Shown: positions 1 to 64,000 of the stretch, one piece after another
How positions within the stretch are numbered: position 1 is the first letter of the stretch
Layout of the letters: every line of letters begins with the position of its first letter
IMG/VR virus record: IMGVR_UViG_3300028591_000004
Span: 86,781-150,780 of that record
Origin: a virus
Taxonomy: Duplodnaviria > Caudoviricetes
DNA: 64,000 nucleotides
Strand: one strand, 5' to 3'
Notes under the pieces: model-generated
Told to the model about the DNA's origin: nothing
Database searches by the model: none
What the model saw: the letters and a program-made list of their open reading frames with translations, nothing else
Position numbers and translations under genes: made by a program

Positions 1-243
1 TGTTTTCTGTGCGGCCGTCAAACAAATCTGGAGCGCCATCACATAATGGCTGGACCGAACAGGAAACATTCTGAAAAATATGGAGTTTGGGTGTGGCTTT
101 GTCATGACTGTCACACAGGAACTGATGGCGCTCAATACAATACAACAAAAGGAAATTTGTTAAAAATAGAAGGACAGATTGCATTTGAACGCATTCATTC
201 ACACGAAGAATGGATGCGTATTTTTGGACGAAACTACCTTTAA
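1..243 (+). CDS. HNH/Ref-like Zn-binding nuclease, 5'-truncated by the window edge
   Basis: Frame is open from base 1: CFLCGRQTNLERHHI...WLCHDCH (CxxC, HH, CxxCH). Confidence 0.6.
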   Translation, partial: CFLCGRQTNLERHHIMAGPNRKHSEKYGVWVWLCHDCHTGTDGAQYNTTKGNLLKIEGQIAFERIHSHEEWMRIFGRNYL

Positions 244-256
244 GGAGATGATTTAG

Positions 257-1312
257 ATGAGAAAATTGGCAAGTATTCAAAAAGTATGGGATGTTCAGCC
301 AATTGAAGGAGCCGACAGACTTGATCTCGCCAGAGTCTTAGGCTGGCAATGTGTTGTAAATAAAGGTCAGTTCAAAAAAGGAGATATCGGAGTCTATTTT
401 GAAATAGATTCATTTCTTCCTGTACGTCCTGAATTTGAGTTTTTAAGAGCCTCGAGCTATAAGAAAAACGATATTTTGGGCGAAGGTTTTAAATTAAGGA
501 GCATGAAATTCAGAGGACAGATCAGCCAGGGTTTGCTGCTTCCTCTGAATTCTTTTAAAGAACTTCCTTCTGAATTGGACATTGCCGTTGGAATGGACGT
601 AACGGAATGGCTCGGAGTAAGAAAATGGGAAATAGAAGAACGAGCCACAACAGGTGGAAATGTTATCGGAACACTTCCATATGATGTGCCTCACACAGAT
701 GAAACAAGAGTCCAGTCCAGGCCGGAACTGATTCAAGAATTCAGTGGATTGGAATATTACATTTCCACGAAAATGGACGGATCTTCGCATTCGTTAAGCG
801 TGGACGAAAATGGTTTCCATGTCTGCGGACATAACTATGAATACAAAGACGACGACTCCAGCTCGTTCTACAAATTCATAAAAGAAAAGGGCTTTGACAA
901 GACAATGCCTGAGTTCGCCCGTAAAATGGGCTATAAAACACTGACCATTCAAGGAGAATTCTGTGCTCCTGGAATTCAGAAAAATCCATTACGCTTAAGC
1001 AAACCTGAATGGTACGTATTTACAGTTCGTATTGACGGAGACCGGGTAGATCTTGAAACGATGAGTTTAATTACAAAAGATCTGAATATGGAAATGGTAC
1101 CAGTTGAAGAAGTCGGTAATGACTTGCCTTCAAAATATCCTACAGTTGAATCATTGCTTGAAAGAGCTGATGGAAACTATCCTAACGGAGGGAGAAAGGA
1201 AGGCATTGTAATTCGTACAACACAGCCTGTTTATAATTCTTTTATCGGAGGCCCACTTTCGATGAAAGTTGTCAGTAATAAATACCTTTTGAAAAACGGC
1301 GAACAGACATGA
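257..1312 (+). CDS. ATP-dependent RNA ligase, DRB0094/DraRnl (Rnl5)-like
   Basis: N-terminal MRKLASIQ..IEGAD..GWQCVV..VYFEIDS module; nucleotidyltransferase motifs KMDG (I), QGEF (III), EGIV (IV), MK (V); RBS AAGGAG. Confidence 0.9.
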   Translation: MRKLASIQKVWDVQPIEGADRLDLARVLGWQCVVNKGQFKKGDIGVYFEIDSFLPVRPEFEFLRASSYKKNDILGEGFKLRSMKFRGQISQGLLLPLNSFKELPSELDIAVGMDVTEWLGVRKWEIEERATTGGNVIGTLPYDVPHTDETRVQSRPELIQEFSGLEYYISTKMDGSSHSLSVDENGFHVCGHNYEYKDDDSSSFYKFIKEKGFDKTMPEFARKMGYKTLTIQGEFCAPGIQKNPLRLSKPEWYVFTVRIDGDRVDLETMSLITKDLNMEMVPVEEVGNDLPSKYPTVESLLERADGNYPNGGRKEGIVIRTTQPVYNSFIGGPLSMKVVSNKYLLKNGEQT

Positions 1313-1572
1313 ACAAATATACATTATGCTGGGATTGTGCGAAAGCGACAGGGACAATGGACTGTCAGTGGGCGAATGCAGGCAAACCTGTTAGAGGTTG
1401 GCACGCTGAAAAAGTTGAAAAAACAGTGTCAAGACCTTATTCAACATACTGTATTTATCGCTGCCCCAAATTCATAAGGGATTCCTATTATGGTGGAACC
1501 GTGAAATTGGATGGAAGAAAATGTCGAAGAGAGCGATTTGACTCGGAGATACAAATCGGAGGCCGGGCATGA
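1309..1572 (+). CDS. Cys-rich hypothetical protein
   Basis: ATGA overlap with the ligase stop; LCWDC..C.W..CPKF. Confidence 0.6.
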   Translation: MNKYTLCWDCAKATGTMDCQWANAGKPVRGWHAEKVEKTVSRPYSTYCIYRCPKFIRDSYYGGTVKLDGRKCRRERFDSEIQIGGRA

Positions 1573-2294
1573 ACAATACTGTGCCTCATAACGGAAACAG
1601 CTTAAAGATAATTGGTTTAAAGATAACAGACAAAGGTAGATTTGGAAACTTAAACATTCCTTTGTTTGAATCATTACCTTCAAATACAAAACTTATTATA
1701 AAAGGAGAAAATCTAACATCACATCCAGACCTTGAAGATTTTTTATTCAGAATGTCTGCCAGTAAAATAGTTTGCGACATAAGAATTAATTGGACTTCAT
1801 TCTTAGAACAGTATGAACGATTAAAAAAATGGACAGAACAAAAGTTGATTAATGAAGTCGGTGTAATAATAAACGAACATGTGTTTTGCGAAACAATTGA
1901 CAGACTCTGTGATCTGGAAAATACTGCAATTTACACTGTTCTTGGAACGAACGAGAGCGTTTTTCGGCAATTGATGGGCCGGAATTTAAAACTTATAATC
2001 CTTGGATATAGACAATGTGACAATCAACCAAATAAAGAAAATATTAATTGGACGAAAAACAATCTCTTCTCAATCTTCTCTGGATTTAAAACTGTTTATA
2101 TTAGCAATATTGCTTTCCGTCAAATGAGGTTAACAAGTGGTGTTGAATTTCATGTTATAAAAGATGAAGAACTGTTCATAGATCTGCCAAATAACCAGTT
2201 CGCTGTTTCTGACATATCTCCGAAGGAAGAAAAAAGAACAATCAATAGTACATATATAGATGATTTGTTCGAGCAGATAAGAAAGGAGATATAA
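1569..2294 (+). CDS. Degenerate radical-SAM-like protein lacking CxxxCxxC
   Basis: LKITD, ENLTSHPDL..FL, LKLIILGY, FIDL resemble phage radical-SAM proteins; no Cys triad. Confidence 0.5.
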   Translation: MNNTVPHNGNSLKIIGLKITDKGRFGNLNIPLFESLPSNTKLIIKGENLTSHPDLEDFLFRMSASKIVCDIRINWTSFLEQYERLKKWTEQKLINEVGVIINEHVFCETIDRLCDLENTAIYTVLGTNESVFRQLMGRNLKLIILGYRQCDNQPNKENINWTKNNLFSIFSGFKTVYISNIAFRQMRLTSGVEFHVIKDEELFIDLPNNQFAVSDISPKEEKRTINSTYIDDLFEQIRKEI

Positions 2295-2295
2295 A

Positions 2296-2640
2296 ATGCC
2301 ACTTGATTTTAATCCATTGACCACACAACAAATATTGTTAAATGGTAATACATATCGTGTGACTGATTTTACAACAACTACATCAATTAATGAGTTGCCT
2401 ATAACAACAATAACTTTAACCCCCGAAGTGAATCAGTTAGACACTGCCGTTGACGGCGATTATCTCGAGTATCTAACAAACAGAAACACAACACAACTAG
2501 AAGAAATAGAGGAAAGCATAGAAAACTTAAAACGAAATTTAAAACCTATGATTGCTGCAATTGTTGAAGAACTTCTTGAATCAAAAGGATTTATTCTTGG
2601 CAGAATACCTGACACCATTGAAGAACCTCCTATTGAATAA
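2296..2640 (+). CDS. Hypothetical protein
   Basis: RBS AAGGAG, operon spacing. Confidence 0.6.
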   Translation: MPLDFNPLTTQQILLNGNTYRVTDFTTTTSINELPITTITLTPEVNQLDTAVDGDYLEYLTNRNTTQLEEIEESIENLKRNLKPMIAAIVEELLESKGFILGRIPDTIEEPPIE

Positions 2641-2653
2641 GGAGGATTAATGA

Positions 2654-3040
2654 ATGGCTGATGAAATAAAAAATACCCAAACAGGCATAGAACTTCTTGA
2701 TGAATGGACTGCCCGCCTGGGGTTAAAGGACTGGCTGGTAACACTCTGCGACAATTGCAACCCGGAAGATATGGTTCTTGATAATTCTGATGGATGTGTA
2801 AGCTACGAAGAGACAACAAGAGCTGCAAAAATCCAGATCGTTAATCCGGGAAAAAGACAGGGCGGATTAAGGCCTTTCAATTACGAAGAAACGTTGGTTC
2901 ATGAATTGCTTCATATTAAATTATGTTTACTTGAAAGAGGAGAAAACTGGGAGAATAAACTTCAACTAAGGCTTCTCCATCAGTATATTGACGATCTTGC
3001 CAGGGCGCTGGTAGATGCAAAAAGGACTGAAAACAAATGA
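2654..3040 (+). CDS. HExxH zinc metallopeptidase-like protein
   Basis: EETLVHELLH motif; RBS AGGAGG. Confidence 0.65.
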   Translation: MADEIKNTQTGIELLDEWTARLGLKDWLVTLCDNCNPEDMVLDNSDGCVSYEETTRAAKIQIVNPGKRQGGLRPFNYEETLVHELLHIKLCLLERGENWENKLQLRLLHQYIDDLARALVDAKRTENK

Positions 3041-3570
3041 AGAAATTAATTCTGATGCTGATTTTGATCCTGTCAGCATCTTTTTGTTATGCGGAAACTG
3101 AATGTTGGATCTTATGTCAGCCTGACTCGTATGTAAATGTTCGTCCAAACTCAAACAAGAAAGGTCAGGCTGAAGGGTATCTTCTTTGTGGAGATAAAGC
3201 GGCAACAGAAAACGCAACAAGAAACGGATATCTGTTTCTCACGCAAGTTTCTACTGAAAGAGGAGAAGGATGGGTTAATTCAGGATATGTCGTTTATTCC
3301 AAACCGGTTTATCTGAATAAAAAAGTAAACATCTGTTCTAAGGGACGAGTCGCCTGCCGGAGAGCAATCGGTGGCAGCAGACGATGCTGGGCAAAAGACG
3401 GGGATACAGTGACTGTTTACTATGTCTCAGACGAATGGAGTATTACAAATAAAGGTTTCATTAAAACAGAATATCTTGGAGTGAGTTACGATGTTTGTTC
3501 GAGATTCCTGGCATCAGGATCACATAACGGAGAACCAGAAGGTCTATATTTCGAAGATGATGAAAGATAA
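3037..3570 (+). CDS. Secreted protein with tandem SH3b-like domains
   Basis: Signal peptide (MKK + hydrophobic + CYA); YVNVR..GWVNSGYV and GFIKTEYL SH3b-like motifs. Confidence 0.65.
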   Translation: MKKLILMLILILSASFCYAETECWILCQPDSYVNVRPNSNKKGQAEGYLLCGDKAATENATRNGYLFLTQVSTERGEGWVNSGYVVYSKPVYLNKKVNICSKGRVACRRAIGGSRRCWAKDGDTVTVYYVSDEWSITNKGFIKTEYLGVSYDVCSRFLASGSHNGEPEGLYFEDDER

Positions 3571-3648
3571 CCCAGAACTACCACCGTTCACGGGAAAGAC
3601 AAAAATAGATGCGGCTCGTTATATATCAATGTACAGAAAGGCAAACAA

Positions 3649-4050
3649 ATGCAGATCGTTCAGTTAAGTATGTTTGATGACCCGCTCGAATGGATAGACC
3701 AATGTTTATTGTATGGGTCCGGATATGAAAACGGAAAGCTTAGAATTTATGCAGCTGCGGCAAAATTAAATAAAAAAGAATTCAACGAGTTTCTGAAAAA
3801 CGAATACGGGATTGGCGGCCGATCCATTGACGACGGATTTATGGATTACAACGGCAAAGGGATCTCATTAAAAAGATTCAAAAGCAACTATCAGGAATTC
3901 CATCCTTGGGCATCTGTTGCCAAACGAATTTTGCACTTAATTAATACCGAAAACTACCTAACAGACAAGGAAAAAATGAGATTCAAATCTGTTTGCGATA
4001 TGCATAATGGACAAATACCCATGCCTAGAGCAAGACTGAATTTTGAATAA
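3649..4050 (+). CDS. Hypothetical protein resembling a domain of large mobile-element helicase/methylase proteins
   Basis: GSGYENGKLRIY and FLKNEYGIGGRS motifs. Confidence 0.5.
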   Translation: MQIVQLSMFDDPLEWIDQCLLYGSGYENGKLRIYAAAAKLNKKEFNEFLKNEYGIGGRSIDDGFMDYNGKGISLKRFKSNYQEFHPWASVAKRILHLINTENYLTDKEKMRFKSVCDMHNGQIPMPRARLNFE

Positions 4051-4090
4051 AAAACAGCTTTATCAAAAGAAAAAGAAAGAAGGGAACAAA

Positions 4091-4597
4091 ATGAAATTTT
4101 CTTACAAAAAAGCCGATATTACGACAACCGAAACAAAGAGCGTAAAGCTTTCTCCTCCGTGGATTACTTATGTGAAATACATTAAGGCACTGTTTGAAAA
4201 TGATCCTCAGATTGTTATCGATTACTCGGAAGGCGATTATGTCCTTACGCTGATTGTAAATGGGATCGAAAAGTATCAAGCTATTTCTACTTTACTGCCT
4301 AACAAAAAGGAATTTGGCAACGTGGTCTTAACGATCAATGTGGTACAATCTCCTAATGAGCTTACCGATGAAGAACTTTTCAGGAATGCATTTAACGGTA
4401 ACGATGTTCTGTCTGATTTTAAAAGCTTTGATACCCCGTTTGGACCGCAGAATTACGCTGTTTTCAAGAAAGAAGTCGTTCAGTTCTATGATGACAATAT
4501 GGGAGACATTAATGGTCTGAAGTCAACTCTCTATGAGGAGATTGCCAGAGAAGTGTTTGGCGAAGCTTCTGTCCATTTCTGCACAAGTATGGAATGA
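4091..4597 (+). CDS. Hypothetical phage protein
   Basis: ATG at 4091 after purine-rich RBS; long ORF. Confidence 0.65.
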   Translation: MKFSYKKADITTTETKSVKLSPPWITYVKYIKALFENDPQIVIDYSEGDYVLTLIVNGIEKYQAISTLLPNKKEFGNVVLTINVVQSPNELTDEELFRNAFNGNDVLSDFKSFDTPFGPQNYAVFKKEVVQFYDDNMGDINGLKSTLYEEIAREVFGEASVHFCTSME

Positions 4598-4603
4598 CAA
4601 AAG

Positions 4604-4632
4604 AGAGGGGGAGCCATAAAGGCTCCCCCTCT
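4604..4632 (+). terminator. GC-rich hairpin (terminator or processing stem)
   Basis: AGAGGGGGAGCC-ATAAA-GGCTCCCCCTCT, 12-bp perfect stem right after a stop; weak U tail. Confidence 0.55.
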
Positions 4633-4648
4633 TATAATAGGAAGAAAC

Positions 4649-5458
4649 ATGAAAGAAAAAGTTCTTGAATGTGGTATTTGCGGGGTATCTTCTGAGAAAA
4701 AGATAATAAAATACTGCGGGAAAACCCAATGCAATTTGTGCAGTAAACATTACGCACAGATTTACAGATATGGAAAAATCACAGATGCAACACCGGCTAC
4801 AATTCAGGATAAAAATCAATATGTCTTACACGACGAATATGCGGAAATGATCTTAGTCGATGGCCGAAATAATTATGTTGCTACAGCAGTGATTGATCTC
4901 GAGGATGTAGAGAAATGCAAGCCTTATAAATGGGCTTTTGTAAATCGGTATGTTATATCAAGGATTCACGGAAAGAATGTTCGCTTGCACAGGTTTTTAT
5001 TAGATTATTACGGGGATAAAGTAATTGATCACATAGATCGCAATCCGTTAAATAATCGTAGAAGCAATATGAGGATTGTGGAAATAACAATTAACAACTG
5101 CAATCGTGAAGCCAAGAACATAAGATGCTCAGATAACGGGAAATATTCTGTTGAACTCAGAAGATTCGGGAAAAGATATACAAGCAGAAGATTTGACACA
5201 ATGGAAGAGGCACTGGAAGAAAAGAATAAAATAATTAAAAAGTTCGAGAATGAAATAGATAGTCATATTAAAGAATATCAACTGAAAAAAGGTATTACAA
5301 TGACTGGAGTTTCATTAGTGCCCTCAGGTAGATGGAAAGCAAACTTCTGGAGAAATAACAAATGTCATTATGTGGGAACTTATGATACAAAAGAAGAAGC
5401 GTATGAAGCAAGAATGAAAGCACTGAGAATTTACAATCAAAAGAAACAAGCTGGATGA
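4649..5458 (+). CDS. HNH homing endonuclease with AP2-like DNA-binding domains
   Basis: RLHRFL..IDHIDRNPLNNRRSNMR HNH motif; GRWKA..YVGTYDTKEEAYEAR AP2 motif. Confidence 0.85.
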   Translation: MKEKVLECGICGVSSEKKIIKYCGKTQCNLCSKHYAQIYRYGKITDATPATIQDKNQYVLHDEYAEMILVDGRNNYVATAVIDLEDVEKCKPYKWAFVNRYVISRIHGKNVRLHRFLLDYYGDKVIDHIDRNPLNNRRSNMRIVEITINNCNREAKNIRCSDNGKYSVELRRFGKRYTSRRFDTMEEALEEKNKIIKKFENEIDSHIKEYQLKKGITMTGVSLVPSGRWKANFWRNNKCHYVGTYDTKEEAYEARMKALRIYNQKKQAG

Positions 5459-5499
5459 TTATACAAATATGATTATCTTCTGTCTTTGCTTTAAAGGAA

Positions 5500-5985
5500 T
5501 TGTTTAAATTGAAAATGAAAAAGATTTTAGTTTACACTGATGGCTCCTGCTTCGGTAACCCAGGAAAAGGAGGGTACGCAGCAATAATTAGAAATGGAAA
5601 TAAATGTCAGACAATAACTGGAAGCGTACCCTGGTCAACAAATAATCGCATGGAACTCACAGCTGTAATTGAAGGATTGTCTGCTGTTCCTTACGGATCG
5701 GCAGTTTCAGTTTTCACTGACAGCGGCTACATTGAGCGTGCTTTTAACGAAGGTCGTGTAGATATTTGGATGAGTAATGGCTGGCGAAGGATTAGAACAG
5801 GTGAGCCAGTGCAAAATGCAGACAGATTCTTAGTATTGTGCGAACTGATTCAAAGCAAAAATCTTAATGTTGAATTCATAAAATTAAAAGCTCACGCAAT
5901 CAACTATTACAACAACATGGCAGATTATTTTGCACGTAAAGCTGCTAAAAACCAGATAGAGAGGCATTCATTTTATGACAATTGA
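5500..5985 (+). CDS. rnhA: Ribonuclease HI
   Basis: YTDGSCFGNPGKGG, TNNRMEL, TDS, VQNAD, KAH, NMAD motifs. Confidence 0.92.
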   Translation: MFKLKMKKILVYTDGSCFGNPGKGGYAAIIRNGNKCQTITGSVPWSTNNRMELTAVIEGLSAVPYGSAVSVFTDSGYIERAFNEGRVDIWMSNGWRRIRTGEPVQNADRFLVLCELIQSKNLNVEFIKLKAHAINYYNNMADYFARKAAKNQIERHSFYDN

Positions 5986-6178
5986 AGATATCATAAAAAT
6001 CGATAAAGAAATTTTGACCCCATGTGATGTAGCTCCTCTGCTTAGATGCGATCCTAATGTAATCAGATATCAAGCTTCAAAAGATATTAAGCAACTTGGA
6101 TTTCCGGCTTCAAAAATAGGATCAAGAATCAAGATTCCAAAAGACGCTTTTGTAAAGTGGTATAAAGGGAATATCTGA
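5975..6178 (+). CDS. Excisionase-like winged-helix protein
   Basis: LTPCDVAPLL..KIGSRIKIPK; immediately upstream of the integrase. Confidence 0.7.
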   Translation: MTIEDIIKIDKEILTPCDVAPLLRCDPNVIRYQASKDIKQLGFPASKIGSRIKIPKDAFVKWYKGNI

Positions 6179-6179
6179 T

Positions 6180-6208
6180 TTGATTTTAGAGTATCTTCCA
6201 ATTATAAT
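6180..6208 (+). promoter_or_regulatory. Sigma-A-type promoter for the integrase
   Basis: TTGATT-17 bp-TATAAT, 30 bp before the int start. Confidence 0.65.
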
Positions 6209-6237
6209 AGTCTCATTATTCTGAAGGGAGATCGGAA

Positions 6238-7332
6238 ATGGGGAAACCAAAATCCAGAGGAAATCACACTGGATCGGTTTATAAACGCAAAAATACAGGT
6301 ACTTGGACAGCTCAGATTGTTGTAGGCTGGAAGCAGTCCCAAGACGGATCTAAGCTTATTCCCATTAAGAAAACATTCGGCGGCTTTCAAACAAAGAAAG
6401 AAGCACTTGAAGCATTAAACAGACTCCTCAACGGAGAGTCTGTTGAATATGACAATATATATCTCCATGAAGTATTTGATCTTTGGAAGAAGTCATATGA
6501 GAATAGAGTTAAACCTAAAACGTTCAAAGGATACGAGCAGGCATATAAACACTTTTCCGATCTCCAATTTCGTAGAATAAATTCTATTACAGCAGCAGAT
6601 CTTCAATCCTGTATGGATCAATGTCCGGCGGGGAAACGAACTCATCAAATGATGAAGGTAACCGCCGGACTGATCTGGGCTTATGCCTTAAGCGCTAACA
6701 TCGTCAAAAAAGATATTACAGAGAATCTGTACATCGGGAAACACCAGACGACAACAAGAGAACCTCTTACGCCAAATGATATAAAACTGATTAAGGAATC
6801 AATCGGGCAGCTTCGCTACGCAGAGTATATCTTTTGTTTATGTTATCTCGGTTTCAGACCTGGAGAATTTCTGGAAATAAAAAAAGATCAGGTAATGTCT
6901 GAGGAAATTGACAAGGAGATTGTGTACTACATTGTTGAAGGGAAGAAAACTCAGGCTGGCATTAACAGAAAAGTTGTAATACCAAAGCAGATTCTTCCAT
7001 ACGTATTAGACAGATTGTTTATTCCCGGCACGGAATATTTGTTCCCATTCTACTATTTCACAAAGAATAATGGAACGCTAATCGAATTGAGACAAATGAA
7101 AGTAAACTATTTCGAAGAATCTGTTTTTAAAAAGATTACGTCTCAACTTGGAATAGAAGGGAAGGTCCCATATTCTGCAAGGCATTCCTATGCGGATAAA
7201 TTAAAACATGCGGACGGAGACGTGAGAGATAAAGCCGCGCTGATTGGTCACTCTGATTACTCGTTTACAAGGATGCAATATCAGAGCAGCCCACTCGAAG
7301 ATTTGAAAACTGTAACAGATTCAATCGAGTAA
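6238..7332 (+). CDS. int: Tyrosine integrase
   Basis: N-terminal arm-binding region (RGNHTGSVYKR..W), GFRPGE, GKKT, YSARH, IGH, C-terminal Y. Confidence 0.92.
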   Translation: MGKPKSRGNHTGSVYKRKNTGTWTAQIVVGWKQSQDGSKLIPIKKTFGGFQTKKEALEALNRLLNGESVEYDNIYLHEVFDLWKKSYENRVKPKTFKGYEQAYKHFSDLQFRRINSITAADLQSCMDQCPAGKRTHQMMKVTAGLIWAYALSANIVKKDITENLYIGKHQTTTREPLTPNDIKLIKESIGQLRYAEYIFCLCYLGFRPGEFLEIKKDQVMSEEIDKEIVYYIVEGKKTQAGINRKVVIPKQILPYVLDRLFIPGTEYLFPFYYFTKNNGTLIELRQMKVNYFEESVFKKITSQLGIEGKVPYSARHSYADKLKHADGDVRDKAALIGHSDYSFTRMQYQSSPLEDLKTVTDSIE

Positions 7333-7343
7333 AATTTCAGGTC

Positions 7344-7541
7344 TACTACCGACATACTACCGACAAAACGGCAGGCAAAATAAAAGAACCCGTTGATTTA
7401 CAACGAGTTTTGGTTATCTTCGTGTAAGATTTCGAGTCAGCCCCGTTATGACCGCTTCGATACCGCTCCACTTGATTTATAATGGTTTTCGGTTGTAGTG
7501 ATTTGTAAAAACTTGTTCTACTACCGACACTACTACCGACA
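7344..7541. mobile_element. attP with arm-type repeats around a tRNA-Ser core
   Basis: TACTACCGACA at 7344, 7355, 7519, 7531; inverted degenerate copy at 7487-7497; repeats flank the tRNA fragment just downstream of int. Confidence 0.85.
7428..7469 (-). pseudogene. 5' half of tRNA-Ser(CGA), attP identity block
   Basis: Minus strand GGAGCGGTATCGAAGCGGTCATAACGGGGCTGACTCGAAATC; anticodon loop CT-CGA-AA; similarity ends 2 nt into the 3' anticodon stem; no T arm. Confidence 0.85.
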
Positions 7542-7585
7542 CAACCAACTTCCGAAGAACATCTATAGCTCTTGCGGTTCGACAC

Positions 7586-7614
7586 AGTATATCACATCCA
7601 AAATAAAAAAACAA
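7586..7614 (-). promoter_or_regulatory. Extended -10 sigma-A promoter facing attP and the tRNA fragment
   Basis: Minus strand TTGTTT-17 bp-TATACT with TG one base upstream of the -10. Confidence 0.6.
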
Positions 7615-7708
7615 ACTGTTTCTATAATACAGAATCTGGACACCAGATTTTGTGTGTTGGGAACAGAGATCAACATCGACAGCCACAAACGAAAAAAGGA
7701 GAAATATT

Positions 7709-7990
7709 ATGAATAGAGAAAACCTGATTATGAAATTAATGGAAAAGACAAAGAATCCCGTTTCCCACTCTGACATGGATCGTATTGTACGTGGATTTAT
7801 GGAAGAGATTGTAAACGCAGTAGCGAATGGCGATACCGTGTCTTTGATTGGACTTGGAACATTTAGCGCTCGTGAGCGTGCTGCTCGTACTGCTCGTAAT
7901 CCGCTCACAGGGGAGAGCATTTCCGTTCCTGCGAAGAAGGTTCCTGTGTTCAAACCGGGCACCGTGTTTAAAGCGGCCGTTAACAAGTAA
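7709..7990 (+). CDS. hup: HU/IHF-family DNA-binding protein
   Basis: GDTVSLIGLGTFSARERAARTARNPLTGE..PAKKVPVFKPG; RBS AAGGAG. Confidence 0.93.
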   Translation: MNRENLIMKLMEKTKNPVSHSDMDRIVRGFMEEIVNAVANGDTVSLIGLGTFSARERAARTARNPLTGESISVPAKKVPVFKPGTVFKAAVNK

Positions 7991-8034
7991 TTTTACAAAT
8001 AATATTAACCGGTTGTCGATTTGATATACATTAT

Positions 8035-8057
8035 GCCCCGCCTGGAAGTGGCGGGGC
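8035..8057 (+). terminator. GC hairpin after hup
   Basis: GCCCCGCC-TGGAAGT-GGCGGGGC followed by TTATTAT. Confidence 0.55.
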
Positions 8058-8064
8058 TTATTAT

Positions 8065-8145
8065 GTGGTGTCAGGTTCTCAGCAAAGTCATTCGAAAGAA
8101 TAGCACTACTGGACTTAATTCGGCTGTTCGATTCAGTTGAGCCAC
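8065..8145 (+). ncRNA. Degenerate tRNA-like element G
   Basis: GTGGT/GCCAC termini; T-arm CGGCTG-TTCGATT-CAGTTG; no clear D or anticodon arm. Confidence 0.4.
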
Positions 8146-8150
8146 GATTT

Positions 8151-8257
8151 ATGCGGTGGCGGAATAGGTAAACGCTATCCGATAAGGTTTGCGGCTCTTG
8201 CGTTGCAAGGCTTCGAGATACTTGCAAACCATGTGAGGTGCAAATCCTCACCCGCAT
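8151..8257 (+). ncRNA. Anticodon-less tRNA-like RNA, copy A
   Basis: ATGCGG/CCGCAT acceptor; TG-GCG-GAATAGGTAAA-CGC D arm; GTGAGG-TGCAAAT-CCTCAC T arm. Confidence 0.8.
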
Positions 8258-8385
8258 TTTAATACTCAAGGAGATAAACATAATGAATACATGTGATAAA
8301 TGTCCATGCATTGGAAACAGTTTTTGTTATATTGAAAACGGAGAACCAAAGCCAGATAAATGTCTGCTTATGAATGGAGGCCCTA

Positions 8386-8733
8386 ATGAAAAAGCGAACA
8401 TACAAACGATTACAGAATCGATTGTACAGAGAAATCAAACGAAGACTGATTCTTGAACAAATTCTTGAACGAACACGGCCTCTAAAGGCAGAAATATTCA
8501 AATCGTACCAGCAGCATATCGATACTATCAAGATCAAAAGAGATGTTCCGCTCGAGATAATTGAGAAAAACAAAGAAGCGTTAGCTTATTTTAAAGAAGA
8601 ACTTGCACAAACAATGAGCAGGCAGTTGTTAGCAGATGGTTATATATCATTTAATACCGAAGTATTAAATTACAATTCCGGCCCAATATTTGAAATTGCA
8701 GCATTATTGAACGTTATAAAACAAAAGGACTGA
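8386..8733 (+). CDS. Hypothetical protein
   Basis: RBS GGAGG then ATG at 8386. Confidence 0.6.
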   Translation: MKKRTYKRLQNRLYREIKRRLILEQILERTRPLKAEIFKSYQQHIDTIKIKRDVPLEIIEKNKEALAYFKEELAQTMSRQLLADGYISFNTEVLNYNSGPIFEIAALLNVIKQKD

Positions 8734-8956
8734 TGCAAATAAAACGTGGGCTGTATCGTAAATTAAAGAAAGGCAAATGTACAGGATGCGATCATCCTGC
8801 TTACGCGCCAAGTAAAAATGTTAATCCATACAGAGCTTGTCGAAAATGCTGGAAGGACTCAACCAAAAGAAAAGATAAATATCCAAGCTTCCTGCGCTGT
8901 GAATGACAACGCATTTTATATAGGAAGAAATTTTTTATTTCAGGAGGACTCATAAT

Positions 8957-9538
8957 ATGAATATGGGTAATTGGAATGTCAACGTTAACACAAAGGGCTT
9001 GCCTCAGAAAGTTGCTTCTGCAATGTCTTCTCTGGGTGATACCATCATGGGAGCTCAATACGAAATGATTGCTTATCTTGGTTCTCAAATCGTAAATGGA
9101 ACAAACCATGCAGTCTTGGCAAAACAGACAATCGTGACTGGCAGAGATACTGAAAACATAGTTCTGTTGATTTTTAATGAAAAGCCCAACGATCCTGAAG
9201 CCAGCCTTGTTTCTATTGAACGAGTAGTAGAAAGCGGATCTCCTATGGGAGGTACAAAGGTAGACGTACATATTAATATTCCTGCTGATGCTCAGGCTGA
9301 GTGGAATGATGCGTTTATGGGATTTGTCGGCTCCGATATTGAACCTTTCGCATTGCTTGGAACTCAGATCGTCAAGGGCGTGAACTACATCTTTGCGGCT
9401 GAAATGTCTCCTCTGACAACAGAACCAAAGAAGGAAGCTGTTCTGGTCATTGTCAATGGACTGACTAAGCGTGTTTCTTTCGTTGATATTCTCAGCAACA
9501 AACATCAATCTGGCCTTGGGTATGCCTTCACCTGGTAA
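8957..9538 (+). CDS. Tandem two-domain protein with cystatin-like QxVxG motifs
   Basis: Internal duplication: LGSQIVNGTNH and LGTQIVKGVNY; RBS AGGAGG. Confidence 0.55.
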   Translation: MNMGNWNVNVNTKGLPQKVASAMSSLGDTIMGAQYEMIAYLGSQIVNGTNHAVLAKQTIVTGRDTENIVLLIFNEKPNDPEASLVSIERVVESGSPMGGTKVDVHINIPADAQAEWNDAFMGFVGSDIEPFALLGTQIVKGVNYIFAAEMSPLTTEPKKEAVLVIVNGLTKRVSFVDILSNKHQSGLGYAFTW

Positions 9539-9543
9539 TATTT

Positions 9544-9563
9544 AGGGGCTTCGGCCCCTTTTT
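9544..9563 (+). terminator. Rho-independent terminator
   Basis: AGGGGC-TTCG-GCCCCT-TTTT. Confidence 0.75.
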
Positions 9564-9564
9564 A

Positions 9565-9682
9565 TCGCATCGTAGTTTAAAGCAAATAGGGACGCCGAAA
9601 GCTGATATATATTTCAGACGTGAGATATTGATCAGGGAAAAACACCGACGGGAAGATGAGAGTTCGAGTCTCTCCGATGCGA
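9565..9682 (+). ncRNA. tRNA-like RNA F with D-loop insertion and no anticodon arm
   Basis: TCGCATCG/CGATGCGA 8-bp acceptor; TA-GTTTAA...GGAAAAAC D-arm halves; GAGAG-TTCGAGT-CTCTC canonical T arm. Confidence 0.72.
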
Positions 9683-9706
9683 CTATTAAATCTAAGGAGA
9701 AAAATA

Positions 9707-10015
9707 ATGAAGCTAGAAGAAATTATAAAAGGATTAGAAATTGAAAAAGAATGTGTAAGCAGAGACTGCAATAGAGACTGTGCTAATTGCGATATTGTGC
9801 AAGAAAAGGATTGGCTGTTGGATGTGTATCGATCCGCAATCAATACACTTAAAGAGCAAAATAAAGCCCTGAAGTTGATGGCTTTTCAATATTGCACGAT
9901 GGGATTCGGCAATGATATTACTTTTCATAATCGTTGTATGACTGCCGGAGAACATGCTTTTAAAACGTTAGGAATTGAAAACGGACAAAAGGTACCAGAA
10001 GACTGGATTGATTAA
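9707..10015 (+). CDS. Cys-rich hypothetical protein (IIKGLE-type N-terminus)
   Basis: RBS AAGGAG; MKLEEIIKGLE..C..C..CxxC..LKEQ. Confidence 0.65.
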   Translation: MKLEEIIKGLEIEKECVSRDCNRDCANCDIVQEKDWLLDVYRSAINTLKEQNKALKLMAFQYCTMGFGNDITFHNRCMTAGEHAFKTLGIENGQKVPEDWID

Positions 10016-10026
10016 GGAGCCATGAA

Positions 10027-10341
10027 ATGAAGGTTGGAGATTACATAGGTGGTTTATATCCAACAGAAAAAGACGGAAAACGTTTCTGGCGATTATGTGA
10101 TTCGAAAATCACAAAGATAGTCCAGAACAGCCGCGGTACAAAAGTTTATTCAAAGCGATTCTATCCGTTAGAGATTGAAGAAATTGAAGATGCTACAAAA
10201 ACTATGACAGAAGCAAAAGGTTGGATTAATACAAGAGATGTAGTTGAACTAACTCCGGAACTTAGATTGAAATGTGAGCGCTGGGTTGAGTGGGCAAATA
10301 ACAACCCGGATAAAGCTGTTGGTTTGATTAACGAAGGATAG
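10027..10341 (+). CDS. Hypothetical protein
   Basis: RBS AAGGAG; operon spacing. Confidence 0.6.
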   Translation: MKVGDYIGGLYPTEKDGKRFWRLCDSKITKIVQNSRGTKVYSKRFYPLEIEEIEDATKTMTEAKGWINTRDVVELTPELRLKCERWVEWANNNPDKAVGLINEG

Positions 10342-10353
10342 GAGAGAAATTAT

Positions 10354-10968
10354 ATGAGTTGGTGGACACACATCAAGGGAGTTGTTGAAGTCGACGTTCG
10401 TGGTCGTACACAGGCCGAGATTCGATATGTACTGGAATCGGTACTTGATCATCTGCCTCGGGTTACGGGGTCAGAAGGCGATATGAATGTTTATATTACA
10501 CAGGAAGCTGGACACAACAGTTCCAGCTCTTGCGATGAATTCGGCCTCCACACCAATAACCTGAAAGATATGTATGGATATAAATCACAGGAAAATGGAT
10601 GGCTTCAAACTCAAAGCCAATATATGTTGACGGTGGAAGGTGACTTACGTGATCGTGAATTCGAACAGACCAAACGTGAGTTCATGAAATGGTTATGCCG
10701 ACTGGCTAAAAGAATACGCATAGACGCTATTGTTATGAAGCTGTGGGCATACGACCAATCTATTGTGATTTCCGACGCCTCACCGTACGACAATATGTAT
10801 GAATGGCAAGATGGAGAGAAGCGGTGGACGGATTATTTAATGTGGGAACGAGATCCCATTAGCTACTGGCCTTTAAAACTGGCTGACAAATATTTCGATG
10901 ACAGATATATCAAACAAGAATTAAAACGACGCATTGATTGGAATGAAAGCTGTACAGGAGAAGAATGA
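10354..10968 (+). CDS. Hypothetical phage protein
   Basis: 204-aa ORF with RBS AGGAG. Confidence 0.7.
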   Translation: MSWWTHIKGVVEVDVRGRTQAEIRYVLESVLDHLPRVTGSEGDMNVYITQEAGHNSSSSCDEFGLHTNNLKDMYGYKSQENGWLQTQSQYMLTVEGDLRDREFEQTKREFMKWLCRLAKRIRIDAIVMKLWAYDQSIVISDASPYDNMYEWQDGEKRWTDYLMWERDPISYWPLKLADKYFDDRYIKQELKRRIDWNESCTGEE

Positions 10969-10971
10969 TGC

Positions 10972-11205
10972 ATGAATGAAGCAGGATATCGCCGCCGTCA
11001 TGAAAGAGTAGAACGCAAATGGAAGAGGTTGAAACCTAAAGCAAAACATTGTCCAAACTGCCGTTGCCATTCTATTGGATTAAATGATTTTTATTTTCGT
11101 AAATTTAAAAGATTCTTTCTTGAATGTGAAAATTGTCATTGGTGTGGGAAAAGTTATCCAACAATTAGAATGGCAATAAGAAGCTGGAATAAGGAGAGAG
11201 CATGA
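10972..11205 (+). CDS. Lar-like Zn-ribbon protein
   Basis: HCPNC..ECENC..AIRSWNK. Confidence 0.55.
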   Translation: MNEAGYRRRHERVERKWKRLKPKAKHCPNCRCHSIGLNDFYFRKFKRFFLECENCHWCGKSYPTIRMAIRSWNKERA

Positions 11206-11588
11206 TTGAATACACGTTAAAATTAAACAGTCAACAGGTTGCCAATATTCTTAAGGCGATTGACTTGTTGATGCGAATCAAAATAAATCAACCCGAAGAA
11301 ATCAGCCGGGATCTTCTGGAGGGAATGTATGACCGCATCGGTGTTGATGAGGTTTGCAGGCGTCGTGATAAAGCAAATGAATATCTCCGTTTGGCTTTTC
11401 TGGAAATCTTTCCGTCCTGGGATGAGGTAAACAAAGACGATGAATGGTATAGCCTTTACAACATATTACAGGCATTGAGATACCAACGACATCTGGCAGA
11501 ATTTCCAAATAGTAAAGGCGTTGATGCTTATCCTCCGATGCAATTTGGAGGGGAGCCAATTCCTGAATGTACATGGGAGGACAAATAA
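11202..11588 (+). CDS. Hypothetical protein
   Basis: ATGA overlap, RBS AAGGAG. Confidence 0.65.
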   Translation: MIEYTLKLNSQQVANILKAIDLLMRIKINQPEEISRDLLEGMYDRIGVDEVCRRRDKANEYLRLAFLEIFPSWDEVNKDDEWYSLYNILQALRYQRHLAEFPNSKGVDAYPPMQFGGEPIPECTWEDK

Positions 11589-11589
11589 T

Positions 11590-11778
11590 ATGACGTGGGA
11601 AGAGCATAAAAAGAAGACAACCCCTCTTGAATATATTGGACTCAAGGAAACCGACATTGAATGCCCTAACTGTGGCAAGAAAATTTACAAGCGCACTGAT
11701 ATAGTTCTGACTTCGTATCCTCCGACTTATAGGTACGAATGTAAATCTTGTGACTGGTATGGATTTGCAAACACTTAA
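11590..11778 (+). CDS. Zn-ribbon protein
   Basis: ECPNCG..YECKSC; RBS GGAGG. Confidence 0.6.
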   Translation: MTWEEHKKKTTPLEYIGLKETDIECPNCGKKIYKRTDIVLTSYPPTYRYECKSCDWYGFANT

Positions 11779-12137
11779 AGGAGAGCAAAATGACGAATTT
11801 TGAATATTTTTGTAACGGTGATACTGAAGCCGAAGTAATGGAGCAAGAATGGCGTGAGCAACAAAGGCAGAGAGAATACGCCGCTCAAGTGGAATACGAA
11901 CGGCAGATGATGGAAGCTTACGACGCCTATTGCGCACAAGAGGAATATTATGACCAAGAGTGATTTGGATTGGTTCTGGAAAGACCCACACAACTACGAA
12001 ACTGATTATATCGTAGGGACGATCACAGATAATGATCTTATTCAAACAAATGCGTTGGTTGAAATTGCGAAATGTCTCCATGGAATCATGCAACAGCTCG
12101 CAGAAATGAATCGTTATTTACCGCCGGAAGAGTAATC

Positions 12138-12398
12138 ATGAAGGAAAGACTCTTAGATAAGCTTAAACGCGAATTCCGTGAATGGAGAATTCGGCAGCTG
12201 AATCGCATTATCCAGAAAGCCGTAGAGAAGAAAGATGATTTAAGCTATCAAACGTTCATGATTTACACATGGGCACTGGACGAAACAACAGACTATCACC
12301 TGATTGCTGAGAGAAGCTATCCGGATCATAGGATCTACGGAATGGAAACAACATGGTATAAGGAGAAACAAGATGACAGGAATCCTGATGTCAATTAA
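12138..12398 (+). CDS. Hypothetical protein
   Basis: Operon spacing; ATG at 12138. Confidence 0.5.
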   Translation: MKERLLDKLKREFREWRIRQLNRIIQKAVEKKDDLSYQTFMIYTWALDETTDYHLIAERSYPDHRIYGMETTWYKEKQDDRNPDVN

Positions 12399-12825
12399 GC
12401 CTGAATGGTGCAAGAAAATCATTACGGGTGAAAAGACTATTGAGGTGCGGAAAACCAAGCCGGAACAGATACGTTTACCATTCCCTGTATATGTCTATGC
12501 AACCTTCGGTGGTGAAAATTGGTTTCGCTTTGGAGAGCATATGTCTGGACATGTGATTGGTCGGTTTATATGCGATGATATCAAATATTATTCCATCCCG
12601 TATCCGGCATGGAACACGGAAACAGATCCGGAACTGATCGAGAAGTCATGCGTGAACTATACCAGGCTTCATAACTATGCTGAACCGCAGGGATGTGTAT
12701 ACGGCTGGCATATAAAAGATTTTGAATTGTATGATCAGCCGTTGCCGGTTGGTTTTTTCCTGGATAGCAAAGGGATGAACTTCAAACGTGCCCCGCAGTC
12801 ATGGGGGTATGCAATCAAATGTTAA
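12373..12825 (+). CDS. ASCH/PUA-domain protein
   Basis: LMSIKPEWCKKIITGEKTIEVRK, VIGRF, YGWHI, RAPQSW. Confidence 0.85.
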   Translation: MTGILMSIKPEWCKKIITGEKTIEVRKTKPEQIRLPFPVYVYATFGGENWFRFGEHMSGHVIGRFICDDIKYYSIPYPAWNTETDPELIEKSCVNYTRLHNYAEPQGCVYGWHIKDFELYDQPLPVGFFLDSKGMNFKRAPQSWGYAIKC

Positions 12826-12961
12826 GCACAAAAATATTAAAAGCATATTACCATGTAAGATTAATTGTTTTGAATATGGAGTTGTGGTTCTTAAGAGGCT
12901 TGCGCAAAGTCATTAGAAAGATAATCAATCTTACTGAACGATATTGTCAAAGGAGAAAGAA

Positions 12962-13339
12962 ATGCCAAATTACGTGATTGATCCTCAGGTTTTTTATTGG
13001 ATGAATGTTTTTGGAATTTTACAGACAGTTTTAGCAGTATTTGGCGGAGCATGTGTAATAGCATTCTTCGGCTTAGCGAGCGGATGGGTATACAATTCGT
13101 GCGAAGTCAAAAAAGGTTACGATAGCAATTTGTTTTACCTGAAAGCATGTAAAAGATGGGCCATTGTAACAGGAATAATCGGTTTTGTTCTTGTCACAGC
13201 GGCGATTTTTATTCCCGGAAGAACAACGAGTATTGAAATGATGATCGCGAAGGCTGCTACGTTTGATAACGTTAATTGGACAGTTCAGCAAGTTAAAGAA
13301 GTCGTAGATTATATTGTTCAGGCGATTAAAGGCATATAG
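12962..13339 (+). CDS. Two-TM membrane protein
   Basis: Two hydrophobic segments; RBS AAGGAG. Confidence 0.65.
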   Translation: MPNYVIDPQVFYWMNVFGILQTVLAVFGGACVIAFFGLASGWVYNSCEVKKGYDSNLFYLKACKRWAIVTGIIGFVLVTAAIFIPGRTTSIEMMIAKAATFDNVNWTVQQVKEVVDYIVQAIKGI

Positions 13340-13845
13340 TGAAAAGAGGACGATTTAATGGTTATGTTTGTAATCGGATTGTTGATTGGTGTAGTAGTTA
13401 CTGTTTTCACTATAGCTGTAACAACAGCGAACAACGATAGAAAACAATAACCGATAAAGGAGAAAAAATGCGAGACGAATGTCATGATGAAACAGGCATG
13501 ATTATCAAACCGTTTGAAAAATGCGAGCGGTGTTCAGATTTTCCATGCAGAGAGTTGTGCAGAGCGTTGCAAGCTATTATCGACGGGGAAAACTAACTTT
13601 AATAACACTAAATAACACCTTAAATACGGAGGTTAAACTATATGTCTAACAAGAAATTTCCAAGAGATTGCCCACATGATTGCCCACATTTTCATGCGTG
13701 GGATATGTCGGTCGATGATTGGACTTGTGTATGCGATTTGTTGCAAGTACAAATTGATGAATGCGACGAGGATTTCAAGTTTATGTATTGTCCACAAAAT
13801 AGCGAAACTTAAATAACACTTTAACTGATGTGGAAGGAAATTTAG

Positions 13846-14331
13846 ATGAAGGGCTTAATTATGATTGGCTATCAGGGAATCGGAAAGAGTTCTTGTGCCG
13901 GGAAAGAAAACTGCATCGATCTGGAAAGTGGAAGTTTCTGGATTGGAGATCATCGTGCAGAAGACTGGTATATCCCGTATTGCAATATTGCTTTGCACCT
14001 TGCTGATCAAGGATACACAGTGTTTACCAGCTCGCACAAAGTTGTTGTTGACTACCTGAAATCTGTTCCTTTGATGGAGAATATCGGGAAAGTTGTTGTG
14101 TTCTGTCCAGAAGGTAGATTCAAGAAAGAATGGATTGCCAGATTACAGGAACGGTACGACCGAACCGGATTAAATAAGGACTACAAAGCCTTGATGAATG
14201 CGAAAGACAGATTCACTGAAGATATCCATAATCTTGTGAATTGTGGGCTTCCTGTTTATCAACCGGGATGGTATGCGGATTATGATTTAATGGACTATGT
14301 TCATAAGGCAAGATATGACTGGTGTTATTAA
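13846..14331 (+). CDS. P-loop nucleotide-kinase-like protein
   Basis: IGYQGIGKSS Walker A; IDLES. Confidence 0.7.
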   Translation: MKGLIMIGYQGIGKSSCAGKENCIDLESGSFWIGDHRAEDWYIPYCNIALHLADQGYTVFTSSHKVVVDYLKSVPLMENIGKVVVFCPEGRFKKEWIARLQERYDRTGLNKDYKALMNAKDRFTEDIHNLVNCGLPVYQPGWYADYDLMDYVHKARYDWCY

Positions 14332-14972
14332 ACTGCAATCAGATTCAACAGAAAGGAACAACACATTATCAATGCTTAAGACCTTATGTAATGATTGTCA
14401 GTACCGAAAAGGAATCGAATGCACGGCTGGTTTTTGCTGTCCATATGATATAAGTTATTATCAAAATAAGCAGATGCTATACAACCGAAAAGAAAAAATA
14501 AACATATGGAACAACACAAATGGTAAAGCAAATCAATATTTTGTTTGTAAAGGCGAACGAGTTTTGTTTTGGATTCCAAATTGGATTGGTCGAATCTTAA
14601 AAAAATAAAATAATTGGAGGATTAACATGAAAACTTTATATGAATTTGAAACTGCGTTCCAGGAACTAATGGATACTGCTTTAAACATACTTTCTCCCAG
14701 CCAATTCGAACAGCTTAAAGATTCTGTCTCTATGATTCTCAACGATTATGAAGAATGAGATTGTTAAGATGGAAGAGCTTACGATTTCATTTGATAAGTT
14801 AATACATCCAGATTTGGAAGCCATAAAAAAGCGAGATGCTTTTCTGTCAGATGAACATATGGATGAAATAGACAAGCTTTTATTGGATAATATCCAAGAG
14901 ACAACAAGCCAAAAATAATGATATATATTTAACTTACATGATGACAATATTAATGTTTAGGGAGATCTGAAT

Positions 14973-15266
14973 TTGTCAAAAATCAAAAAAGCATCTCTTT
15001 TAATTGCGTTCATTGTTTTTTCTATTGTTTTATCGGGATGTGTTAAAACAACAGATTATAAAGGCATAGAACGTACAGTTGAATACGGGCTGGTTGAAAT
15101 CGAATCTGTAAGTGGAGATGGTCAGTTTACAGTATGCTATGACCCCACCACAATGGTTTGCTATATGAAAATATCGAGACTTTATGGAATAGGAATAAGT
15201 CCATATTACATCATTGGAGAAGATGGAAAACCGGAAATCGCTATATACGGAGTGAATTATCGATGA
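14973..15266 (+). CDS. Lipoprotein
   Basis: Basic N-terminus, hydrophobic stretch, LSGC lipobox. Confidence 0.65.
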   Translation: MSKIKKASLLIAFIVFSIVLSGCVKTTDYKGIERTVEYGLVEIESVSGDGQFTVCYDPTTMVCYMKISRLYGIGISPYYIIGEDGKPEIAIYGVNYR

Positions 15267-15475
15267 ACAAAAATCAAAGACGCAACGAGCTTATTGCAAG
15301 ACTTGCAGTTCTTATAGCTGATACAGAATGGTCTGAGATTGTAGATCTGTCACCAGAAGATGCTCGGGATATTTTTGAATTGTTGAAAGAACAAGCTGAA
15401 GCCGTTCGGTGCGAAAGCTGCAAATTGTCGGGAAGCTAATTTTGTGACTGACGGAATAAGTCGTGGAGTTTAAGT

Positions 15476-15721
15476 ATGACAAAGGAATATATTGTTGAAG
15501 TTTGTAACGATCTGGTGATAAATGCTTTTGACCGTTTTGAAAACGACTGGTCACCAGATGAATTGATTCGGTGTAAAGATTGTAAATACGGAACACCTAT
15601 TATGAAATATGGTGCAATACCACTTATTTTATGTCGAGGAACAGATCATGACTTGAATTGGTTTTGCGCCGACGGAAAACGCAAAGAAGCAGAGCCCGGG
15701 AAGGAAGCACAGCCAGAATGA
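15476..15721 (+). CDS. RCKDCKY...WFCADG family Cys protein
   Basis: Shares its C-terminal module with 21267-21566. Confidence 0.65.
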   Translation: MTKEYIVEVCNDLVINAFDRFENDWSPDELIRCKDCKYGTPIMKYGAIPLILCRGTDHDLNWFCADGKRKEAEPGKEAQPE

Positions 15722-15939
15722 GCAATTTGGAACATTTAGTTGAAAACGGATTGTGTCTTCTCAGCGAAGGAAAATCCTACAAAGAATGGCGCGATATAAT
15801 GCAGGACGACTGCAATTGGGAAAACAATGAAAATATAACCCTCGATAATCTTTGGGAAATTTGTCAATACGTCATATTTGTATGGGATGTATATAAATAG
15901 ACTATAGGTTTTAAAAAAGTAAAAGGGAACGTATCTTAA

Positions 15940-16107
15940 TTGATGCCGTGACGGAATAGGTAGACGGGTTAGCGGGAGATAGCCAGCTGGGCAGAAGTAG
16001 CGCTACTGTTCGAAGATAAGGGGCAAGCTCGGAAGAATGAGAAGCCCATGCGACCCGACATCTTGCTAAAGGCTATCATGAAAGGTGCAAATCCTTTCCG
16101 GCATCAA
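15940..16107 (+). ncRNA. Anticodon-less tRNA-like RNA, copy B
   Basis: TTGATGCCG/CGGCATCAA acceptor; TGACGGAATAGGTAGACG; GAAAGG-TGCAAAT-CCTTTC T arm (compensatory changes vs copy A). Confidence 0.82.
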
Positions 16108-16128
16108 ACTTAAATAACACATTAATTA

Positions 16129-16266
16129 ATGCGGTGACGGAAAAGGTAGACGTAACTATTGGGAAGATGTGCCCACGACAGCAGAGAAGCGTAATGCGGT
16201 GAAGTATGACCCCGTTCGGTAAACGACAAAAGGCGCATCATGTGAGGTGCAAATCCTCACCCGTAT
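16129..16266 (+). ncRNA. Anticodon-less tRNA-like RNA, copy C
   Basis: ATGCGG/CCGTAT; ACG-GAAAAGGTAGA-CGT D arm; GATGTGCC/GGCGCATC cargo stem; GTGAGG-TGCAAAT-CCTCAC. Confidence 0.8.
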
Positions 16267-16677
16267 AATATTACTTTAAATAGGAGTTTTCCATGGAAAC
16301 ATTAGCAATCATTCAAACCGTTTGTCTTGTGTGGATAGCCGCTGCGACAGTTATAACTGCTGTTAATTCGTTTTTTAAATAGCATATTGTAAGTTATGGT
16401 TGTTGCGACAGATGGGGAACGGGCAACGTAATTGGTGGGCGTCCATAACTTAAATAACACCTTAATCGGAGGAAAAAATGACAGTAGAAGAATTGATCTC
16501 GGCATTGATAGATATGCCAAAGAACGCAAAGGTGATTGTTGTTGAACCCTTTCTGCAAGGAGTAAATATTAAGAACGTTAAGAACGTAGCTATCAACGAT
16601 AATGAGCTCGGTAAAGGAAAAGTAAAAATATACACAGTTTAAATAACACTTTAAGCAATAAAATAAACGAGGAAAAA

Positions 16678-16920
16678 ATGACTGAGAAAACTAATAACGG
16701 ATGGAATAAATTCAAATGCTGGTTGTTTGGACATAAACTTACATGCTGTGGAGATATTTTAAAAAGATGCTCTACGTGCCACGAAAAAGGACGTGTCTAT
16801 CCAGACGCTTGTAATTCATGTAATCGACGAGCAGGATGCAAAGACGGAACCGATTTGTCCACTCGTAATTGCGGTATGAAAAAGTCTTATTTTGAAGCAG
16901 GAGGTTCACATGCCATGTAA
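16678..16920 (+). CDS. Cys-rich hypothetical protein
   Basis: CWLFGHK motif, several CxxC. Confidence 0.55.
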   Translation: MTEKTNNGWNKFKCWLFGHKLTCCGDILKRCSTCHEKGRVYPDACNSCNRRAGCKDGTDLSTRNCGMKKSYFEAGGSHAM

Positions 16921-17053
16921 AAGATGTGGATACGCAAAATATCGAATGATTCACTATAAAAATGGACATAGATGCTCATGTGTCAAATGCGGATATTGCA
17001 CTAAACTCAAAGAAACTCCTGAACTTGCTATTGAAGCGTGGAATCAAAGATGA
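16910..17053 (+). CDS. Small Lar-like Zn-ribbon protein (not in ORF track)
   Basis: RBS AGGAGG; MPCKRCG..CVKCG..AIEAWNQR. Confidence 0.6.
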   Translation: MPCKRCGYAKYRMIHYKNGHRCSCVKCGYCTKLKETPELAIEAWNQR

Positions 17054-17072
17054 TTTAAATAGGAGTGTTTAA

Positions 17073-17279
17073 ATGACTTTTAGACCTATCGCAAAAATCG
17101 TACAGAAATCTGACGAAGATGGATGGCATTGTAGTGATGTAATAGAATATCGTTGCCCGATATGTTATAAGATACTCAAAGGATACAAGAAACAAGATGG
17201 GTGTATAGATTGCAACATCTTCTTTAATTGGGGAGATCACGAACCAAAGATTGTTGTAACTAAAAATATAAGTTGGTAA
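17073..17279 (+). CDS. Zn-ribbon protein
   Basis: YRCPIC..GCIDC; RBS AGGAG. Confidence 0.6.
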   Translation: MTFRPIAKIVQKSDEDGWHCSDVIEYRCPICYKILKGYKKQDGCIDCNIFFNWGDHEPKIVVTKNISW

Positions 17280-17505
17280 ACTAACACATTCATTAAGAAC
17301 AAAAGGTGGATAAGATGAGCATAACACTTATCAGTTTAATAATTAGTTCTGGGGTTATCATCGTTAGTATTATCCTCTGTCGCATTGCGTCAGAGCTTCG
17401 GTCTATTGCGTATCACTTGGAGCAACTGGATCGGAAGCACTCTAAAGAGTACAAAATATGAAATTACTTAAATAACACTTTATTACGCAAAAGAGGAGTT
17501 TTATC

Positions 17506-17712
17506 ATGGAAACAAAGGACAAGCCAAACAAAGTGACTGCGACTTTGAAGATTGTTATCACGGGCGAGTTTTACGACGATGAAGCTTCAGAGGAAACCTT
17601 GCGATATTGCGCAGAACAAGCTCTCGAAGATGCCGGATTCGATGTTGAAGTATCTGTAATGCGTAATAATCGAATCCCGTTTTCAGCAAATAGCAATGTT
17701 CAATGGACATAA
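17506..17712 (+). CDS. Hypothetical protein
   Basis: RBS GAGGAG; bounded by boundary motifs on both sides. Confidence 0.6.
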   Translation: METKDKPNKVTATLKIVITGEFYDDEASEETLRYCAEQALEDAGFDVEVSVMRNNRIPFSANSNVQWT

Positions 17713-17929
17713 CTTAAATAGGAGCTTTACGATGTTTAAAAAACTGATTGCCAAATGGAAATACAGACGATTCTGCCGAATGAATCGTTGCCCTGATTGT
17801 ATCTATCACGACTTCGTATTCGAAGGATGCGTTTTCCGTGGTAATCGTTGTCGTCATCCTGCGGCGAAACTGTGAATTAAATAACGCCTTGATACACATT
17901 GGAGCACATTGATGTGGGAGGTAGAGAGC

Positions 17930-18139
17930 ATGGACAATTTGAAGCCGTGCCCGTTTTGTGGACATAGAAAGCCCGTCCTGATAACACGCGGAAGGCTGGA
18001 CGGATGGCGTGATTATTTCTATGTCCTCTGTGATTATAATGACGGTGGATGTGGAGCAAGTGGCCAATGGTGCCATTACCCAGACGAAGCCGTCGAAGCA
18101 TGGAATAAAAGAACGTTAACAGACGCTGATACGCAATAA
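17930..18139 (+). CDS. Lar-family restriction-alleviation-like protein
   Basis: LKPCPFCG..V.C..GCGA..EAVEAWNKR. Confidence 0.75.
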   Translation: MDNLKPCPFCGHRKPVLITRGRLDGWRDYFYVLCDYNDGGCGASGQWCHYPDEAVEAWNKRTLTDADTQ

Positions 18140-18174
18140 AAAAGAGGCTAACACTTTAAGAACGGAGGAATAAA

Positions 18175-18384
18175 ATGTCTTTTGCAGATGCTGTTTTAAC
18201 CATGAAACAGGGAAAGAGAGTTCGTATGCCGTGGTGGGGAGGATATTGGTACATCGCAGACGGCACACTCAGAATACATGATATTAACGACAACGACATT
18301 AACGCATTTAGCGAAGAAAACAGAGAACCGCTTTACACTTTGTTGTTTATGACTGCAAACTGCTGGGAATTAGTTCCAGATTAA
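18175..18384 (+). CDS. DUF2829 / Tad2-like protein
   Basis: MSF..A...MKQGKRVR...W N-terminus and A..WE.V C-terminus. Confidence 0.6.
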   Translation: MSFADAVLTMKQGKRVRMPWWGGYWYIADGTLRIHDINDNDINAFSEENREPLYTLLFMTANCWELVPD

Positions 18385-18792
18385 AGGAGATGAACATCCT
18401 GAAAGTTTCAGACGTTATAAACAGAATAAACGATATAGAAAAATGCAGACGCTATCTGGAAGAATGGATGGATGGAAAAATTATGGATCAGAACCAGATT
18501 GATGCTATTGCGGACGATATTGATACGCATTTGGAAGCATATGCAGAGATGCTCATGAACAAAGAAATAAAATAACAAATTAAGAACGGAAAGAAGCATC
18601 GCTATGGTTATTAAAATAGCTGAAGACGGAACCGTTACATGGAAGTTTTATAAAAAATCATATAAGAAAGCCAGATGGAAAAGGCTCGGGGCACGACTGC
18701 TTGTAGACTTTCAAAAGGAAGCAGGAGCTCATGGTTTGATATTCGTTATTTGGAATCGATAAAATAAAACGTTAACTCAGAGAGGGATAGAC

Positions 18793-19005
18793 ATGAGCAA
18801 GTGGATGGAAAAGCTTACGCGCAAGACAGATAAATATAATCCGCGCAAGCGAAAGCAATATAAAAAATCCAGATATCGTAAACAAGCAAGAAAGTTTGAG
18901 ATATGGTGCGATAAAGAAGAGGCCGAAGCAGAAGAGTTTGAACGTCTGCATCCAAACTGGGTGGCCGAGCTTGATGAGATGCTCACTAAACAACATGTTA
19001 AATAA
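18793..19005 (+). CDS. Basic hypothetical protein
   Basis: RBS GAGGG; Lys/Arg-rich. Confidence 0.5.
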   Translation: MSKWMEKLTRKTDKYNPRKRKQYKKSRYRKQARKFEIWCDKEEAEAEEFERLHPNWVAELDEMLTKQHVK

Positions 19006-19016
19006 GGAATTGAAAA

Positions 19017-19265
19017 ATGGATATTCAAACTAATGTAGATATACTAATGCAAGCAGATTTTAAAGATTGGCATTATTATGAAATGCAACAAAAGAAAATG
19101 GAGCTTATCTCCCTTTTAAAAGAACGTGAAAAAGAAAATGACCAAGATGTTCCTTTAATCTCTCTTCGGGGTTATGCGTTGACGCATGAAGACGTTACGC
19201 GCATGGCAGAAGAAGTAGAAGATGAATTAAACAAAACAAGAAAAGAACTCGGATATAAAGAATAG
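19017..19265 (+). CDS. Hypothetical protein
   Basis: RBS AAGGA; operon spacing. Confidence 0.55.
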   Translation: MDIQTNVDILMQADFKDWHYYEMQQKKMELISLLKEREKENDQDVPLISLRGYALTHEDVTRMAEEVEDELNKTRKELGYKE

Positions 19266-19302
19266 CTGAAACAATAATTCAGCATGAAAAATCTAATTAC
19301 AA

Positions 19303-19480
19303 TGCTGTGGCGGAATAGGTAGACGTAAATACAAATTCACAGGGATGCAGCAGTAGACGGTTGGCGGGCATGCGAGGGTTGAGACTACGCGCCGAAAAAG
19401 CGGCTCCAGTCGTAGAGGACGTAAAAACTCGGAACTGTGAAGAATAAAGCCCGTATGCGAGGTGCAAATCCTCACCAGCA
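19303..19480 (+). ncRNA. Anticodon-less tRNA-like RNA, copy D
   Basis: TGCTG/CAGCA acceptor (compensatory); GCG-GAATAGGTAGA-CGT; GCGAGG-TGCAAAT-CCTCAC. Confidence 0.8.
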
Positions 19481-19500
19481 CAACATAAGTTCACATTGAT

Positions 19501-19691
19501 ATGCGGTGGCGGAATAGATTGCCATCATTCCTGCGGAGAGTAAATAAGGGCGTGTCTCTCATCCAAGTACACCTGATCACAGGGGCGCAGGTCACGGCTA
19601 AAGTAGACGCTAGGCAGAGCCGAACACGAGACAGATGGAGCAGCCGGAAGGTACACAGTCTGTCATGTGAGGTGCAAATCCTCACCCGCAT
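19501..19691 (+). ncRNA. Anticodon-less tRNA-like RNA, copy E, with 85-nt D-loop insertion
   Basis: 5' 17 nt and a 3' 32-nt block identical to copy A; GGAATAG and GTAGACGC separated by 19518-19602. Confidence 0.8.
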
Positions 19692-19811
19692 TTTATATGT
19701 AAACATCTTAGAAGAAATAAAATTGAGAAGTTACGCTGACAAGAAACGTGCAGAAAATGCACGTTCCAGTTGTTCGGAAATTCCGAACACTTGAAAGGCT
19801 GTGAATATTAA

Positions 19812-20159
19812 ATGAAGCTGACCGAATTAATTAATTGTATTAATTTGGCATATGAACACGAAAGGCACCCAGACACTATTGATGTTGTCATTGCAATTAA
19901 AGTACCGTACATGACGGTAGGACAGGCTCCATGTGTAGGCATCAAATCTACATATATGGGTTTCGACTGGGAAGCCGGTCAATTCAGAATTATACCGGAA
20001 GAAAATCTGATGTGTGTTAAACACGATGTGCCACAAGAAGTTATTAATTGGAATGATGTATATTGCTGCCCGAAGTGTGAGCATATACTCTCTATTAATG
20101 ACAAAGATCCTGATATTAAATTCTGTAGCAAATGTGGACAGGCGGTTGAATGGAAATGA
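19812..20159 (+). CDS. Hypothetical protein with C-terminal Zn ribbon
   Basis: CPKC..FCSKCGQAVEW. Confidence 0.65.
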   Translation: MKLTELINCINLAYEHERHPDTIDVVIAIKVPYMTVGQAPCVGIKSTYMGFDWEAGQFRIIPEENLMCVKHDVPQEVINWNDVYCCPKCEHILSINDKDPDIKFCSKCGQAVEWK

Positions 20160-20482
20160 ATAAACAAGAAATAATAGATTCCTTCGAAGGCCGCATCTTA
20201 GGAGGATATCTGCATTACGGTGGATATATCCATGTACCGTTACAAGAGGCTGAGGCCATTCTCTCGTTACTGAAATCACAAGACGATTCGATTGAAGCAC
20301 ATCAGACAGCCGAAGGATTCACTTTCTTCTCTACAGGATTAGTCAAACAAGGAGAAGAGCGAGGCTTATTGTTCGGTAAAATGATGATGCATGAATGGCT
20401 TGAAAAAGAATTGCTTTATCATGAGTTGATGACAGACGATATCCAGTCAATTTTTGAAGAAGCCAAGAAGAAATTTTTATAA
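20156..20482 (+). CDS. Hypothetical protein
   Basis: Starts in a junction ATGA. Confidence 0.6.
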   Translation: MNKQEIIDSFEGRILGGYLHYGGYIHVPLQEAEAILSLLKSQDDSIEAHQTAEGFTFFSTGLVKQGEERGLLFGKMMMHEWLEKELLYHELMTDDIQSIFEEAKKKFL

Positions 20483-20664
20483 GGTGAAGCAAAATGAAAT
20501 TACAAGTTGATATATTGGATTTGCGGAAAATGATCAAAGAAAAATGTGAAGAAATTATAAGCGATCCAAAGCTTGCATATGAATTCTTTTTGCGAATTTG
20601 TGATATCGAAGAAGACGAACGATTTATGATTGTTGACGACGATTTGCAGGAGAGTATGTAAAAA

Positions 20665-20982
20665 ATGACTGATAAAGAAAAGGTTATTAAAGGATTAACG
20701 CATTGCACCGCATGGGCCGGACTGCATGAATGTCAGCCGAAGGTTGGAGATGATTGTCCATATGTAGATGAGCCGGATTGCAAGCTTTCGATTATGTACG
20801 ATGCTCTTATCTTACTGAAGAAGCAGGAACCTGTTGAACCAATTGCTATTAAACAAGAAATGTTTGACGAATTTTATGGAGCTGTTTCACGTTGTCCAAA
20901 GTGTGATTGCATGTGGGTTATGTATAGGGAAAACGATATGCATTACTGCCCTGAGTGCGGTCAGGCGGTGAAGTGGGAATGA
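20665..20982 (+). CDS. MTDxEKVIKGL-family double Cys-module protein
   Basis: MTDKEKVIKGL..CPY..DAL.LLK.QEP..CPKC..YCPECGQAVKWE. Confidence 0.75.
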   Translation: MTDKEKVIKGLTHCTAWAGLHECQPKVGDDCPYVDEPDCKLSIMYDALILLKKQEPVEPIAIKQEMFDEFYGAVSRCPKCDCMWVMYRENDMHYCPECGQAVKWE

Positions 20983-21251
20983 CAGGAAAAGACTTGCGGT
21001 ATTCCTTGGTGTTGAAAGGGTTAAGACCATCTGAGTTAGCCAATCGTATTGGCGTTTCGAGAAGCATGATTTCAAAGTGGCTTTCCGGTGCATCAAAAAT
21101 TCCATCAAAGCACGAAGATGCCATCACGCATTTTCTTGGAGAAGTTACAGATGCTGAAGCAAAAGATATGCGAAGAATTGAAGAAATAGTATCAACTATG
21201 ACAAAAGAAGAAAAAATCAATGCTGTTCAATTTATATTGAGAACACTTTAA
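20979..21251 (+). CDS. XRE/Cro-like HTH regulator
   Basis: LRPSELANRIGVSRSMISKWLSG. Confidence 0.8.
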   Translation: MTGKDLRYSLVLKGLRPSELANRIGVSRSMISKWLSGASKIPSKHEDAITHFLGEVTDAEAKDMRRIEEIVSTMTKEEKINAVQFILRTL

Positions 21252-21266
21252 GACGGTGAAGTGGGA

Positions 21267-21566
21267 ATGAGATTAATTGATGCATATGCTTTACAAGATG
21301 AAATCCAAAAAAGCAAAATGGAGAATCCGCATAAAGATGCAAAAGTTGCAAAAAATCATGAGTTTGAACATGAGCACTTTATGAAGATGGTAGTCCTTCA
21401 ACCCACTGCACAGGAAGAAGTTGTTCGGTGCAAGGATTGCAAATATAGAAGTTTTTATTGCACAGAAGCAACAGATGGAACAACGTTGTATACGTGCCAT
21501 CATCCGTGTGCTAATGATGTTCCTCGCCCGGTTGATTGGTTCTGTGCAGATGGGAAAAGGCGGTGA
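21267..21566 (+). CDS. MRLIDA / RCKDCKY-family phage protein
   Basis: MRLIDA..QPTA..VVRCKDCKY..WFCADGKRR. Confidence 0.7.
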   Translation: MRLIDAYALQDEIQKSKMENPHKDAKVAKNHEFEHEHFMKMVVLQPTAQEEVVRCKDCKYRSFYCTEATDGTTLYTCHHPCANDVPRPVDWFCADGKRR

Positions 21567-21571
21567 GGTGA

Positions 21572-21796
21572 ATGGATCAGGAATATGACTGCCTTCTTCC
21601 CCTGGAGCATACAGACAACTGGGCGCTGTCAGCAAATGCAGTTCAGAGTATTACTGGAGCTCTTCAAAAACTATTTCCTGCACTGCGCCATGAAGCATTT
21701 GAAGAGCTGGGACGGTTGGCTTTATCACCACGAGGTTGCTGTAAGACTGTCAGATGGGACGAAAAGAACCGCAGGCGTCGTATGAAAAGGCGGTGA
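21572..21796 (+). CDS. Hypothetical protein
   Basis: Bounded by junction motifs. Confidence 0.45.
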   Translation: MDQEYDCLLPLEHTDNWALSANAVQSITGALQKLFPALRHEAFEELGRLALSPRGCCKTVRWDEKNRRRRMKRR

Positions 21797-21803
21797 AGTG
21801 GAA

Positions 21804-21971
21804 ATGAGTCTTGATAAAGCTATAAAACATGGTAAAGAACACCGTAAACCGTATACAGGGAGCAAAGCCATTGATAGAACGTGTCGAAATCATGGCGGTT
21901 GCCCGTGGTGCGAAGAAAACAGGAAGCACAAAATGCGAGACAAACATCCTCCAGAGCAAGAAGGTCGGTGA
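21804..21971 (+). CDS. Small basic Cys/His protein (not in ORF track)
   Basis: MSLDKAIKHGKEHRKPY..CRNHGGCPWC; starts and ends in junction motifs. Confidence 0.7.
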   Translation: MSLDKAIKHGKEHRKPYTGSKAIDRTCRNHGGCPWCEENRKHKMRDKHPPEQEGR

Positions 21972-21978
21972 AGTGGGA

Positions 21979-22116
21979 ATGACAAAAAGCGAAGTGAAAA
22001 AGGCCCTTGATGAAATAAGGGATATGTCCGATGAAGAAATAGCTGATAACGGTCAGTTTATACGCAAAGTATCAGAAGAAGCATTAGCTCTGATTAAAAA
22101 TCTGGAAAAGCGGTGA
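21979..22116 (+). CDS. Small hypothetical protein
   Basis: Junction-to-junction ORF MTKSEVKKAL..EKR. Confidence 0.6.
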   Translation: MTKSEVKKALDEIRDMSDEEIADNGQFIRKVSEEALALIKNLEKR

Positions 22117-22123
22117 AGTTGGA

Positions 22124-22372
22124 ATGACTGACAGGGAATACGCATACATTGTTAGAAGAACGCTTGAAAACAAAATAGCGTTTGCGGAAAACAACAATCA
22201 AAACGCTCTGCTCGTAACGCTTGATGTACTGAAAGATATTCTTGCCCTGCTGAAAAAACAGGAAGAACAAGAAGAAAGAGAATATAAAGAGAAGCATCCT
22301 TGCGAATTCTGTCAGGAGTATTTATGCGATGGCTGTCCTTATTGTGCTGACGGGGGAAAGGCGGGACGGTGA
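22124..22372 (+). CDS. MTDRE-family protein
   Basis: MTDRE..DILALLKKQE..CEFC..CDGCPYCADG. Confidence 0.65.
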   Translation: MTDREYAYIVRRTLENKIAFAENNNQNALLVTLDVLKDILALLKKQEEQEEREYKEKHPCEFCQEYLCDGCPYCADGGKAGR

Positions 22373-22680
22373 TGGCTGATAGGGAGAAAGTTATAAAAGG
22401 GCTGATTTCTTGTGCAAAATGGATGAAAAACAATGATACAGACGCTTGCAATAGTTGCCCTTATCATCATCATTTCAGTTACGATGACAATAATTGCATC
22501 GCAATGGTCAACAGCGAAGCCATTGAATTGCTGAAAGAGCAAGAAGCGGTAAAAATCGAAGTAAAAAAAATTAACAGCAGTGGAAGATGTGGACGATGCC
22601 CAAACTGCCTTATCGAATTGAATGAGATGGATTATCCGGATTATTGTGGTTATTGCGGCCAGAAGGTGAGATGGGAATGA
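22372..22680 (+). CDS. MTDxEKVIKGL-family double Cys-module protein
   Basis: MADREKVIKGL..CNSCPY..ELLKEQE..CPNC..YCGYCGQKVRWE. Confidence 0.75.
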   Translation: MADREKVIKGLISCAKWMKNNDTDACNSCPYHHHFSYDDNNCIAMVNSEAIELLKEQEAVKIEVKKINSSGRCGRCPNCLIELNEMDYPDYCGYCGQKVRWE

Positions 22681-22889
22681 AAGTCAGCTATTGCGAGAAA
22701 TGCAAATGTTACGAGCGTAGAAAATGGAGCGATTGTTACATTCCGAAGAATTATCACCCAATTGGAACGAGCCATGCATACGGATATTGTAAATTGTATT
22801 GTATGCGATGCAGTGAAATCAAGCCGTATATCTGCAAAGAAAGAGTGCAAATTGGTGAAAAGGAAAGGCAGCGAAGTGGAAATAATTGA
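22677..22889 (+). CDS. Cys-rich hypothetical protein
   Basis: Junction-to-junction ORF. Confidence 0.55.
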   Translation: MKVSYCEKCKCYERRKWSDCYIPKNYHPIGTSHAYGYCKLYCMRCSEIKPYICKERVQIGEKERQRSGNN

Positions 22890-23151
22890 CAGAGAGAAGG
22901 TCATCAACGATCTTTCAACTGCATTGGTTCAGATGCACGGCCCCGGTCGGTATACACCTGAAGATGTGGATGAATTGGAAGAGGCTGGGTGGCAAGCATT
23001 GAAATTCCTTGAATCCGAAGAAGGATATAAAGTCATATATACGCAGTGCGATGGAAGCATAGAAACAATTTGTGGATGCTGCGGATATGGCTTAGACAAA
23101 AAGTATGGTATTTGCCCGAAGTGTGGAAGGCCGGTGAAATGGAATGATTGA
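22876..23151 (+). CDS. DREKVI-family protein (GTG start; usual ATG reads ATA)
   Basis: IDREKVI..CGCCG..CPKCGRPVKW. Confidence 0.6.
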   Translation: MEIIDREKVINDLSTALVQMHGPGRYTPEDVDELEEAGWQALKFLESEEGYKVIYTQCDGSIETICGCCGYGLDKKYGICPKCGRPVKWND

Positions 23152-23413
23152 CAGAGAGAAGGTTATCAAAGGACTAAAACAACACAGAGAGGCACGGCTT
23201 TATAGCTGTGATAACTGTCCATATACGAATGATACTGACTGCCAATCAAAACTATGTTCCGATGCTGTTGCCCTGTTGAAAGAGCAGGAGCCGGTGAAGC
23301 CAGATTATAGTCCGTATTACCAAGAATGGTATTGTGGAAACTGCGGGAAAATGATTCCAAGAGCATATAATTATTGCAACTATTGCGGACAGGCGGTGAA
23401 GTGGTATGACTGA
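23144..23413 (+). CDS. MTDxEKVIKGL-family double Cys-module protein
   Basis: MIDREKVIKGL..CDNCPY..LLKEQEP..CGNCG..YCNYCGQAVKW. Confidence 0.75.
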   Translation: MIDREKVIKGLKQHREARLYSCDNCPYTNDTDCQSKLCSDAVALLKEQEPVKPDYSPYYQEWYCGNCGKMIPRAYNYCNYCGQAVKWYD

Positions 23414-23735
23414 CATAGAGAAGGTTAAAAAAGGACTTGAATGCCTTGCGCAAAAACAAGCACCAACAGCAAATCCATGTAAGGATTGCGGATATATCAA
23501 TAGACCGAACTTTGCTATTTGCGTGAAAGATGTTGCGTCTGATGCTCTGGAACTGCTGAAAGAGCAGGAAGCAGAGATTGAATACATGAAGCGACCAGAC
23601 TGCGAACATGCAGAACATGACGGAATTGGATGCCTTGGCTATTGTGGATGTGCACAAGATGACGAGCCTATTGAATCTTGCAAAAGATGTGAAAAGTATA
23701 CTGGGAACGTTTATGAGGCGGTGAAGTGGGAATGA
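23406..23735 (+). CDS. MTDxEKV-family protein
   Basis: MTDIEKVKKGLEC..DALELLKEQE..AVKWE. Confidence 0.7.
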   Translation: MTDIEKVKKGLECLAQKQAPTANPCKDCGYINRPNFAICVKDVASDALELLKEQEAEIEYMKRPDCEHAEHDGIGCLGYCGCAQDDEPIESCKRCEKYTGNVYEAVKWE

Positions 23736-24112
23736 CTTGTGGAGACGCTGTTAGATGGCTTGAGAATTTAAAAAATGATATAGGCAATCCGCATTATGAA
23801 TGCCTCTGGCATTATGCGCAGGCAATAGAAGAGATCGCTGATCTACTACAAGATCAGGAGCCGAGGATTCTCGACTGGGATGAGATCAGGAATTATCCAG
23901 TTGTCTACGGAGAGTTTCGAGATGTCAAAGAAATATATCCATTGATTATTACAATAAACAGTTTCGGTGAATGTCTTTCGTGGAACCCCGGAATTAATAT
24001 AAGCAAGGAGTTTATACTCCTGGTTTCCGATGAAGAAGACAGACGGAATACACGCTGCTGGAATAAGATGCCAACAGAAGAACAGCGATTGGCGGTACAA
24101 TGGAATGACTGA
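23732..24112 (+). CDS. Hypothetical modular protein
   Basis: LLQDQEPRIL..RCW..PTEEQR.AV.W. Confidence 0.65.
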   Translation: MTCGDAVRWLENLKNDIGNPHYECLWHYAQAIEEIADLLQDQEPRILDWDEIRNYPVVYGEFRDVKEIYPLIITINSFGECLSWNPGINISKEFILLVSDEEDRRNTRCWNKMPTEEQRLAVQWND

Positions 24113-24290
24113 CAGAGAAAAAGTGATTAGAGCACTTGAGATTTGTAATTTTGGGGGAGACGGAGCCTGTTATGAAAAAGAATGTCCATACTATTGGGAT
24201 CATGATTGTTTAGATATTTTAAAAAATAAAATAATCTTCATGTTAAAAGAACAGAAACCTGTATTAATAGAAAGTCAGCCAAAATCATAA
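24105..24290 (+). CDS. MTDREKVI-family protein, N-module only
   Basis: MTDREKVIRALEIC..CPY..LKEQKP. Confidence 0.65.
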   Translation: MTDREKVIRALEICNFGGDGACYEKECPYYWDHDCLDILKNKIIFMLKEQKPVLIESQPKS

Positions 24291-25386
24291 CTGTACGGGA
24301 GGCTGCTTATGAGTTTTGATGTAAACGCTGATATCCAGCAAGCACGAGAAGACGCAAAGAGATTAAAAAAACGCAAGGGCAAACACGCGGACAAACTTAA
24401 ATTGAAGAAACACAGGAAGAAAGATTTGATTATTATGTGGTTAAACGATCTGGCAACACGTACAAAAGACATCGATGATAAAAGAATGCTGATAGATGTT
24501 ATTGACTTTTTGAAAGATAAACCGTCTAAATAAAGTTGGAGTATCGCATGATCGATTTTGGTTTATCGGATGAATATCTGAATGGTTATAACACAAGACT
24601 AAAAGATCTTCCATTCGACGACAGTCAATCAGATGAATGGAGGATGGGTTGGATAAATGCAAATCAAGCCATAAAATCAAACAAAACAAAGACCATGGAT
24701 TTGGCGGAAAAAATATACTGGATTTTAATTGAAGAAGGACAACACAACCTAAAGCTGCCGTTGGGTAGTATAATCACAAATACACCAGATGAAGTAAGAG
24801 ATATCATTAGAAAACACATCAACGAATTAACCTAAATAATGTTTTTGCAAAGGAGCATGTATAGTATGGGTCAAATATTGTTCAGACCAACATGCAGCAA
24901 GTGTAAGAAGCAGCTGTTTGGGATAATTGATTATGAATACGACATTCAGGCAATAAGCGCTGATTTCATAGATACTGCGTTATATAAAAGAGGGCATGTT
25001 GAGCCGAACTGCTGCCCGTACTGTAATGAATGGTTCGATAGCATAGAGATTCCGGGATCAATTCCTTATGAGAATTGGCCGGACAATTACCCATATTAAG
25101 ATTCAACGAGATAAAAAGGAGTTTTAAATGGACACAGACAGCATAATCTCATGCTTACTGGAGATCGAACAATACTTTTTAAAACGGGCAAAGCAAAAGA
25201 CCGATCCTGTTGATGCCGAGATAGCCGAGAACTATGCATACACAATGCGTATGATTGCGGAAGAGATCGCGAAAAAGGATCTAAGCAGCGAAAATGTATT
25301 GAAAGTATGCGGAGCAACAGGCTTGCCATGCTGTGCATGCGAGCCGTGTTGTTCTAACCGGATAGAAAACACAAAGGAGTAAAAAA

Positions 25387-25629
25387 ATGGACGAAAGAGC
25401 TATTCAATTAGTTTTGAATTATATTGCAGAACATCTGGATAAGTCAGATCCAGAACCTGATTTTGAAATTTATATTGTTTGGAAATGTAAAGCCTTACAG
25501 AACTGGAAATATCTGATCAGCACCAGCCTGTTTGATGGAATGTACTACGAGCTGACCTACAACGGCGACAAGAAAGAATGGTATCTTGACGCTTACAAGA
25601 AATTTGAAAATAAAAGAATCCCTGACTAA
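25387..25629 (+). CDS. DUF6275-like conserved phage protein
   Basis: VWKCKALQNWKYLIST..DGMYYELTYNGDKKEWYLDAYKKFEN. Confidence 0.7.
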   Translation: MDERAIQLVLNYIAEHLDKSDPEPDFEIYIVWKCKALQNWKYLISTSLFDGMYYELTYNGDKKEWYLDAYKKFENKRIPD

Positions 25630-26371
25630 CATTCATTAAACAACAGGTGATGAGATGACAGACCAAGAATGGGCAGAGCAAATAGAAAATGAATCAAATC
25701 AAAAGCTTTTTGAAACTCTGGTTTATTGCGGCACAGATATGTATTATCAATTTATTTGGAAAACAGTATTAAAAGAACTAGCCAGACGAATGGGAGATGT
25801 AGACTTTTCTAAACTTGGAATAGAATCCTGATAATAGAAAAGTTTATAAATAGAAATATGAGTAAACAATTTAATACCGATGGAATGATGACATTTCCTT
25901 CTGATAACAGAAAACCTTTAACAATGAATGCGCTTGAAAGTATTGAGTGCGCTATAGCGTTCGATGTAAGAGACTGGGGAGAAGACCGCAGAAGTGCATG
26001 GATCTATGCTATTGTATTCGGATGGGAGTACGAAGACAGCTGGGAAGAAGAGTCCAGAAAGTTCGGCTGGGACGAAGAAGATCATGAAAGAGCAAAGATA
26101 TTACATGAGCAATGGATAAAAGCAAAGGAGATAATCGATAATGAAAGGGAAAGAACTGATTAAATGGATACAGAAAAATCACGCCGAAGATCTGGATTGT
26201 ATTGTTCAGTACCGAGATTCCGGTGGAAATTACTCTGGTGGTGAGATTCTTGATCCTCCGGCGCTGGCAACCTATAAAAGAGACAAAGAAGGTAATCCAT
26301 ACAATGTCGATATTGTATACGATTCAATATTAAAAGCAAACTGTATTGTGCTCTAAACAAAGGAGAAAAGA

Positions 26372-26566
26372 ATGAAACCATGTCCTTGGTGCAAAGATAC
26401 TGTTGGATTAGAAATCGAAATTAAAAAATGTGATTGTGGACAACACAATTGGATCTTTGTGAAATGCCATCGTTGCGGAGCTACAGGGCCGTATATAATA
26501 TACGGCAATAGTGATGACAGAGATAACAGAGAAAGGGTTGCTATTGAATCATGGAACACTCGATAA
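26372..26566 (+). CDS. Lar-like protein
   Basis: MKPCPWC..VKCHRCGATGP..AIESWNTR. Confidence 0.7.
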   Translation: MKPCPWCKDTVGLEIEIKKCDCGQHNWIFVKCHRCGATGPYIIYGNSDDRDNRERVAIESWNTR

Positions 26567-28831
26567 CAAAAGATAAAATTAAAATAGAATGCGATCTCTC
26601 TTTTAAAGAAAGACTTAAATTGGTCTTTTCGGAAGAATCAGAATATTGTTTCTTTACTCACGGAGATTGCGGTGTTTTTAGTACCCCTGATGGCCCAGAC
26701 TGTGCCGGATGCATAGAAGAAAACGTGGAGTGGATTATAGATGAATAGATCTGACGTATGTTCTTCCTGCAATACCCAGCTGAGATGGTCGCCGCCTGAT
26801 CGTTTAGGACTCACACCCGGGTTCTATTACTGCCCGAGGTGCAAATACAGGCGCTGGGAAGGCAATTCTCAAAACATCTGGAAAACAAGAAAGCGGAAAG
26901 GAAAACGTGGATGACAGATAAAGAAGTGTTCGATCTTGTCCGGGACAACTACAACAAGGCGAACAAAGAATACCTTGCTGAACAGGTTAAGAGAGCTATG
27001 GAGCTTGAAAAAGATCCGGAGAAACTAAAGAAAGCAATCAATGACGATATTACCAAGAGACTGATAATGGGAGAGGATTATTTCAGATGAGAGTCTTAAG
27101 ACATGGAGAATGCTTGAAATTCTATTGCGATGGATGTGGGTGTATATGGCTGGCTAATAAATCCGAATGCAAAGAAAACCCCCACAGCGCAAGCCTTCTT
27201 CCGACAGATTGGAGCTATCCTTGTCCTGATTGCGGTAAGTTAATTGCAACCAGATCGGAAGCAAGAGAAGGGGGCAAGGAAACTTAATGAATCCAACAAT
27301 GAACGTACTCAGTCCATGTGTAAAAAATAAATGCGATGTGGCAACTCAGTCAGCATGTACAGGATGCCCTGAATGGTTCGCATGGAGAACTGGAACAGAA
27401 AACTGGCGTGGGCTGAGTGTTACAAATAGAATCTGCCCGAACTGCGGCAGCGAAAACGATATGAGAGCATTATCTCCGGAGGTCTCAACAGAATACGATT
27501 ATGTTTGTCTGAATTGTTCAAAGTATTTCACTGAGGATGATGTGTATATCGGTAAACATGAAAGGAGGAACAAATGATGGACTATGATTATTTAATGTCT
27601 ATCCCACAAGGATGGATGTGCCCGGTTTGCAAGAGGGTGTATTCTCCTTCTTATCCGTGGTGTAACTTCTGCGGAAATGAAAAGACAGAAACAACAACAA
27701 CTTACACAACAGAAATTGAGTATGTCCCACCTATCAGTCAGTGGGAACCGAAAAAGACGGTGGTAATAAAATGACAGCTACAGAAGCTGAAGAACTGATG
27801 AAAGAAAGCATGAAACACAAAGACTTGTTTTATAAATTTAGACTGAACTGGATGAGTGGAAAGCTAAATCAAAGGATAGAGAATGCAGCAAAGCATGGAA
27901 AACATTCTGCCGAAATAATGGTGTTATCAGAGAACAGTGCAGAGCAATACTATCCTCTTTTAGCAAAAATTTATATAGAACAAGGTTTTCGTGTTTTCTA
28001 TAATCTAAAGCAATATAAATTGAATTCGAGCTGTCCCCAGCTGAGAGTTGTTTGGGATTGGGAAAATTTAACATACGGTCAAAGACATAACTTATACGAC
28101 TGTTTTGAGTATAGGGAACCTAACTATGAGTAAAGAATTGAAATGGTGTCTAAACTTTGCAAGGGCCGTGCATTTAAGAGGTCATAAAAAAAGAAAAGTA
28201 AGGAAAAAGAATATAAAAAGGGTAGAGAGAATGAGATCTCAGGCGTTCAAAAAGTGGGGCTATTTTCCTCTGCCAATCGAATGGATTCCAAAATCGTGGG
28301 CAGGGGAGAGAAAGAAATGAAAAAGTTTCTAAAATTCATTTACCATATACCTGGGTTCTATCGTTTATATAAAGATTATGAAATAGATCCAGAAGGAATT
28401 AGATTTATTTTTAATGCATACAGTGAAGTTATACAAAACTGCACCGGAGGAAAACTGTCTAAGTTGTCTTATTATCCCTATGTTGTAACAACGGAGATAG
28501 ACAACTATTATTACGACAAATACTATGATATGTGGCACGGGGATGATTTAAAATGAACTTATACAAATGGTTTCACGATGATATAACATGGTGTGGAAAT
28601 GAATGTTCTTATACAGCATGCGAAAGGAATCTAATAAACAAGCTTTCAAAAGAGGGACCGTTTTCGTGTGCGCTGTTTAAAGACACAGAAACCTGTCCTT
28701 TATACAAGGAGCAAAAAGATGATAGCAGGAATAATTAATTTAATTCTTGTCGGCGGGCTGATTCTGTTTGTGCTGGCCAGTGCTGCGGACTTTAATAAAA
28801 AAGAATAAGAACTTTGAAGAAGGAGTTTACT

Positions 28832-29086
28832 ATGGCGAGATATATTCACAGACCTTACTATGTTGATGCTGTACAGTGGACTGGAGAAAATATACAGGAC
28901 ATGGAGCTGCTTGCGTCAGGATTCAAAACAAGTCATAACAATGATACTTTCTACATTGAAGTACCTGAATATATGATTATTGTTAACCTCAAAGAGTTTG
29001 TAGTGCGGGATCACGAAAAGATTTTCGTTCTTCCGGAAGATCACTTTGTAAACAATTTTGATCAGGTGGTGGAGGAAGATCAATGA
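28832..29086 (+). CDS. Divergent PGDYG-like phage protein
   Basis: MARY..RP..VDAVQWTGEN..F..NFD pattern; the PGDY motif itself is absent. Confidence 0.45.
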   Translation: MARYIHRPYYVDAVQWTGENIQDMELLASGFKTSHNNDTFYIEVPEYMIIVNLKEFVVRDHEKIFVLPEDHFVNNFDQVVEEDQ

Positions 29087-29334
29087 AAAAGATTTTATTA
29101 ATAGGCTTGTTGGTTGTTCTTATGATTGTACTGAGTTCCTGCGGAAACAGACAGACAGGTTTAGATACGTACCAAACCTTTAAGAAAGCGCACATTCTTC
29201 TCAACGGAGAATGGCGCGAAATAAATATAAAGGCATGGAGAGACTTTGAAAACGGGGATGAAGTGCAAGTTGTAACCCCAGATGGGAAAGTTTATCTAAC
29301 ACATTATATGAATGTAGTTTTGGTGAACGAATGA
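29083..29334 (+). CDS. Lipoprotein
   Basis: MKK + hydrophobic stretch + LSSC lipobox. Confidence 0.7.
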   Translation: MKKILLIGLLVVLMIVLSSCGNRQTGLDTYQTFKKAHILLNGEWREINIKAWRDFENGDEVQVVTPDGKVYLTHYMNVVLVNE

Positions 29335-29436
29335 TGAGAGATTTAATTGATCTGGTTGTCTCAATACTGGCAATTCTTGTGGGTGCAATCATCCTTACGA
29401 TATTCGGAGGATTTTTCTTTGCGCTGGTTGGAAGAT

Positions 29437-29495
29437 AAAAAAAAGGGTATTCTCAAAACCTATTCAATGAATAGACTGAGAATACCCATTTTTTT
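29437..29495. terminator. Bidirectional terminator between the convergent arms
   Basis: A-tract, GGGTATTCTCA..TGAGAATACCC stem with inner TATTCA/TGAATA, T-tract. Confidence 0.85.
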
Positions 29496-30216
29496 ACGAA
29501 TTAATTTTTGAAAACTCCCCGCTAATCCAGCCGATCTGCTTAGGGAGCTTTACAGCGTGCCATCCATTTTCGGCTGTAGCGACCCACTGGAAAGAAGTGC
29601 CTTTGTTTACGAGAGAAATTCGAGCAAATTCCTTTCCGTTTCCTGAACGGACATTTACTCTATCGTGGGTAACAATGACATTTTTAGACGATTTTTCGCC
29701 CTTGACAAAGGGAGTTTGAGAGAAATGCTTCGAAAAGATTTGTTCTCCGTACGCGGCTCTGTTCTGCTTGGCTTTTTCGCTCTGATCTGTAGGCTTTTCG
29801 TATCTCTCTACAACAATGTCAGAAGCTTCTTTAACAGACTTTGCAGACTTTAAAGTATTAATACAAGTCTTATAGGTTTGGATTTCTTTCCAAATATAAT
29901 CCAGCTGGGTTTGTAGATCTCCAATAGACTTATTCTGGCTCTTAGCATAGTTGTAAAGCCCTTCTTTACGGCTCCAGTAAGTCCATTGAACTAATCCATA
30001 CCCGGCCGAATCATGAACAAAATCTGTATAAATACCTTTGTCTACGGCGTTAGTGTATTCAGAGCTGCTTATACCTAATTTCCTGGAATAAGTATTCTGG
30101 AGTTTAGAAGAATCAAAACGACTTTCTACATACAAGTTTCCCATCAACCCGGCAACACCGTAAGGGTTGCCTATTTTTTCGTACAGGAAATCCCAGATGA
30201 TTTTCTCGTTATCCAA
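29494..30216 (-). CDS. Phage tail-lysozyme-type muramidase with C-terminal SH3b
   Basis: GVAGLMGNLYVES, GYGLVQWT, YEKP; VNVRSG..GWISGEF. Confidence 0.85.
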   Translation of the reverse strand: MDNEKIIWDFLYEKIGNPYGVAGLMGNLYVESRFDSSKLQNTYSRKLGISSSEYTNAVDKGIYTDFVHDSAGYGLVQWTYWSRKEGLYNYAKSQNKSIGDLQTQLDYIWKEIQTYKTCINTLKSAKSVKEASDIVVERYEKPTDQSEKAKQNRAAYGEQIFSKHFSQTPFVKGEKSSKNVIVTHDRVNVRSGNGKEFARISLVNKGTSFQWVATAENGWHAVKLPKQIGWISGEFSKINS

Positions 30217-30218
30217 GA

Positions 30219-30491
30219 TTAACCCTCCACTACGGGTTCTTCAGGTTCTGTTTCAGGTTCAGGCAAAGCGTGTTTGTAGCACTGATTCATAATAGCCCGC
30301 CCGTCAGCGGTGAGTAGGGTAGCAGAATGAGACTGAAGCTCACTGACAGCCGCCGCCGCGAGAACTTCGTGATATTTGGATTCGGCTTTCAGTCTGGCTT
30401 TGGCCGCATCGGCATCAAAAGCGAAATGCACCTGATGACCGTACTCGCCATTAGCATACTGCTGAATTTCAATGATATAGTATTGATTCAT
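30219..30491 (-). CDS. Hypothetical protein
   Basis: RBS AAGGAGG. Confidence 0.65.
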   Translation of the reverse strand: MNQYYIIEIQQYANGEYGHQVHFAFDADAAKARLKAESKYHEVLAAAAVSELQSHSATLLTADGRAIMNQCYKHALPEPETEPEEPVVEG

Positions 30492-30503
30492 AGTAATTCC
30501 TCC

Positions 30504-33050
30504 TTAGTGTTTCCAGTATTTGATAGTTATGGGGCCATTGGAAGTTGACCAAATATTGTTAGTGCCACGAAGGGTTTTGAGGGTTTGAGGGTCGATTGGA
30601 TAATGAATTGGTTCTTTAAGATGCCCTATAATCTGAATTGTTGTAGATGCCTCTGTTCCGATTGGAAGCCATACATATATGCGTCTAGAATTACTAACAT
30701 AAAAATGTGGTGAGTCGTTTTCGGTCCAACTATAAGAATATGGAACGATATTCGATAATTTAGAAACATATGAATATTCAGATGACTCATAAATATCTTT
30801 ATCTAGATCCATACTCTTATAATCAGTGTTTGATAAGGTTCCATGCAAAGTAAGTTCACCCCAAGTTTTTTCGAACAGAGCGTACTCTTCAACGATTTCG
30901 CCTTTAACTAAATCCACATATCCGCCATAAATGGCTCCTGCTTCAGATGGAAAAGTGATTGGAATGGTTGTGCCGTTATATGATTCATATTCTGTCATAG
31001 ATGATCCAATTTCGAATTGCATATTGCTTACATGCCAGATATTGTCGGCATTATTGTACCATCCGAATACATAATATATAACATCATCTACTGGCGTTAT
31101 CATCCCATTATGTAAACTCGAACTTAATGTTGAATTATATGTGTACCACGGACGAAGCATGGTCCCGTTTTCATTAAAAAAATTCAAACTAAAACCCGCA
31201 CCGTTAGTGGATATATTTCCTTCAGAATATGTCATACAACTAACATTAATTGAAATATTTGATGGAATATGCAACGTTGTTCTTTTTATATTATACCCAT
31301 ATGAATAATTACCAAGGGCTCCAATATTCCGGGCAGTCCCAACAAACGTATCACCATCTACGGTCACGCCTGTTCTGGAAGCCATCTCTGATATATCAAA
31401 CAGATTCTTCCCACATTTTGTTACTTCAATATTATTCCATCCACCAATCGGCCTTATGTTCTCCGGACTCGGATCCCCTTCGCCCTCCTGCACAGGTTCG
31501 AAATATACTTTGCATTCCTTTAGCGGTGCAGCAACGTCGGTATTAAATGTTACTAAATCACTACTTAGAGTCTCAAGATTAGGACTCGCCGCCATAATTC
31601 GTTTTCTTGCGGCACGAATTGGGGCAGCATCATGGACAGCGTAGGAGACTTCAGTGACATCATTGGTATTAGACCAGAAGGCATTATTATTGAGGAATGT
31701 TTTAAGTTGATTTGCAATTAATGGATAAGTTGATTTATTTACAATCGGATAACTTATATATGTGTCACCCATAGCCGCAATAAACTCCTCAACGCTATTA
31801 AATCTCTCGTCTCGGATATATATATAAGTATTTTTCCATGTCGCGATTTGAAGGTTTTGGTATCCGTTCATTGTGGAAGTAGTGTAAGCTTCAGCTATTG
31901 CACAATTACTCCATTGTATATCAGCCGAGGAACCCATTAAATCTGTTTGAGGGAAAGCATATTGAAAACGTCGTTGAGAAGTATTGTAGGTCCAATCTAT
32001 GTCTTTAATCTTTTTTGCCGTCCATCCAGAAATAACTTCGCCCTTTACCAAATCCACATATCCACCATAAAAAGTATTATCTGGATTATATTGCTCATAT
32101 GCAGTTGCTTCGGAACCACGTTCAAGTTGAATATTGGTTATTTCTGAAGGATCAAAAGCAGAATCATCAGTTTTTTTCCATTTGAAACGAACATATTTGG
32201 CATTTTCGACCACAAATGTTGTTGGGGATTCTTGCCATGAGACTAAACTTTCATTCGCAATAAAACCGTTATCATCATATGCATATATAGAAACAGGATG
32301 ATTTTCAGAGGAGGATAGCGTATACTGACCATGAGCAATTGAAATGAGCGAAGTCGATATTCTGCTTTTTACATTGCTGCTTATTTGTCCATTAGAGGCA
32401 ATATTGGCGTTCGATATTTCTCCATTAAATTTATTCTTCCCAGTCACCGGAAATGTCACAGGAAACGTTGTCGAAGAAGCAATTGCGCCATTTGTGATAG
32501 CGATAAAACAACTTCCCATCATAGGAACATTATTACTGGCTCTTTTAAGACCTACTCTAACCTTTGCAACGCTTTCGTACTGGCGTAAATCGAGACCTTT
32601 CTCTAAAATATTATCCGCTAAAGATACTTTTATTTCGATGCCGTCTTTATCATACAAATAAGGTCTGGCAAACGTAACATTTTGCATATTTCCAAGAATT
32701 TTCTGATACAAAATTTCCGAACCCAGTACTTCAACTTCTATAGGACGGAATTGCGACCATGAAGTAGGTGTTCCGTTTGCAGTAATCACTCCGTTTGTAT
32801 CGCAAGCGAAATCAACTCCGAGACTTGTTTCAGAAGTCTGAATGACCTTGAATGGCATCACTTCTGGCACTCTATACGCCTCAACCTCATTCCATCCTTT
32901 AATCGGCCTTACATTCTCCGGGCTTGGATCTCCTTCGCCATCCTGTATGGGTTTGAAATACACTTTGAGCGAATCAATAGGCACTCTTGCGGCACTTTTG
33001 AAACTGACTAAATTATCAGTACCGCCGACAGTATGACTTAAGTTGCCCAT
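30504..33050 (-). CDS. Virion fibre/receptor-binding protein with two homologous halves
   Basis: Duplicated KVYFxPxQxGEGDPSPENxRPIxGW, GKN.F and YGGYVDLVKGE blocks. Confidence 0.65.
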   Translation of the reverse strand: MGNLSHTVGGTDNLVSFKSAARVPIDSLKVYFKPIQDGEGDPSPENVRPIKGWNEVEAYRVPEVMPFKVIQTSETSLGVDFACDTNGVITANGTPTSWSQFRPIEVEVLGSEILYQKILGNMQNVTFARPYLYDKDGIEIKVSLADNILEKGLDLRQYESVAKVRVGLKRASNNVPMMGSCFIAITNGAIASSTTFPVTFPVTGKNKFNGEISNANIASNGQISSNVKSRISTSLISIAHGQYTLSSSENHPVSIYAYDDNGFIANESLVSWQESPTTFVVENAKYVRFKWKKTDDSAFDPSEITNIQLERGSEATAYEQYNPDNTFYGGYVDLVKGEVISGWTAKKIKDIDWTYNTSQRRFQYAFPQTDLMGSSADIQWSNCAIAEAYTTSTMNGYQNLQIATWKNTYIYIRDERFNSVEEFIAAMGDTYISYPIVNKSTYPLIANQLKTFLNNNAFWSNTNDVTEVSYAVHDAAPIRAARKRIMAASPNLETLSSDLVTFNTDVAAPLKECKVYFEPVQEGEGDPSPENIRPIGGWNNIEVTKCGKNLFDISEMASRTGVTVDGDTFVGTARNIGALGNYSYGYNIKRTTLHIPSNISINVSCMTYSEGNISTNGAGFSLNFFNENGTMLRPWYTYNSTLSSSLHNGMITPVDDVIYYVFGWYNNADNIWHVSNMQFEIGSSMTEYESYNGTTIPITFPSEAGAIYGGYVDLVKGEIVEEYALFEKTWGELTLHGTLSNTDYKSMDLDKDIYESSEYSYVSKLSNIVPYSYSWTENDSPHFYVSNSRRIYVWLPIGTEASTTIQIIGHLKEPIHYPIDPQTLKTLRGTNNIWSTSNGPITIKYWKH

Positions 33051-35539
33051 GTCATCACGCTCCCATATACTCCATCAGTAATAAGAATTTCATATACAGT
33101 ATTAGTATCGAGAGTTGAAGCGTCGAACCACTCTGGCATTTTAACGGTCGAAGGTAAAGTCAGTACGGCTACAGTACTTCCGCTTGTAAAGACAACGTCA
33201 ATTGATCCAGCTGCAGGAGGAGTAATGGATATAGATGTCACTTCTCCGCACATGTACCGTGTATTAGGTTGGCCAGTAATGGTTACAGCCGCGCCATCTA
33301 CTGTCTCAACAAGCGGAATCTCGACCTGGGAAGCAATTGAAGATAAGTCAATGCCAAGCATAGTCTGAATTGCTTGTTTAGCTTCATCGGTGTATATACC
33401 GACTGCATTATCTGATTGCGCTTGTGTTGTATCACCCGCGACTTTAGCTAGGGCATAGAATGTAGAAGTATGCTGATTAATTGGAGTAACAGGTCTATTG
33501 TTATTTAATCCCCTTCTTAGCTCAGTATCGCTCGCTGTAACTGTGTGGAGAAGACCATTATTAATTCCTATTCCTGTATATGAAAGATCTCCATTAACTT
33601 TAATGACGCCTAAAACTGATGAAGAAGCCTTTGGTACATTCGCCACTCCATTTTGATCTACTACACTTGTTCCGTCAATCTGCACATCCTTTGGCAACAT
33701 CGTCCCACCAGAGCTATCGTCTCCGCATCCGACATACACATTTCCCGCAAACTTTCCATCGCCGCTCCAAGTCAGTGCATAGGCATTTGACCGCGCATTC
33801 TCTGTGCCATTACCAACAACATCAGCAAAGTTAGTATCAGGAGCATTCCATTTGCCTTGCGCATGTTGGGCATTCGCGACAGCTATTGTTCCTACGCCTT
33901 CTGCATGAGCCGCATACGAATCATTTAACGTGCCGCCAAGTGTACTGTCAGCGATTGTATCGTATCCTTCAGAGTGATCAGCAGTGCCTACAGCGCCGTA
34001 ATTTAGATTGTACTGCTGGTCATTAATCTCGTATGCATTCGTGGATAACCGATAATTATTATGACCTTCAGCATGAGAATGCGGCCCAATCGCAACAGTC
34101 TGAGAACCTTCTGCATGGGATAATTCACCGCTCGCAACTGTTCCATAACCTTCTACGTGCGAAGAGTTACCGGAAGCTTCGGTGTAGTTGCCCTCTGCAT
34201 GAGAGGCAAAACCGTATGCTTTGGCATAGTTTCCTTCGGCGTGAGCAAGCTCACCTGAGGCAGTTGTGCCACGCCCTTCAGCATGAGATACGAGGCCGGA
34301 TGCCTGAACATTGTCGCCGAACGCGAAGCTGCTTGCGCCAACGGTTGTATTTTCTTTGCGACCACGGCTCAATGTCGTATCAAGCTGAGTGTCAGTTTTA
34401 GAAGGAACGTTGAGCATAGACTGGATCGCGGCCTTGGCTTCTGGCGTATAAGTTCCAACTGGTTCAACAGAATTTTTCTCATCATGTCCGGCAGCTTTAG
34501 CAAGACCATAGAAAACTGATTTTGCTTGATGAACAGGTACTATTGGTAAAAAAGCTGCGGTACCCTGTTTAATAGCAGTAGCACCAGCCGGATTTATGGC
34601 AAGATCATTATCGGCATCCACATAAACGCCTTTTCCCGATGGAGCTTTTACAACACCAGGATCTGAAGCGCTTGCTATTGGTATATTTGCTGTACCGTCA
34701 TTGAGCACACTTACTCCATTAACCTGTACATCCTGTACCGGGACAGTTGGAATAGTCGGCTTGTTGCTCAAATCTGCATAGTCGCCGCTCGTGGCGACGG
34801 CTGCCAGGTCTGCGCTATTAGCCTTGCCGCTAATGTCCTGATGCTGAGTCAAATATCCGGCATCGTTAGTTAGATCGCTAACCTTCGTAGGTAAAGCTGA
34901 ACTTGTAATAAACCCGGCGTCGTTTGTTAACTCAGCTGTTGTACTCGGAATATGAGTATTACTTGCTAAAGCACCGACTTCAGAAGCGGTATAGGTTGGC
35001 TTCTGAGCTGCTTTGGCCCAAGCTGGAACTGTAGGATCAGTCTCAGACGTTAAATATCCCGAATCATTTGTTAATTCCGAAACCTTTGTTGGAATATCGG
35101 TCTTGTCTGCTTTGTTGCTGATATCCTGATGCTGAGTTAAATATCCTGAATCGTTCTCAAACTGAGAGACTTTTGTCGGAACGGTCGGGATTGCATTTTC
35201 AAGATCAGAAAACTCGCTTACTAATTTATCAGCAGACCATGTTTTATCTGTATCTCCAGAGCCGGACGTATCGTCTATAGCAGTTATACCTGGAATTCCT
35301 TGAGGGCCTTGAGGGCCGATATCACCGGTATCTCCTTTAGGACCTTGAGGTCCGTCAAATTCACCGGATTCTTTTGCTTCCTGTAAGACAGAATTTATAT
35401 TTGAAATCTGAGTTTGTCCGGCAGACTGGATTGCTTCGATCTGTTGTGTTGTATATTCCTGGGAAATACCGTCAAGACCTTTGTAGTCTCCATTAGGTTC
35501 ACGATATTTCATGATACCTTTTTTTATTGTGATCGGCAA
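33038..35539 (-). CDS. Tail/head fibre protein
   Basis: Short collagen stretch, TKVSxLxNDxGYLT repeats, SHAEG repeats. Confidence 0.7.
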   Translation of the reverse strand: MPITIKKGIMKYREPNGDYKGLDGISQEYTTQQIEAIQSAGQTQISNINSVLQEAKESGEFDGPQGPKGDTGDIGPQGPQGIPGITAIDDTSGSGDTDKTWSADKLVSEFSDLENAIPTVPTKVSQFENDSGYLTQHQDISNKADKTDIPTKVSELTNDSGYLTSETDPTVPAWAKAAQKPTYTASEVGALASNTHIPSTTAELTNDAGFITSSALPTKVSDLTNDAGYLTQHQDISGKANSADLAAVATSGDYADLSNKPTIPTVPVQDVQVNGVSVLNDGTANIPIASASDPGVVKAPSGKGVYVDADNDLAINPAGATAIKQGTAAFLPIVPVHQAKSVFYGLAKAAGHDEKNSVEPVGTYTPEAKAAIQSMLNVPSKTDTQLDTTLSRGRKENTTVGASSFAFGDNVQASGLVSHAEGRGTTASGELAHAEGNYAKAYGFASHAEGNYTEASGNSSHVEGYGTVASGELSHAEGSQTVAIGPHSHAEGHNNYRLSTNAYEINDQQYNLNYGAVGTADHSEGYDTIADSTLGGTLNDSYAAHAEGVGTIAVANAQHAQGKWNAPDTNFADVVGNGTENARSNAYALTWSGDGKFAGNVYVGCGDDSSGGTMLPKDVQIDGTSVVDQNGVANVPKASSSVLGVIKVNGDLSYTGIGINNGLLHTVTASDTELRRGLNNNRPVTPINQHTSTFYALAKVAGDTTQAQSDNAVGIYTDEAKQAIQTMLGIDLSSIASQVEIPLVETVDGAAVTITGQPNTRYMCGEVTSISITPPAAGSIDVVFTSGSTVAVLTLPSTVKMPEWFDASTLDTNTVYEILITDGVYGSVMTWAT

Positions 35540-35574
35540 TCAAATCCCTCCTTTCTTAAAATGTAGGTAATATC

Positions 35575-36114
35575 TTACTCGGCTGTTGTGTTCATATTGT
35601 TAACGATAGTTTGAACCGTATTTACAAACGTACTGTTACTAGAAGTAAGCTGCCCATTATTGAGAGCATCAGTAATACATTGATCAGCTGCATTATAAGC
35701 TATATCATAAACTAAATCATGAAAAGAAGCCATAAGAGCAGTTAAAGTTTGATCACTTGTATCGAATCCTATTCCCCAATTCTCAAAAGTTTCCACATTT
35801 TTATAAGATTGTGCCATAGCTATAATAATGTTTGCAAATAAATCTAAAAATGGAACAGAATATGTTCCGAATATACCTGATTCAAAAGAAGGAGTACTGG
35901 AGGGACCAGATGCTTTTAGCGTGTTGCTTCCATCGCCTTCTAATGATCTTGTACCTGTGTTTAGTTTGTCATTCGAAGATATTTCAGATTGTTGGACAGC
36001 TATACGATGAGGAGTTGTGCTTACAATAACATGAGTATCAGTTATATCTGGAAAAGACGCGCCATCTTGGGATTCAATTATAGAACCTAACTTCGGTAAT
36101 TCAGAAATCTTCAT
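35575..36114 (-). CDS. Hypothetical structural-module protein
   Basis: MKISELP N-terminus. Confidence 0.55.
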   Translation of the reverse strand: MKISELPKLGSIIESQDGASFPDITDTHVIVSTTPHRIAVQQSEISSNDKLNTGTRSLEGDGSNTLKASGPSSTPSFESGIFGTYSVPFLDLFANIIIAMAQSYKNVETFENWGIGFDTSDQTLTALMASFHDLVYDIAYNAADQCITDALNNGQLTSSNSTFVNTVQTIVNNMNTTAE

Positions 36115-36119
36115 AATAA

Positions 36120-37469
36120 TTACGCTCCTTCTTGTGTTGTTATTAAATTGAGCAATGCTTGTAATTGAGCTTCGGTTATTGTTGTTGAACCGATAGTAAT
36201 AGAATTAGAATTAATTAACGTTTCAACTTGTCTTTTTAACTCAAGAAACTCTTCATAAGTAGGAATGACAACATTGGTTTCACCTTCAGAAGAAATCCAC
36301 AATCTATTGTCTTCTTCGGTGGGTTGGTCTTCCTGCACAAGTACGACATTGCCGGGATCACCTTTTTCACCTTTTAGTCCTGCGAGTTGTTCCGGAGTGA
36401 AATCTGCATAAGTAAAAGCGTCTCCTTTGGGTCCTTGGACGCCTTGATCTCCCTTTTCTCCTTTTAAACTGGCCAATTGTTGAGAAGTAAAATCCTGAAA
36501 CGTAAACGGATCGCCTTTATCTCCTTTTATTCCCTGAGGACCTTGTTCTCCTTGAGGACCCTGTTCGCCTTGTATGCCCTGAGGTCCAACCTCACCATGA
36601 ATACCCTGTATCCCTTGAGGCCCTCTTAAAGATTCCAACTGTTCTGGAGTAAAGTCCTCGTAAGTAAAAGGATCTCCTTTAGGCCCTTGAACACCCTGTA
36701 TTCCTTGAGGGCCGATTTCACCTTGAATGCCTTGTTCTCCCTGGATGCCTTGTATTCCCTGAGGGCCTATATCACCTTTAGGCCCCTGAATTCCTTGCTC
36801 ACCTTGCGGCCCTTGGATTCCCTGTTCACCGATATCGCCCTTTTCCCCCTGATCTCCTTTTAAACCTCGTGGAATTCCAAAGTTGACAATAGGATTTTCA
36901 GGAGTACCGGAAATCGTTACGCTTGCGCTGAACCCAGCCGGGAGAGTAGTAATATTGCCAACACTCAAAAGGGGAGTGGGACCTATGTCTCCTTGATCTC
37001 CTTTGAATTCTCCGGAGTCTTTTGCTTCCTGAAGAGATTCCCGTATGGTTTCATTAATGCTTTCAGCTATATCTTCGACATGTTCAACAGCCGAATTCAA
37101 TGCTCCAATCGTTTGATCGATGTTGGTTCTTTGAACCCTTGTCGGCCTAAAGTCTGTTGGCTTTGCTCTTTTATTTACATTAACAAGTGCGTTGTATACG
37201 GTCTCGGAGTAATCTTCGTGTGAGACGTACACCCAAATATAAAGAGGTTCTCCGGAAAGGAGAAACTCGTCAGGAATATCAACCCCTGACGAGTCTCCTA
37301 TCACGGATTTACTTATTCCATTTTCTTTGTTGGAAAAATGTACCTGATATACTTCTGGGAGATCGACCCCTTGAAAAGTAATATGCTGACCGCTGTCATA
37401 CTGGAACAGATTTCCTGTATTTACAACCCACTCGTGACCAAGCTGAATTGTTGTGTTGTTACCTCTCAT
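36120..37469 (-). CDS. Collagen-like fibre protein
   Basis: Long Gly-X-Y runs; three GDxFTxxDFTxxQLxxLxG interruptions. Confidence 0.8.
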   Translation of the reverse strand: MRGNNTTIQLGHEWVVNTGNLFQYDSGQHITFQGVDLPEVYQVHFSNKENGISKSVIGDSSGVDIPDEFLLSGEPLYIWVYVSHEDYSETVYNALVNVNKRAKPTDFRPTRVQRTNIDQTIGALNSAVEHVEDIAESINETIRESLQEAKDSGEFKGDQGDIGPTPLLSVGNITTLPAGFSASVTISGTPENPIVNFGIPRGLKGDQGEKGDIGEQGIQGPQGEQGIQGPKGDIGPQGIQGIQGEQGIQGEIGPQGIQGVQGPKGDPFTYEDFTPEQLESLRGPQGIQGIHGEVGPQGIQGEQGPQGEQGPQGIKGDKGDPFTFQDFTSQQLASLKGEKGDQGVQGPKGDAFTYADFTPEQLAGLKGEKGDPGNVVLVQEDQPTEEDNRLWISSEGETNVVIPTYEEFLELKRQVETLINSNSITIGSTTITEAQLQALLNLITTQEGA

Positions 37470-37491
37470 TCTCGATCATCCCTTCTAAAGA

Positions 37492-37818
37492 TTATGAGTT
37501 AATATGCTCGCCTTGATCGAGATTAAGTTCTTTTACAGCTTCTTCAATCAAATAAGAAATACTTTCCTCAACATTGTTTGCGTCGACAATATAACCTTGT
37601 TTCGCAAGCTCTTCGAGCACCATCTGTTTCTTTTCCTTACCGGGCTTGGATTTATATACCTGTTCGACTCCATATACAACGGTTTTAACTGCAGCCCGGA
37701 TCATAGCCATTTGATCGGAAGTGGTTTTAGCTTTCAGGTTCGGGATAACATACTTTACAAGAAGGCCAAAAATAAGCGTGATAACAGCCAGAATAATTTG
37801 AGTCAGATCGATTGTCAT
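37492..37818 (-). CDS. Holin, LL-H-like
   Basis: Single N-terminal TM, V.GVEQ.Y..GKEKK, LIEEAV; next to the endolysin. Confidence 0.75.
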   Translation of the reverse strand: MTIDLTQIILAVITLIFGLLVKYVIPNLKAKTTSDQMAMIRAAVKTVVYGVEQVYKSKPGKEKKQMVLEELAKQGYIVDANNVEESISYLIEEAVKELNLDQGEHINS

Positions 37819-37831
37819 ATAAATCATCTCC

Positions 37832-38566
37832 TTAATATTGTCCTTTTCCATCCCCGATAATGTCGAGGAATTTAGCCATCATATAACCGGTTTTACCCTG
37901 ATATTTGATTGCAGCCCAAGTTTCACCGGGCTGGAGAATCTCTACAGTTGTTCCTAACGGTATCTTGGCGATTCTTACACTAGCAGTGGAAGGCTTCTTC
38001 CGGAAGTTAACTGTGCTGCCGGATTCAGCAACTACAACAGCGAGTTTATTAGAAGCCGGGATTGTCGGATCAATTGTAGTATCAATATCATTGGAAGCAT
38101 TGACAAGAAGTCTGAGTTTTCCGTGATATCCCCATTGACCTACTTTTGTATCGACAGTCATTTTGCTGGACATATGCGTAATCCTCAAAGGGTCTATGCA
38201 AGTAACAACTCCGGCATGATAATAATCCGTAGTGTCACCGTTATAATATTTTCCGCCATTGCGATATCTCAAAGGAAGTTTCCAACTTATGTTTCCTTTT
38301 GAACGACCTTTTAAAACAACGTCTCCAAGTTCAAGATCGGATTCGGAATTAACTCTTTCAAGTTTAACAAACTCTTTTCTTGCAGCCCAGTTTGACCCGT
38401 GAATGCCTGTCCATTTCAGTCCCATTCTTCGAACAGCTCCTATAACAAGTCCTATACAGTCACAATATCCGTCAGACCCATCTCCAGGTTCTCTTCTTTT
38501 GGGATTTGAATTTTTAATTTCCTGCACTTTTGCAAGAAAGATTTTAACGGTTTCTGCGTACGTCAT
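37832..38566 (-). CDS. Endolysin, NlpC/P60-like peptidase with SH3b
   Basis: DCIGL, YHAGVV, ITH catalytic pattern; VNFRKKPS..GYMMAKFL. Confidence 0.8.
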   Translation of the reverse strand: MTYAETVKIFLAKVQEIKNSNPKRREPGDGSDGYCDCIGLVIGAVRRMGLKWTGIHGSNWAARKEFVKLERVNSESDLELGDVVLKGRSKGNISWKLPLRYRNGGKYYNGDTTDYYHAGVVTCIDPLRITHMSSKMTVDTKVGQWGYHGKLRLLVNASNDIDTTIDPTIPASNKLAVVVAESGSTVNFRKKPSTASVRIAKIPLGTTVEILQPGETWAAIKYQGKTGYMMAKFLDIIGDGKGQY

Positions 38567-38889
38567 CCGTTACCACCTTCCTCTTCTTCAGACTCTTCTA
38601 TATCTTCTAAAGTCTCAAATTTAGTATCGGCATGTCTCCAGGAGAACTTTATCTTTGCCAGTTCCTGAGCCGCAAATAAAGCTTTTTCATACTTTGAATT
38701 ATCTGTATAAGCAAAAACGCTTACGACCATAACAACTGTCGCGATGAGAGAAAGATAAACAGTTGTCAGGGCTACTTCCGGGCGATAAGCGATAAGACCT
38801 AACAAAAGCAACATATAGCCAAACCAGAACCATTCAGCTCGGCTGGCAAGTTTTTTAGAGAATTGTTTACGCGGATCAATCCTTGTCAT
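38563..38889 (-). CDS. Two-TM membrane protein (lysis-associated)
   Basis: KQFSKK then two hydrophobic helices. Confidence 0.6.
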   Translation of the reverse strand: MTRIDPRKQFSKKLASRAEWFWFGYMLLLLGLIAYRPEVALTTVYLSLIATVVMVVSVFAYTDNSKYEKALFAAQELAKIKFSWRHADTKFETLEDIEESEEEEGGNG

Positions 38890-38902
38890 GGATATCACCG
38901 CC

Positions 38903-39490
38903 TTAATACGTGGCAAAACTATTGTCTGCCATGCTTTCGTCATAACGCTTGTTTATAAACTTGATTGCATGTTCGTATACGTTGTTTTCGATTTTGTATT
39001 TTTCAACAATAGCGTTATATTCTTTATCTTCTTCAAGGATATTGTCATAATCTTCTTTTGTGCGTTGATTTCCTTTGCGAAGATCGTCTGAAAAGTTTAA
39101 AACATGCGCCCGTACATGGGATGCGCTTTGAAGATCTATCTTCTTTTCTACAGCGTCTAAATGCTCTTTCATGTTCTGGCAATTGCTGTTATTAATTACT
39201 CGAATCTCTTCAAACGCTGCATTGTTGGAAGTTTCCAACTGCTCAATCCTTTGGTCCGTATCCTTTTTTAAAGCTTCAAACTTATTCGCATTGTCGGTCT
39301 TGAGTTCCTGAATATCTTTTCTTACATCCAATAGAAGAACATTTCCTAACTTAGCAAGCATCCAACTGAATAGGCGCACTTCTTTTTTGGGGATTTTAAA
39401 AAAGAATGATAATAAAAGTAAAATTAAAATAACCGTAAGGGGGACATTTTCTGCTAACCATTGTCCCGCTGGTTTAAAAAATTCGCCCAT
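38903..39490 (-). CDS. Membrane-anchored coiled-coil protein (holin-associated)
   Basis: N-terminal TM, coiled coil, VLNFSDDL..Y. Confidence 0.6.
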   Translation of the reverse strand: MGEFFKPAGQWLAENVPLTVILILLLLSFFFKIPKKEVRLFSWMLAKLGNVLLLDVRKDIQELKTDNANKFEALKKDTDQRIEQLETSNNAAFEEIRVINNSNCQNMKEHLDAVEKKIDLQSASHVRAHVLNFSDDLRKGNQRTKEDYDNILEEDKEYNAIVEKYKIENNVYEHAIKFINKRYDESMADNSFATY

Positions 39491-39586
39491 AATGAGCTCA
39501 ACCTTTCTCTTGTGTATTAGCTGTGTTCATCATAAGCGTTAATCATTTGAACAGCTTAAATATATAAATAATCTAAGAATAGAACA

Positions 39587-39943
39587 TTATTTGGTTTCTG
39601 TACCTCCTTGGTTTTGCGTGGAATTAAGTACTTCTGTTACGCAGTCTTTAAATGCCGCTGCTGCATCTTGTAGGTAAGTAATTTCCTCTCCGAAGTGCTC
39701 TAAGAGTGGATCATTTGTTAATGCTTTGTATAGCATTTCAAAAATTAAAAACAACAGCTCGTTTAGATTTACTTTTATTGTTGTCATTTGCTCATCTGTA
39801 GTTTCAGTGTTAAAATCCATCATTCTGGTCGCTGCTAAAAAACTCAACTCCAAAGGAAAGACAGGCCCTTGCCAGCCACCGTTTAATCTATCGTTTGTAA
39901 TTTCGTCAAGATGATTCAAGTCGGATATTTTCTTTTGTCCCAT
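39587..39943 (-). CDS. Hypothetical protein
   Basis: KKISDL N-terminus; RBS GAGGT. Confidence 0.55.
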   Translation of the reverse strand: MGQKKISDLNHLDEITNDRLNGGWQGPVFPLELSFLAATRMMDFNTETTDEQMTTIKVNLNELLFLIFEMLYKALTNDPLLEHFGEEITYLQDAAAAFKDCVTEVLNSTQNQGGTETK

Positions 39944-39953
39944 ATTGAATACC

Positions 39954-40934
39954 TCATTTCATTTTCTCGATATGTTTTAACCAATCTTCGATTGTTACAG
40001 CCTCCATGCGCATACCTTCTTGTACAAAGCGAGTACGAATACTGTTGGAAATAGCCATCTTGTCGTTAATCGGCATATTTTCCCAAAGAGATTTGAATTC
40101 TTTAAAATATGTTTTAAATCGCAATTCTGTTTTATGACGATATTCCTGGTTCTCCTGATTTCGCCACTCTTCTTTGTTCATTGTGTAATATGCATCAAAA
40201 ATCATAGACGTAACGTAAAGCATGGCTTTATCATGAACGCCTCTCCGCAAAAACTCTTTTATCAAAGCAGTATTACTGTCTAACATATTGTTGTATGTCT
40301 TTAAAATATATTTAGGGTCGTGTCGACAAACACTGTTGTCTCTCCACTTCCAAAGATAGAAGGGAGTAGGACAAAACTTTGCATTGTCTGTAAGATTCTG
40401 ACAAAGAATATTAAAATAAGAATCTTCGTGGATTGTTAAATCATCGTTCCAGCGGATTTTCTTTTCTAATAAATAATGCCGTCTATGAATTTTCCCATGA
40501 ACGAAAGTACTGTCCATTTCACGATTTAAATAAAACACTTCTTTGGTTTCAGGCATACGATTCTCTTCGATAAACACAGAAACCATTGTATCAAAACCAC
40601 CGGGAGCGTTCATTTCCCTGAACATCATCCACAATCCACACACATTGCAGAACATATCATCCGCATCACAGAACATAACATAGTCTGCTTTAGAGTGATC
40701 CAAGCAAGCATTTCGAGTTGCAGATACTCCTTTATGCGGTTCTTTGTAATAAGAGACTTTAAACGGATAAGAATTTAAAAAATCTTCTGTTAAATAGATA
40801 TCGGAGCCATCGTTGCATATGATGACTCCGATATCGTTAAAATCGACATTTTGTTGAATCGCAATAGAATCCAACAAAGGTTTTACAACTTTATCTGTTT
40901 CGTTGTATTGGGGAACTAATATATCAAGCTTCAT
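39954..40934 (-). CDS. Glycosyltransferase family 2
   Basis: ILVPQYN, NDGS, GVSATRN, FCDADD, HED. Confidence 0.9.
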   Translation of the reverse strand: MKLDILVPQYNETDKVVKPLLDSIAIQQNVDFNDIGVIICNDGSDIYLTEDFLNSYPFKVSYYKEPHKGVSATRNACLDHSKADYVMFCDADDMFCNVCGLWMMFREMNAPGGFDTMVSVFIEENRMPETKEVFYLNREMDSTFVHGKIHRRHYLLEKKIRWNDDLTIHEDSYFNILCQNLTDNAKFCPTPFYLWKWRDNSVCRHDPKYILKTYNNMLDSNTALIKEFLRRGVHDKAMLYVTSMIFDAYYTMNKEEWRNQENQEYRHKTELRFKTYFKEFKSLWENMPINDKMAISNSIRTRFVQEGMRMEAVTIEDWLKHIEKMK

Positions 40935-40946
40935 TATCTTTACCTC

Positions 40947-42683
40947 TTATTCTGTATACATTGAAAATCTTTCTGCTAAACTACTGTATGTAATTACATA
41001 AGAATAATACAAACTTGAAGGGACTATAATACTACCATAATAACCTAAATAACTACTATTTGTTATAGGTGTGTTCTCGAATGCGTTAGTTATACTTGCT
41101 ATTGTATTTATTAACAATACAACTGATTTAAGAGTAGTGCATCCATAGAACGCTGAAAGGTTTATATAACGACAATTAGGCAGCGTTATCTCTGACAATT
41201 CTATACACTTGCTAAAAGCATACATACCGATAGTATAACATTGATCTAACACAATGCTTGAAAGCTTTTCGCAATTAATAAAACAATTTGCCTCAATTGA
41301 TGTGCACATTGGAAGATGAATCTCTTTCATTTCAATACATGATCTGAAAGCACTACTAAATACGTGTTCACACTTTGGAAAATTAATTACACTAGATGCG
41401 CCTAGCTGGATACACTCATCAAATGCGCCAAACCCTATTGTTTTACATTCTGGGGCATCAACAAAGGATAAAGAGAGACAACCTCTAAATGCATCGTCTC
41501 GAATAATGCTGCATTTAGGTATATTCATATAAGGAAGAGTGACGCATTTTTCAAAAGCGCCAGGACCTATATTTAAACAATTTTCTATATAAGCCAGTCG
41601 TAAAGCGGAGCAGCTAAAAAAAGTACTAGAACGGATCTCCCAACAGTTTCGTAAGAAAATACTTTTAAGTGCTCTACAATACATAAATGCGCCACTCCCA
41701 ACATAACGACACGTGTCCGTACCTCCAATCGAATCAAGAGACCTACAGTTATAAAATGCCTTTTCTCCAATAAAGTCTAAATCATCGAACACTGCGTGGT
41801 ATAAGTTCGTACAATTATTAAAAGCCCAACTGCCGATGCTAGTACAGTTATAAAAACTGATTCTTTGCAGAGCAGAAGCAAATGAAAATGCGGCTGGTCC
41901 AATTTCAGGACAATTGCTGTTGGTTGCTTCTTTTAATCCGCAACCAGCAAACGCATTAACTCCAATAGAAAATACCATACTCATATTCAGCGAACTAAGA
42001 CGGGAACATTGATAAAATGCATTGTCTCCAATTGTGTGTAATTTGAAGTTCACGGAACTAAGCCAACTACATAAAGCAAAAGCAGAGTTTCTTACGCTGT
42101 AACAGTTCGGAGCGAAAACAGTTTCCAGGTTTCGACAATAGTAGAATGCATTTTCTTGTATTACCTGCGCATTTCGAAAAGAAGCTTGACTTAAAGCGTA
42201 ACAGGCGTAAAACGTGCTATTCCTTACGTATGTAATATCTGAAGCGACAATAGAACTAAGTCGACTGCAATGTGCAAAGGCCATTTCATTCAATGTAGTA
42301 CAAACAGGGATATTAACAGTTTGTAAATTTGAACAATAATCAAACGCATTAGACCCAATAATTTTACAGACAGGAAATGATACATATGATAATTGTTGGC
42401 ATGAAGCAAAAGCACCTTGTTCAATCATTGTGCAATTTGCGCTAGCAGAGCTTAAATAAGAAAACCCAGCGTACTTGTACGGTCTTATAACTGTTTCTGA
42501 AAAAGACATTGTACTAATCGTCTTTTCGGCAAGACTCTTATATATAGGATCTACACCAGTTGATATTCCATTTATTGCAGTTACGAATCCCTGAGGATAA
42601 CTTATCCGTCCGGTGGTTGATGTTTTTAATCTAATAGCGTTAGCAATAGAAGTAAGTTCGTCATGTGTTGTTATATAAGCCAA
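40947..42683 (-). CDS. BspA-type leucine-rich-repeat protein
   Basis: About 20 CxxIGxxAFxxCxxL repeats. Confidence 0.88.
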   Translation of the reverse strand: MAYITTHDELTSIANAIRLKTSTTGRISYPQGFVTAINGISTGVDPIYKSLAEKTISTMSFSETVIRPYKYAGFSYLSSASANCTMIEQGAFASCQQLSYVSFPVCKIIGSNAFDYCSNLQTVNIPVCTTLNEMAFAHCSRLSSIVASDITYVRNSTFYACYALSQASFRNAQVIQENAFYYCRNLETVFAPNCYSVRNSAFALCSWLSSVNFKLHTIGDNAFYQCSRLSSLNMSMVFSIGVNAFAGCGLKEATNSNCPEIGPAAFSFASALQRISFYNCTSIGSWAFNNCTNLYHAVFDDLDFIGEKAFYNCRSLDSIGGTDTCRYVGSGAFMYCRALKSIFLRNCWEIRSSTFFSCSALRLAYIENCLNIGPGAFEKCVTLPYMNIPKCSIIRDDAFRGCLSLSFVDAPECKTIGFGAFDECIQLGASSVINFPKCEHVFSSAFRSCIEMKEIHLPMCTSIEANCFINCEKLSSIVLDQCYTIGMYAFSKCIELSEITLPNCRYINLSAFYGCTTLKSVVLLINTIASITNAFENTPITNSSYLGYYGSIIVPSSLYYSYVITYSSLAERFSMYTE

Positions 42684-42710
42684 CTACAACTCACTCCTTT
42701 CATAATATTT

Positions 42711-42920
42711 TTAAAAGTAATTTCCTGACGCTAAAGACAAATTATTTAATTGAGAATTGATTTGATTGATTGAATCTTCAATGGAGACAATATCATTTTC
42801 AACGTTTGTCATGCGTGTTTTTATATTTTTGATATCTTGCCGTGATTGAGCATCTTTAAAATTTTTAACACCCTGTTTGGTGTATACCTGAGATACTTCA
42901 CTCAACTTGATCACCTTCAT
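42711..42920 (-). CDS. Small coiled-coil protein
   Basis: FKDAQSR then heptad repeat. Confidence 0.55.
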   Translation of the reverse strand: MKVIKLSEVSQVYTKQGVKNFKDAQSRQDIKNIKTRMTNVENDIVSIEDSINQINSQLNNLSLASGNYF

Positions 42921-43919
42921 TTAATACAGATTGAGAATAGACTGCATCCATGTTTCTATCGGTTTTGTTTCTATAAGCTTACCTTTGGCTTCAGCAAGCT
43001 TTCTTGTTATTTCTTTTATCTGCTCTATTTGCTTTTCGTCTGTCATATAAAGCAAAAGAAGTTTATGATCTCGATAGAATTTAACCAGCCTCCGATAGAC
43101 GTTCTCTTTATATTCAATACATTCTTGTCCGCTCCATCTGCCTGTTATACAAGTAAAATAGGTCAAATACAAACAATACATTGCGTAATAACGGGCATAA
43201 GAACCAAATCCCCGAAGAGAAAGATCGTTAACGAAAGCGTCGAAAGAGCCTATCATATACGGCCATGCTTTAATCGTATGAATTTGTTTATCTATTCTTG
43301 TTTTTGAATTAGGATTGTCTCTCCAAATATACAATGGAGTTTTGATTATTTTTGTATCTTTAGAAAGGATTCTGCACAAAGCGTTGAATGCACTATCCTG
43401 GTTATATTTTAATTCCGGATGCCATTCAATACAATTATCTACTAAAAACTGTCTGCGATAGACTTTACCATGGACAAAAACAGAATCATTTGTATATTCA
43501 CTGTAGATAGTCTGTCCGTCTTTGGTTTGAACTTCTGCTAAGAAATCGCATACAATAAAATCACAGCCGCTTTGTGCAGTTTGAAGAATCATACTAATAG
43601 CAACGTTCGAATTAAACATATCATCTGCATCGCAGAACATAATATAATCTGCGGTTGCAAGATTTTGCAATTTTTGTCTGCAACCAGGCAAATCCGAATG
43701 TTCTAAAGAATAATACCGAATAGGGTATGAATATTTTTTTAGAAACTCTTCAGATAACTTTACATCAGAACCATCGTTGCCGATAAACACTTCAATATCT
43801 TTTGACAAATCGATGTTTTTTTGGTTCTCAATACTATCTAATAAAGGTTTTACAATATCTTCTGTTTCATTGTATTGAGTTATAAGAATCTGTAATTTAG
43901 ACACATTATGCCTCCTCAA
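42921..43919 (-). CDS. Glycosyltransferase family 2, paralog of 39954-40934
   Basis: QYNET..VKPLLDSI, NDGS, FCDADDMF, FVHGK. Confidence 0.88.
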   Translation of the reverse strand: MRRHNVSKLQILITQYNETEDIVKPLLDSIENQKNIDLSKDIEVFIGNDGSDVKLSEEFLKKYSYPIRYYSLEHSDLPGCRQKLQNLATADYIMFCDADDMFNSNVAISMILQTAQSGCDFIVCDFLAEVQTKDGQTIYSEYTNDSVFVHGKVYRRQFLVDNCIEWHPELKYNQDSAFNALCRILSKDTKIIKTPLYIWRDNPNSKTRIDKQIHTIKAWPYMIGSFDAFVNDLSLRGFGSYARYYAMYCLYLTYFTCITGRWSGQECIEYKENVYRRLVKFYRDHKLLLLYMTDEKQIEQIKEITRKLAEAKGKLIETKPIETWMQSILNLY

Positions 43920-44859
43920 ACTTTACTGGAACTGATTCTCCGTCTGCTGTTGTTAACACACCAGAAGAAGGGTCGTAAATAACAACCTTGTCTAAAGGAA
44001 TAGTCCAGCTTTTACTCTCACTGCCTGTTTCTAAAAAACCATCATTTTCTGTCAAGATGGCAATTGGCTCAGGAGTACTTCCATCAAGAACCATAAAACC
44101 ACCGGTAGAGGAATCGTAAACAATGGTTCCATCCGGTGTACCGACGGAAACGCTGTCCCCGTTTAGTGTTGTAATCTCACCGTTAGAAAATGTAACAACT
44201 TCGCCCGGTAAAACGGGAACGCTGTCCCCGTTTAGTGTTGTAATCTCACCGTTAGAATATCTAACAATTTCGCCCGGTAAAACGCTGTCCCCGTTTAGTG
44301 TTGTAATCTCACCATTAAAATATGTAACAATTTCGCCCGGTAAATTAGATACTGGTATCTTATGATCATCGTCTAAATATACAACGTTTATGCTGTCATC
44401 AATGTTCGTTAACATACCACCTACCAACCGTACTTGTTGTGATGGACAAGGCAGTGTATTTATCCATTCTCCGGCGCTATTATAAACGGCTATTGCACCG
44501 GATGAATCAGGAACAATAAACGGAATGACTGCGGCTACATCTCTGCTTTCATCTATCACCGGGATAGAGTAGGTAAGCGGATCGAAAGCCTGTGGAATAT
44601 CAGCAACAGGATCATGAGAATAAGAGCCATCATTATTCAAGCTTGTCTTATGAATGGTTGACGATCCGTTGTCTTCTTGCACCGTTGCAAATTGTTTTGC
44701 TGCGGCAATTGCATCGGCGAGTGCTCCTACACTAAGCCGGCCTGACATTTGAGACGCACTTGCTTCTTGCGCAACATTGACTAAGATATAGCTATTTGCA
44801 ACTTCTTCAGAAGTCAAATACTGCTTATCTTCTAATTCACTGATTTTCATATATTTCAC
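43906..44859 (-). CDS. Structural-module protein with tandem repeats
   Basis: MKISEL N-terminus; 3x LPGExVxxxNGEITTLNGDSV. Confidence 0.6.
   Translation of the reverse strand: MKYMKISELEDKQYLTSEEVANSYILVNVAQEASASQMSGRLSVGALADAIAAAKQFATVQEDNGSSTIHKTSLNNDGSYSHDPVADIPQAFDPLTYSIPVIDESRDVAAVIPFIVPDSSGAIAVYNSAGEWINTLPCPSQQVRLVGGMLTNIDDSINVVYLDDDHKIPVSNLPGEIVTYFNGEITTLNGDSVLPGEIVRYSNGEITTLNGDSVPVLPGEVVTFSNGEITTLNGDSVSVGTPDGTIVYDSSTGGFMVLDGSTPEPIAILTENDGFLETGSESKSWTIPLDKVVIYDPSSGVLTTADGESVPVKFEEA
44149..44343 (-). repeat. Three near-identical in-frame tandem units of about 63-69 bp
   Basis: AACGCTGTCCCCGTTTAGTGTTGTAATCTCACC present three times on the + strand. Confidence 0.85.
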
Positions 44860-44881
44860 TTCCTATTATTTCGATTCATTG

Positions 44882-46126
44882 TTATGTGTCGTCTGCTAAA
44901 TTTAATTCTATAGGCGTGCCGTCTTCAGCCTCAAGCGGTTGTCCGTTTTCTAATACGGCACGGCTAGGCTCTGTAGAAGATCCGCTATTAGAAGAATCTT
45001 CAAGTAACAAATAATCTCCATCTTCGGTTATAAGATAGTCTCCATCCTCTGTTAAAACCGTTCCGTCTATCTTATTATTCGCACCGTCTATTTCTATAGG
45101 CTTACCATCCTCTGTCTCCAATGGTTCTCCATTCTCAGTTTGTATAACTCCATCGGAATTAGTTCCGGAACCAGCGTCTATTTCAATTGGCTGACCATCT
45201 TCCGTTTCCAGAGGTTCTCCATTTTCTGTTTCTATTATTCCTCCAGAAGTAGGATTATCTGGATCTTCTGGATCTTCTGGCGGCACATACGGCGGGATTT
45301 CAGGATCTGTCGGGCTGAAGTCACCGAAGACTAATACTTCTCCGAAAACGTCAGGAGTGACATTGAACTTTATTTCAGGTAAATCTTCAATCGTTACAGG
45401 CTCAGCCAAAACAATATGTCCTTCTGCATTTGTCGCAATTTTATACAAGCCCATTGCGAACTCTGCACCTTTGTTGGTTACAGCGTGTTGATAAGCAGCG
45501 TCACCATAATCACCACGGTAAGCTGATTCAGCCGTGGTACCTAATGCAACGGAGTTAGATATCTGAACATATTGGCTTCCGCTCCAACGGTACATTCTTT
45601 GATCGGAGAGGCTGAAATAAATTTTGCCTCCTTCGCCGGTTTCAGGAAATACAGATGAGTCGTCATACTCGACTACGTCGTCCACATAAGAAGGCAACTG
45701 ACTTGACGGAACTTTACCCGAGGCGTCTAACTCCGCAACTCCAAGAGAAGCACCTTTATCTTGCCTCGTTAAAACATCAGAAAAGGGCATTTGAGTAACT
45801 GGTACTTTTCCGTTTACGTCTAGCGTAGCAACACCGGATGCAACTCCCTTTTCTGTATTAGAAATATAATCTAATGACGGCAATTGGCTTAAAGGCAATT
45901 TGCCTTTGCTGTCTAATGTCGCAAGACCTTCAGCCGCTCCGATTATATTTGAATTGACTTTTTCTTCTAAGACATCTTCAATTCCATCTATTGATGCCTC
46001 AAACGCATTCCAGTCAACAAATTTTTCCTTTATCTTAGTCCATATGCGTCCTACGCCTATAGCATCTAAATATTTTTTTATACCGATATCATTTGAGTTT
46101 GGCATCAAGCTTCCTCCTTTCTTCAC
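44882..46126 (-). CDS. Fibre-like structural protein
   Basis: 3x GxAxLDxxGKxPxxQ; QLPSYVDD..FPETGExGKIY; acidic TEDG repeats. Confidence 0.65.
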   Translation of the reverse strand: MKKGGSLMPNSNDIGIKKYLDAIGVGRIWTKIKEKFVDWNAFEASIDGIEDVLEEKVNSNIIGAAEGLATLDSKGKLPLSQLPSLDYISNTEKGVASGVATLDVNGKVPVTQMPFSDVLTRQDKGASLGVAELDASGKVPSSQLPSYVDDVVEYDDSSVFPETGEGGKIYFSLSDQRMYRWSGSQYVQISNSVALGTTAESAYRGDYGDAAYQHAVTNKGAEFAMGLYKIATNAEGHIVLAEPVTIEDLPEIKFNVTPDVFGEVLVFGDFSPTDPEIPPYVPPEDPEDPDNPTSGGIIETENGEPLETEDGQPIEIDAGSGTNSDGVIQTENGEPLETEDGKPIEIDGANNKIDGTVLTEDGDYLITEDGDYLLLEDSSNSGSSTEPSRAVLENGQPLEAEDGTPIELNLADDT

Positions 46127-46145
46127 ATTTATTCAACATGAAGAA

Positions 46146-47081
46146 TTAAGAGCCTGAGCTACTTTGTTCTACAGCTGCAATAACGTTATCTATGTCTTGA
46201 TCTGAAAGTGTCTGAATCGAAGTATATACATCAGATGCATATTGTTTTACACCGTATATGGTCATAGTATTTGCGGTATCTCCATCTTCACCCACAATAG
46301 CCGCGGCTGCACCAGCCGTATCAAAGCTCGAAGCATTGGCATATGCTGCGGTTCCCAAACCATGAACAGGTACGTCTACACTGTCGACAGAAATGGTTCC
46401 GTTAGCAGATCCTTCCATGACAGATTTTACAGAGTTTCCTCCGTTATTAATAAGATCTCTGGTTACGGAATCAAACTTGGATAATGGAATAGATCCGTCT
46501 GGGATTGAAGCAGTAATCTGATGGGTTGTAGGATCGACAGTAATAAAAACAATATCTCCATTTTGAGAACCGGAAGTAACATATTCAACTAAACTTCCAA
46601 CAGGAATATAAATATCACTGCTGTCAGCATTTGCAAGAACTAAGTGAAGATAGGTTCCAGGAGGTCCCCATTCCCCGGATTCGGCTTGTGTTTCTACCGT
46701 GCCGCTTTGAACGACCATATCTTTAGGCACATTAATAACACCAGCATCTGTGCCTATACGATCGTTTGCACCGTTAAATCTTTTTAACCGGTAAACAGCC
46801 GCATACTGATTGTCTAAAAAGTCCTGAACGATTTCATACCTTTCAGAAGCAGTAGACTCTACATATAAACCTGTGTCTCCAACAGTTTTTAACGAAAGCA
46901 TATTGCCCGGGGCTTCACTGATCTTGACGCTGATTTGATTGTTGTTGGCAACCTGAATAGAAGTATTTCCGGCTGTGACATTGTCAAGCTTACTGTCGTA
47001 TCGAGCTTTGATTTTTTCCCACAGATATCCAGCACCGACACCGTCGAGAAATTTCTTGTTAATAACTTGTTCAATAGACAT
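46146..47081 (-). CDS. Fibre-like structural protein
   Basis: KFLDGVGAGYLWEKIK N-terminus; INVPKDMVV; VHGLGTAAY. Confidence 0.6.
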   Translation of the reverse strand: MSIEQVINKKFLDGVGAGYLWEKIKARYDSKLDNVTAGNTSIQVANNNQISVKISEAPGNMLSLKTVGDTGLYVESTASERYEIVQDFLDNQYAAVYRLKRFNGANDRIGTDAGVINVPKDMVVQSGTVETQAESGEWGPPGTYLHLVLANADSSDIYIPVGSLVEYVTSGSQNGDIVFITVDPTTHQITASIPDGSIPLSKFDSVTRDLINNGGNSVKSVMEGSANGTISVDSVDVPVHGLGTAAYANASSFDTAGAAAAIVGEDGDTANTMTIYGVKQYASDVYTSIQTLSDQDIDNVIAAVEQSSSGS

Positions 47082-47096
47082 TTACAGCAACTCCCT

Positions 47097-47375
47097 TCAT
47101 CCCGGCTGAGAAGGAGTATCTTCTTCCGAAGCTTCATCCGGAGAAAAAGAATAACTCGTTCTGCCGCGAAGGTCATAATTAATATATAAATTAGAATGAT
47201 ATTTGTTGTAACATTCAGGGCACATATCGAGAGACATTTTTACGGGGAAGGCAGTTTCGTTATCTTCTCCAATTTTCATGACAACAACGTCTTTGTAAGA
47301 AGATGCTCCGTCAACTTTTTTCCCCGCGTGCTCAGAAAGAATGTCACAATAGCAATATTTTTTGGTTTCGATCAT
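47097..47375 (-). CDS. Hypothetical Cys-containing protein
   Basis: YCYCD..DMCPEC; RBS AAGGAG. Confidence 0.55.
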   Translation of the reverse strand: MIETKKYCYCDILSEHAGKKVDGASSYKDVVVMKIGEDNETAFPVKMSLDMCPECYNKYHSNLYINYDLRGRTSYSFSPDEASEEDTPSQPG

Positions 47376-47392
47376 AATGGTTCACTCCTTTA

Positions 47393-48574
47393 TTAGTACG
47401 AAGGATTAAAGACGCCTCCTGTGATATCCACTTGAGGCAAAGCTTCATTTGAAAGAATTTCAATAGAACGATCAGAACCTTCGAAAACGCCATTGCTGAT
47501 TATCAAAGACATATTATCATTGTTTGGATATCCTGCTGTTTGTTGATAAATTACAGCGGAATGAGAAACGTCAATAGCATCTACTGATCTTACTCCCGAT
47601 CCACGAGCCGTAATAAACCCTCCGGAGATTTCAGCTTGTCCGGCTCGAAGTAAAAGACCACAGCCATTTTCACTAATTATTTCTCCGCTATTCATAACAA
47701 AGCGATCATCGTTTGCGATTAGCACTCCGCATGACGCTTTACCCTGAGTTGTTGCCTGTCCGATAACTCTGCCTCCGGAGATTGTAACAGTGCTGTATTC
47801 TCTGTTATTTGATTTGTTGGTTCGAATAACACAGCCGTCTTTTGCCTGCATTGCTCCTCCGTTGACAGCAAGAGATCCGCCTTCAAATACATAGATGCAT
47901 TCTTTATCAGATATAATAGACCCACTGTCGATCTGTACAACAGATTCCGGACCAACAGAAGCAAAAGTAAGGTCTCCTGCTTGATAAAGTCCGCCTGCAA
48001 CAACAATAGTCCCGCCATGAATAGCTTGGGCAATACGATAAGACGAGTTGATTGTTCCGTTCAGTATCGTTAGTCTTGCTCCGTGTGCGGTGAAAACAAA
48101 ATCGTTAAAATCAGCGGTCAAAGTATGACCACCAAGATTTAATATTGTGTCGTGAGTGACAACAAGGCCTTCTAAAAGTGCAACATTACCGGATAAATTA
48201 ATCTCTCCACCCTCTGTAATTGTTGCAGCTAAAGCAGCCGCAGTAGAAGGAGACTTTGTAATATAGTCGAGATCAGAAAAGGTTAAAACTTCAACCTCTG
48301 CTTCAGCTTCACCGGTTGCACTGACAATTCCGTTTTCGTCAATTGCCAACCCGGTACCGATTTTTATGCCGCCTAATGTTTCCTCGCTTGCGGCAGGCAG
48401 CTCGTAAGAAGTCAATCCTGCTAATTTTTGCTTTTCAACAGTGGTGTAATTTTCATCTGAAAGCGTTTTGCCTGGTTCTTGTTTTATGTAAATTCCTTGT
48501 GCTTTATCCCAAAGATATTTCACGCCTTCGGCGTCAAGAAATTTATTCGCATATTTATTGGCCACGTTTTTCAC
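47393..48574 (-). CDS. Fibre protein with beta-helix C-terminal domain
   Basis: KxLSDENYTxxEKxKL, LPAASxxTLGGIKIG; repeated IxGGxI strands. Confidence 0.65.
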   Translation of the reverse strand: MKNVANKYANKFLDAEGVKYLWDKAQGIYIKQEPGKTLSDENYTTVEKQKLAGLTSYELPAASEETLGGIKIGTGLAIDENGIVSATGEAEAEVEVLTFSDLDYITKSPSTAAALAATITEGGEINLSGNVALLEGLVVTHDTILNLGGHTLTADFNDFVFTAHGARLTILNGTINSSYRIAQAIHGGTIVVAGGLYQAGDLTFASVGPESVVQIDSGSIISDKECIYVFEGGSLAVNGGAMQAKDGCVIRTNKSNNREYSTVTISGGRVIGQATTQGKASCGVLIANDDRFVMNSGEIISENGCGLLLRAGQAEISGGFITARGSGVRSVDAIDVSHSAVIYQQTAGYPNNDNMSLIISNGVFEGSDRSIEILSNEALPQVDITGGVFNPSY

Positions 48575-48582
48575 CTCTGTCT

Positions 48583-49275
48583 TCAGTTGCCGTTTATGAT
48601 GTCATCAAGCTCTTCAGGAGTAAACGGCTGTGGCTCATCATTGTCGCCCGGCTCATCTGGATCAGGATCCGTAGGTTCAGGATTCACTGGATCTGGATTA
48701 ACAGGATCTGGATTTGTCTGCCCACCGGTAATTCCTAAATCTTCAAGAGACAAATTACCTACAAGAGGAACTCCGTTGATCTTGGGTATATGAAGAAGGT
48801 GCTCATAATCATTATCTGATGTAATAATTGGTTCTGGAGTTGTTAACTCGAGAATATGATAATCCGGAATCTCGAGTATAATTGGATTGCCCGAAGAAGA
48901 ATGGGGAAGTGTATAATCCGTTTCTTCTTCGCCTTCTTCGTTTTCATAATGGGTAACTTCTTCTTTTAAAACGAAGTCTCCGACAAACGACTCCTTCAGT
49001 AAATTTTTATAAGACACCTGAATATCAAATTTATAATCGCCTATCATGAGTTTATTTGTGTCAGGCGGATCGATTTTTAACTGATAATCACCTAAGCCTA
49101 ATTTATAAACTTCATTTCGCTTATAAGATTTTTGAAATAAATACATTCTGTCTTTTGGGTTCTTTTTTACTGTGAAATAAATGTTAGTGAAATCAATTTC
49201 CGTAGAAATTCCATTGGGAGTATTAACCAAAAACCGAATCCATTTAATGTCTCCTCTGGACATTGCGATTCTCAT
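48583..49275 (-). CDS. BppU-like baseplate/adaptor protein
   Basis: RGD..FTVK..I.P.DT..G.Y.FDIQ; PKINGV.L.GN.SLEDLGI. Confidence 0.55.
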   Translation of the reverse strand: MRIAMSRGDIKWIRFLVNTPNGISTEIDFTNIYFTVKKNPKDRMYLFQKSYKRNEVYKLGLGDYQLKIDPPDTNKLMIGDYKFDIQVSYKNLLKESFVGDFVLKEEVTHYENEEGEEETDYTLPHSSSGNPIILEIPDYHILELTTPEPIITSDNDYEHLLHIPKINGVPLVGNLSLEDLGITGGQTNPDPVNPDPVNPEPTDPDPDEPGDNDEPQPFTPEELDDIINGN

Positions 49276-49295
49276 GGAAGCTCAGCCTCCTTTCT

Positions 49296-49341
49296 AAAAG
49301 AATAAAAGAAATCCTCCGGAGACTTGAGGTCTCCGGAGGAT
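49296..49341 (-). terminator. Rho-independent terminator
   Basis: ATCCTCCGGAGAC/GTCTCCGGAGGAT 13-bp stem; T-rich tail on the minus strand. Confidence 0.75.
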
Positions 49342-49347
49342 GGGGGA

Positions 49348-49479
49348 TTATTCAACAATTAAGTCTGCCTTGCCTGCTTCTATTAAAATGTTTTTAACTT
49401 CTACCTTGAAACGCTCAGGCGTTTGTTGAAATGTTTTTTCGCCTTTTATAATTTGTTGAGCCCATAATTTTGCAATCAT
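49348..49479 (-). CDS. CD1375-like small protein (not in ORF track)
   Basis: MIAKLWAQQIIKGEKTFQQTPERFKVEVKNIL. Confidence 0.65.
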   Translation of the reverse strand: MIAKLWAQQIIKGEKTFQQTPERFKVEVKNILIEAGKADLIVE

Positions 49480-49483
49480 TGTA

Positions 49484-49921
49484 TCATACCCCCGTGCCGA
49501 TAAGTTCGCTTAATTCAAGAATACATCCGGTTAATAAATCGATTTGCTGTTGCTGTTCTTTAAGCAGCGTACGCATTTCATTAACAGTCTTTTGTTTTTC
49601 CGGCTGAACAGGTTCTGGTTCAACTTCAATCGGATATTCTTCTACGGGAATATCGATGATTTCGTTATCAGAAAGAAGCTCTCGGATTTCTTCATATTCT
49701 TTTTGTTCGATACAGACAACCCGTGCTTCCTCGACATTGCTTATCTCAAAAACGCAACGTCTCATCCAATCATCATGATAGACAATTTCCTTGAGAGATA
49801 ATACAAATTGGCCGTCTTCAGCGTCACATGCAAATAATTGCTGCCATTTAACGTTCCATTTAAGAAAGGTGGAACCGGCATCAATAATTTGATTATCTTT
49901 TATTACTTTAAAAAAAGTCAT
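49484..49921 (-). CDS. Tail-fibre-associated hypothetical protein
   Basis: C-terminal coiled coil LLTGCILELSE precedes the CD1375-like gene. Confidence 0.6.
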   Translation of the reverse strand: MTFFKVIKDNQIIDAGSTFLKWNVKWQQLFACDAEDGQFVLSLKEIVYHDDWMRRCVFEISNVEEARVVCIEQKEYEEIRELLSDNEIIDIPVEEYPIEVEPEPVQPEKQKTVNEMRTLLKEQQQQIDLLTGCILELSELIGTGV

Positions 49922-49937
49922 ACCACATCACCTCTTC

Positions 49938-52900
49938 TTAAATTGAGAACATAGGCATAAGATAAATAGGAGACAGTGTCGAATAATTATAACCATTGAG
50001 TCCGGACACTGTTAACATATAGAAGTAAACATAAGTGGAGTTATTATTGCTGTAGGGATACCGTGTACGGGTTCCAATCCGATCATGCGACCTGAACCAT
50101 TTTCCGCCGTACCGTGCAGCAAAGACGTCACCAGCTTCGCTGTTTTTATTAATATCCGCGAACCATCCTATTTTGTCTAAAGTAGCAGTGGAAACAAACA
50201 TGTAGGTGTCATAAGATGTATTTGAGTTGAACCAGATATCGCCATCCTTAAGCGGAACAGGTGTCTTCCCTGGTTCAGACGGATCGCTATTACTTCTATA
50301 CCTCTTTGTATCTTCTCCAGTTATAGCCCCGGGGAATATCTCAGATTTAATGTATCTGGAATCAGTAATACCAGACGAAGAACCATTTAGATCTTGTATA
50401 CCCGTCGACTGAGCATACCATGGAATAAGGTTATCTTCATCCTGAAGGCCATATTGTAAAGTATTCGAAAAACAAGCAGCTGCGGGTAAATAGACTCTCG
50501 CACGGAAAGATTGAGGCGTATTAACATAATCGGCATAGAACATCTGTTCGGTTAATTCAACTTCTTGAATAAGAGAACGCCAGGTCAAAGGAAGAGCCTC
50601 GAATACTCTTCCCGGATGCCAAATATTATCAATTGTACCACCATTAATAAAGGCATGGACTAAGGTTTTACTGTAAGTATAAGAAGAATCTCTTACACTT
50701 GTTGTATCATAAATATAGGAAGAAGCCAACGGAGAGTTTATGACAAAAGTTGCATTCGAAGGAAGTCCATCGGATACCTTTTTATACCGGCCAGAACCAA
50801 CATAATGCATTCTCCATGTCTCATGGGGCCAGTTTGCAAGTGCTCTCGTGTCAGTTGTTCCTAAAAGATCCCACCAAACCTTACACCAGTGGATAGTTCC
50901 TTTTGCCGTATTAGATGCTGATCCGCCTGTTGTAGAAATGCCGCCTAAAACAAGAGTGGCTTGTTCAGAAATAAAGGATGTTGTTCTTTCAACAGTTGAG
51001 CCAAATACGAAATCTTGATATTTAGTTTGACCGCCCGATATCCTTGTAATATTGTTAGAATACACGGATATAATTTTCGATCCTTTTTCGTGTGTTAAAA
51101 CAAGCATTGATCTTTTTGTTCCAAGCCCACCTAAGTCGCATGATTTATCACCCCAACTGAGATAAGGCGTAGAAGTTGCATTTCTGAAACGGAGTTGGAA
51201 TCCTCCGGCATCAATGGATCTTGAGTCGTAACACGATACCAAGGTCCTTTCTGCCGTTTCATCTGAAAATTCATAATCCAAAGCAAGAGTAAACGATGGA
51301 GATTCTGCTGAGAACAGTTTCACGCCTGTCACAAAAATTCTGCTTCCATTCAGAACGAGATCTTTTGCGTAAAGACCTCCGTCCCCAACAATAACAGTTG
51401 AATCAACGTTTGAATAATCAAAATCTGCTCCGACATTAATATCGATATAATCTTTTTCTTCCCAATAATCAGAGGCAGATCCTTGAGCAATTGCAGCTCC
51501 GACTTGAGCAGCAGTATAATTTTTCAATGGAACATATCCATCTGGATAAGTAATATTGCCGTTTTCGTCACGAACGAGCTTGACAAGAGGACCTGAATGT
51601 GTAACCCACTTTGCAAATACATCGGTTGTTCCAGTTATATAACCAGTTGATTTATCCCAGCCATCGAATAAAGCATTGGCCCAGCCAGATTGAGATCTCT
51701 TGGGATAACCGAGTGTATTGTAATCATATACAGCTTCAGATCCGTATTCAACTGTTTCGTGATGGAGCTCAGTTCCACCAAGACCAGAATACCATGTTAC
51801 GCGATATCTCTTTTTAGTCTTGTTGTATCTTGCAGTAACAACTTTGTCCATATATACTGCCCCGTCAAGATTTTCGAAATAACTGAACACTGCGGTATAT
51901 TCATCTGTATCAGCCATGGTAGGAGTATCAATTTCTCCTGCCTGAATAGGATCATAACCGTATGCACCTTCTTCAACATATTGGAAGTAAGGTTCTCCGT
52001 TTTTGTCTAAGACAGGAGTTCCGTCTTCGTTCATAAAGGTAATAATCTTTTCTTCTGTTGGCGAAGTAACGGTTAAGTCAAAGTTCGGCCAGGCAGATGA
52101 ATACAAATTCTGAAGACGTCTCGCAAGTGAGAGGATTAATCCTTCGCCAGCCAAGACAGAGTGCGGTGTCTGATAGCCGGTTTCATCAAAGCCAGACATG
52201 GCATACAAAGCCGTAAGAACTTCATTAGTCAGTCCGGCATTCCAGATCATTCCGATCAATCTTGCTTCGGAAAGTGTATTGTTTTCTATAGCCAAGATCT
52301 TCTTAATCATAGCTAAAGCATCGATTCCAATACAGTCTTCAATAGCAAGTCTAAAAATCTTGGAATAATCAGCAATAATAAGATTCGCATCCGTTAAATA
52401 TCTTAGATTCAACAAGGAAAGTGTTGTAGGTGCTTTAAGCTTTACGGAATTGATTAATCCATTTTTCGCAAAAGAAACACCTGTGAAATCAGAGCCTGTA
52501 GCGTCTACGGAAACAAGGGAAGGACAGTGAGAAAGATTAAGTGTTCCGACCCGTTTTTCTTCGCCGTTTACGAGGTTCTGCACTTCAAGTGTTTCCAGCA
52601 TGGGATTGTTGGCCAAAGACAGGTTAAAGAAGTTTGAATTTTGATAACCTGGTTCATTAGAACCAAGTGCCAGTGTCTTTAACTTAGACGCAGCATCAAA
52701 GTTGTAATCTCCTCCATAAATTGGAGCAAGGTTATCAATTTCCTGAATCATACTTGCGGGATAAATTTTAATAACCGTATCGTTCAACTTGTTCTCAGAA
52801 AAATCAATAAAAGCATTTTCATCTTTTTCGAATTTTCGAGTATACTTCTTTCCGTCAACGTCAACTGTCGCATACATTTTATTGTACATCTTCAGTTTTA

Positions 52901-55900
52901 CTTTGGGAGACGGAGGAACAGAAGGAGCATAATTATCAGGACTATATCCACGGAACTGAATTGCAGAAGCTTCCGCAGCAGAACCATTGTATTTACCAGA
53001 TAAATACACTTCCTGATACTTTTCAAAATGTTCTCTTTGATGTGTTTTTCGTCCACCATCCAGATACGTATATCTGTTAGCAACTAATTCCAACTGTCTT
53101 TCATAGGCCCTGATATAATCATAATAATAGCATTGAACCCAGCAACGTTCCGGCACTTTGTTTTGCTCTGTCTTAAGGAAGTTGTGATAAGTTTTATAGT
53201 TCCATGCACCTAATGCTTCTCTGTTCCGGAACATGGTCGCACAGGCTTCCTTTAAGTTGGCGGCAAAGACAAACCACGCAGAATCGTTCGCGTTGAAAAC
53301 ATTCTTTGTTCCAATAACGTCGTTCCACTCATTACCGTAATCGAAAGTCATAATACCTTCGTTGTTGTTGCCGTCCGAAGTATCCATATCATAAGCTTTT
53401 GAAAGATCCCAGTGAATCCAGTCATCAGTACTCCAGAAAGTATTCTTGGCAACGTTATCGACATTCGTGTGACGTTCAGTGTAAAGGAAGTGATAAATAA
53501 CGCTGTCCATACACAGATAATCTTCACATGTAGAAAGCATCTTCGCCATACGACGTTCGAAAGAGTCTGTTGTATATGTGCCTGCATATTGAGTAACTCT
53601 TGTTCCTCTCAAAACCTGAGCAAAATTAGTAAGCTCAGTATTTTGATTTTCAGGTACAGGACGATGATGACCTTTGAATACATATTCTCCATATGTTTCA
53701 GGAGTATCCAGGCGAGCGTTTGTCGCGAGGCCTGGATGGTTCTCGTACATCCATTTCCAGAGCCGTCTCCATGCCGCATCAATCTCAGGCCGGGGATTCT
53801 TTGTCGAAGGATATCTTAATTCGAACGGGTCTGTATCACTGGCATCCCAGTTGATAGGATCATCCGTATACTCAATAAACCGGCAGTGCGCGTGTGTGTT
53901 GTTTTTAATTTCCACGCAAACTTCCTTTTCGTTGGAAATGTCATGGAAAATATGAACGTTGTTCTTAGACGTACCCATATTTGCAATAGAATACATATGG
54001 TATCTGTCTTTGCCGTCCTGAACATAATTAGGACGACCGTTCACCATTACAACATTACCATTTGCATCAACTTCTGGTTTAGTAAACAGTAGCATGTGTT
54101 TACCGTCATTAGGAATCTCGCCGCGGTCTTTAATAAACTGAACACCCATTGAGAACTCCATACAGTCTCTTGCCGTTCTGGACGGGAAGGGCTGGAACTT
54201 TTGATACCACATGGCATTGCAATAGTTGTTAACCTGTTCGCATGAAGCATAGTTTACCTTAATGTTGGAATAGGTAATAGGACAGGAAGTATCATTAATC
54301 TTATATCCAAGAGCTTTGACATAATGTGTTGCTTCTCTGTTCTCGTCTCTATACCGCACAATCCATTCCGGGCCAAGTGCGATAGAATAGTTTTCATCGC
54401 TTACTCTCAGATATTTTAGAGGTTCATTGTTTTCGTCTCTTGTGTAAACAGTCCACTCGAGGGGATTAAGTTCTTCTCCCTCTTGCAGCCTCGCAAGACT
54501 CCTTGCTTCTTTTACAGAGTAAGTTTTGCGAATCCCGGATTCAACGTAAGCTTCGAGCTTTGTAAATATCTTTGCTGTCTTTGGATTTTCAGGATCTTTG
54601 ACATACCAGTTATCTCCATAGGTATCATCCTTAATATATACACCATTTTCAAGAAGATCGACAACTTGACCGCCTCGTGTATAAGTAAGTTCAGAGAACC
54701 TGCTGTCAGTATTGGCAGCGCCTCTTCGATAGTTAATAGAAGACGTACCCTGAACGCCCATCGTACAGGTGCCTTGAAGCTGGTATTCCTCGCCGCCGTT
54801 ACGCCAAATCTGTTGGAACTTACAGTTGCTAACGGGGTCTTTCTTGATTTTATCCATTGTCATATAAGGAATATCGTACAAATAAATACGAAGATCCCTG
54901 TTCTTATCCGCAAGCAGCTGATAGTCTATATCGTTTGTCGTAGAGTTTAAAATGTTGTTCCGGTCGTATCTCTTGACCATCTCTTCACCGGTTGGCGCAT
55001 CAACAATGAAACCATCAACGTGATTCTGATAATCAATAGAATGTTGATAGACTTTCATGAGATAAATATACACATCACAATCTTCGCTTCCGATTGTGAT
55101 TTCCGGTGCAAGAGTACTTGGATGGGCAAAAGAATCGTTGCTATCGTAGATCGCTATATTAGCCGGAACGCCGTCCAGCCACGCCATAACGTAATTATGC
55201 GGAGCTGAAGCATGGGAAGGATCGTTGTCCTTCTTGTATACTTCTAATTCATATTCAATATAAGAATCCTCTTCATAAAGGGTAGAAACATGTACGTTAG
55301 AGGTCATATCTGCGTTATGCGCGAACAATTGAAGACCACGTCCGTTGTACATGCATTTGCCCCACGATGCATCATAATCCTGAACGTTGACAATTTTAAA
55401 CGCAATCTTAAAATCAAGACCGGTATCCTGTGCAGCCGTTGAGAAAAGCTTGTGCTTAACAGTCATTTCCGTTCCGGCTTTTATACAGATAAACTGTCGA
55501 ACATTACCGTTATCATCGGTTTCGTACTGTAATCCGCCATTCACCCAGTCAAAGTTATCTGAAAACTTTAACGATACAGTGTTTTCTTCGTTGTGCCATT
55601 TCTGAAGGTCCGTATTGGAACCAAGCTCAGATGCTTTCAGCTTGAAGATATAATCGTTCATCTCCTGAACGTTCATCGAAATAGGATTGATGGTTGCAAC
55701 AAACTGTTTGGCAGCTGAAATTGTGATAACATTATCAACTGTACGAAGAGCTTCAATGCGGATTGTTCTGGCGCCGGAATCCATAGCCGTGTAGTTCCAG
55801 ATATGCTGTGTCCTGTCAAGCCCAGTGAAAGTTGCCTTAACTTCGCCATCTATTAAAATTCTTGCATCTACTGAGAGATCTGTAGGATCAGCAACAATAA

Positions 55901-58208
55901 AAGAAATTTTCTTCGTTGAATATTGATCCATTACAAAATCAGATGTATCTGCGGAAACAACCGCTTGCGTCTGACCGTCTTCAAAGAAGATGACTTCATA
56001 AGTTTGGTACTTTGGTTCAACGTCAACTCCGTTTACCTTGGCTGTTAACCAACGAGTAAGAGTATGAACACCGTGACTTAACTTTGGAATGGTTTCCTTG
56101 AATTCACGTCCGGAACCTTCGATTTTCTTACCTCCGGGATACGGAGAATGTTGTTCGTCGTCTATAGGATTGTTGATATCAGCCGCGTCAATTGCCAAAT
56201 GCATATACTTGTCAACATTGCCGTATACCGTATAAATATCGGTAAATGCCATCGTATTGATACGGGCTGTATCAAAATCCCAAGCAAAATACAAGTCAAC
56301 AAGATTAACAGACCAGTTACGACTTGCAGGATAAGTAATATCTCCTCCAACAGGCACAGAAACAGATACGGAAATGCTATTTGGCCCAGGCTGAAGGTAA
56401 GGAGTTACGTCAAAGTAAGTTGGAACGTTATGAACAATACTGGTTGTTGTCAGGAAAATGGAATTGTTATACCATCTTGCTGTTGCAGTACCAGCAATTT
56501 CTTCTCCGTCTTCTCCGGATTCAACAACCTTAAGAATAAACCTTAAAAGAGCATTCTCTCCGGATATAACGTCACAAGTAGCAACAGAAGTAGGTTCGTT
56601 ATTTTCGTCCAGACGTTGAACCTTTACACTGGCAGAAACAGTGCTTCCGCCTCCACCTCCGCCACCACCCGCAATATAGACAGGGCTTCCTTGATTTTCA
56701 TCGTTTTCGTTTTGAAGATAAAGGAAATTTTCCGTTGTATCATAATACAGGTGAAGCTTTTCGCTTTCGGCTAATTCCACTTGACTTGATTCACCTTGAA
56801 AATAATCGACTCGTAAACCGGTTGGGCTTTTAACAACATTTCGAACAGCGCCTGCATATTCGGAAATGTCTTCTTCAAGTTCTCCTATTCTGTCGTTATA
56901 TCCGGAAATAGCAGACTCTGAAATAGCTCCGATATTTGTTCGTGCCTGAGCCTTCTGCTCTTCATTTAAATCTGGTTGACTTACGTCGTATCTAACACTG
57001 CCTGTTAAATCTGTTGCAGAAGGCATATTGTCGATAATCGTTTGAATTGCTTCACTGACACCGATATTTTGCTGTGCTTGCTGTTTCTGCTCTGAGGTCA
57101 GTTCTTGAGACTCATTATATTTGACAACACCGGAAATCATATTGCTGATGTTATCTAATCCAATGTTTCTTTGGACCATTTCTTTCTGGTCATCTGTTAA
57201 TTCCTGATCGACTATTGTACTGATATAAGCAGTGCTTTTCAGCTTATAAGCGACGAAATCCTTGTTGTTGTCCTCGTACTTAGCGAGCATAATATCTTTT
57301 AATTCGATAGGACTGATAATACGAATTAAAGCAGCCCCAGGTTCGTCGCTCCGGATAATCATATCATTGGTAACATCTGTTGCTTTGATTTCTATTTGGC
57401 TGCTTAAAGAAGCTTTTTCCTTGTCAAACACTTCATAAACAAAGTCACCAGGACCATCAATCGTACGGAGAACATAATCCGTGTTTGGTTCAAACGGAAT
57501 ATATCCTGAAACATAATATTGCGAATATCCCGCGAAAACATTTCCCTGATAGATCTGTTGCATAGAAGGATTGACAAGGTTCTTATTATCAGGGAAGGCA
57601 AAGCTTTTCTCAAGATCGGTTACACGATCCGCAAATTCGCCTGCGATAGTGACATGTGCCCACTGATTTGGATCCCATGCGTAACCCGGCTTTGTCGGAG
57701 CAATACAGCGATACAAAGCATTGTCATAAATTACATAGTCCCCAACAACATACGTTTTGTTGCGTTGGAAATGAGCTGTGATAACATTCTTTAAAGCTCC
57801 GATTAATTCACTGCTGATAGTAATCTGTTCCCAATGCGCAGCGTTCCACGCTTCGGGGACGGCAATAGGAGTTGTACACCGATACATAACACCTTGCTGA
57901 ATGACATATTCTCCTGTGTCATACCTCGAACGCGCATCATACAATGGTGCTAAAATATCTGTATGGAATGATTCACTTGCGGATTGAGCATAAGATTTAG
58001 CCGCATTCGCAGCGTTTTCAGCCGCTGTCTTGTTTTGTTCAACTTGAGTAGCAGCGGCAACAACAGCTTCTTTATTTGTTGCAACAGTGGCTGCATTTTG
58101 TGCAAAGTTCGCCTGTTGTTCACAGAATTCCTGATACGTACCTGTGTATCCAGCTTGCTTGGCAGCACCGTATGCGGTGACAACACCAGCTGAATATGTT
58201 GTAGCCAT
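49938..58208 (-). CDS. Giant multidomain virion protein, 2756 aa
   Basis: Carbohydrate-binding-like YxxGxYV repeats, LTxxQKxQAxxNIG repeats, LamG-like segments, CotH-like kinase motif (DNVAKN..W..YDMD..G), LRR stretch, DUF6273-like C-terminus. Confidence 0.7.
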   Translation of the reverse strand: MATTYSAGVVTAYGAAKQAGYTGTYQEFCEQQANFAQNAATVATNKEAVVAAATQVEQNKTAAENAANAAKSYAQSASESFHTDILAPLYDARSRYDTGEYVIQQGVMYRCTTPIAVPEAWNAAHWEQITISSELIGALKNVITAHFQRNKTYVVGDYVIYDNALYRCIAPTKPGYAWDPNQWAHVTIAGEFADRVTDLEKSFAFPDNKNLVNPSMQQIYQGNVFAGYSQYYVSGYIPFEPNTDYVLRTIDGPGDFVYEVFDKEKASLSSQIEIKATDVTNDMIIRSDEPGAALIRIISPIELKDIMLAKYEDNNKDFVAYKLKSTAYISTIVDQELTDDQKEMVQRNIGLDNISNMISGVVKYNESQELTSEQKQQAQQNIGVSEAIQTIIDNMPSATDLTGSVRYDVSQPDLNEEQKAQARTNIGAISESAISGYNDRIGELEEDISEYAGAVRNVVKSPTGLRVDYFQGESSQVELAESEKLHLYYDTTENFLYLQNENDENQGSPVYIAGGGGGGGGSTVSASVKVQRLDENNEPTSVATCDVISGENALLRFILKVVESGEDGEEIAGTATARWYNNSIFLTTTSIVHNVPTYFDVTPYLQPGPNSISVSVSVPVGGDITYPASRNWSVNLVDLYFAWDFDTARINTMAFTDIYTVYGNVDKYMHLAIDAADINNPIDDEQHSPYPGGKKIEGSGREFKETIPKLSHGVHTLTRWLTAKVNGVDVEPKYQTYEVIFFEDGQTQAVVSADTSDFVMDQYSTKKISFIVADPTDLSVDARILIDGEVKATFTGLDRTQHIWNYTAMDSGARTIRIEALRTVDNVITISAAKQFVATINPISMNVQEMNDYIFKLKASELGSNTDLQKWHNEENTVSLKFSDNFDWVNGGLQYETDDNGNVRQFICIKAGTEMTVKHKLFSTAAQDTGLDFKIAFKIVNVQDYDASWGKCMYNGRGLQLFAHNADMTSNVHVSTLYEEDSYIEYELEVYKKDNDPSHASAPHNYVMAWLDGVPANIAIYDSNDSFAHPSTLAPEITIGSEDCDVYIYLMKVYQHSIDYQNHVDGFIVDAPTGEEMVKRYDRNNILNSTTNDIDYQLLADKNRDLRIYLYDIPYMTMDKIKKDPVSNCKFQQIWRNGGEEYQLQGTCTMGVQGTSSINYRRGAANTDSRFSELTYTRGGQVVDLLENGVYIKDDTYGDNWYVKDPENPKTAKIFTKLEAYVESGIRKTYSVKEARSLARLQEGEELNPLEWTVYTRDENNEPLKYLRVSDENYSIALGPEWIVRYRDENREATHYVKALGYKINDTSCPITYSNIKVNYASCEQVNNYCNAMWYQKFQPFPSRTARDCMEFSMGVQFIKDRGEIPNDGKHMLLFTKPEVDANGNVVMVNGRPNYVQDGKDRYHMYSIANMGTSKNNVHIFHDISNEKEVCVEIKNNTHAHCRFIEYTDDPINWDASDTDPFELRYPSTKNPRPEIDAAWRRLWKWMYENHPGLATNARLDTPETYGEYVFKGHHRPVPENQNTELTNFAQVLRGTRVTQYAGTYTTDSFERRMAKMLSTCEDYLCMDSVIYHFLYTERHTNVDNVAKNTFWSTDDWIHWDLSKAYDMDTSDGNNNEGIMTFDYGNEWNDVIGTKNVFNANDSAWFVFAANLKEACATMFRNREALGAWNYKTYHNFLKTEQNKVPERCWVQCYYYDYIRAYERQLELVANRYTYLDGGRKTHQREHFEKYQEVYLSGKYNGSAAEASAIQFRGYSPDNYAPSVPPSPKVKLKMYNKMYATVDVDGKKYTRKFEKDENAFIDFSENKLNDTVIKIYPASMIQEIDNLAPIYGGDYNFDAASKLKTLALGSNEPGYQNSNFFNLSLANNPMLETLEVQNLVNGEEKRVGTLNLSHCPSLVSVDATGSDFTGVSFAKNGLINSVKLKAPTTLSLLNLRYLTDANLIIADYSKIFRLAIEDCIGIDALAMIKKILAIENNTLSEARLIGMIWNAGLTNEVLTALYAMSGFDETGYQTPHSVLAGEGLILSLARRLQNLYSSAWPNFDLTVTSPTEEKIITFMNEDGTPVLDKNGEPYFQYVEEGAYGYDPIQAGEIDTPTMADTDEYTAVFSYFENLDGAVYMDKVVTARYNKTKKRYRVTWYSGLGGTELHHETVEYGSEAVYDYNTLGYPKRSQSGWANALFDGWDKSTGYITGTTDVFAKWVTHSGPLVKLVRDENGNITYPDGYVPLKNYTAAQVGAAIAQGSASDYWEEKDYIDINVGADFDYSNVDSTVIVGDGGLYAKDLVLNGSRIFVTGVKLFSAESPSFTLALDYEFSDETAERTLVSCYDSRSIDAGGFQLRFRNATSTPYLSWGDKSCDLGGLGTKRSMLVLTHEKGSKIISVYSNNITRISGGQTKYQDFVFGSTVERTTSFISEQATLVLGGISTTGGSASNTAKGTIHWCKVWWDLLGTTDTRALANWPHETWRMHYVGSGRYKKVSDGLPSNATFVINSPLASSYIYDTTSVRDSSYTYSKTLVHAFINGGTIDNIWHPGRVFEALPLTWRSLIQEVELTEQMFYADYVNTPQSFRARVYLPAAACFSNTLQYGLQDEDNLIPWYAQSTGIQDLNGSSSGITDSRYIKSEIFPGAITGEDTKRYRSNSDPSEPGKTPVPLKDGDIWFNSNTSYDTYMFVSTATLDKIGWFADINKNSEAGDVFAARYGGKWFRSHDRIGTRTRYPYSNNNSTYVYFYMLTVSGLNGYNYSTLSPIYLMPMFSI

Positions 58209-58276
58209 ATAATATCGCCTCCTGTTTTCTTGTCAGGCATATACGCCTGACCATATAAATGCATAGGCGTATATTA

Positions 58277-59629
58277 TTAATAGATTGTAACCATAAGCTC
58301 ACCGGTAGATTCATCTATGGCGAAGCTTGCGTCATCGTTTGTATCTGTATTCATTAAGACCCAGTTTGTTCCGTCATACTGGAACATGTAAGTTTGATAT
58401 CCGAGAATATAATCAGGATATGGAAGTTTGGAAAGCTGCCCACGGAGCAAACATTTTAAAGGTTTAGTTCCGGTGCTTCCGACTTCCATAGTGAGACTGT
58501 CTTCTGCGGCAGAGTTACCGTTCTGGAAATAAACAAAAACAACAACCCCAGCCGTAAGATCATCTGTTTTTAAGCGTGGACAGAGAACCTTTTTATCTTT
58601 GACGTCTATTTCGGTCATACACGTCCCGTAATAAAGTTTTTGAAAAACCAGACTGTCCATGCGTTCCTTATCTGAGGCACTCATAAATCCGCCAGATGTT
58701 GAAGTCGCATATCCAAAGCTGCTGGATGCATCTTTGAGAATCCATGCAGGCTCATTATCCGCAGATAAATATTCAAACAAATATGTTTGATTTGCCTTCA
58801 GGAAATCGGAAGAATCAAGACTGACATATTCATTTGAAAGAAGCCTTTTAATTGGCGCAGCTGATAAAGACTCTGTTCCATATGTCACAGCCAGGGTCAA
58901 CTCATTTGCAGGTGCTGTGTTTGTATTCGCAAACCGAACAAGTAGAAGTCTCGGAGGATTTTGGGCATTGTTATACAACTCTCCGCATGTAGCGACCTTA
59001 GCAGGCGCATCTGCTTCTGTTGCACATTGCGCAAAATATACTGGCGCATTCCCCAGTTTATCTATTTTGCTTTTGTCCGTAGCACTCATTAACCCATCAA
59101 CCGTACTAGTAGCCGTTCCGTAGGTTGTATCCTGAGAAGGAAGGCCTAAGCTGACAATATCTGCCGCAGTAACAGGAGTTATACTTCCAATATGTCCGTG
59201 TTCGGTTGTTGCAAATCTATACAGACCAAGAGCGGATGCTGCTGTTACCTTGTTCTCATCTGTAGCATGAACATATGCGGTTTGTCCTCGGTCGCCATAG
59301 AATGCATCACTGGACGAAGTGCCCAATTGTAAGGACGAACTAATCCCGACATATCCCGTTCCGGGCGCCCAGCGATAGGCAATACTCGTAGTTGTTGCAA
59401 CATAGATCTTACCCGGTTCTCCTGTTTCAGGGAAATCGGATATCGTCAATCCTTCGATAATGTCGTCGACATAAGAGGGGAGTTGAGCGGCCGGCACATG
59501 TCCAGACTGGTCCAATGTCGCTATGCCACTGGCTTGTCCCTTTTCGCTTTTCTTAACAAAAGTTGATTCGATTTTTTCGAGCAATTTTGTTTTGAATTTA
59601 GATAGATTTTCTAATGAAATTGCAGGCAT
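58277..59629 (-). CDS. Tail-fibre-like protein, N-half paralogous to 44882-46126
   Basis: QLPSYVDD..FPETGEPGKIY; GLMSATDK repeats; two CxT..K.V..F.N.N domains. Confidence 0.65.
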   Translation of the reverse strand: MPAISLENLSKFKTKLLEKIESTFVKKSEKGQASGIATLDQSGHVPAAQLPSYVDDIIEGLTISDFPETGEPGKIYVATTTSIAYRWAPGTGYVGISSSLQLGTSSSDAFYGDRGQTAYVHATDENKVTAASALGLYRFATTEHGHIGSITPVTAADIVSLGLPSQDTTYGTATSTVDGLMSATDKSKIDKLGNAPVYFAQCATEADAPAKVATCGELYNNAQNPPRLLLVRFANTNTAPANELTLAVTYGTESLSAAPIKRLLSNEYVSLDSSDFLKANQTYLFEYLSADNEPAWILKDASSSFGYATSTSGGFMSASDKERMDSLVFQKLYYGTCMTEIDVKDKKVLCPRLKTDDLTAGVVVFVYFQNGNSAAEDSLTMEVGSTGTKPLKCLLRGQLSKLPYPDYILGYQTYMFQYDGTNWVLMNTDTNDDASFAIDESTGELMVTIY

Positions 59630-61278
59630 TAAGCAGGCACCTCCTCGGCAAACAACGCTTCAATTTCTGCGTCTGTTGCATAAACAGGTTCTTTAGAATT
59701 AATGTATTGCAGAAGGGTCTGGCTTTCCTGTTCTTCTTTATCCATAACGATATCACTTGCGTCAATGGACACAGTCCCTTCAACAGGTTGAATACCGTTG
59801 ACATTCTTTACCGATCCGGCTGCGTCTGCATAAGACTGAAGGTCTTCTTCAAGATTGTTGATGTACTCCTGCAACGTTTTCTTTTCCTCTGTGGTTGCTC
59901 CAGCATCAAAGAAAATATTTCCTCCGTCCAGAACGATATTTCCGGAAAGATTATTAACTGAATCGACAGCGCCGCTTCCGTTCGATCCAAGATACCCGAC
60001 ATTGTAGACATAAGACGTGGCGTTATTTCCCCATAAAAAGGTGGTCTTTGTCCATATATATTTGCCGAAATCTCCTGCGCTGATATTATTTAACGATGGA
60101 GTCCAGCCTTCACCATCCGGCGGAGGTGTAACACCGCTGTTTGCACCAAGATAATACAACGTAGTGGCTGTAACGTCCTTAATGTCATCCGAATGTGTCT
60201 TAGCCATATTCGCATAATACTTGGCATTGTTTTCATATGTTTCGTCTTCTGTGTTCTCACCGGGACCAACAGCCCATTTCTGAGCTTGTTGATTAGCAAT
60301 CTGAGCATAATACTTGGCGTTGTTTGTTTCAGACGGCGTTCCATTGGACCCGCCCGTTGCCCACATTTCTGCTTCATCGACGAGGTTCTGAGAAGTAGTA
60401 ACGTCCTCTGTGATTTGCTGCGAATATTGACTCATCGGCTCAAAATACTCAACAGTTTGATCGTGCATTAACTGGGCTTGATCAGCATAATATTTTGCGT
60501 TATGGTTAACGCCCGGCGTACCAGCCATACCACCTGTTGCCCACATCTCAGACTGTGTAGCAAAATACTTTGCACTGTTCTGTGCTCCTCCGGATGTGTT
60601 ATCGTTAAGAGCTCCAGTTGCCCAAACATGAGCTTGATCTGAATAGTATTTTGCGTTATTTGCCGAATCAGGATTTCCACTGGTCCCACCATTAGCCCAT
60701 AAATGAGCTTCGTTCGCAGAATCTCCAGCCTCTTCGGCATAATGCTTTGCGTTGTTCGTAGCGCTTGGATTGCCTGTAGTATTTCCTGTAGCCCATGCGG
60801 CTGCGCGATCTTCTGCGTTCTTTGCGTTTACAGCAGATTCATTTGCCACAGTTGCGTAATGCAAAGCGTTGTTGGTAGAACTTGGCTGTCCTTCAATTCC
60901 GCCTGTTGCCCACATTGCAGCAGTGTTGCTAGCTTGAACAGCATTGTCTTTCGCTGAAATGGCACCCTGTTCAGCAAGAGCCGCATTTGTCTGCGAGGTT
61001 TGAGCGCTTTGAGCATTGTTCGAAGCACTTGCGATTTCGGACACCCATTGAGCAAGAGTACCTTCATACCCGCCCTCGACAGCCAAAGAATAGGCAGAAA
61101 CGGGGCCGAGTTCGGTCTCGACCCCGTCTACGAATTGAGTATATAACCATCCATCCTTATGACCGCCAGTGCCATCTCCAAGAATAACTTTGTCTGCACC
61201 GCGGTATAAAATTACGTTCTCCGCAAACTCAGGGAAGAACGTGTAATTGCCATTTGAATTGTTTGCCATTTTATCCAC
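59629..61278 (-). CDS. Repetitive fibre shaft protein
   Basis: 7x WAxG....NxAKxY repeats; VxxVN..G.V. Confidence 0.65.
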   Translation of the reverse strand: MDKMANNSNGNYTFFPEFAENVILYRGADKVILGDGTGGHKDGWLYTQFVDGVETELGPVSAYSLAVEGGYEGTLAQWVSEIASASNNAQSAQTSQTNAALAEQGAISAKDNAVQASNTAAMWATGGIEGQPSSTNNALHYATVANESAVNAKNAEDRAAAWATGNTTGNPSATNNAKHYAEEAGDSANEAHLWANGGTSGNPDSANNAKYYSDQAHVWATGALNDNTSGGAQNSAKYFATQSEMWATGGMAGTPGVNHNAKYYADQAQLMHDQTVEYFEPMSQYSQQITEDVTTSQNLVDEAEMWATGGSNGTPSETNNAKYYAQIANQQAQKWAVGPGENTEDETYENNAKYYANMAKTHSDDIKDVTATTLYYLGANSGVTPPPDGEGWTPSLNNISAGDFGKYIWTKTTFLWGNNATSYVYNVGYLGSNGSGAVDSVNNLSGNIVLDGGNIFFDAGATTEEKKTLQEYINNLEEDLQSYADAAGSVKNVNGIQPVEGTVSIDASDIVMDKEEQESQTLLQYINSKEPVYATDAEIEALFAEEVPA

Positions 61279-61600
61279 CCCGAGCTTTCATAATTTCTCT
61301 ATAGTATTGGATTCCGGTTTCTCCATTTAATTCACGACTGGTCATTCTGCAATTGTTTTCTTTCATAAAAACATTCAGCTGAATTGTAAAAGGCATATTA
61401 TCCTCAAACATTAAACCTTCCGCTTGTGTTAATACAAGAGAAAACTTAGAATAACCGCGATCAGGTTGAAAACCAGAATTAACTATCTTTTCCAGCACGA
61501 TACCTCCATTTTGTTTGTAAGAAACAATAACGTGATCGATTTCAGCTGGAATAAAAGGCACAACAAATGTATGTGCTATTGTTTCGCCTGGGAAGAACAT
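61271..61600 (-). CDS. Tail-module hypothetical protein
   Basis: RBS AAGGGGG; LTQxE..F motif. Confidence 0.55.
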   Translation of the reverse strand: MFFPGETIAHTFVVPFIPAEIDHVIVSYKQNGGIVLEKIVNSGFQPDRGYSKFSLVLTQAEGLMFEDNMPFTIQLNVFMKENNCRMTSRELNGETGIQYYREIMKARGG

Positions 61601-61620
61601 AGCGGTTCCCCCTTCTTTTA

Positions 61621-61980
61621 TTAAAATTCTATAAAGTCATTCAGAACTTCAATGTCAGAAATAGGCATATTAATTTGATCTCCAAAATCAATTTTAAACT
61701 TTTCCTTGCAATAATCAGCTTCCATATTTAAGAGTTCTCCAAGTTCTTGAACGAAATTCTGTTCATCCTCGTCGTTAGAAAACTGAAAAGAATCAGAACC
61801 TTCTTGTTGAGTTGGATGATATCTGTCAAAGATTTTTTGTTCTTCGTGAACTTGAAAATCCCATACAGGCTGAAGAGCTTGTTTTAATTTAAATAAGCCA
61901 AGAGAAACATTTAAAGGTAATTTCTCGTTCTGATATTTTTGAATGACTTTGTATGCGTTAACAACTTGTTGTTGTTTCAT
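61621..61980 (-). CDS. Tail-module hypothetical protein (chaperone-like)
   Basis: RBS AAGGAG; helical and acidic. Confidence 0.55.
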   Translation of the reverse strand: MKQQQVVNAYKVIQKYQNEKLPLNVSLGLFKLKQALQPVWDFQVHEEQKIFDRYHPTQQEGSDSFQFSNDEDEQNFVQELGELLNMEADYCKEKFKIDFGDQINMPISDIEVLNDFIEF

Positions 61981-62036
61981 GTTACCTTACTCCTTATAAA
62001 TCTTTGAATTAAATGCTTATATAGTATTTATCCAAA

Positions 62037-64000
62037 TCAATGATGATTTACATTTATATAATATTTAGTACTATTTACATAAAAAGATATGGATTTCGTG
62101 CTTGCGTAAACATCAACAGTTCCGACAGGACTATCGCCAGCAGATGTATTACCAGCTACAGTACTTACATTTATGGAAGCAGTTTTGGCTGTAACTTTTA
62201 CATTATCCCATGTTTGTATATAAGTCCCAGATGTTGGTGTTGGCGGTCCTTTTAAATAAATATAAACACTTTTGCCAGGTTCGATTGTTTGGTCCGCCTT
62301 TGGGTCTAAATACATTTGATTGCAACCATCGGTCCAGCCATTTTCATAAACTCCCTTAGCACTTACTTTTACAGATGTTAATGTTTTATAATCTCGTTCA
62401 TGGTAAGTCCTAACATTAATTATCTTTTCATGGTCACTCCACTTGTCTGGAACGACTGTTGAAATATGCCAGGAAAATAAAACATCATTCTGGAGTTTTT
62501 CTATAGATCCTTCTTCTCGTGTATATCCATAAACATTTATATCGTTAGTGTCTGGATCTATTTTAGATGTTTCTACTGCTGCTGTAACTCCAGCTGTGCC
62601 ATAACTTCTAACGGTTTGCTTTTTGCCACCAAACATGTAATAACAGCTTGCAGTATAAACAGCCGAGGCGTGTGCAGGATAATCGCTACTCCAGCCCCCC
62701 GGGTTAAGATGCACTGAAGTAGCTGTACTAAAACCCCACGAACTCGTTCCTCCGGAGTTATCCGTAACATATATTGTTACTTCTCCGGTAGATTTATTTT
62801 GCGAAACTCGTTTTACTGTTTGGAACTTTAATTTACTAAATAAATGATCATAACTATAATCGGAACCATCTGTAGATATCGATCCTAAATCATGTAAATC
62901 AACATCATTAATATATTGCCCATTTCCTTTGTATACTCTAAGTTTTTGAATTGTAACAATACCGTCTTTTGTTACAGAAAACGGAGCTTTTTCTGGGTCT
63001 TTATTACCTGCCCATATAGCATACATATGGGTTGGATTTGAAGCACCGCTTAATGGATATAAATCATTTGATCCATCTAACCCAACATAGGCAGATCCAC
63101 TTGCAACGGATTCCAATAATCCTTTGTGAGCAGAATTTTGTCCGACCTTCCATGAACCAATAGTTCCCTTTGAAGCGGTTATATCTTTTGTTTCCAGATG
63201 CCCTCCTTGGGTAACATAGAAGTTCGCAGATGCCGGAGTGTTATTTCCAGCCCAGAAAGCAATGTCGTCTTTGTTAATTGTTTTTGCAAGACCAGTTGAA
63301 GATCCGGTCAAAGAATTTTGATTGATGGTCCAACCGCCAATCGTTCCACTTGTTGCAGTCAGGGCTCCTTCTGGTGTAACTTGGAAAGGCGTTGTATTCG
63401 TCGTAGAGTCGAATGCTCCGAGATAAATTGATCCGTCTTTTGAAATAAGGAATCCCGCATCTGTAGATAGAGCAGATGTTTTAGTCCCTGTGTAGATTCC
63501 ATATTTTTCATCAATGTTAATGCCACCGATTGAGCCAGATCTTGCGGTAATCGTTCCGGTTAATTCAACGTCTCCATTAGCTGTAGCCTTGAAGGAGTTA
63601 ACTTTAGTATCTTTTGTTCCTCGAATATAGATGCCGTCAGTTCCAAAGTACGCACCATCCTGATTGGCCCCAATACTGGATGGACCATGATAAATATATG
63701 CATTTACACCGTTTGATCCAACAGTAAAGGGCTTACCGGAATTCCCGATTACAACGTCTCCTGTTGATGCTAGAATAAGTTTTTGTCCAGCAGAAATGTT
63801 TACAACGCTGTCGGCCGAAATATTGATCGAGCCTCCATTAATGTTCATCTCTCCGGAAACTGCGTCAATATTTAACGTATTTGTTCCAAACTTAGCTTGT
63901 GCACCATCCTTTGAAACAGTTAAATATCCTCCAAGATTGACACCATCTGTTCCAAGATAGATGCCGGGTTCTGTAGAAGACATGGAATCTGTTCCAGAAT
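62037..64000 (-). CDS. Large tail protein, C-terminal part (5' end outside the window)
   Basis: GIYLGTDG, A.SG.IGG..I and F.VT..G repeats; frame open to the edge. Confidence 0.7.
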   Translation of the reverse strand, partial: SGTDSMSSTEPGIYLGTDGVNLGGYLTVSKDGAQAKFGTNTLNIDAVSGEMNINGGSINISADSVVNISAGQKLILASTGDVVIGNSGKPFTVGSNGVNAYIYHGPSSIGANQDGAYFGTDGIYIRGTKDTKVNSFKATANGDVELTGTITARSGSIGGINIDEKYGIYTGTKTSALSTDAGFLISKDGSIYLGAFDSTTNTTPFQVTPEGALTATSGTIGGWTINQNSLTGSSTGLAKTINKDDIAFWAGNNTPASANFYVTQGGHLETKDITASKGTIGSWKVGQNSAHKGLLESVASGSAYVGLDGSNDLYPLSGASNPTHMYAIWAGNKDPEKAPFSVTKDGIVTIQKLRVYKGNGQYINDVDLHDLGSISTDGSDYSYDHLFSKLKFQTVKRVSQNKSTGEVTIYVTDNSGGTSSWGFSTATSVHLNPGGWSSDYPAHASAVYTASCYYMFGGKKQTVRSYGTAGVTAAVETSKIDPDTNDINVYGYTREEGSIEKLQNDVLFSWHISTVVPDKWSDHEKIINVRTYHERDYKTLTSVKVSAKGVYENGWTDGCNQMYLDPKADQTIEPGKSVYIYLKGPPTPTSGTYIQTWDNVKVTAKTASINVSTVAGNTSAGDSPVGTVDVYASTKSISFYVNSTKYYINVNHH

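Follow-up and report, generated by a model that had tools for sequence, protein, structure and literature searches.

A family of tRNA-Leu-like phage RNAs with a UGCAAAU loop and structured inserts in place of the anticodon arm

Known tRNA-shaped RNAs and their relation to the family

The closest known RNAs to the family described here are the "tRNA-like stable RNAs" of phages T5 (RNA1 and RNA2) and T4 (RNAC and RNAD). T5 RNA1 and RNA2 are listed in GenBank AY543070 as misc_RNA at 30501-30644 and 32959-33083 ('tRNA-like stable RNA with unknown functions'), and by this annotation RNA1 is a natural precedent for a stable, insert-bearing Leu-like RNA. Like the family, both are encoded by a phage, lie among tRNA genes, and have the shape of a tRNA whose stable form still contains a large insert; RNA1 also has a Leu-type D arm (UGCCGGAAUUGGUAGACGG). 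RNA1 differs in having (i) the anticodon stem and CUUAAAA loop of tRNA-Leu(UAA), with the insert 5' of it, and (ii) an ordinary variable arm and the T loop UUCAACU; it scores 20 bits with model R1, and the true T5 tRNA-Leu 18 bits, whereas family members score 36-98 bits. T4 RNAC and RNAD (species 1 and 2 RNAs), which we compared by description, are likewise small stable phage RNAs, from a coliphage; they are encoded beside the T4 tRNA genes, and we know of no modular insert family reported for them. They are still called 'RNAs of yet unknown functions' (PMC9697503).

Class II tRNA-Leu (RF00005) shares with the family a near-identical D arm (that of the phage's own tRNA-Leu(UAA)), the bases U8, A14, A15, G18, and G19, the G53-C61 pair, and a helix abutting the T stem, as the long variable arm does. 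The family differs from it by having no anticodon arm and no conserved A73 or CCA, by its 6-bp T stem and its UGC rather than UUC T loop, and by falling below the RF00005 threshold even at E ≤ 10. The tRNA-like domain of tmRNA and the bacterial Y RNA YrlA are also anticodon-less tRNA mimics joined to structured domains. YrlA ends on its Ro-binding stem, with the acceptor end closed; ARAGORN finds no tmRNA, the family has neither a tag reading frame nor a G3-U70 pair, and Rfam matches it to neither RNA.

The engineered tRNA scaffold of Ponchon and Dardel keeps the acceptor, T, and D arms and carries a helix-closed insert in place of the anticodon arm, and the resulting chimera receives tRNA-like processing and protection (PMC3753655). 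This scaffold is man-made and built on tRNA-Lys or tRNA-Met; inserts go in at a single site, and its acceptor/T stack measures 12 bp. In the natural family, the stack is longer, the D loop offers a second insertion site, and the T loop contains G55.

Six gene copies in a rumen phage genome

The window, which is the whole 64,000-nucleotide stretch of DNA analyzed, contains five copies (A-E) that share one tRNA-Leu-type frame at the coordinates given in the original prediction; all are on the + strand, in gaps between + strand ORFs. The prediction had missed a sixth, copy G (C1:54473-54567, outside the window), which lies between the phage's own tRNA-Leu and tRNA-Ser, bringing the genes of this rumen phage genome to six forward and none reverse. 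The constant frame is made up of a terminal stem, U8, a Leu-type D arm, and a 6-bp T arm that is preceded by A-U and capped by a UGCAAAU loop. A chance origin of this shared frame is excluded: GGTGCAAATCC has five exact occurrences versus 1.1 expected, with six matches reached in 0 of 100 shuffles, and the D-arm word has four occurrences versus 0.38 expected.

Copy A (8151-8257, + strand) comprises the terminal stem 8151-8156/8252-8257 (ATGCGG/CCGCAT), U8-G9 (8157-8158), the D arm (8159-8175), an insert (8176-8230) closed by the helix GGTTTGCGG/TTGCAAACC, AU (8231-8232), and the T arm (8233-8251). Its frame is recovered by the MFE fold, it scores 90.6 bits with R1, and the ATG of the next ORF lies 27 nt downstream. 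Copies B and C form one tandem pair, and copies D and E another. Copy B (15942-16105, + strand) has a 7-bp terminal stem (G15942-C16105; ATGCCG/CGGCAT), a Leu-type D arm, a class-B insert (15967-16076) with the closing helix GATAGCC/GGCTATC, and a T arm at 16080-16098 (GAAAGG/CCTTTC; R1, 51.4 bits). Starting 23 nt past the last paired base of copy B (C16105), copy C (16129-16266, + strand), examined by sequence and fold, has the terminal stem ATGCGG/CCGTAT with one G-U, an insert closed by GATGTGCC/GGCGCATC, and a T arm at 16242-16260 (R1, 60.8 bits). In copy D (19302-19481, + strand; R1, 47.4 bits), the terminal stem TGCTG/CAGCA and the T arm (19457-19475) enclose an insert of ∼128 nt (19328-19455) closed by GCGGGC/GCCCGT.

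Copy E (19501-19691, + strand) begins 20 nt past the terminal-stem end of copy D (A19480), and gives a partial R1 match at 36 bits, with its 5' frame at 19501-19517, its T arm at 19667-19685, and the 3' strand of its terminal stem (ATGCGG/CCGCAT) at 19686-19691. The single ∼130-nt middle originally proposed for this copy does not hold: copy E has two inserts because 85 nt (19518-19602, + strand) between G18 and G19 of the D loop split its D arm, separating GGAATAG from GTAGACGC. The second insert, on the anticodon side (19611-19664, + strand; 54 nt), does have the predicted closing helix GACAGA/TCTGTC. An ORF spanning copy E (19501-19794) is broken in homologues, which we counted as non-coding evidence.

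The predicted stems pair as written, including the T stems GTGAGG/CCTCAC and GAAAGG/CCTTTC, except for the T stem of copy D (GCGAGG/CCTCAC), which has one C-A mismatch. All five closing helices before AT are present, and the five window copies indeed lack both an anticodon arm and an encoded CCA. Consistent with the original prediction, ARAGORN found no tRNA in the window, nor any tRNA from the copies with introns allowed, and Rfam 15 gave no match on the copies even at E ≤ 10, RF00005 included.

These results bear on whether the copies are interrupted tRNA genes, with inserts that are introns removed by an endonuclease-plus-ligase pathway to yield a functional tRNA. An RNA ligase gene at 257-1312 and true tRNAs with anticodon-loop inserts at other phage loci would suit this reading, which is nevertheless extremely improbable and close to refuted. 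Apart from the intron-allowed ARAGORN result, deleting the insert leaves neither anticodon stem nor loop, the inserts are shorter than a group I intron and give no such signal in Rfam, no RNA contig joins over an insert inside a copy, and the insert of T5 RNA1 is retained in an annotated stable RNA. Further, members occur singly in 40-60 kb phages, where the only recurrent genes in sampled flanks are terminase, portal, HTH, and Bro.

The D arm of the copies (UGGCGGAAUAGGUAGACGC) is one base off that of the phage's own tRNA-Leu(UAA), whose gene copy G adjoins. The copies are best explained as non-decoding RNA genes that descend from class II tRNA-Leu, and we are almost certain that they belong to a real tRNA-Leu-derived structured RNA family. 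As originally suggested, this large UGCAAAU-loop family is described neither in Rfam 15 nor in the literature searched, although the T5 and T4 RNAs are long-known analogues.

RNA-level selection on the frame

The frame was found in more than 118 IMG/VR contigs, and the matches listed include at least 95 unique members; among these, the terminal stem occurs in 49 variants and the T stem in 14, and every variant is complementary. The family is also present in cultured Firmicute phages (Bacillus phi3T and SPbeta-like, Enterococcus, Leuconostoc, and Lactiplantibacillus) and in Clostridia and Lactobacillales genomes. We counted frame covariation on 92 distinct sequences, against shuffles and slid controls: 96.8% of cells are paired, versus 79.4% in shuffles and 35-55% in slid controls, changes on both sides occur at 13 of 15 frame pairs, and cells changed on both sides number 218, versus 47 in shuffles. 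Together with the class-B covariation (below), these counts strongly support selection on RNA structure and not on a DNA repeat, in agreement with the original prediction. A DNA-level element, in which cassettes recombine or integrate at the two halves of the frame and the RNA fold is a by-product, could account for clear cassette exchange with break points within conserved frame segments. It is very improbable, as the compensatory changes preserve RNA pairing, some of it through G-U pairs, which are mismatched on the opposite strand, all copies lie on the transcribed strand, and the tRNA tertiary-core bases are invariant.

With U8, A14, A15, G18, G19, and the G53-C61 pair present, the frame is predicted to adopt the fold of a tRNA's core and upper body; its T loop has UGC where tRNA has UUC, with G55 in place of U55. 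The predicted terminal stems do pair in the copies, but across the family this stem is usually at least 7 bp rather than 6 bp (range, 6 to 9+ bp), and flanking −1/+1 bases pair in 61 of 80 members, versus 38 in shuffles. The first unpaired 3' base is A in 48%, T in 33%, C in 16%, and G in 4% of members, which is near the flank composition, and U is enriched at −1 (60%).

Published work on minimalist tRNA-Leu shows that bacterial LeuRS can do without both the anticodon and the variable arm, and the Leu-type D arm with A14, A15, G18, and G19, together with a U before the T stem that could make an A15-U48 pair, might allow it to leucylate these RNAs, which would then sequester LeuRS or donate leucine off the ribosome. 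Such a chargeable tRNA-Leu mimic is improbable. We argue against leucylation because the discriminator base is not conserved and the stem length not fixed: bacterial LeuRS needs A73, and the terminal stem varies as above. Moreover, CCA is encoded in 2 of 95 listed members, a close relative of which has lost it; the T loop has G55 rather than U55; the acceptor and T stems stack to 13 bp; and a D-loop insert splits G18 and G19 in 13 of 95 listed members (∼1 in 7).

Inserts as modules and a possible natural scaffold

In family members, a structured module closed by a helix takes the place of the anticodon and variable arms, and ∼1 member in 7 has a second module in the D loop. The class-B insert is a pseudoknotted three-way junction with invariant junction strands; in copy B (+ strand) it has P1 at 15978-15984/16071-16077, P2 at 15989-15994/16006-16011 with a palindromic apex (15997-16006), and a pseudoknot of CGGG (15973-15976) with CCCG (16054-16057). 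Across 11 sequences, 95.3% of cells in this structure are paired, versus 31-40% in slid controls, with compensatory change at 22 of 41 pairs. Module B is obligately linked to the frame: it lies within the frame in 28/28 cases (13/13 true hits in IMG/VR and 15/15 in metagenomes) and was never found outside it in these two sets, the remaining pattern hits being without the module.

The insert of copy D is 97.7% identical over 128 nt (three changes) to L262:6466-6593, despite differences in the terminal, D, and T stems of the two members. The D-loop insert of copy E is 92% identical to that of L044:4491 and 84% identical to that of L098, and is also present in L297, L134, and L267, where the anticodon-side inserts are unrelated. 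The anticodon-side insert of copy E is 96% identical to that of L105, which has a different D-loop insert, and 93% identical to that of L075, which has none. The insert of copy C has 29 nt in common with L105:5090-5239. Inserts and frames are exchanged like cassettes, with break points in conserved frame segments, and the modules are conserved and look functional rather than junk.

The copies sit between ORFs of the same direction, in many cases with a ribosome-binding site 10-30 nt downstream, and a terminator-like site within 90 nt downstream is almost absent (3/81 members); the scarcity of terminators, the tandem pairs, and the U at −1 indicate that the genes are embedded in operons. The placement and the scarcity of terminators would fit a pure processing signal like plant mitochondrial t-elements, whose tRNA shape would serve solely to have the polycistronic transcript cut by RNase P and RNase Z and so to fix the mRNA ends, with functionless inserts. 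We give this reading a low probability: across phages, inserts stay conserved and show covariation, a pseudoknot, and junction strands that do not vary, insert D changes at 3 of 128 nt while the surrounding frame differs, and the tandem pairs, like the arrays of members inside tRNA clusters, are needless for punctuation.

Our best, albeit tentative, reading is that the frame serves as a natural tRNA scaffold for functional RNA modules, and the engineered tRNA scaffold is what the family most plausibly works like. The observed basis comprises RNA-level selection, the missing anticodon, module conservation and exchange, and the link between module B and the frame; the scaffold part of the original functional proposal fits these points and the other results obtained, the match to the architecture of the engineered scaffold included, while its decoy part gained no specific support. 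The RNAs would be transcribed as parts of phage operons, where they frequently lie in tandem or in arrays of tRNAs, and excised through the tRNA-like frame by host enzymes, with RNase P making the 5' end and the tRNA 3'-end machinery the other. The frame would confer resistance to decay, as in engineered scaffolds, and the modules would be the working parts, binding a protein, RNA, or ligand in trans during infection, most plausibly in phage-host conflict, and swapping between frames by recombination in conserved frame segments. Given the 6-bp T stem, the acceptor/T stack is at least 13 bp, versus 12 bp in tRNA, and the terminal stem varies from 6 to 9+ bp; therefore, precise tRNA-like end processing is not assured. 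RNase P stacks on the outer corner of the tRNA elbow in published structures. Members with D-loop inserts may be poor RNase P substrates because these inserts, between G18 and G19, sit at that corner.

Alternatively, a host defence directed at tRNA, be it a nuclease, a CCA-modifying toxin, or a tRNA sensor, could mistake the frame for a tRNA, with modules that tune or block the enzyme and a diversity born of an arms race. Such a decoy or inhibitor would suit a phage that encodes its own tRNAs and an RNA ligase, as is typical of tRNA-centred conflicts, has several different copies per genome with quick cassette turnover, and has relatives in whose tRNA arrays Leu(UAA), Lys(UUU), and Arg(UCG) tRNAs carry hairpins inserted into the anticodon loop, as in T5 RNA1. 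We consider it unlikely: the anticodon loop, the usual target, is missing and leaves nothing there to mimic, the 3' end and discriminator base are not conserved, and no defence or counter-defence genes are linked in sampled flanks. Nor would it explain why different phages conserve the invariant junctions and the pseudoknot of the modules, since a decoy needs no conserved inserts.

As to partners for a scaffold, sampled flanks held no conserved neighbouring protein gene hinting at one, and no complementarity of the RNAs to the phage genome was found. Rumen metatranscriptome contigs with the frame have depths of 197 and 39.5, versus 2-6 for this phage's pieces, which is weak evidence because it comes only from contigs of RNA libraries, which can contain DNA.

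The original prediction had also missed element F (9566-9682, + strand), an anticodon-less tRNA-like RNA with a 7-bp acceptor stem and a canonical UUCGAGU T loop, which does not belong to the UGCAAAU family. No homologues of it were found in IMG/VR; it matches RF00005 at 34.1 bits (E = 4e-4), with a 58-nt D-loop insert and a mere stub of an anticodon arm.

The shared frame and its occurrence in phages

All five copies of the tRNA-like RNA family in the window, namely A (8151-8257), B (15942-16105), C (16129-16266), D (19302-19481), and E (19501-19691), are intergenic, lie on the + strand, and present one frame, in which a terminal stem is followed by UG, a 3-bp D stem around GAAUAGGUAGA, a variable middle (the insert), AU, a 6-bp stem with a UGCAAAU loop (the T arm), and the 3′ strand of the terminal stem. 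B and C, as well as D and E, form tandem pairs. The T-arm word occurs five times in the window versus 1.1 expected, and the D-arm word four times versus 0.38 expected. The window covers the right-hand portion of a virus genome that is complete, terminally repeated, and 150,780 bp long; this genome contains six ordinary tRNA genes and, outside the window, a sixth copy (G, at 54473-54567 of the whole record, C1) between tRNA-Leu(UAA) and tRNA-Ser. The D arm of the family is one base away from that of the phage's own tRNA-Leu, which indicates, at the level of sequence, that a class II tRNA-Leu gave rise to the frame. In the same tRNA-Ala/tRNA-Leu/copy G stretch, two spacers (C1:54101-54302 and C1:54390-54472) contain several strong hairpins, no ORF, and no Rfam match at E≤1.

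While the frame that the original prediction assigned to all five copies was recovered in each, the D arm of E proved not to be contiguous. An 85-nt insert (19518-19602) splits it between G18 and G19, so that E has two inserts; D-loop inserts of this kind occur in 13 of 95 members. A 97-codon ORF crosses copy E and is interrupted in homologues; the family is not a protein gene.

The exact 17-nt T-arm word matched more than 118 IMG/VR contigs, and nearly all of the matches listed have the same frame with differing middles. A descriptor search yielded at least 95 unique members, with 49 terminal-stem and 14 T-stem variants, every one of them complementary. Further, a covariance model of the frame (R1), as proposed with the original prediction, recovered all six genome copies at 34-91 bits (D and E only as partial matches) and scored the phage's true tRNA-Leu at 32 bits. 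Across 92 distinct matches, pairing was retained in 96.8% of cells, compared with 79.4% in shuffles; 13 of 15 frame pairs showed changes on both sides (218 cells versus 47 in shuffles), and sliding the partners by 1-3 columns lowered pairing to 35-55%. This alignment was fitted to R1, and the independent descriptor counts agree with it. The copies could in principle be a DNA-level element, which we consider very improbable: they all lie on one strand, their stems include G-U pairs, and compensatory changes keep the pairing, and on these grounds a mere DNA repeat was rejected and the predicted selection on RNA structure upheld.

Among cultured phages, members were found in Bacillus phages phi3T and SPbeta-like, downstream of a yonN-like HU gene (in phi3T at about 50,190-50,326 of KY030782, on the complementary strand); in Leuconostoc phage phiLM33_01, adjoining tRNA-Trp; in a Lactiplantibacillus phage; and in many EFDG1-like Enterococcus phages. 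None of the members checked in these records is annotated, and current annotation pipelines overlook all these genes. The cultured phages (phi3T and SPbeta-like in B. subtilis, EFDG1-like in Enterococcus) offer genetic systems that are already at hand for the family. A near-identity search of a 12-kb region of the window against cultured phages gave no match, nor did a tblastn search with the structural protein at 62037-63983.

In a scan of bacterial genomes, ∼30 of 120 matches were members, mostly in Clostridia and Lactobacillales assemblies. About 50 others were FMN riboswitches sharing the T-loop hairpin, and many of the remainder were chance matches. The exact hairpin GAGGUGCAAAUCCUCAC is held by FMN riboswitches of Clostridia and Bacteroides assemblies (L137, L139, L141, L142, and ∼45 other bacterial loci); an unrelated RNA therefore makes use of the T-loop hairpin as well, and this confounds attempts to find the family by pattern. 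Within the family, the T loop reads UGAAAAU in L256 and L269 and UACAAAU in an E-type member of L075, and a metagenomic member with the insert type of copy B (L389) has a 16-nt T loop, UGACAGAAAUUCAAAU, so that even the T loop tolerates insertion.

Departures from canonical tRNA, and the ends of the RNAs

Membership in the tRNA family RF00005 was judged by its gathering threshold of 29 bits or by a tRNA-finder call. The window copies matched neither RF00005 nor any other Rfam 15 family at gathering scores, and no match fell on any copy even at E≤10; copy G had no RF00005 match at E≤1. ARAGORN called no tRNA on the copies, with or without introns allowed, and neither a tRNA nor a tmRNA in the window, where Rfam likewise detected no tmRNA. 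The expectation that no confident tRNA isotype or Rfam family would emerge was thus borne out, as was the claim that no copy has an anticodon arm: instead of a 5-bp stem with a 7-nt loop, the interval between D and T stems holds only a single-stranded linker and a helix-closed insert, which across the family is about 40-190 nt long.

The copies keep the D arm and tertiary-core bases of a canonical tRNA, but lack its anticodon arm, its 5-bp T stem, and its 12-bp acceptor/T stack. In 20 diverse members, U8, A14, G18, G19, and G53-C61 are invariant or nearly so, and the D stem covaries across the family. The T stem has 6 bp rather than the canonical 5 (outer pair G-C in 88 sequences and A-U in 2), and its UGCAAAU loop departs from the canonical U54-U55-C56 loop. 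The terminal stem is 6 bp long in 19 members, 7 in 26, 8 in 23, and 9 or more in 12; the bases flanking the 6-bp core at −1/+1 pair in 61 of 80 members (38 in shuffles), and those at −2/+2 show a weaker excess (45 versus 33). Stacked coaxially on the 6-bp T stem, the terminal stem gives 13 bp or more.

Could the RNAs be interrupted tRNA genes? We give this scarcely any credence, and rejected it, because removal of the inserts leaves no anticodon arm or stem around them, a group I core is absent (no Rfam intron match at E≤10, in inserts of 40-130 nt), and no RNA contig joins the two sides of an insert within a copy. A mimic of tRNA-Leu that can be leucylated is also quite improbable, although the D arm is of the Leu type. 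At the first unpaired 3′ position, 48% of members have A, 33% T, 16% C, and 4% G, so that a discriminator A73 is not conserved; CCA is encoded in only 2 of 95 members and is gone in a close relative of those two; and with stems of 6 to 9 or more bp, a single-stranded NCCA end does not fall at a fixed distance. By these sequence features, the family RNAs do not resemble acceptors of amino acids.

At position −1, U is enriched (60%). Of 81 members, only 3 have a terminator-like site in the 90 nt that follow them, and many members lie 10-30 nt ahead of a ribosome-binding site. Given the few terminators of their own, the tandem pairs, and the ribosome-binding sites closely downstream, the RNAs would have to be cut from longer transcripts. 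That they are pure transcript punctuation, with inserts that have no function, is a reading to which we assign little weight. A conserved GC-rich hairpin that lacks a T run, GCCGCCCCGCAGTTGCAGGAGACGGGGGCGG, lies ∼6 nt downstream of members with a GAGCGG terminal stem (L102, L119, L015, L031, L035, L081, and L093); in the small phages that contain them, the member is near terminase and portal genes.

Inserts as structured and exchangeable modules

The insert of copy B defines a class (class B) represented by 13 sequences in IMG/VR and 15 in metagenomes, with every true instance inside the frame; all other pattern matches in IMG/VR and the metagenomes lacked the module. In 11 sequences, the fold comprises (i) a closing helix P1 extended by P1b, (ii) a three-way junction with hairpins P2 and P3, and (iii) a 4-bp pseudoknot between NGGG of the 5′ linker and CCCN of the 3′ junction strand. 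The junction strands GAGAAGAAGG and AUGCGACCC...AUCU are invariant. Pairing was retained in 95.3% of cells, with compensatory changes in 22 of 41 pairs, while slid controls gave 31-40%. A pseudoknot between linker and insert interior was not supported as a general feature across insert classes (mean z −0.5), although class B does have one.

The P2 apical loop of class B (window 15997-16006, and in L265 and L257) contains a 6-nt word that is always self-complementary: AGCGCU in copy B, and AACGUU or GGUACC elsewhere. The palindrome survives a complete change of sequence, and pairing in cis therefore cannot account for it. These three variants hint that the loop may be a kissing-loop dimerization site, and it resembles a retroviral dimerization loop. 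If class B self-associates, the RNAs would be multimeric assemblies.

The inserts also move between RNAs. The D-loop insert of copy E shares 84-92% identity with inserts of RNAs that carry an unrelated second insert, and its anticodon-side insert recurs in L105 with a different D-loop insert and in L075 with none. Moreover, the 128-nt insert of copy D is 97.7% identical to that of L262, where the terminal, D, and T stems all differ. These comparisons indicate that the modules recombine independently of one another and of the frame. Apparent matches of one module at both the D-loop and the anticodon sites were parsing artefacts. No Rfam family was found inside the inserts of the window and 16 related loci; elsewhere in these sequences, only ordinary tRNAs and a cow-rumen-4 RNA were matched, the latter (RF02948, 67.7 bits) at L022:189-254, on a phage contig that also encodes two family members along with more than 25 tRNAs. 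Judged by sequence, the inserts are functional-looking and modular, and the family RNAs are under strong selection on RNA structure.

Possible roles, and relatives among phage tRNA-like RNAs

In engineered tRNA scaffolds, the acceptor, T, and D arms are kept, a helix-closed insert takes the place of the anticodon arm, and the cell processes and protects the chimera as it would a tRNA (PMC3753655). The architecture of the family matches this arrangement of three arms and a helix-closed insert, as a likeness in working rather than a natural family. Because of this match, and with T5 RNA1 as a natural precedent, we tentatively propose, at somewhat less than even confidence, that the family may be a natural, tRNA-Leu-derived scaffold with the inserts as its working parts. 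The cell would process and protect the RNAs in the manner of tRNAs, and the inserts would probably bind factors of the host or the phage. Three features fit poorly with this proposal: the stems vary in length, the stack has 13 bp, and D-loop inserts sit at the corner of the elbow. Should the frame serve as a natural scaffold for expression and stability, every insert class would be a new functional RNA domain awaiting a partner, and the family would set a natural precedent for the tRNA scaffolds with which RNA is produced. That the RNAs instead act as decoys in tRNA-directed defence seems rather unlikely to us. A bolder extension of the scaffold proposal, which we regard as doubtful, would make the tRNA-Leu chassis, with its two docking sites (anticodon side and D loop), a plug-in platform for aptamer-like modules that each neutralize or hijack a different host factor, and in which class B may self-associate; the six-copy array would then be a toolkit of RNAs, much as an anti-defence island is one of proteins.

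The surroundings point to no particular partner. Among 2,137 clustered ORFs from 118 loci, no conserved protein neighbour was found, and only terminase, portal, HTH, and Bro proteins recurred; a search of the phage genome for sites antisense to the inserts gave nothing above chance. The virus DNA comes from a sheep gut sample, and half the words of the copy-bearing region were present in a sheep-gut metatranscriptome, in which phage parts without cover carry no meaning. Frame-bearing contigs with other inserts reached depths of 197 and 39.5, versus 2-6 for this phage's own pieces; as contigs of RNA libraries, where DNA is possible and ends, strand, and level cannot be read, they give only a hint that frame-bearing RNAs are abundant. 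Upstream of copy A lie genes for an RNA ligase (257-1312; PF09414 and a PHA02142 OB domain), an HNH-AP2 homing-type endonuclease (4649-5458), an RNase H (5500-5985), and a tyrosine integrase (6238-7332); a scan of ORFs between 257 and 5985 showed no polynucleotide kinase domain.

To our knowledge, the tRNA-like stable RNAs of phages, seen since the T4/T5 era, have never been explained. We found no description of the family in Rfam 15 or in the literature searched, so that its predicted novelty stands in that scope and is tempered by long-known analogues, T5 RNA1 and T4 RNAC and RNAD, which are its relatives in kind; the two T4 RNAs are likewise still unexplained (PMC9697503). T5 RNA1 (AY543070, 30501-30644), annotated as a "tRNA-like stable RNA with unknown functions", resembles the family in that it is encoded by a phage amid tRNA genes, has a D arm of the Leu type, and retains an insert (∼40 nt, beside a CUUAAAA loop). 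Similarly, copy G lies between tRNA-Leu and tRNA-Ser, and relatives also occur in tRNA arrays. However, T5 RNA1 still has, unlike the family, an anticodon stem and loop, its T loop is UUCAACU, and R1 matched it at 20 bits in its 5′ part only, short of homology over the whole RNA. The family shows that phage tRNA-like stable RNAs are widespread, in gut, rumen, and fermented-food phages, model Bacillus phages, and Clostridia prophages.

The window holds one further tRNA-like element of a different kind, element F (9566-9682, + strand), which starts 7 nt past a terminator and scores 34 bits with RF00005. Its acceptor stem has 7 bp, its T loop is the canonical UUCGAGU, its D loop contains a 58-nt insert, and only a stub takes the place of the anticodon arm. 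A T-arm search of IMG/VR for its homologues returned only ordinary tRNAs. In addition, phage tRNA arrays contain otherwise good Leu(UAA), Lys(UUU), and Arg(UCG) tRNAs with 45-80-nt hairpins inside the anticodon loop (L103:4289-4420, L103:3003-3120, L032:5279-5402, and L032:4216-4366), placed at 32/33 or just 3′ of the anticodon, and T5 RNA1 is built alike.

Follow-up and report, generated by a model that had tools for sequence, protein, structure and literature searches.

What is the role of a short sequence that recurs, always in the same orientation, between the tiny genes of one region of a large gut phage's genome? The window analysed here is the final 64 kb of the 150,780-bp genome. An array of cassettes separated by the motif runs along its + strand from 13358 to 19265 and comprises about 25 tiny genes (29–161 aa) and two tRNA-like RNAs. 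The array proteins mostly belong to no family, although many are zinc ribbons and two are Lar-like, and the cassette genes that flank the copies are mutually unrelated. The copies and the units beside them are as follows:

13598..13623 (+): tandem motif pair, a degenerate copy (13598–13613) and one with two mismatches (13608–13623), between the 42-aa gene 13468–13596 and the 56-aa gene 13642–13812
13809..13824 (+): exact copy; TAA 13810–13812 ends the 56-aa gene; the 161-aa gene 13846–14331 lies downstream
16110..16125 (+): copy with one mismatch, between tRNA-like RNA B (about 15945–16106) and RNA C (about 16130–16268)
16276..16286 (+): half copy with RBS (TTAAATAGGAG), upstream of the 29-aa gene 16293–16382
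16450..16465 (+): copy with one mismatch, after a 60-nt stem-loop element (16390–16449) and before the 54-aa gene 16478–16642
16639..16654 (+): exact copy whose TAA is the stop of the 54-aa gene
17055..17065 (+): half copy with RBS (TTAAATAGGAG), upstream of the 68-aa gene 17073–17279
17279..17287 (+): core of a degenerate copy (AACTAACAC), past the stop of the 68-aa gene 17073–17279
17468..17483 (+): copy with one mismatch, 6 nt past the stop of a 48-aa gene and before the 68-aa gene 17506–17712
17714..17724 (+): half copy with RBS (TTAAATAGGAG), past the gene 17506–17712
17877..17892 (+): copy with three mismatches, abutting the TGA of a 47-aa gene; the Lar-like gene 17930–18139 lies downstream
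18148..18159 (+): partial copy (CTAACACTTTAA), upstream of the 69-aa gene 18175–18384
18381..18389 (+): left half with RBS (TTAAAGGAG), at the stop of the gene 18175–18384
18568..18583 (+): variant copy with three mismatches, upstream of the 52-aa gene 18604–18762
18760..18775 (+): variant copy with three mismatches, overlapping the stop of the 52-aa gene
18998..19009 (+): half copy with RBS (TTAAATAAGGAA), at the stop of the gene 18793–19005

Searching the window for TTAAATAACACTTTAA with up to three mismatches returned nine matches, which start at 13608, 13809, 16110, 16450, 16639, 17468, 17877, 18568 and 18760. They follow the pattern ACTTAAATAACAC(Y)TTAA, span 13608–18775 and lie on the + strand only. 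In shuffled windows the same search gave 2.21 matches on average and seven at most, and none of 100 shuffles reached nine; the cluster is non-random and one-stranded. The whole 150,780-bp genome holds 12 matches to TTAAATAACACTTTAA, namely the nine of the cluster and three scattered, weak ones with three mismatches each. The half copy TTAAATAGGAG, in which the left half is fused to an RBS, is exact at 16276, 17055 and 17714, again on the + strand only. Together, full, partial and half copies mark about 17 junctions in about 5.5 kb. An earlier note on this DNA had described several copies in one orientation, a tandem duplication, a copy between RNAs B and C, copies that supply a TAA stop (here those of the genes ending at 13812 and 16642) and the fusion of the left half to an RBS, and all of this was recovered. 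It had placed the end of the cluster at 18590, which is too early, as partial and half copies reach about 19009.

The same note saw the motif as a quasi-palindrome of 5-bp arms around a 6-bp spacer. Such arms are literally present; however, they pair no better than the column composition predicts. Arm pairing was 78.9% compared to 77.6% in shuffles, and 145 of 500 shuffles reached the observed value; covariation was not significant. Conservation is asymmetric: the invariant positions form an asymmetric core, A.TAA, and position 12 in the right arm is variable. Many copies outside the window, too, are preceded by a stop codon, T(G/A)A, at a constant offset (−4 to −2). Such a stop was counted in 26 of 84 viral instances and, as judged by T[AG] at −4,−3, in 41 of 113 metagenome instances. 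Because of this constant offset, the unit is nearer to 20–22 nt. The RBS that follows a copy lies anywhere between 0 and more than 40 nt away. Conservation is higher in the motif than in its flanking sequence, and half copies break after position 5, 7 or 8.

We also examined other phages for the motif. The closest relative by the 161-aa gene, G001, carries eight copies (up to two mismatches), all forward and within 9 kb, compared to one forward and no reverse match for the pattern read backwards at up to three mismatches. In small complete phages of 50–58% GC, perfect copies were found at a GC step behind tail-fibre-like genes. The motif is nearly unchanged between phages of 41% and 50–58% GC, and in unrelated phages the same motif stands beside unrelated genes. 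This near-perfect conservation across very different GC contents suggests that some factor may read the motif; a model of pure homology does not need one. Among the 12 records compared, G054 has the most ORFs in common with the phage (130) and is without the motif, which is thus dispensable. No protein common to all motif-bearing genomes was found. The motif is not one of host genomes.

The earlier note had proposed comparing the breakpoints of gene gain and loss with the motif. Across relatives, in a strain variant and in the metagenome contig L364, breakpoints do fall in the motif, which bounds units that were gained, lost, replaced or reordered; its description as a delimiter of cassettes holds. 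In L101, homology starts at 13808, at the exact copy 13809..13824, and the same layout of RNA, motif and RNA is found there as for RNA B and RNA C in the window. In L102, homology stops at 13813 and resumes at 13820 with the gene order swapped. The blocks shared with L008 and L410 end at 16465, the last base of a copy. The gene 17506–17712 has a homologue of 91% amino acid identity in a small phage (G048/L077), where a full exact copy follows it, and homology ends at 17720. In L043, the shared blocks 18149–18385 and 18605–18770 occur in swapped order; the homologue of the 69-aa gene 18175–18384 has a motif copy on each side, and the position that matches the half copy 18381–18389 holds an exact full copy. 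Furthermore, five cassette genes common to motif-bearing records stand beside other neighbours there, and every one of the five has a full or half copy next to it.

The same coincidence is seen within a lineage. In a strain that is about 96–99% identical (two DNA runs from another study and contigs L355 and L384), 16655–16898 is replaced by a 151-nt cassette, which starts directly after motif base 16654 and ends as a half copy with AGGAG attached. In run X2, one contig connects 19689 with 17710, near the half copy 17714..17724; the evidence from runs consists of contigs, in which joints with short sides are unreliable. Contig L364 carries six window units at 70–94% identity in a different order, with five motif copies (up to two mismatches) in 3 kb. 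Of the 12 block ends there, 9 have a full or half copy no more than 6 nt away in the window, in the contig or in both. Blocks shared with L364 end at 13609 (inside the tandem pair), 16456 and 18781, and start at 16267 and 16446. Over 79 IMG/VR loci, 13 of 394 internal block ends fall inside the motif span, which makes up 0.52% of the sequence; these 13 represent about six independent events. Against a null restricted to intergenic positions, the enrichment in the 5-kb array is by estimate weak (6 of 11 informative ends, about 0.3 expected). Other block ends lie away from any copy (16398, 18605, 16899 and both RNA C block ends in L364), and some partner junctions are at a Shine-Dalgarno sequence rather than at the motif. 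Joints in phage mosaics usually lie at gene boundaries anyway.

We lean, with modest confidence, towards the motif being a portable intergenic linker, with recombination over short homology shuffling the cassettes there. A unit would be made up of a single tiny gene or a few, or of tRNA-like RNAs, would bring its own leader and RBS, and would end at a stop codon abutting or inside the motif. As many junctions in many phages repeat the same 18–22 nt, recombination in this stretch could delete, replace, reorder or transfer units and leave the genes undamaged. The driving force of the exchange, we infer, is short homology, acted on by the phage's own recombination functions (its genome encodes a Sak-like annealing protein, NinB/Orf and a resolvase) or used in template switching. 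A unit lost between two direct copies may re-enter at another copy, which would give changed orders, and half copies joined to an RBS may be scars left where a copy crossed over with a different short shared sequence. The motif itself would be transcribed within longer RNAs. The motif, its clustering on one strand and the coincidence of block ends with it, within and between lineages, are shown; the enzymology, this excision and reinsertion route and any further cis function are what we infer, and neither circular cassettes nor deletions between two copies were seen directly in the contigs of the runs. A length of 16–18 bp is short for homologous recombination, and the part played by enzymes is a presumed one.

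The earlier note offered crossover sites of a cassette system, operators and RNA-processing sites as readings, and likened the motif to the core sites of tyrosine recombinases. The specific model of such a core site finds no support, whereas the breakpoints at the motif stand. More generally, a dedicated site-specific recombinase or sequence-specific nuclease might excise and reinsert the cassettes, as happens in integrons with attC and in Xer systems with pdif modules. The copies share a single orientation and, as in integron cassettes, close the units on the 3′ side, the stop standing at a constant offset; the cassette order is permuted in L364, and the sequence stays nearly constant between phages of 41% and of 50–58% GC. 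Moreover, an Xis-like HTH_17 gene, a tyrosine integrase and an HNH nuclease lie 6–9 kb upstream in the phage, and an integrase homologue is present in four of seven motif-bearing compared to one of five motif-free complete or large records. However, the 5-bp arms show neither symmetric conservation nor covariation, and crossover at a single fixed position was not found: the junction points vary (after 5, 7 or 8), some partner joints are at an RBS, and the right joints of the replaced cassette are at AGGAG. The integrases of the cluster-bearing phages G000 and G001 are only 24% identical, no integrase homologue was found in three small motif-bearing phages, and the motif is absent from G054, which does carry a 72%-identical Xis-like gene together with an integrase. 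Nor is any protein shared across all motif-bearing genomes, and on balance we consider such a dedicated site unlikely. Its widest form, a docking site of a cross-family exchange system in which a candidate enzyme would cut out single genes and small RNAs in circular form and insert them again at any of the copies, is rather unlikely. If it were true, unrelated rumen phages, from 33-kb temperate to 151-kb long-tailed ones, would share one accessory-gene pool that extends to receptor-binding modules, and this would be an integron-like phage system with a 20-nt site. That the copies are mere relics of the tandem duplication of an ancestral gene and its spacer, without any role, is extremely improbable: small zinc-ribbon proteins are frequent among the cassette products and there is a tandem copy, but the flanking genes are mutually unrelated, unrelated phages have the motif beside unrelated genes, and the motif is better conserved than its flanks, which appears to refute this reading largely already.

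The motif could also be primarily a transcription signal, a compact promoter for a phage or modified host polymerase, with recombination as a by-product as for the PeSL elements compared below. Promoters of single-subunit polymerases are short, asymmetric and co-oriented, and the motif looks similar, with 18–22 nt, asymmetry and a position upstream of, and co-oriented with, genes and RNAs. The + arm is poor in sigma-70-like sites (35 found compared to 54.7 expected in 6000–25000), and the phage encodes two YonO-like single-chain RNA polymerases with DxDGD motifs, P0001 and P0002, which match PF05183 and phrog_8308, respectively. The latter family also matches in Bacillus subtilis, in what is presumably YonO. 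The copy-bearing G001 and G034 also encode two such polymerases, while G002, without motif and polymerases, has in the same kind of region eight forward consensus TTGAC(A/T)-16/17-TATAAT promoters (11–12 of 12 matches) in 20 kb, one of them preceding the homologue of the 56-aa gene, where the window has the tandem copy. The YonO promoter is not defined in the available part of PMC5467207. Nevertheless, the presence of the motif does not follow that of the polymerase. None of 49 records with a P0002 relative (32–73% identity) has the cluster, each having at most two matches at up to two mismatches, the same as the backwards control; 11 of the closest 12 have no match at all. Conversely, the polymerase family is missing from 47 of 50 records searched (46 of them motif-bearing), among which are complete small phages whose copies are perfect. 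In G054, both polymerases are present, as is a small-gene region, but the motif is absent. The motif is positioned relative to the upstream stop and not the downstream start, half copies lack its core, and contigs of an RNA library read through two copies, although these may include DNA carry-over. Taken together, a promoter is quite unlikely. A sigma-70 promoter was rejected, as no site of 11–12 of 12 exists on the + strand of 6000–25000, in contrast to eight in the relative L102, and the motif contains no such hexamer pair; so was a terminator, as the 5-bp A-T arms pair no better than in shuffles, no terminator-like site was found at the copies and the contigs of the RNA library continue across two of them. 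A binding site of a regulatory protein or RNA-processing factor is an improbable explanation. As a stoperator-like operator, it would block elongation through accessory genes; as a cleavage site, it would separate polycistronic units and release the tRNA-like RNAs. The asymmetry, the single orientation relative to transcription and the short intergenic gaps at stops match stoperators. Further points in favour are that copies, both in the window and in L101, abut tRNA-like RNAs at their 3′ and 5′ ends, and that the variants TTTGA and TTGAA would retain G-U pairs in RNA. However, the copies are limited to 5 kb and not genome-wide, covariation is not significant, no repressor-like gene or domain was found among the scanned window ORFs, and the same sequence in unrelated phages needs a common factor, of which none was found.

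Phage genomes are mosaic, and the sequences at their joints are rarely visible. In this array of about 25 tiny genes and RNAs, the joints carry one short motif; it reveals reordering between near-identical strains and is found again behind the tail-fibre genes of unrelated phages from a similar habitat. As a portable linker, it would offer a handle on the movement of accessory, possibly anti-defence, genes and host-range modules between phages, and hypervariable regions of gut viromes could be searched for with it. Should an enzyme recognise the motif, this would be a new cassette system.

Among known systems, the promoter-early stem-loops (PeSLs) of T4-type phages are described in the available part of PMC2839356 as a repeated intergenic element in a hyperplastic region of small orphan genes, which begins at the upstream stop codon, ends at the RBS and sets the limits of the indels and replacements that distinguish related phages. 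The route proposed there is that a unit leaves as a circle and enters again at another copy. PeSLs are about 100 bp long, with a sigma-70 promoter and a terminator stem-loop as components (PMC2839356; see also PMC4122927). Our motif is likewise repeated, intergenic and concentrated among small orphan genes, and it holds the indel and replacement joints of related phages. In contrast to PeSLs, it has 18–22 nt, contains neither the sigma-70 promoter nor the terminator stem-loop, and is common to unrelated phage types of differing GC, whereas PeSLs occur among close relatives. Integron attC sites are imperfect palindromes of 57–141 bp that are cut by IntI at a fixed bond. The motif resembles them in having one orientation at the 3′ end of promoterless single-gene units of variable order and content, but differs in its 5-bp arms, the lack of covariation, the variable junctions and the lack of a conserved integrase. 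Stoperators lie genome-wide in short intergenic gaps near stops and co-evolve with one repressor. Those of Cluster A mycobacteriophages are described in the available part of PMC9283540 as short and asymmetric, with a single orientation relative to transcription. The motif shares the asymmetry, the orientation and the intergenic gaps near stop codons; however, its copies lie in 5 kb, no repressor was found in the window ORFs, and it occurs in unrelated phages. The boundary or linker sequences of lambdoid phages are short, stand at module joints and have been proposed to guide recombination, but are weakly conserved and few. Like these, the motif is a short conserved sequence at the joints of units, and it goes beyond them with up to about 17 copies in 5.5 kb and with direct cases of reordering.

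Allowing up to three mismatches, TTAAATAACACTTTAA matches the window nine times, always on the + strand and between 13608 and 18775, whereas shuffled window sequence gave a mean of 2.21 matches and none of 100 shuffles reached nine. Only three further matches, scattered and with three mismatches each, were found in the rest of the 150,780-bp genome. The earlier note had described copies in a single orientation, and this is borne out, as are the tandem duplicate near 13597 and the left halves fused to an RBS at 16276, 17055 and 17714. The following forms were also recorded:

13598, + strand, tandem partner copy (sequence inspection)
17279 and 18148, + strand, degenerate copies (sequence inspection)
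16276, 17055 and 17714, + strand, left halves fused to an RBS, exact TTAAATAGGAG
18381 and 18998, + strand, further left halves fused to an RBS

Between 13597 and 19012 there are, by our reading of the sequence and gene map, about 24 junctions; some form of the motif occupies about 17, and the motif-free junctions are mostly overlapping, coupled gene pairs. As the earlier note had placed them, copies lie at or just past a stop codon, with an RBS 0–14 nt downstream, and one copy separates two tRNA-like RNAs; sequence and gene map agree on this.

The phage contig has a terminal overlap of 127 bp, and the window is its final 64 kb. Runs holding this stretch come from sheep and other gut metagenomes, and 13000–19000 found no match in the phage GenBank collection. 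Strong Shine-Dalgarno sites point to a probable Firmicute host. The genes are arranged as follows:

within 1–29,400, + strand, RNA ligase, RNase H and an HNH nuclease at 4649–5458
within 1–29,400, + strand, Xis-like HTH_17 gene, tyrosine integrase and HU protein
within 1–29,400, + strand, about 100 tiny genes
from 29,500, − strand, lysis, tail-fibre and other virion genes
elsewhere in the genome, replication/recombination genes (DNA polymerase, primase-helicase, Sak-like annealing protein at genome 69833–70582, SSB, NinB/Orf, resolvase)
rest of the genome, outside the window, reverse transcriptase, head genes and a 5,665-aa tape measure protein

The HTH_17 (excisionase-like) gene and the integrase lie at 5975–7332. 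The + arm has just one good sigma-70-like site, at 6180–6208, and it falls between these two genes. Apart from this pair, the phage looks lytic. In the close relative G054, the Xis-like gene is 72% identical to that of this phage and the integrase merely 28%. Several Lar-like (restriction alleviation) small proteins are found among the cassettes (10972–11205, 16910–17053 and 17930–18139), which hints that the array holds anti-defence genes. The tape-measure frame (genome 5560–22557, − strand, 5,665 aa) has a domain at residues ~1,900–2,500, and the ~1,900 residues N-terminal and 2,800 C-terminal of it match no family. For a second giant protein of the virion arm (2,756 aa, window 49938–58208), Pfam gives a CBM_5_12 module only, and it also matches two PHROGs families of unknown function.

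We handled the motif as an asymmetric word, since its arms pair no better than in shuffles and its core columns, A6, T8, A9 and A10 of ACTTAAATAACACTTTAA, are invariant. Across 18 copies, taken from this phage and from the related G001, arm pairing reached 78.9% of cells. In shuffles the figure was 77.6%, and 145 of the 500 matched or exceeded the observed value; when the arms were slid by one column, pairing was still 53–61%. The palindrome proposed in the earlier note is not upheld by these values, and a hairpin or cruciform was rejected because the arms show no covariation. Many instances have an upstream stop at a fixed offset from the motif, and spacing on the downstream side is free. Among other records, 26 of 84 viral instances have a stop codon T(G/A)A at −4 to −2, and 41 of 113 metagenome instances have T[AG] at −4,−3; base composition would, by our estimate, place a stop at this offset in about 5%. 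The motif has some likeness to the T7 gene 10 leader. We judged a translation enhancer unlikely, because the spacing between motif and RBS ranges between 0 and more than 40 nt.

Several other identities were rejected. The motif has no −35/−10 pair, and a sigma-70 promoter was rejected; along the + arm from 6000 to 25000, sigma-70-like sites are scarce (35 against 54.7 expected). An intrinsic terminator was rejected since the copies have no terminator-like site. A host regulatory motif was rejected on the basis of 92 exact matches in 596 billion bases of GTDB genomes, among which only that in L131, from a rumen Clostridiales MAG, has a phage-like context as judged by eye. Searches for tRNAs and Rfam families, neighbouring RNAs included, returned no known RNA at or beside the motif, and no relevant paper on the motif string was found in the searchable literature, as judged by title and the start of the abstract. 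RNA-library contigs end at 13584 and 17874, just ahead of copies, but these ends are too few and of too low depth to support a conclusion.

A second conserved junction, GGCGGTGAAGTGGGAATGA, is present in 10 copies between 20964 and 23730 and links a row of small zinc-ribbon genes there. It combines an RBS and a start codon with the overlapping stop codon that ends the upstream gene. The motif TTAAATAACAC stands immediately before it in the metagenome contigs L364 and L355, and the junction copy at 21252 is preceded by AACACTTTAA, a right half of the motif. That another cassette set is joined in this way supports a general linker picture. The tRNA-like RNAs form a family with conserved ends (5′ GCGGTG.GGAA.AGGTAGAC, 3′ GTGAGGTGCAAATCCTCACCCGC) and variable middles of 60 to >300 nt, and were not recognised by ARAGORN or Rfam. 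They were located at:

window 15945–16106, 16130–16268 and ~19307–19692, tRNA-like RNAs
window 8237, T-arm word of the tRNA-like RNAs
genome 54481–54560, and locus L101 1480–2330 and 8877–8990, further tRNA-like RNAs

The T-arm word has six occurrences in this genome; G001 has seven and includes a tandem of three units. Many metagenome contigs join the tRNA-like ends via merely 24–37 other letters, and RNA-library depth is higher over these RNAs.

The 161-aa gene (13846–14331), used as query, led to four IMG/VR records. In G001 (126 kb, terminal repeats) this gene is 91% identical at the amino acid level, and eight copies with at most two mismatches, all forward, lie within 109,930–118,618. 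In G002, G003 and G004, motif matches were no higher than in a control pattern read backwards. DNA similarity among these phages covers single genes only, and the blocks start or stop in the motif:

13808–14331, shared with locus L101; a copy flanks the gene on both sides
13639–13813 and 13820–14331, shared with L102 of G002; the two genes in reversed order
18149–18385 and 18605–18770, shared with locus L043; order swapped, copies at the ends
block shared with L077 of G048; homology ends at 17720
16398–16465, shared with locus L008

Two DNA runs from a different study contain a strain ~96–99% identical to this phage, in which other sequence takes the place of 16655–16898. On the left, the joint coincides with the final base of the motif copy at 16639–16654, and the same replacement is found in the contigs L355 and L384. 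The inserted cassette (151 nt) is another small zinc-ribbon unit, which ends on the right in a half copy fused to AGGAG. The clearest reordering was observed in L364, where six window units (tRNA-like RNA C, genes 18604, 13468 and 16478, a stem-loop element and gene 16293) recur in a different order with 70–94% identity. This contig has five copies (at most two mismatches) in 3 kb. In one or both of the compared sequences, 9 of the 12 block ends are no farther than 6 nt from a copy or half copy. The 60-nt stem-loop element (16390–16449, AAGTTATGG...CCATAACTT) immediately precedes a motif copy; it is 83–90% conserved in L008/L410 and L364, where it acts as a separate cassette. Shared blocks, strain replacement and reordering have ends at the motif, and its reading as a cassette boundary is supported. 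The enrichment of joints at the motif is strong against all sequence and, by our estimate, modest against an intergenic-only null within the 5-kb array.

The exact 17-mer was found in 95 IMG/VR stretches, many of them chance matches; several dozen have the prefix AC, a stop immediately before and an RBS or tRNA-like RNA after. In complete small phages (33–46 kb; GC 50–58%, against 41% in this phage), perfect copies, one or two per genome, immediately follow a large tail-fibre-like gene and precede lysis-type genes, and GC steps there from ~40% to ~55%. In one of these phages, gene 17506–17712 recurs at 91% identity with a full motif copy after it. When 79 loci were compared all against all, 13 of 394 internal block ends, which represent about six independent events, fell in the motif span (0.52% of sequence). 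In most events the fibre genes differ, and homology sets in at the motif and extends downstream of it. No protein was common to all motif-bearing genomes when ORFs of this phage of at least 50 aa were compared with 12 records by tblastn. A zinc-ribbon family of ~100 aa was present in five of seven motif-bearing records, yet also in three of five motif-free ones.

The single orientation of the copies, their position at the 3′ end of cassettes and the permuted cassette order would also fit a recombinase site. That the motif stays nearly perfect in such different GC backgrounds is difficult to account for unless something reads the sequence, and we retain this explanation on that ground, though as an unlikely one. 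The arms are short and asymmetric, half copies break at variable points, some partner joints lie at an RBS, motif-bearing genomes share no recombinase, and the integrases of the two cluster-bearing phages are dissimilar. The tyrosine-recombinase core site suggested in the earlier note is therefore not supported.

We think it quite unlikely that the motif is a promoter for the two YonO-like single-chain RNA polymerases of this phage, P0001 (859 aa, PF05183 match, ADYDGD) and P0002 (942 aa, phrog_8308 match at 8e-171, DVDGD), both encoded outside the window:

genome 41056–43635 (L003:3056–5632) and 66536–69364 (L004:9536–12361), YonO-like polymerases with DxDGD motifs

The copy-bearing G001 and G034 have two such polymerases each, and G002, which has neither copies nor polymerases, carries eight forward consensus sigma-A promoters in 20 kb of a similar region, one of them preceding the homologue of the 56-aa gene at the site of the window's tandem copy. 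Upstream of the 161-aa gene, L102 has the right end of the motif only and no promoter. However, none of 49 records with a P0002 relative (32–73% identity) has a motif cluster, 11 of the 12 closest polymerase-bearing records have no motif match at all, and the polymerase family is absent from 47 of 50 records searched, 46 of which bear the motif. G054 has both polymerases and 130 ORFs in common with this phage, yet no motif; it lacks most of the 22-kb accessory arm. Moreover, the motif is linked to the upstream stop rather than the downstream start, and an RNA-library contig (record 27, 16321–16823) reads through two copies, although DNA carry-over is possible. A crude exact-word test showed no lineage-specific repeated 11-mer in the polymerase-bearing G056, G062 and G054. 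The available text of PMC5467207 gives the YonO promoter as undetermined, and that of 10.1101/2020.03.07.982082 describes early transcripts of the crAss-like virion polymerase as having no common motif.

Relatives of the YonO-like polymerases are present in at least 80 IMG/VR contigs. In the close relative L217, the polymerase match spans 3.9 kb and holds no ATG-started ORF of at least 600 aa, which suggests an insertion in the gene. The eight promoters in L102 (1–20000) are near-consensus TTGAC(A/T)-16/17-TATAAT with 11–12 of 12 matches; seven have a TG before the −10 and one overlaps a 13-bp stem-loop (9482–9511). This architecture looks like that of PeSLs, apparently in a phage of a Firmicute-type host. 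L102 also has a decayed tandem AAATAACAT after the 161-aa gene.

Most likely, the motif is a linker with short-homology recombination. Its repeated presence would permit recombination by which units may be deleted, replaced, moved or transferred. This linker-recombination model is the one proposed for the PeSLs of T4-type phages, according to the available text of PMC2839356. Unlike PeSLs, the motif described here has no promoter and stem-loop, and it crosses phage families.
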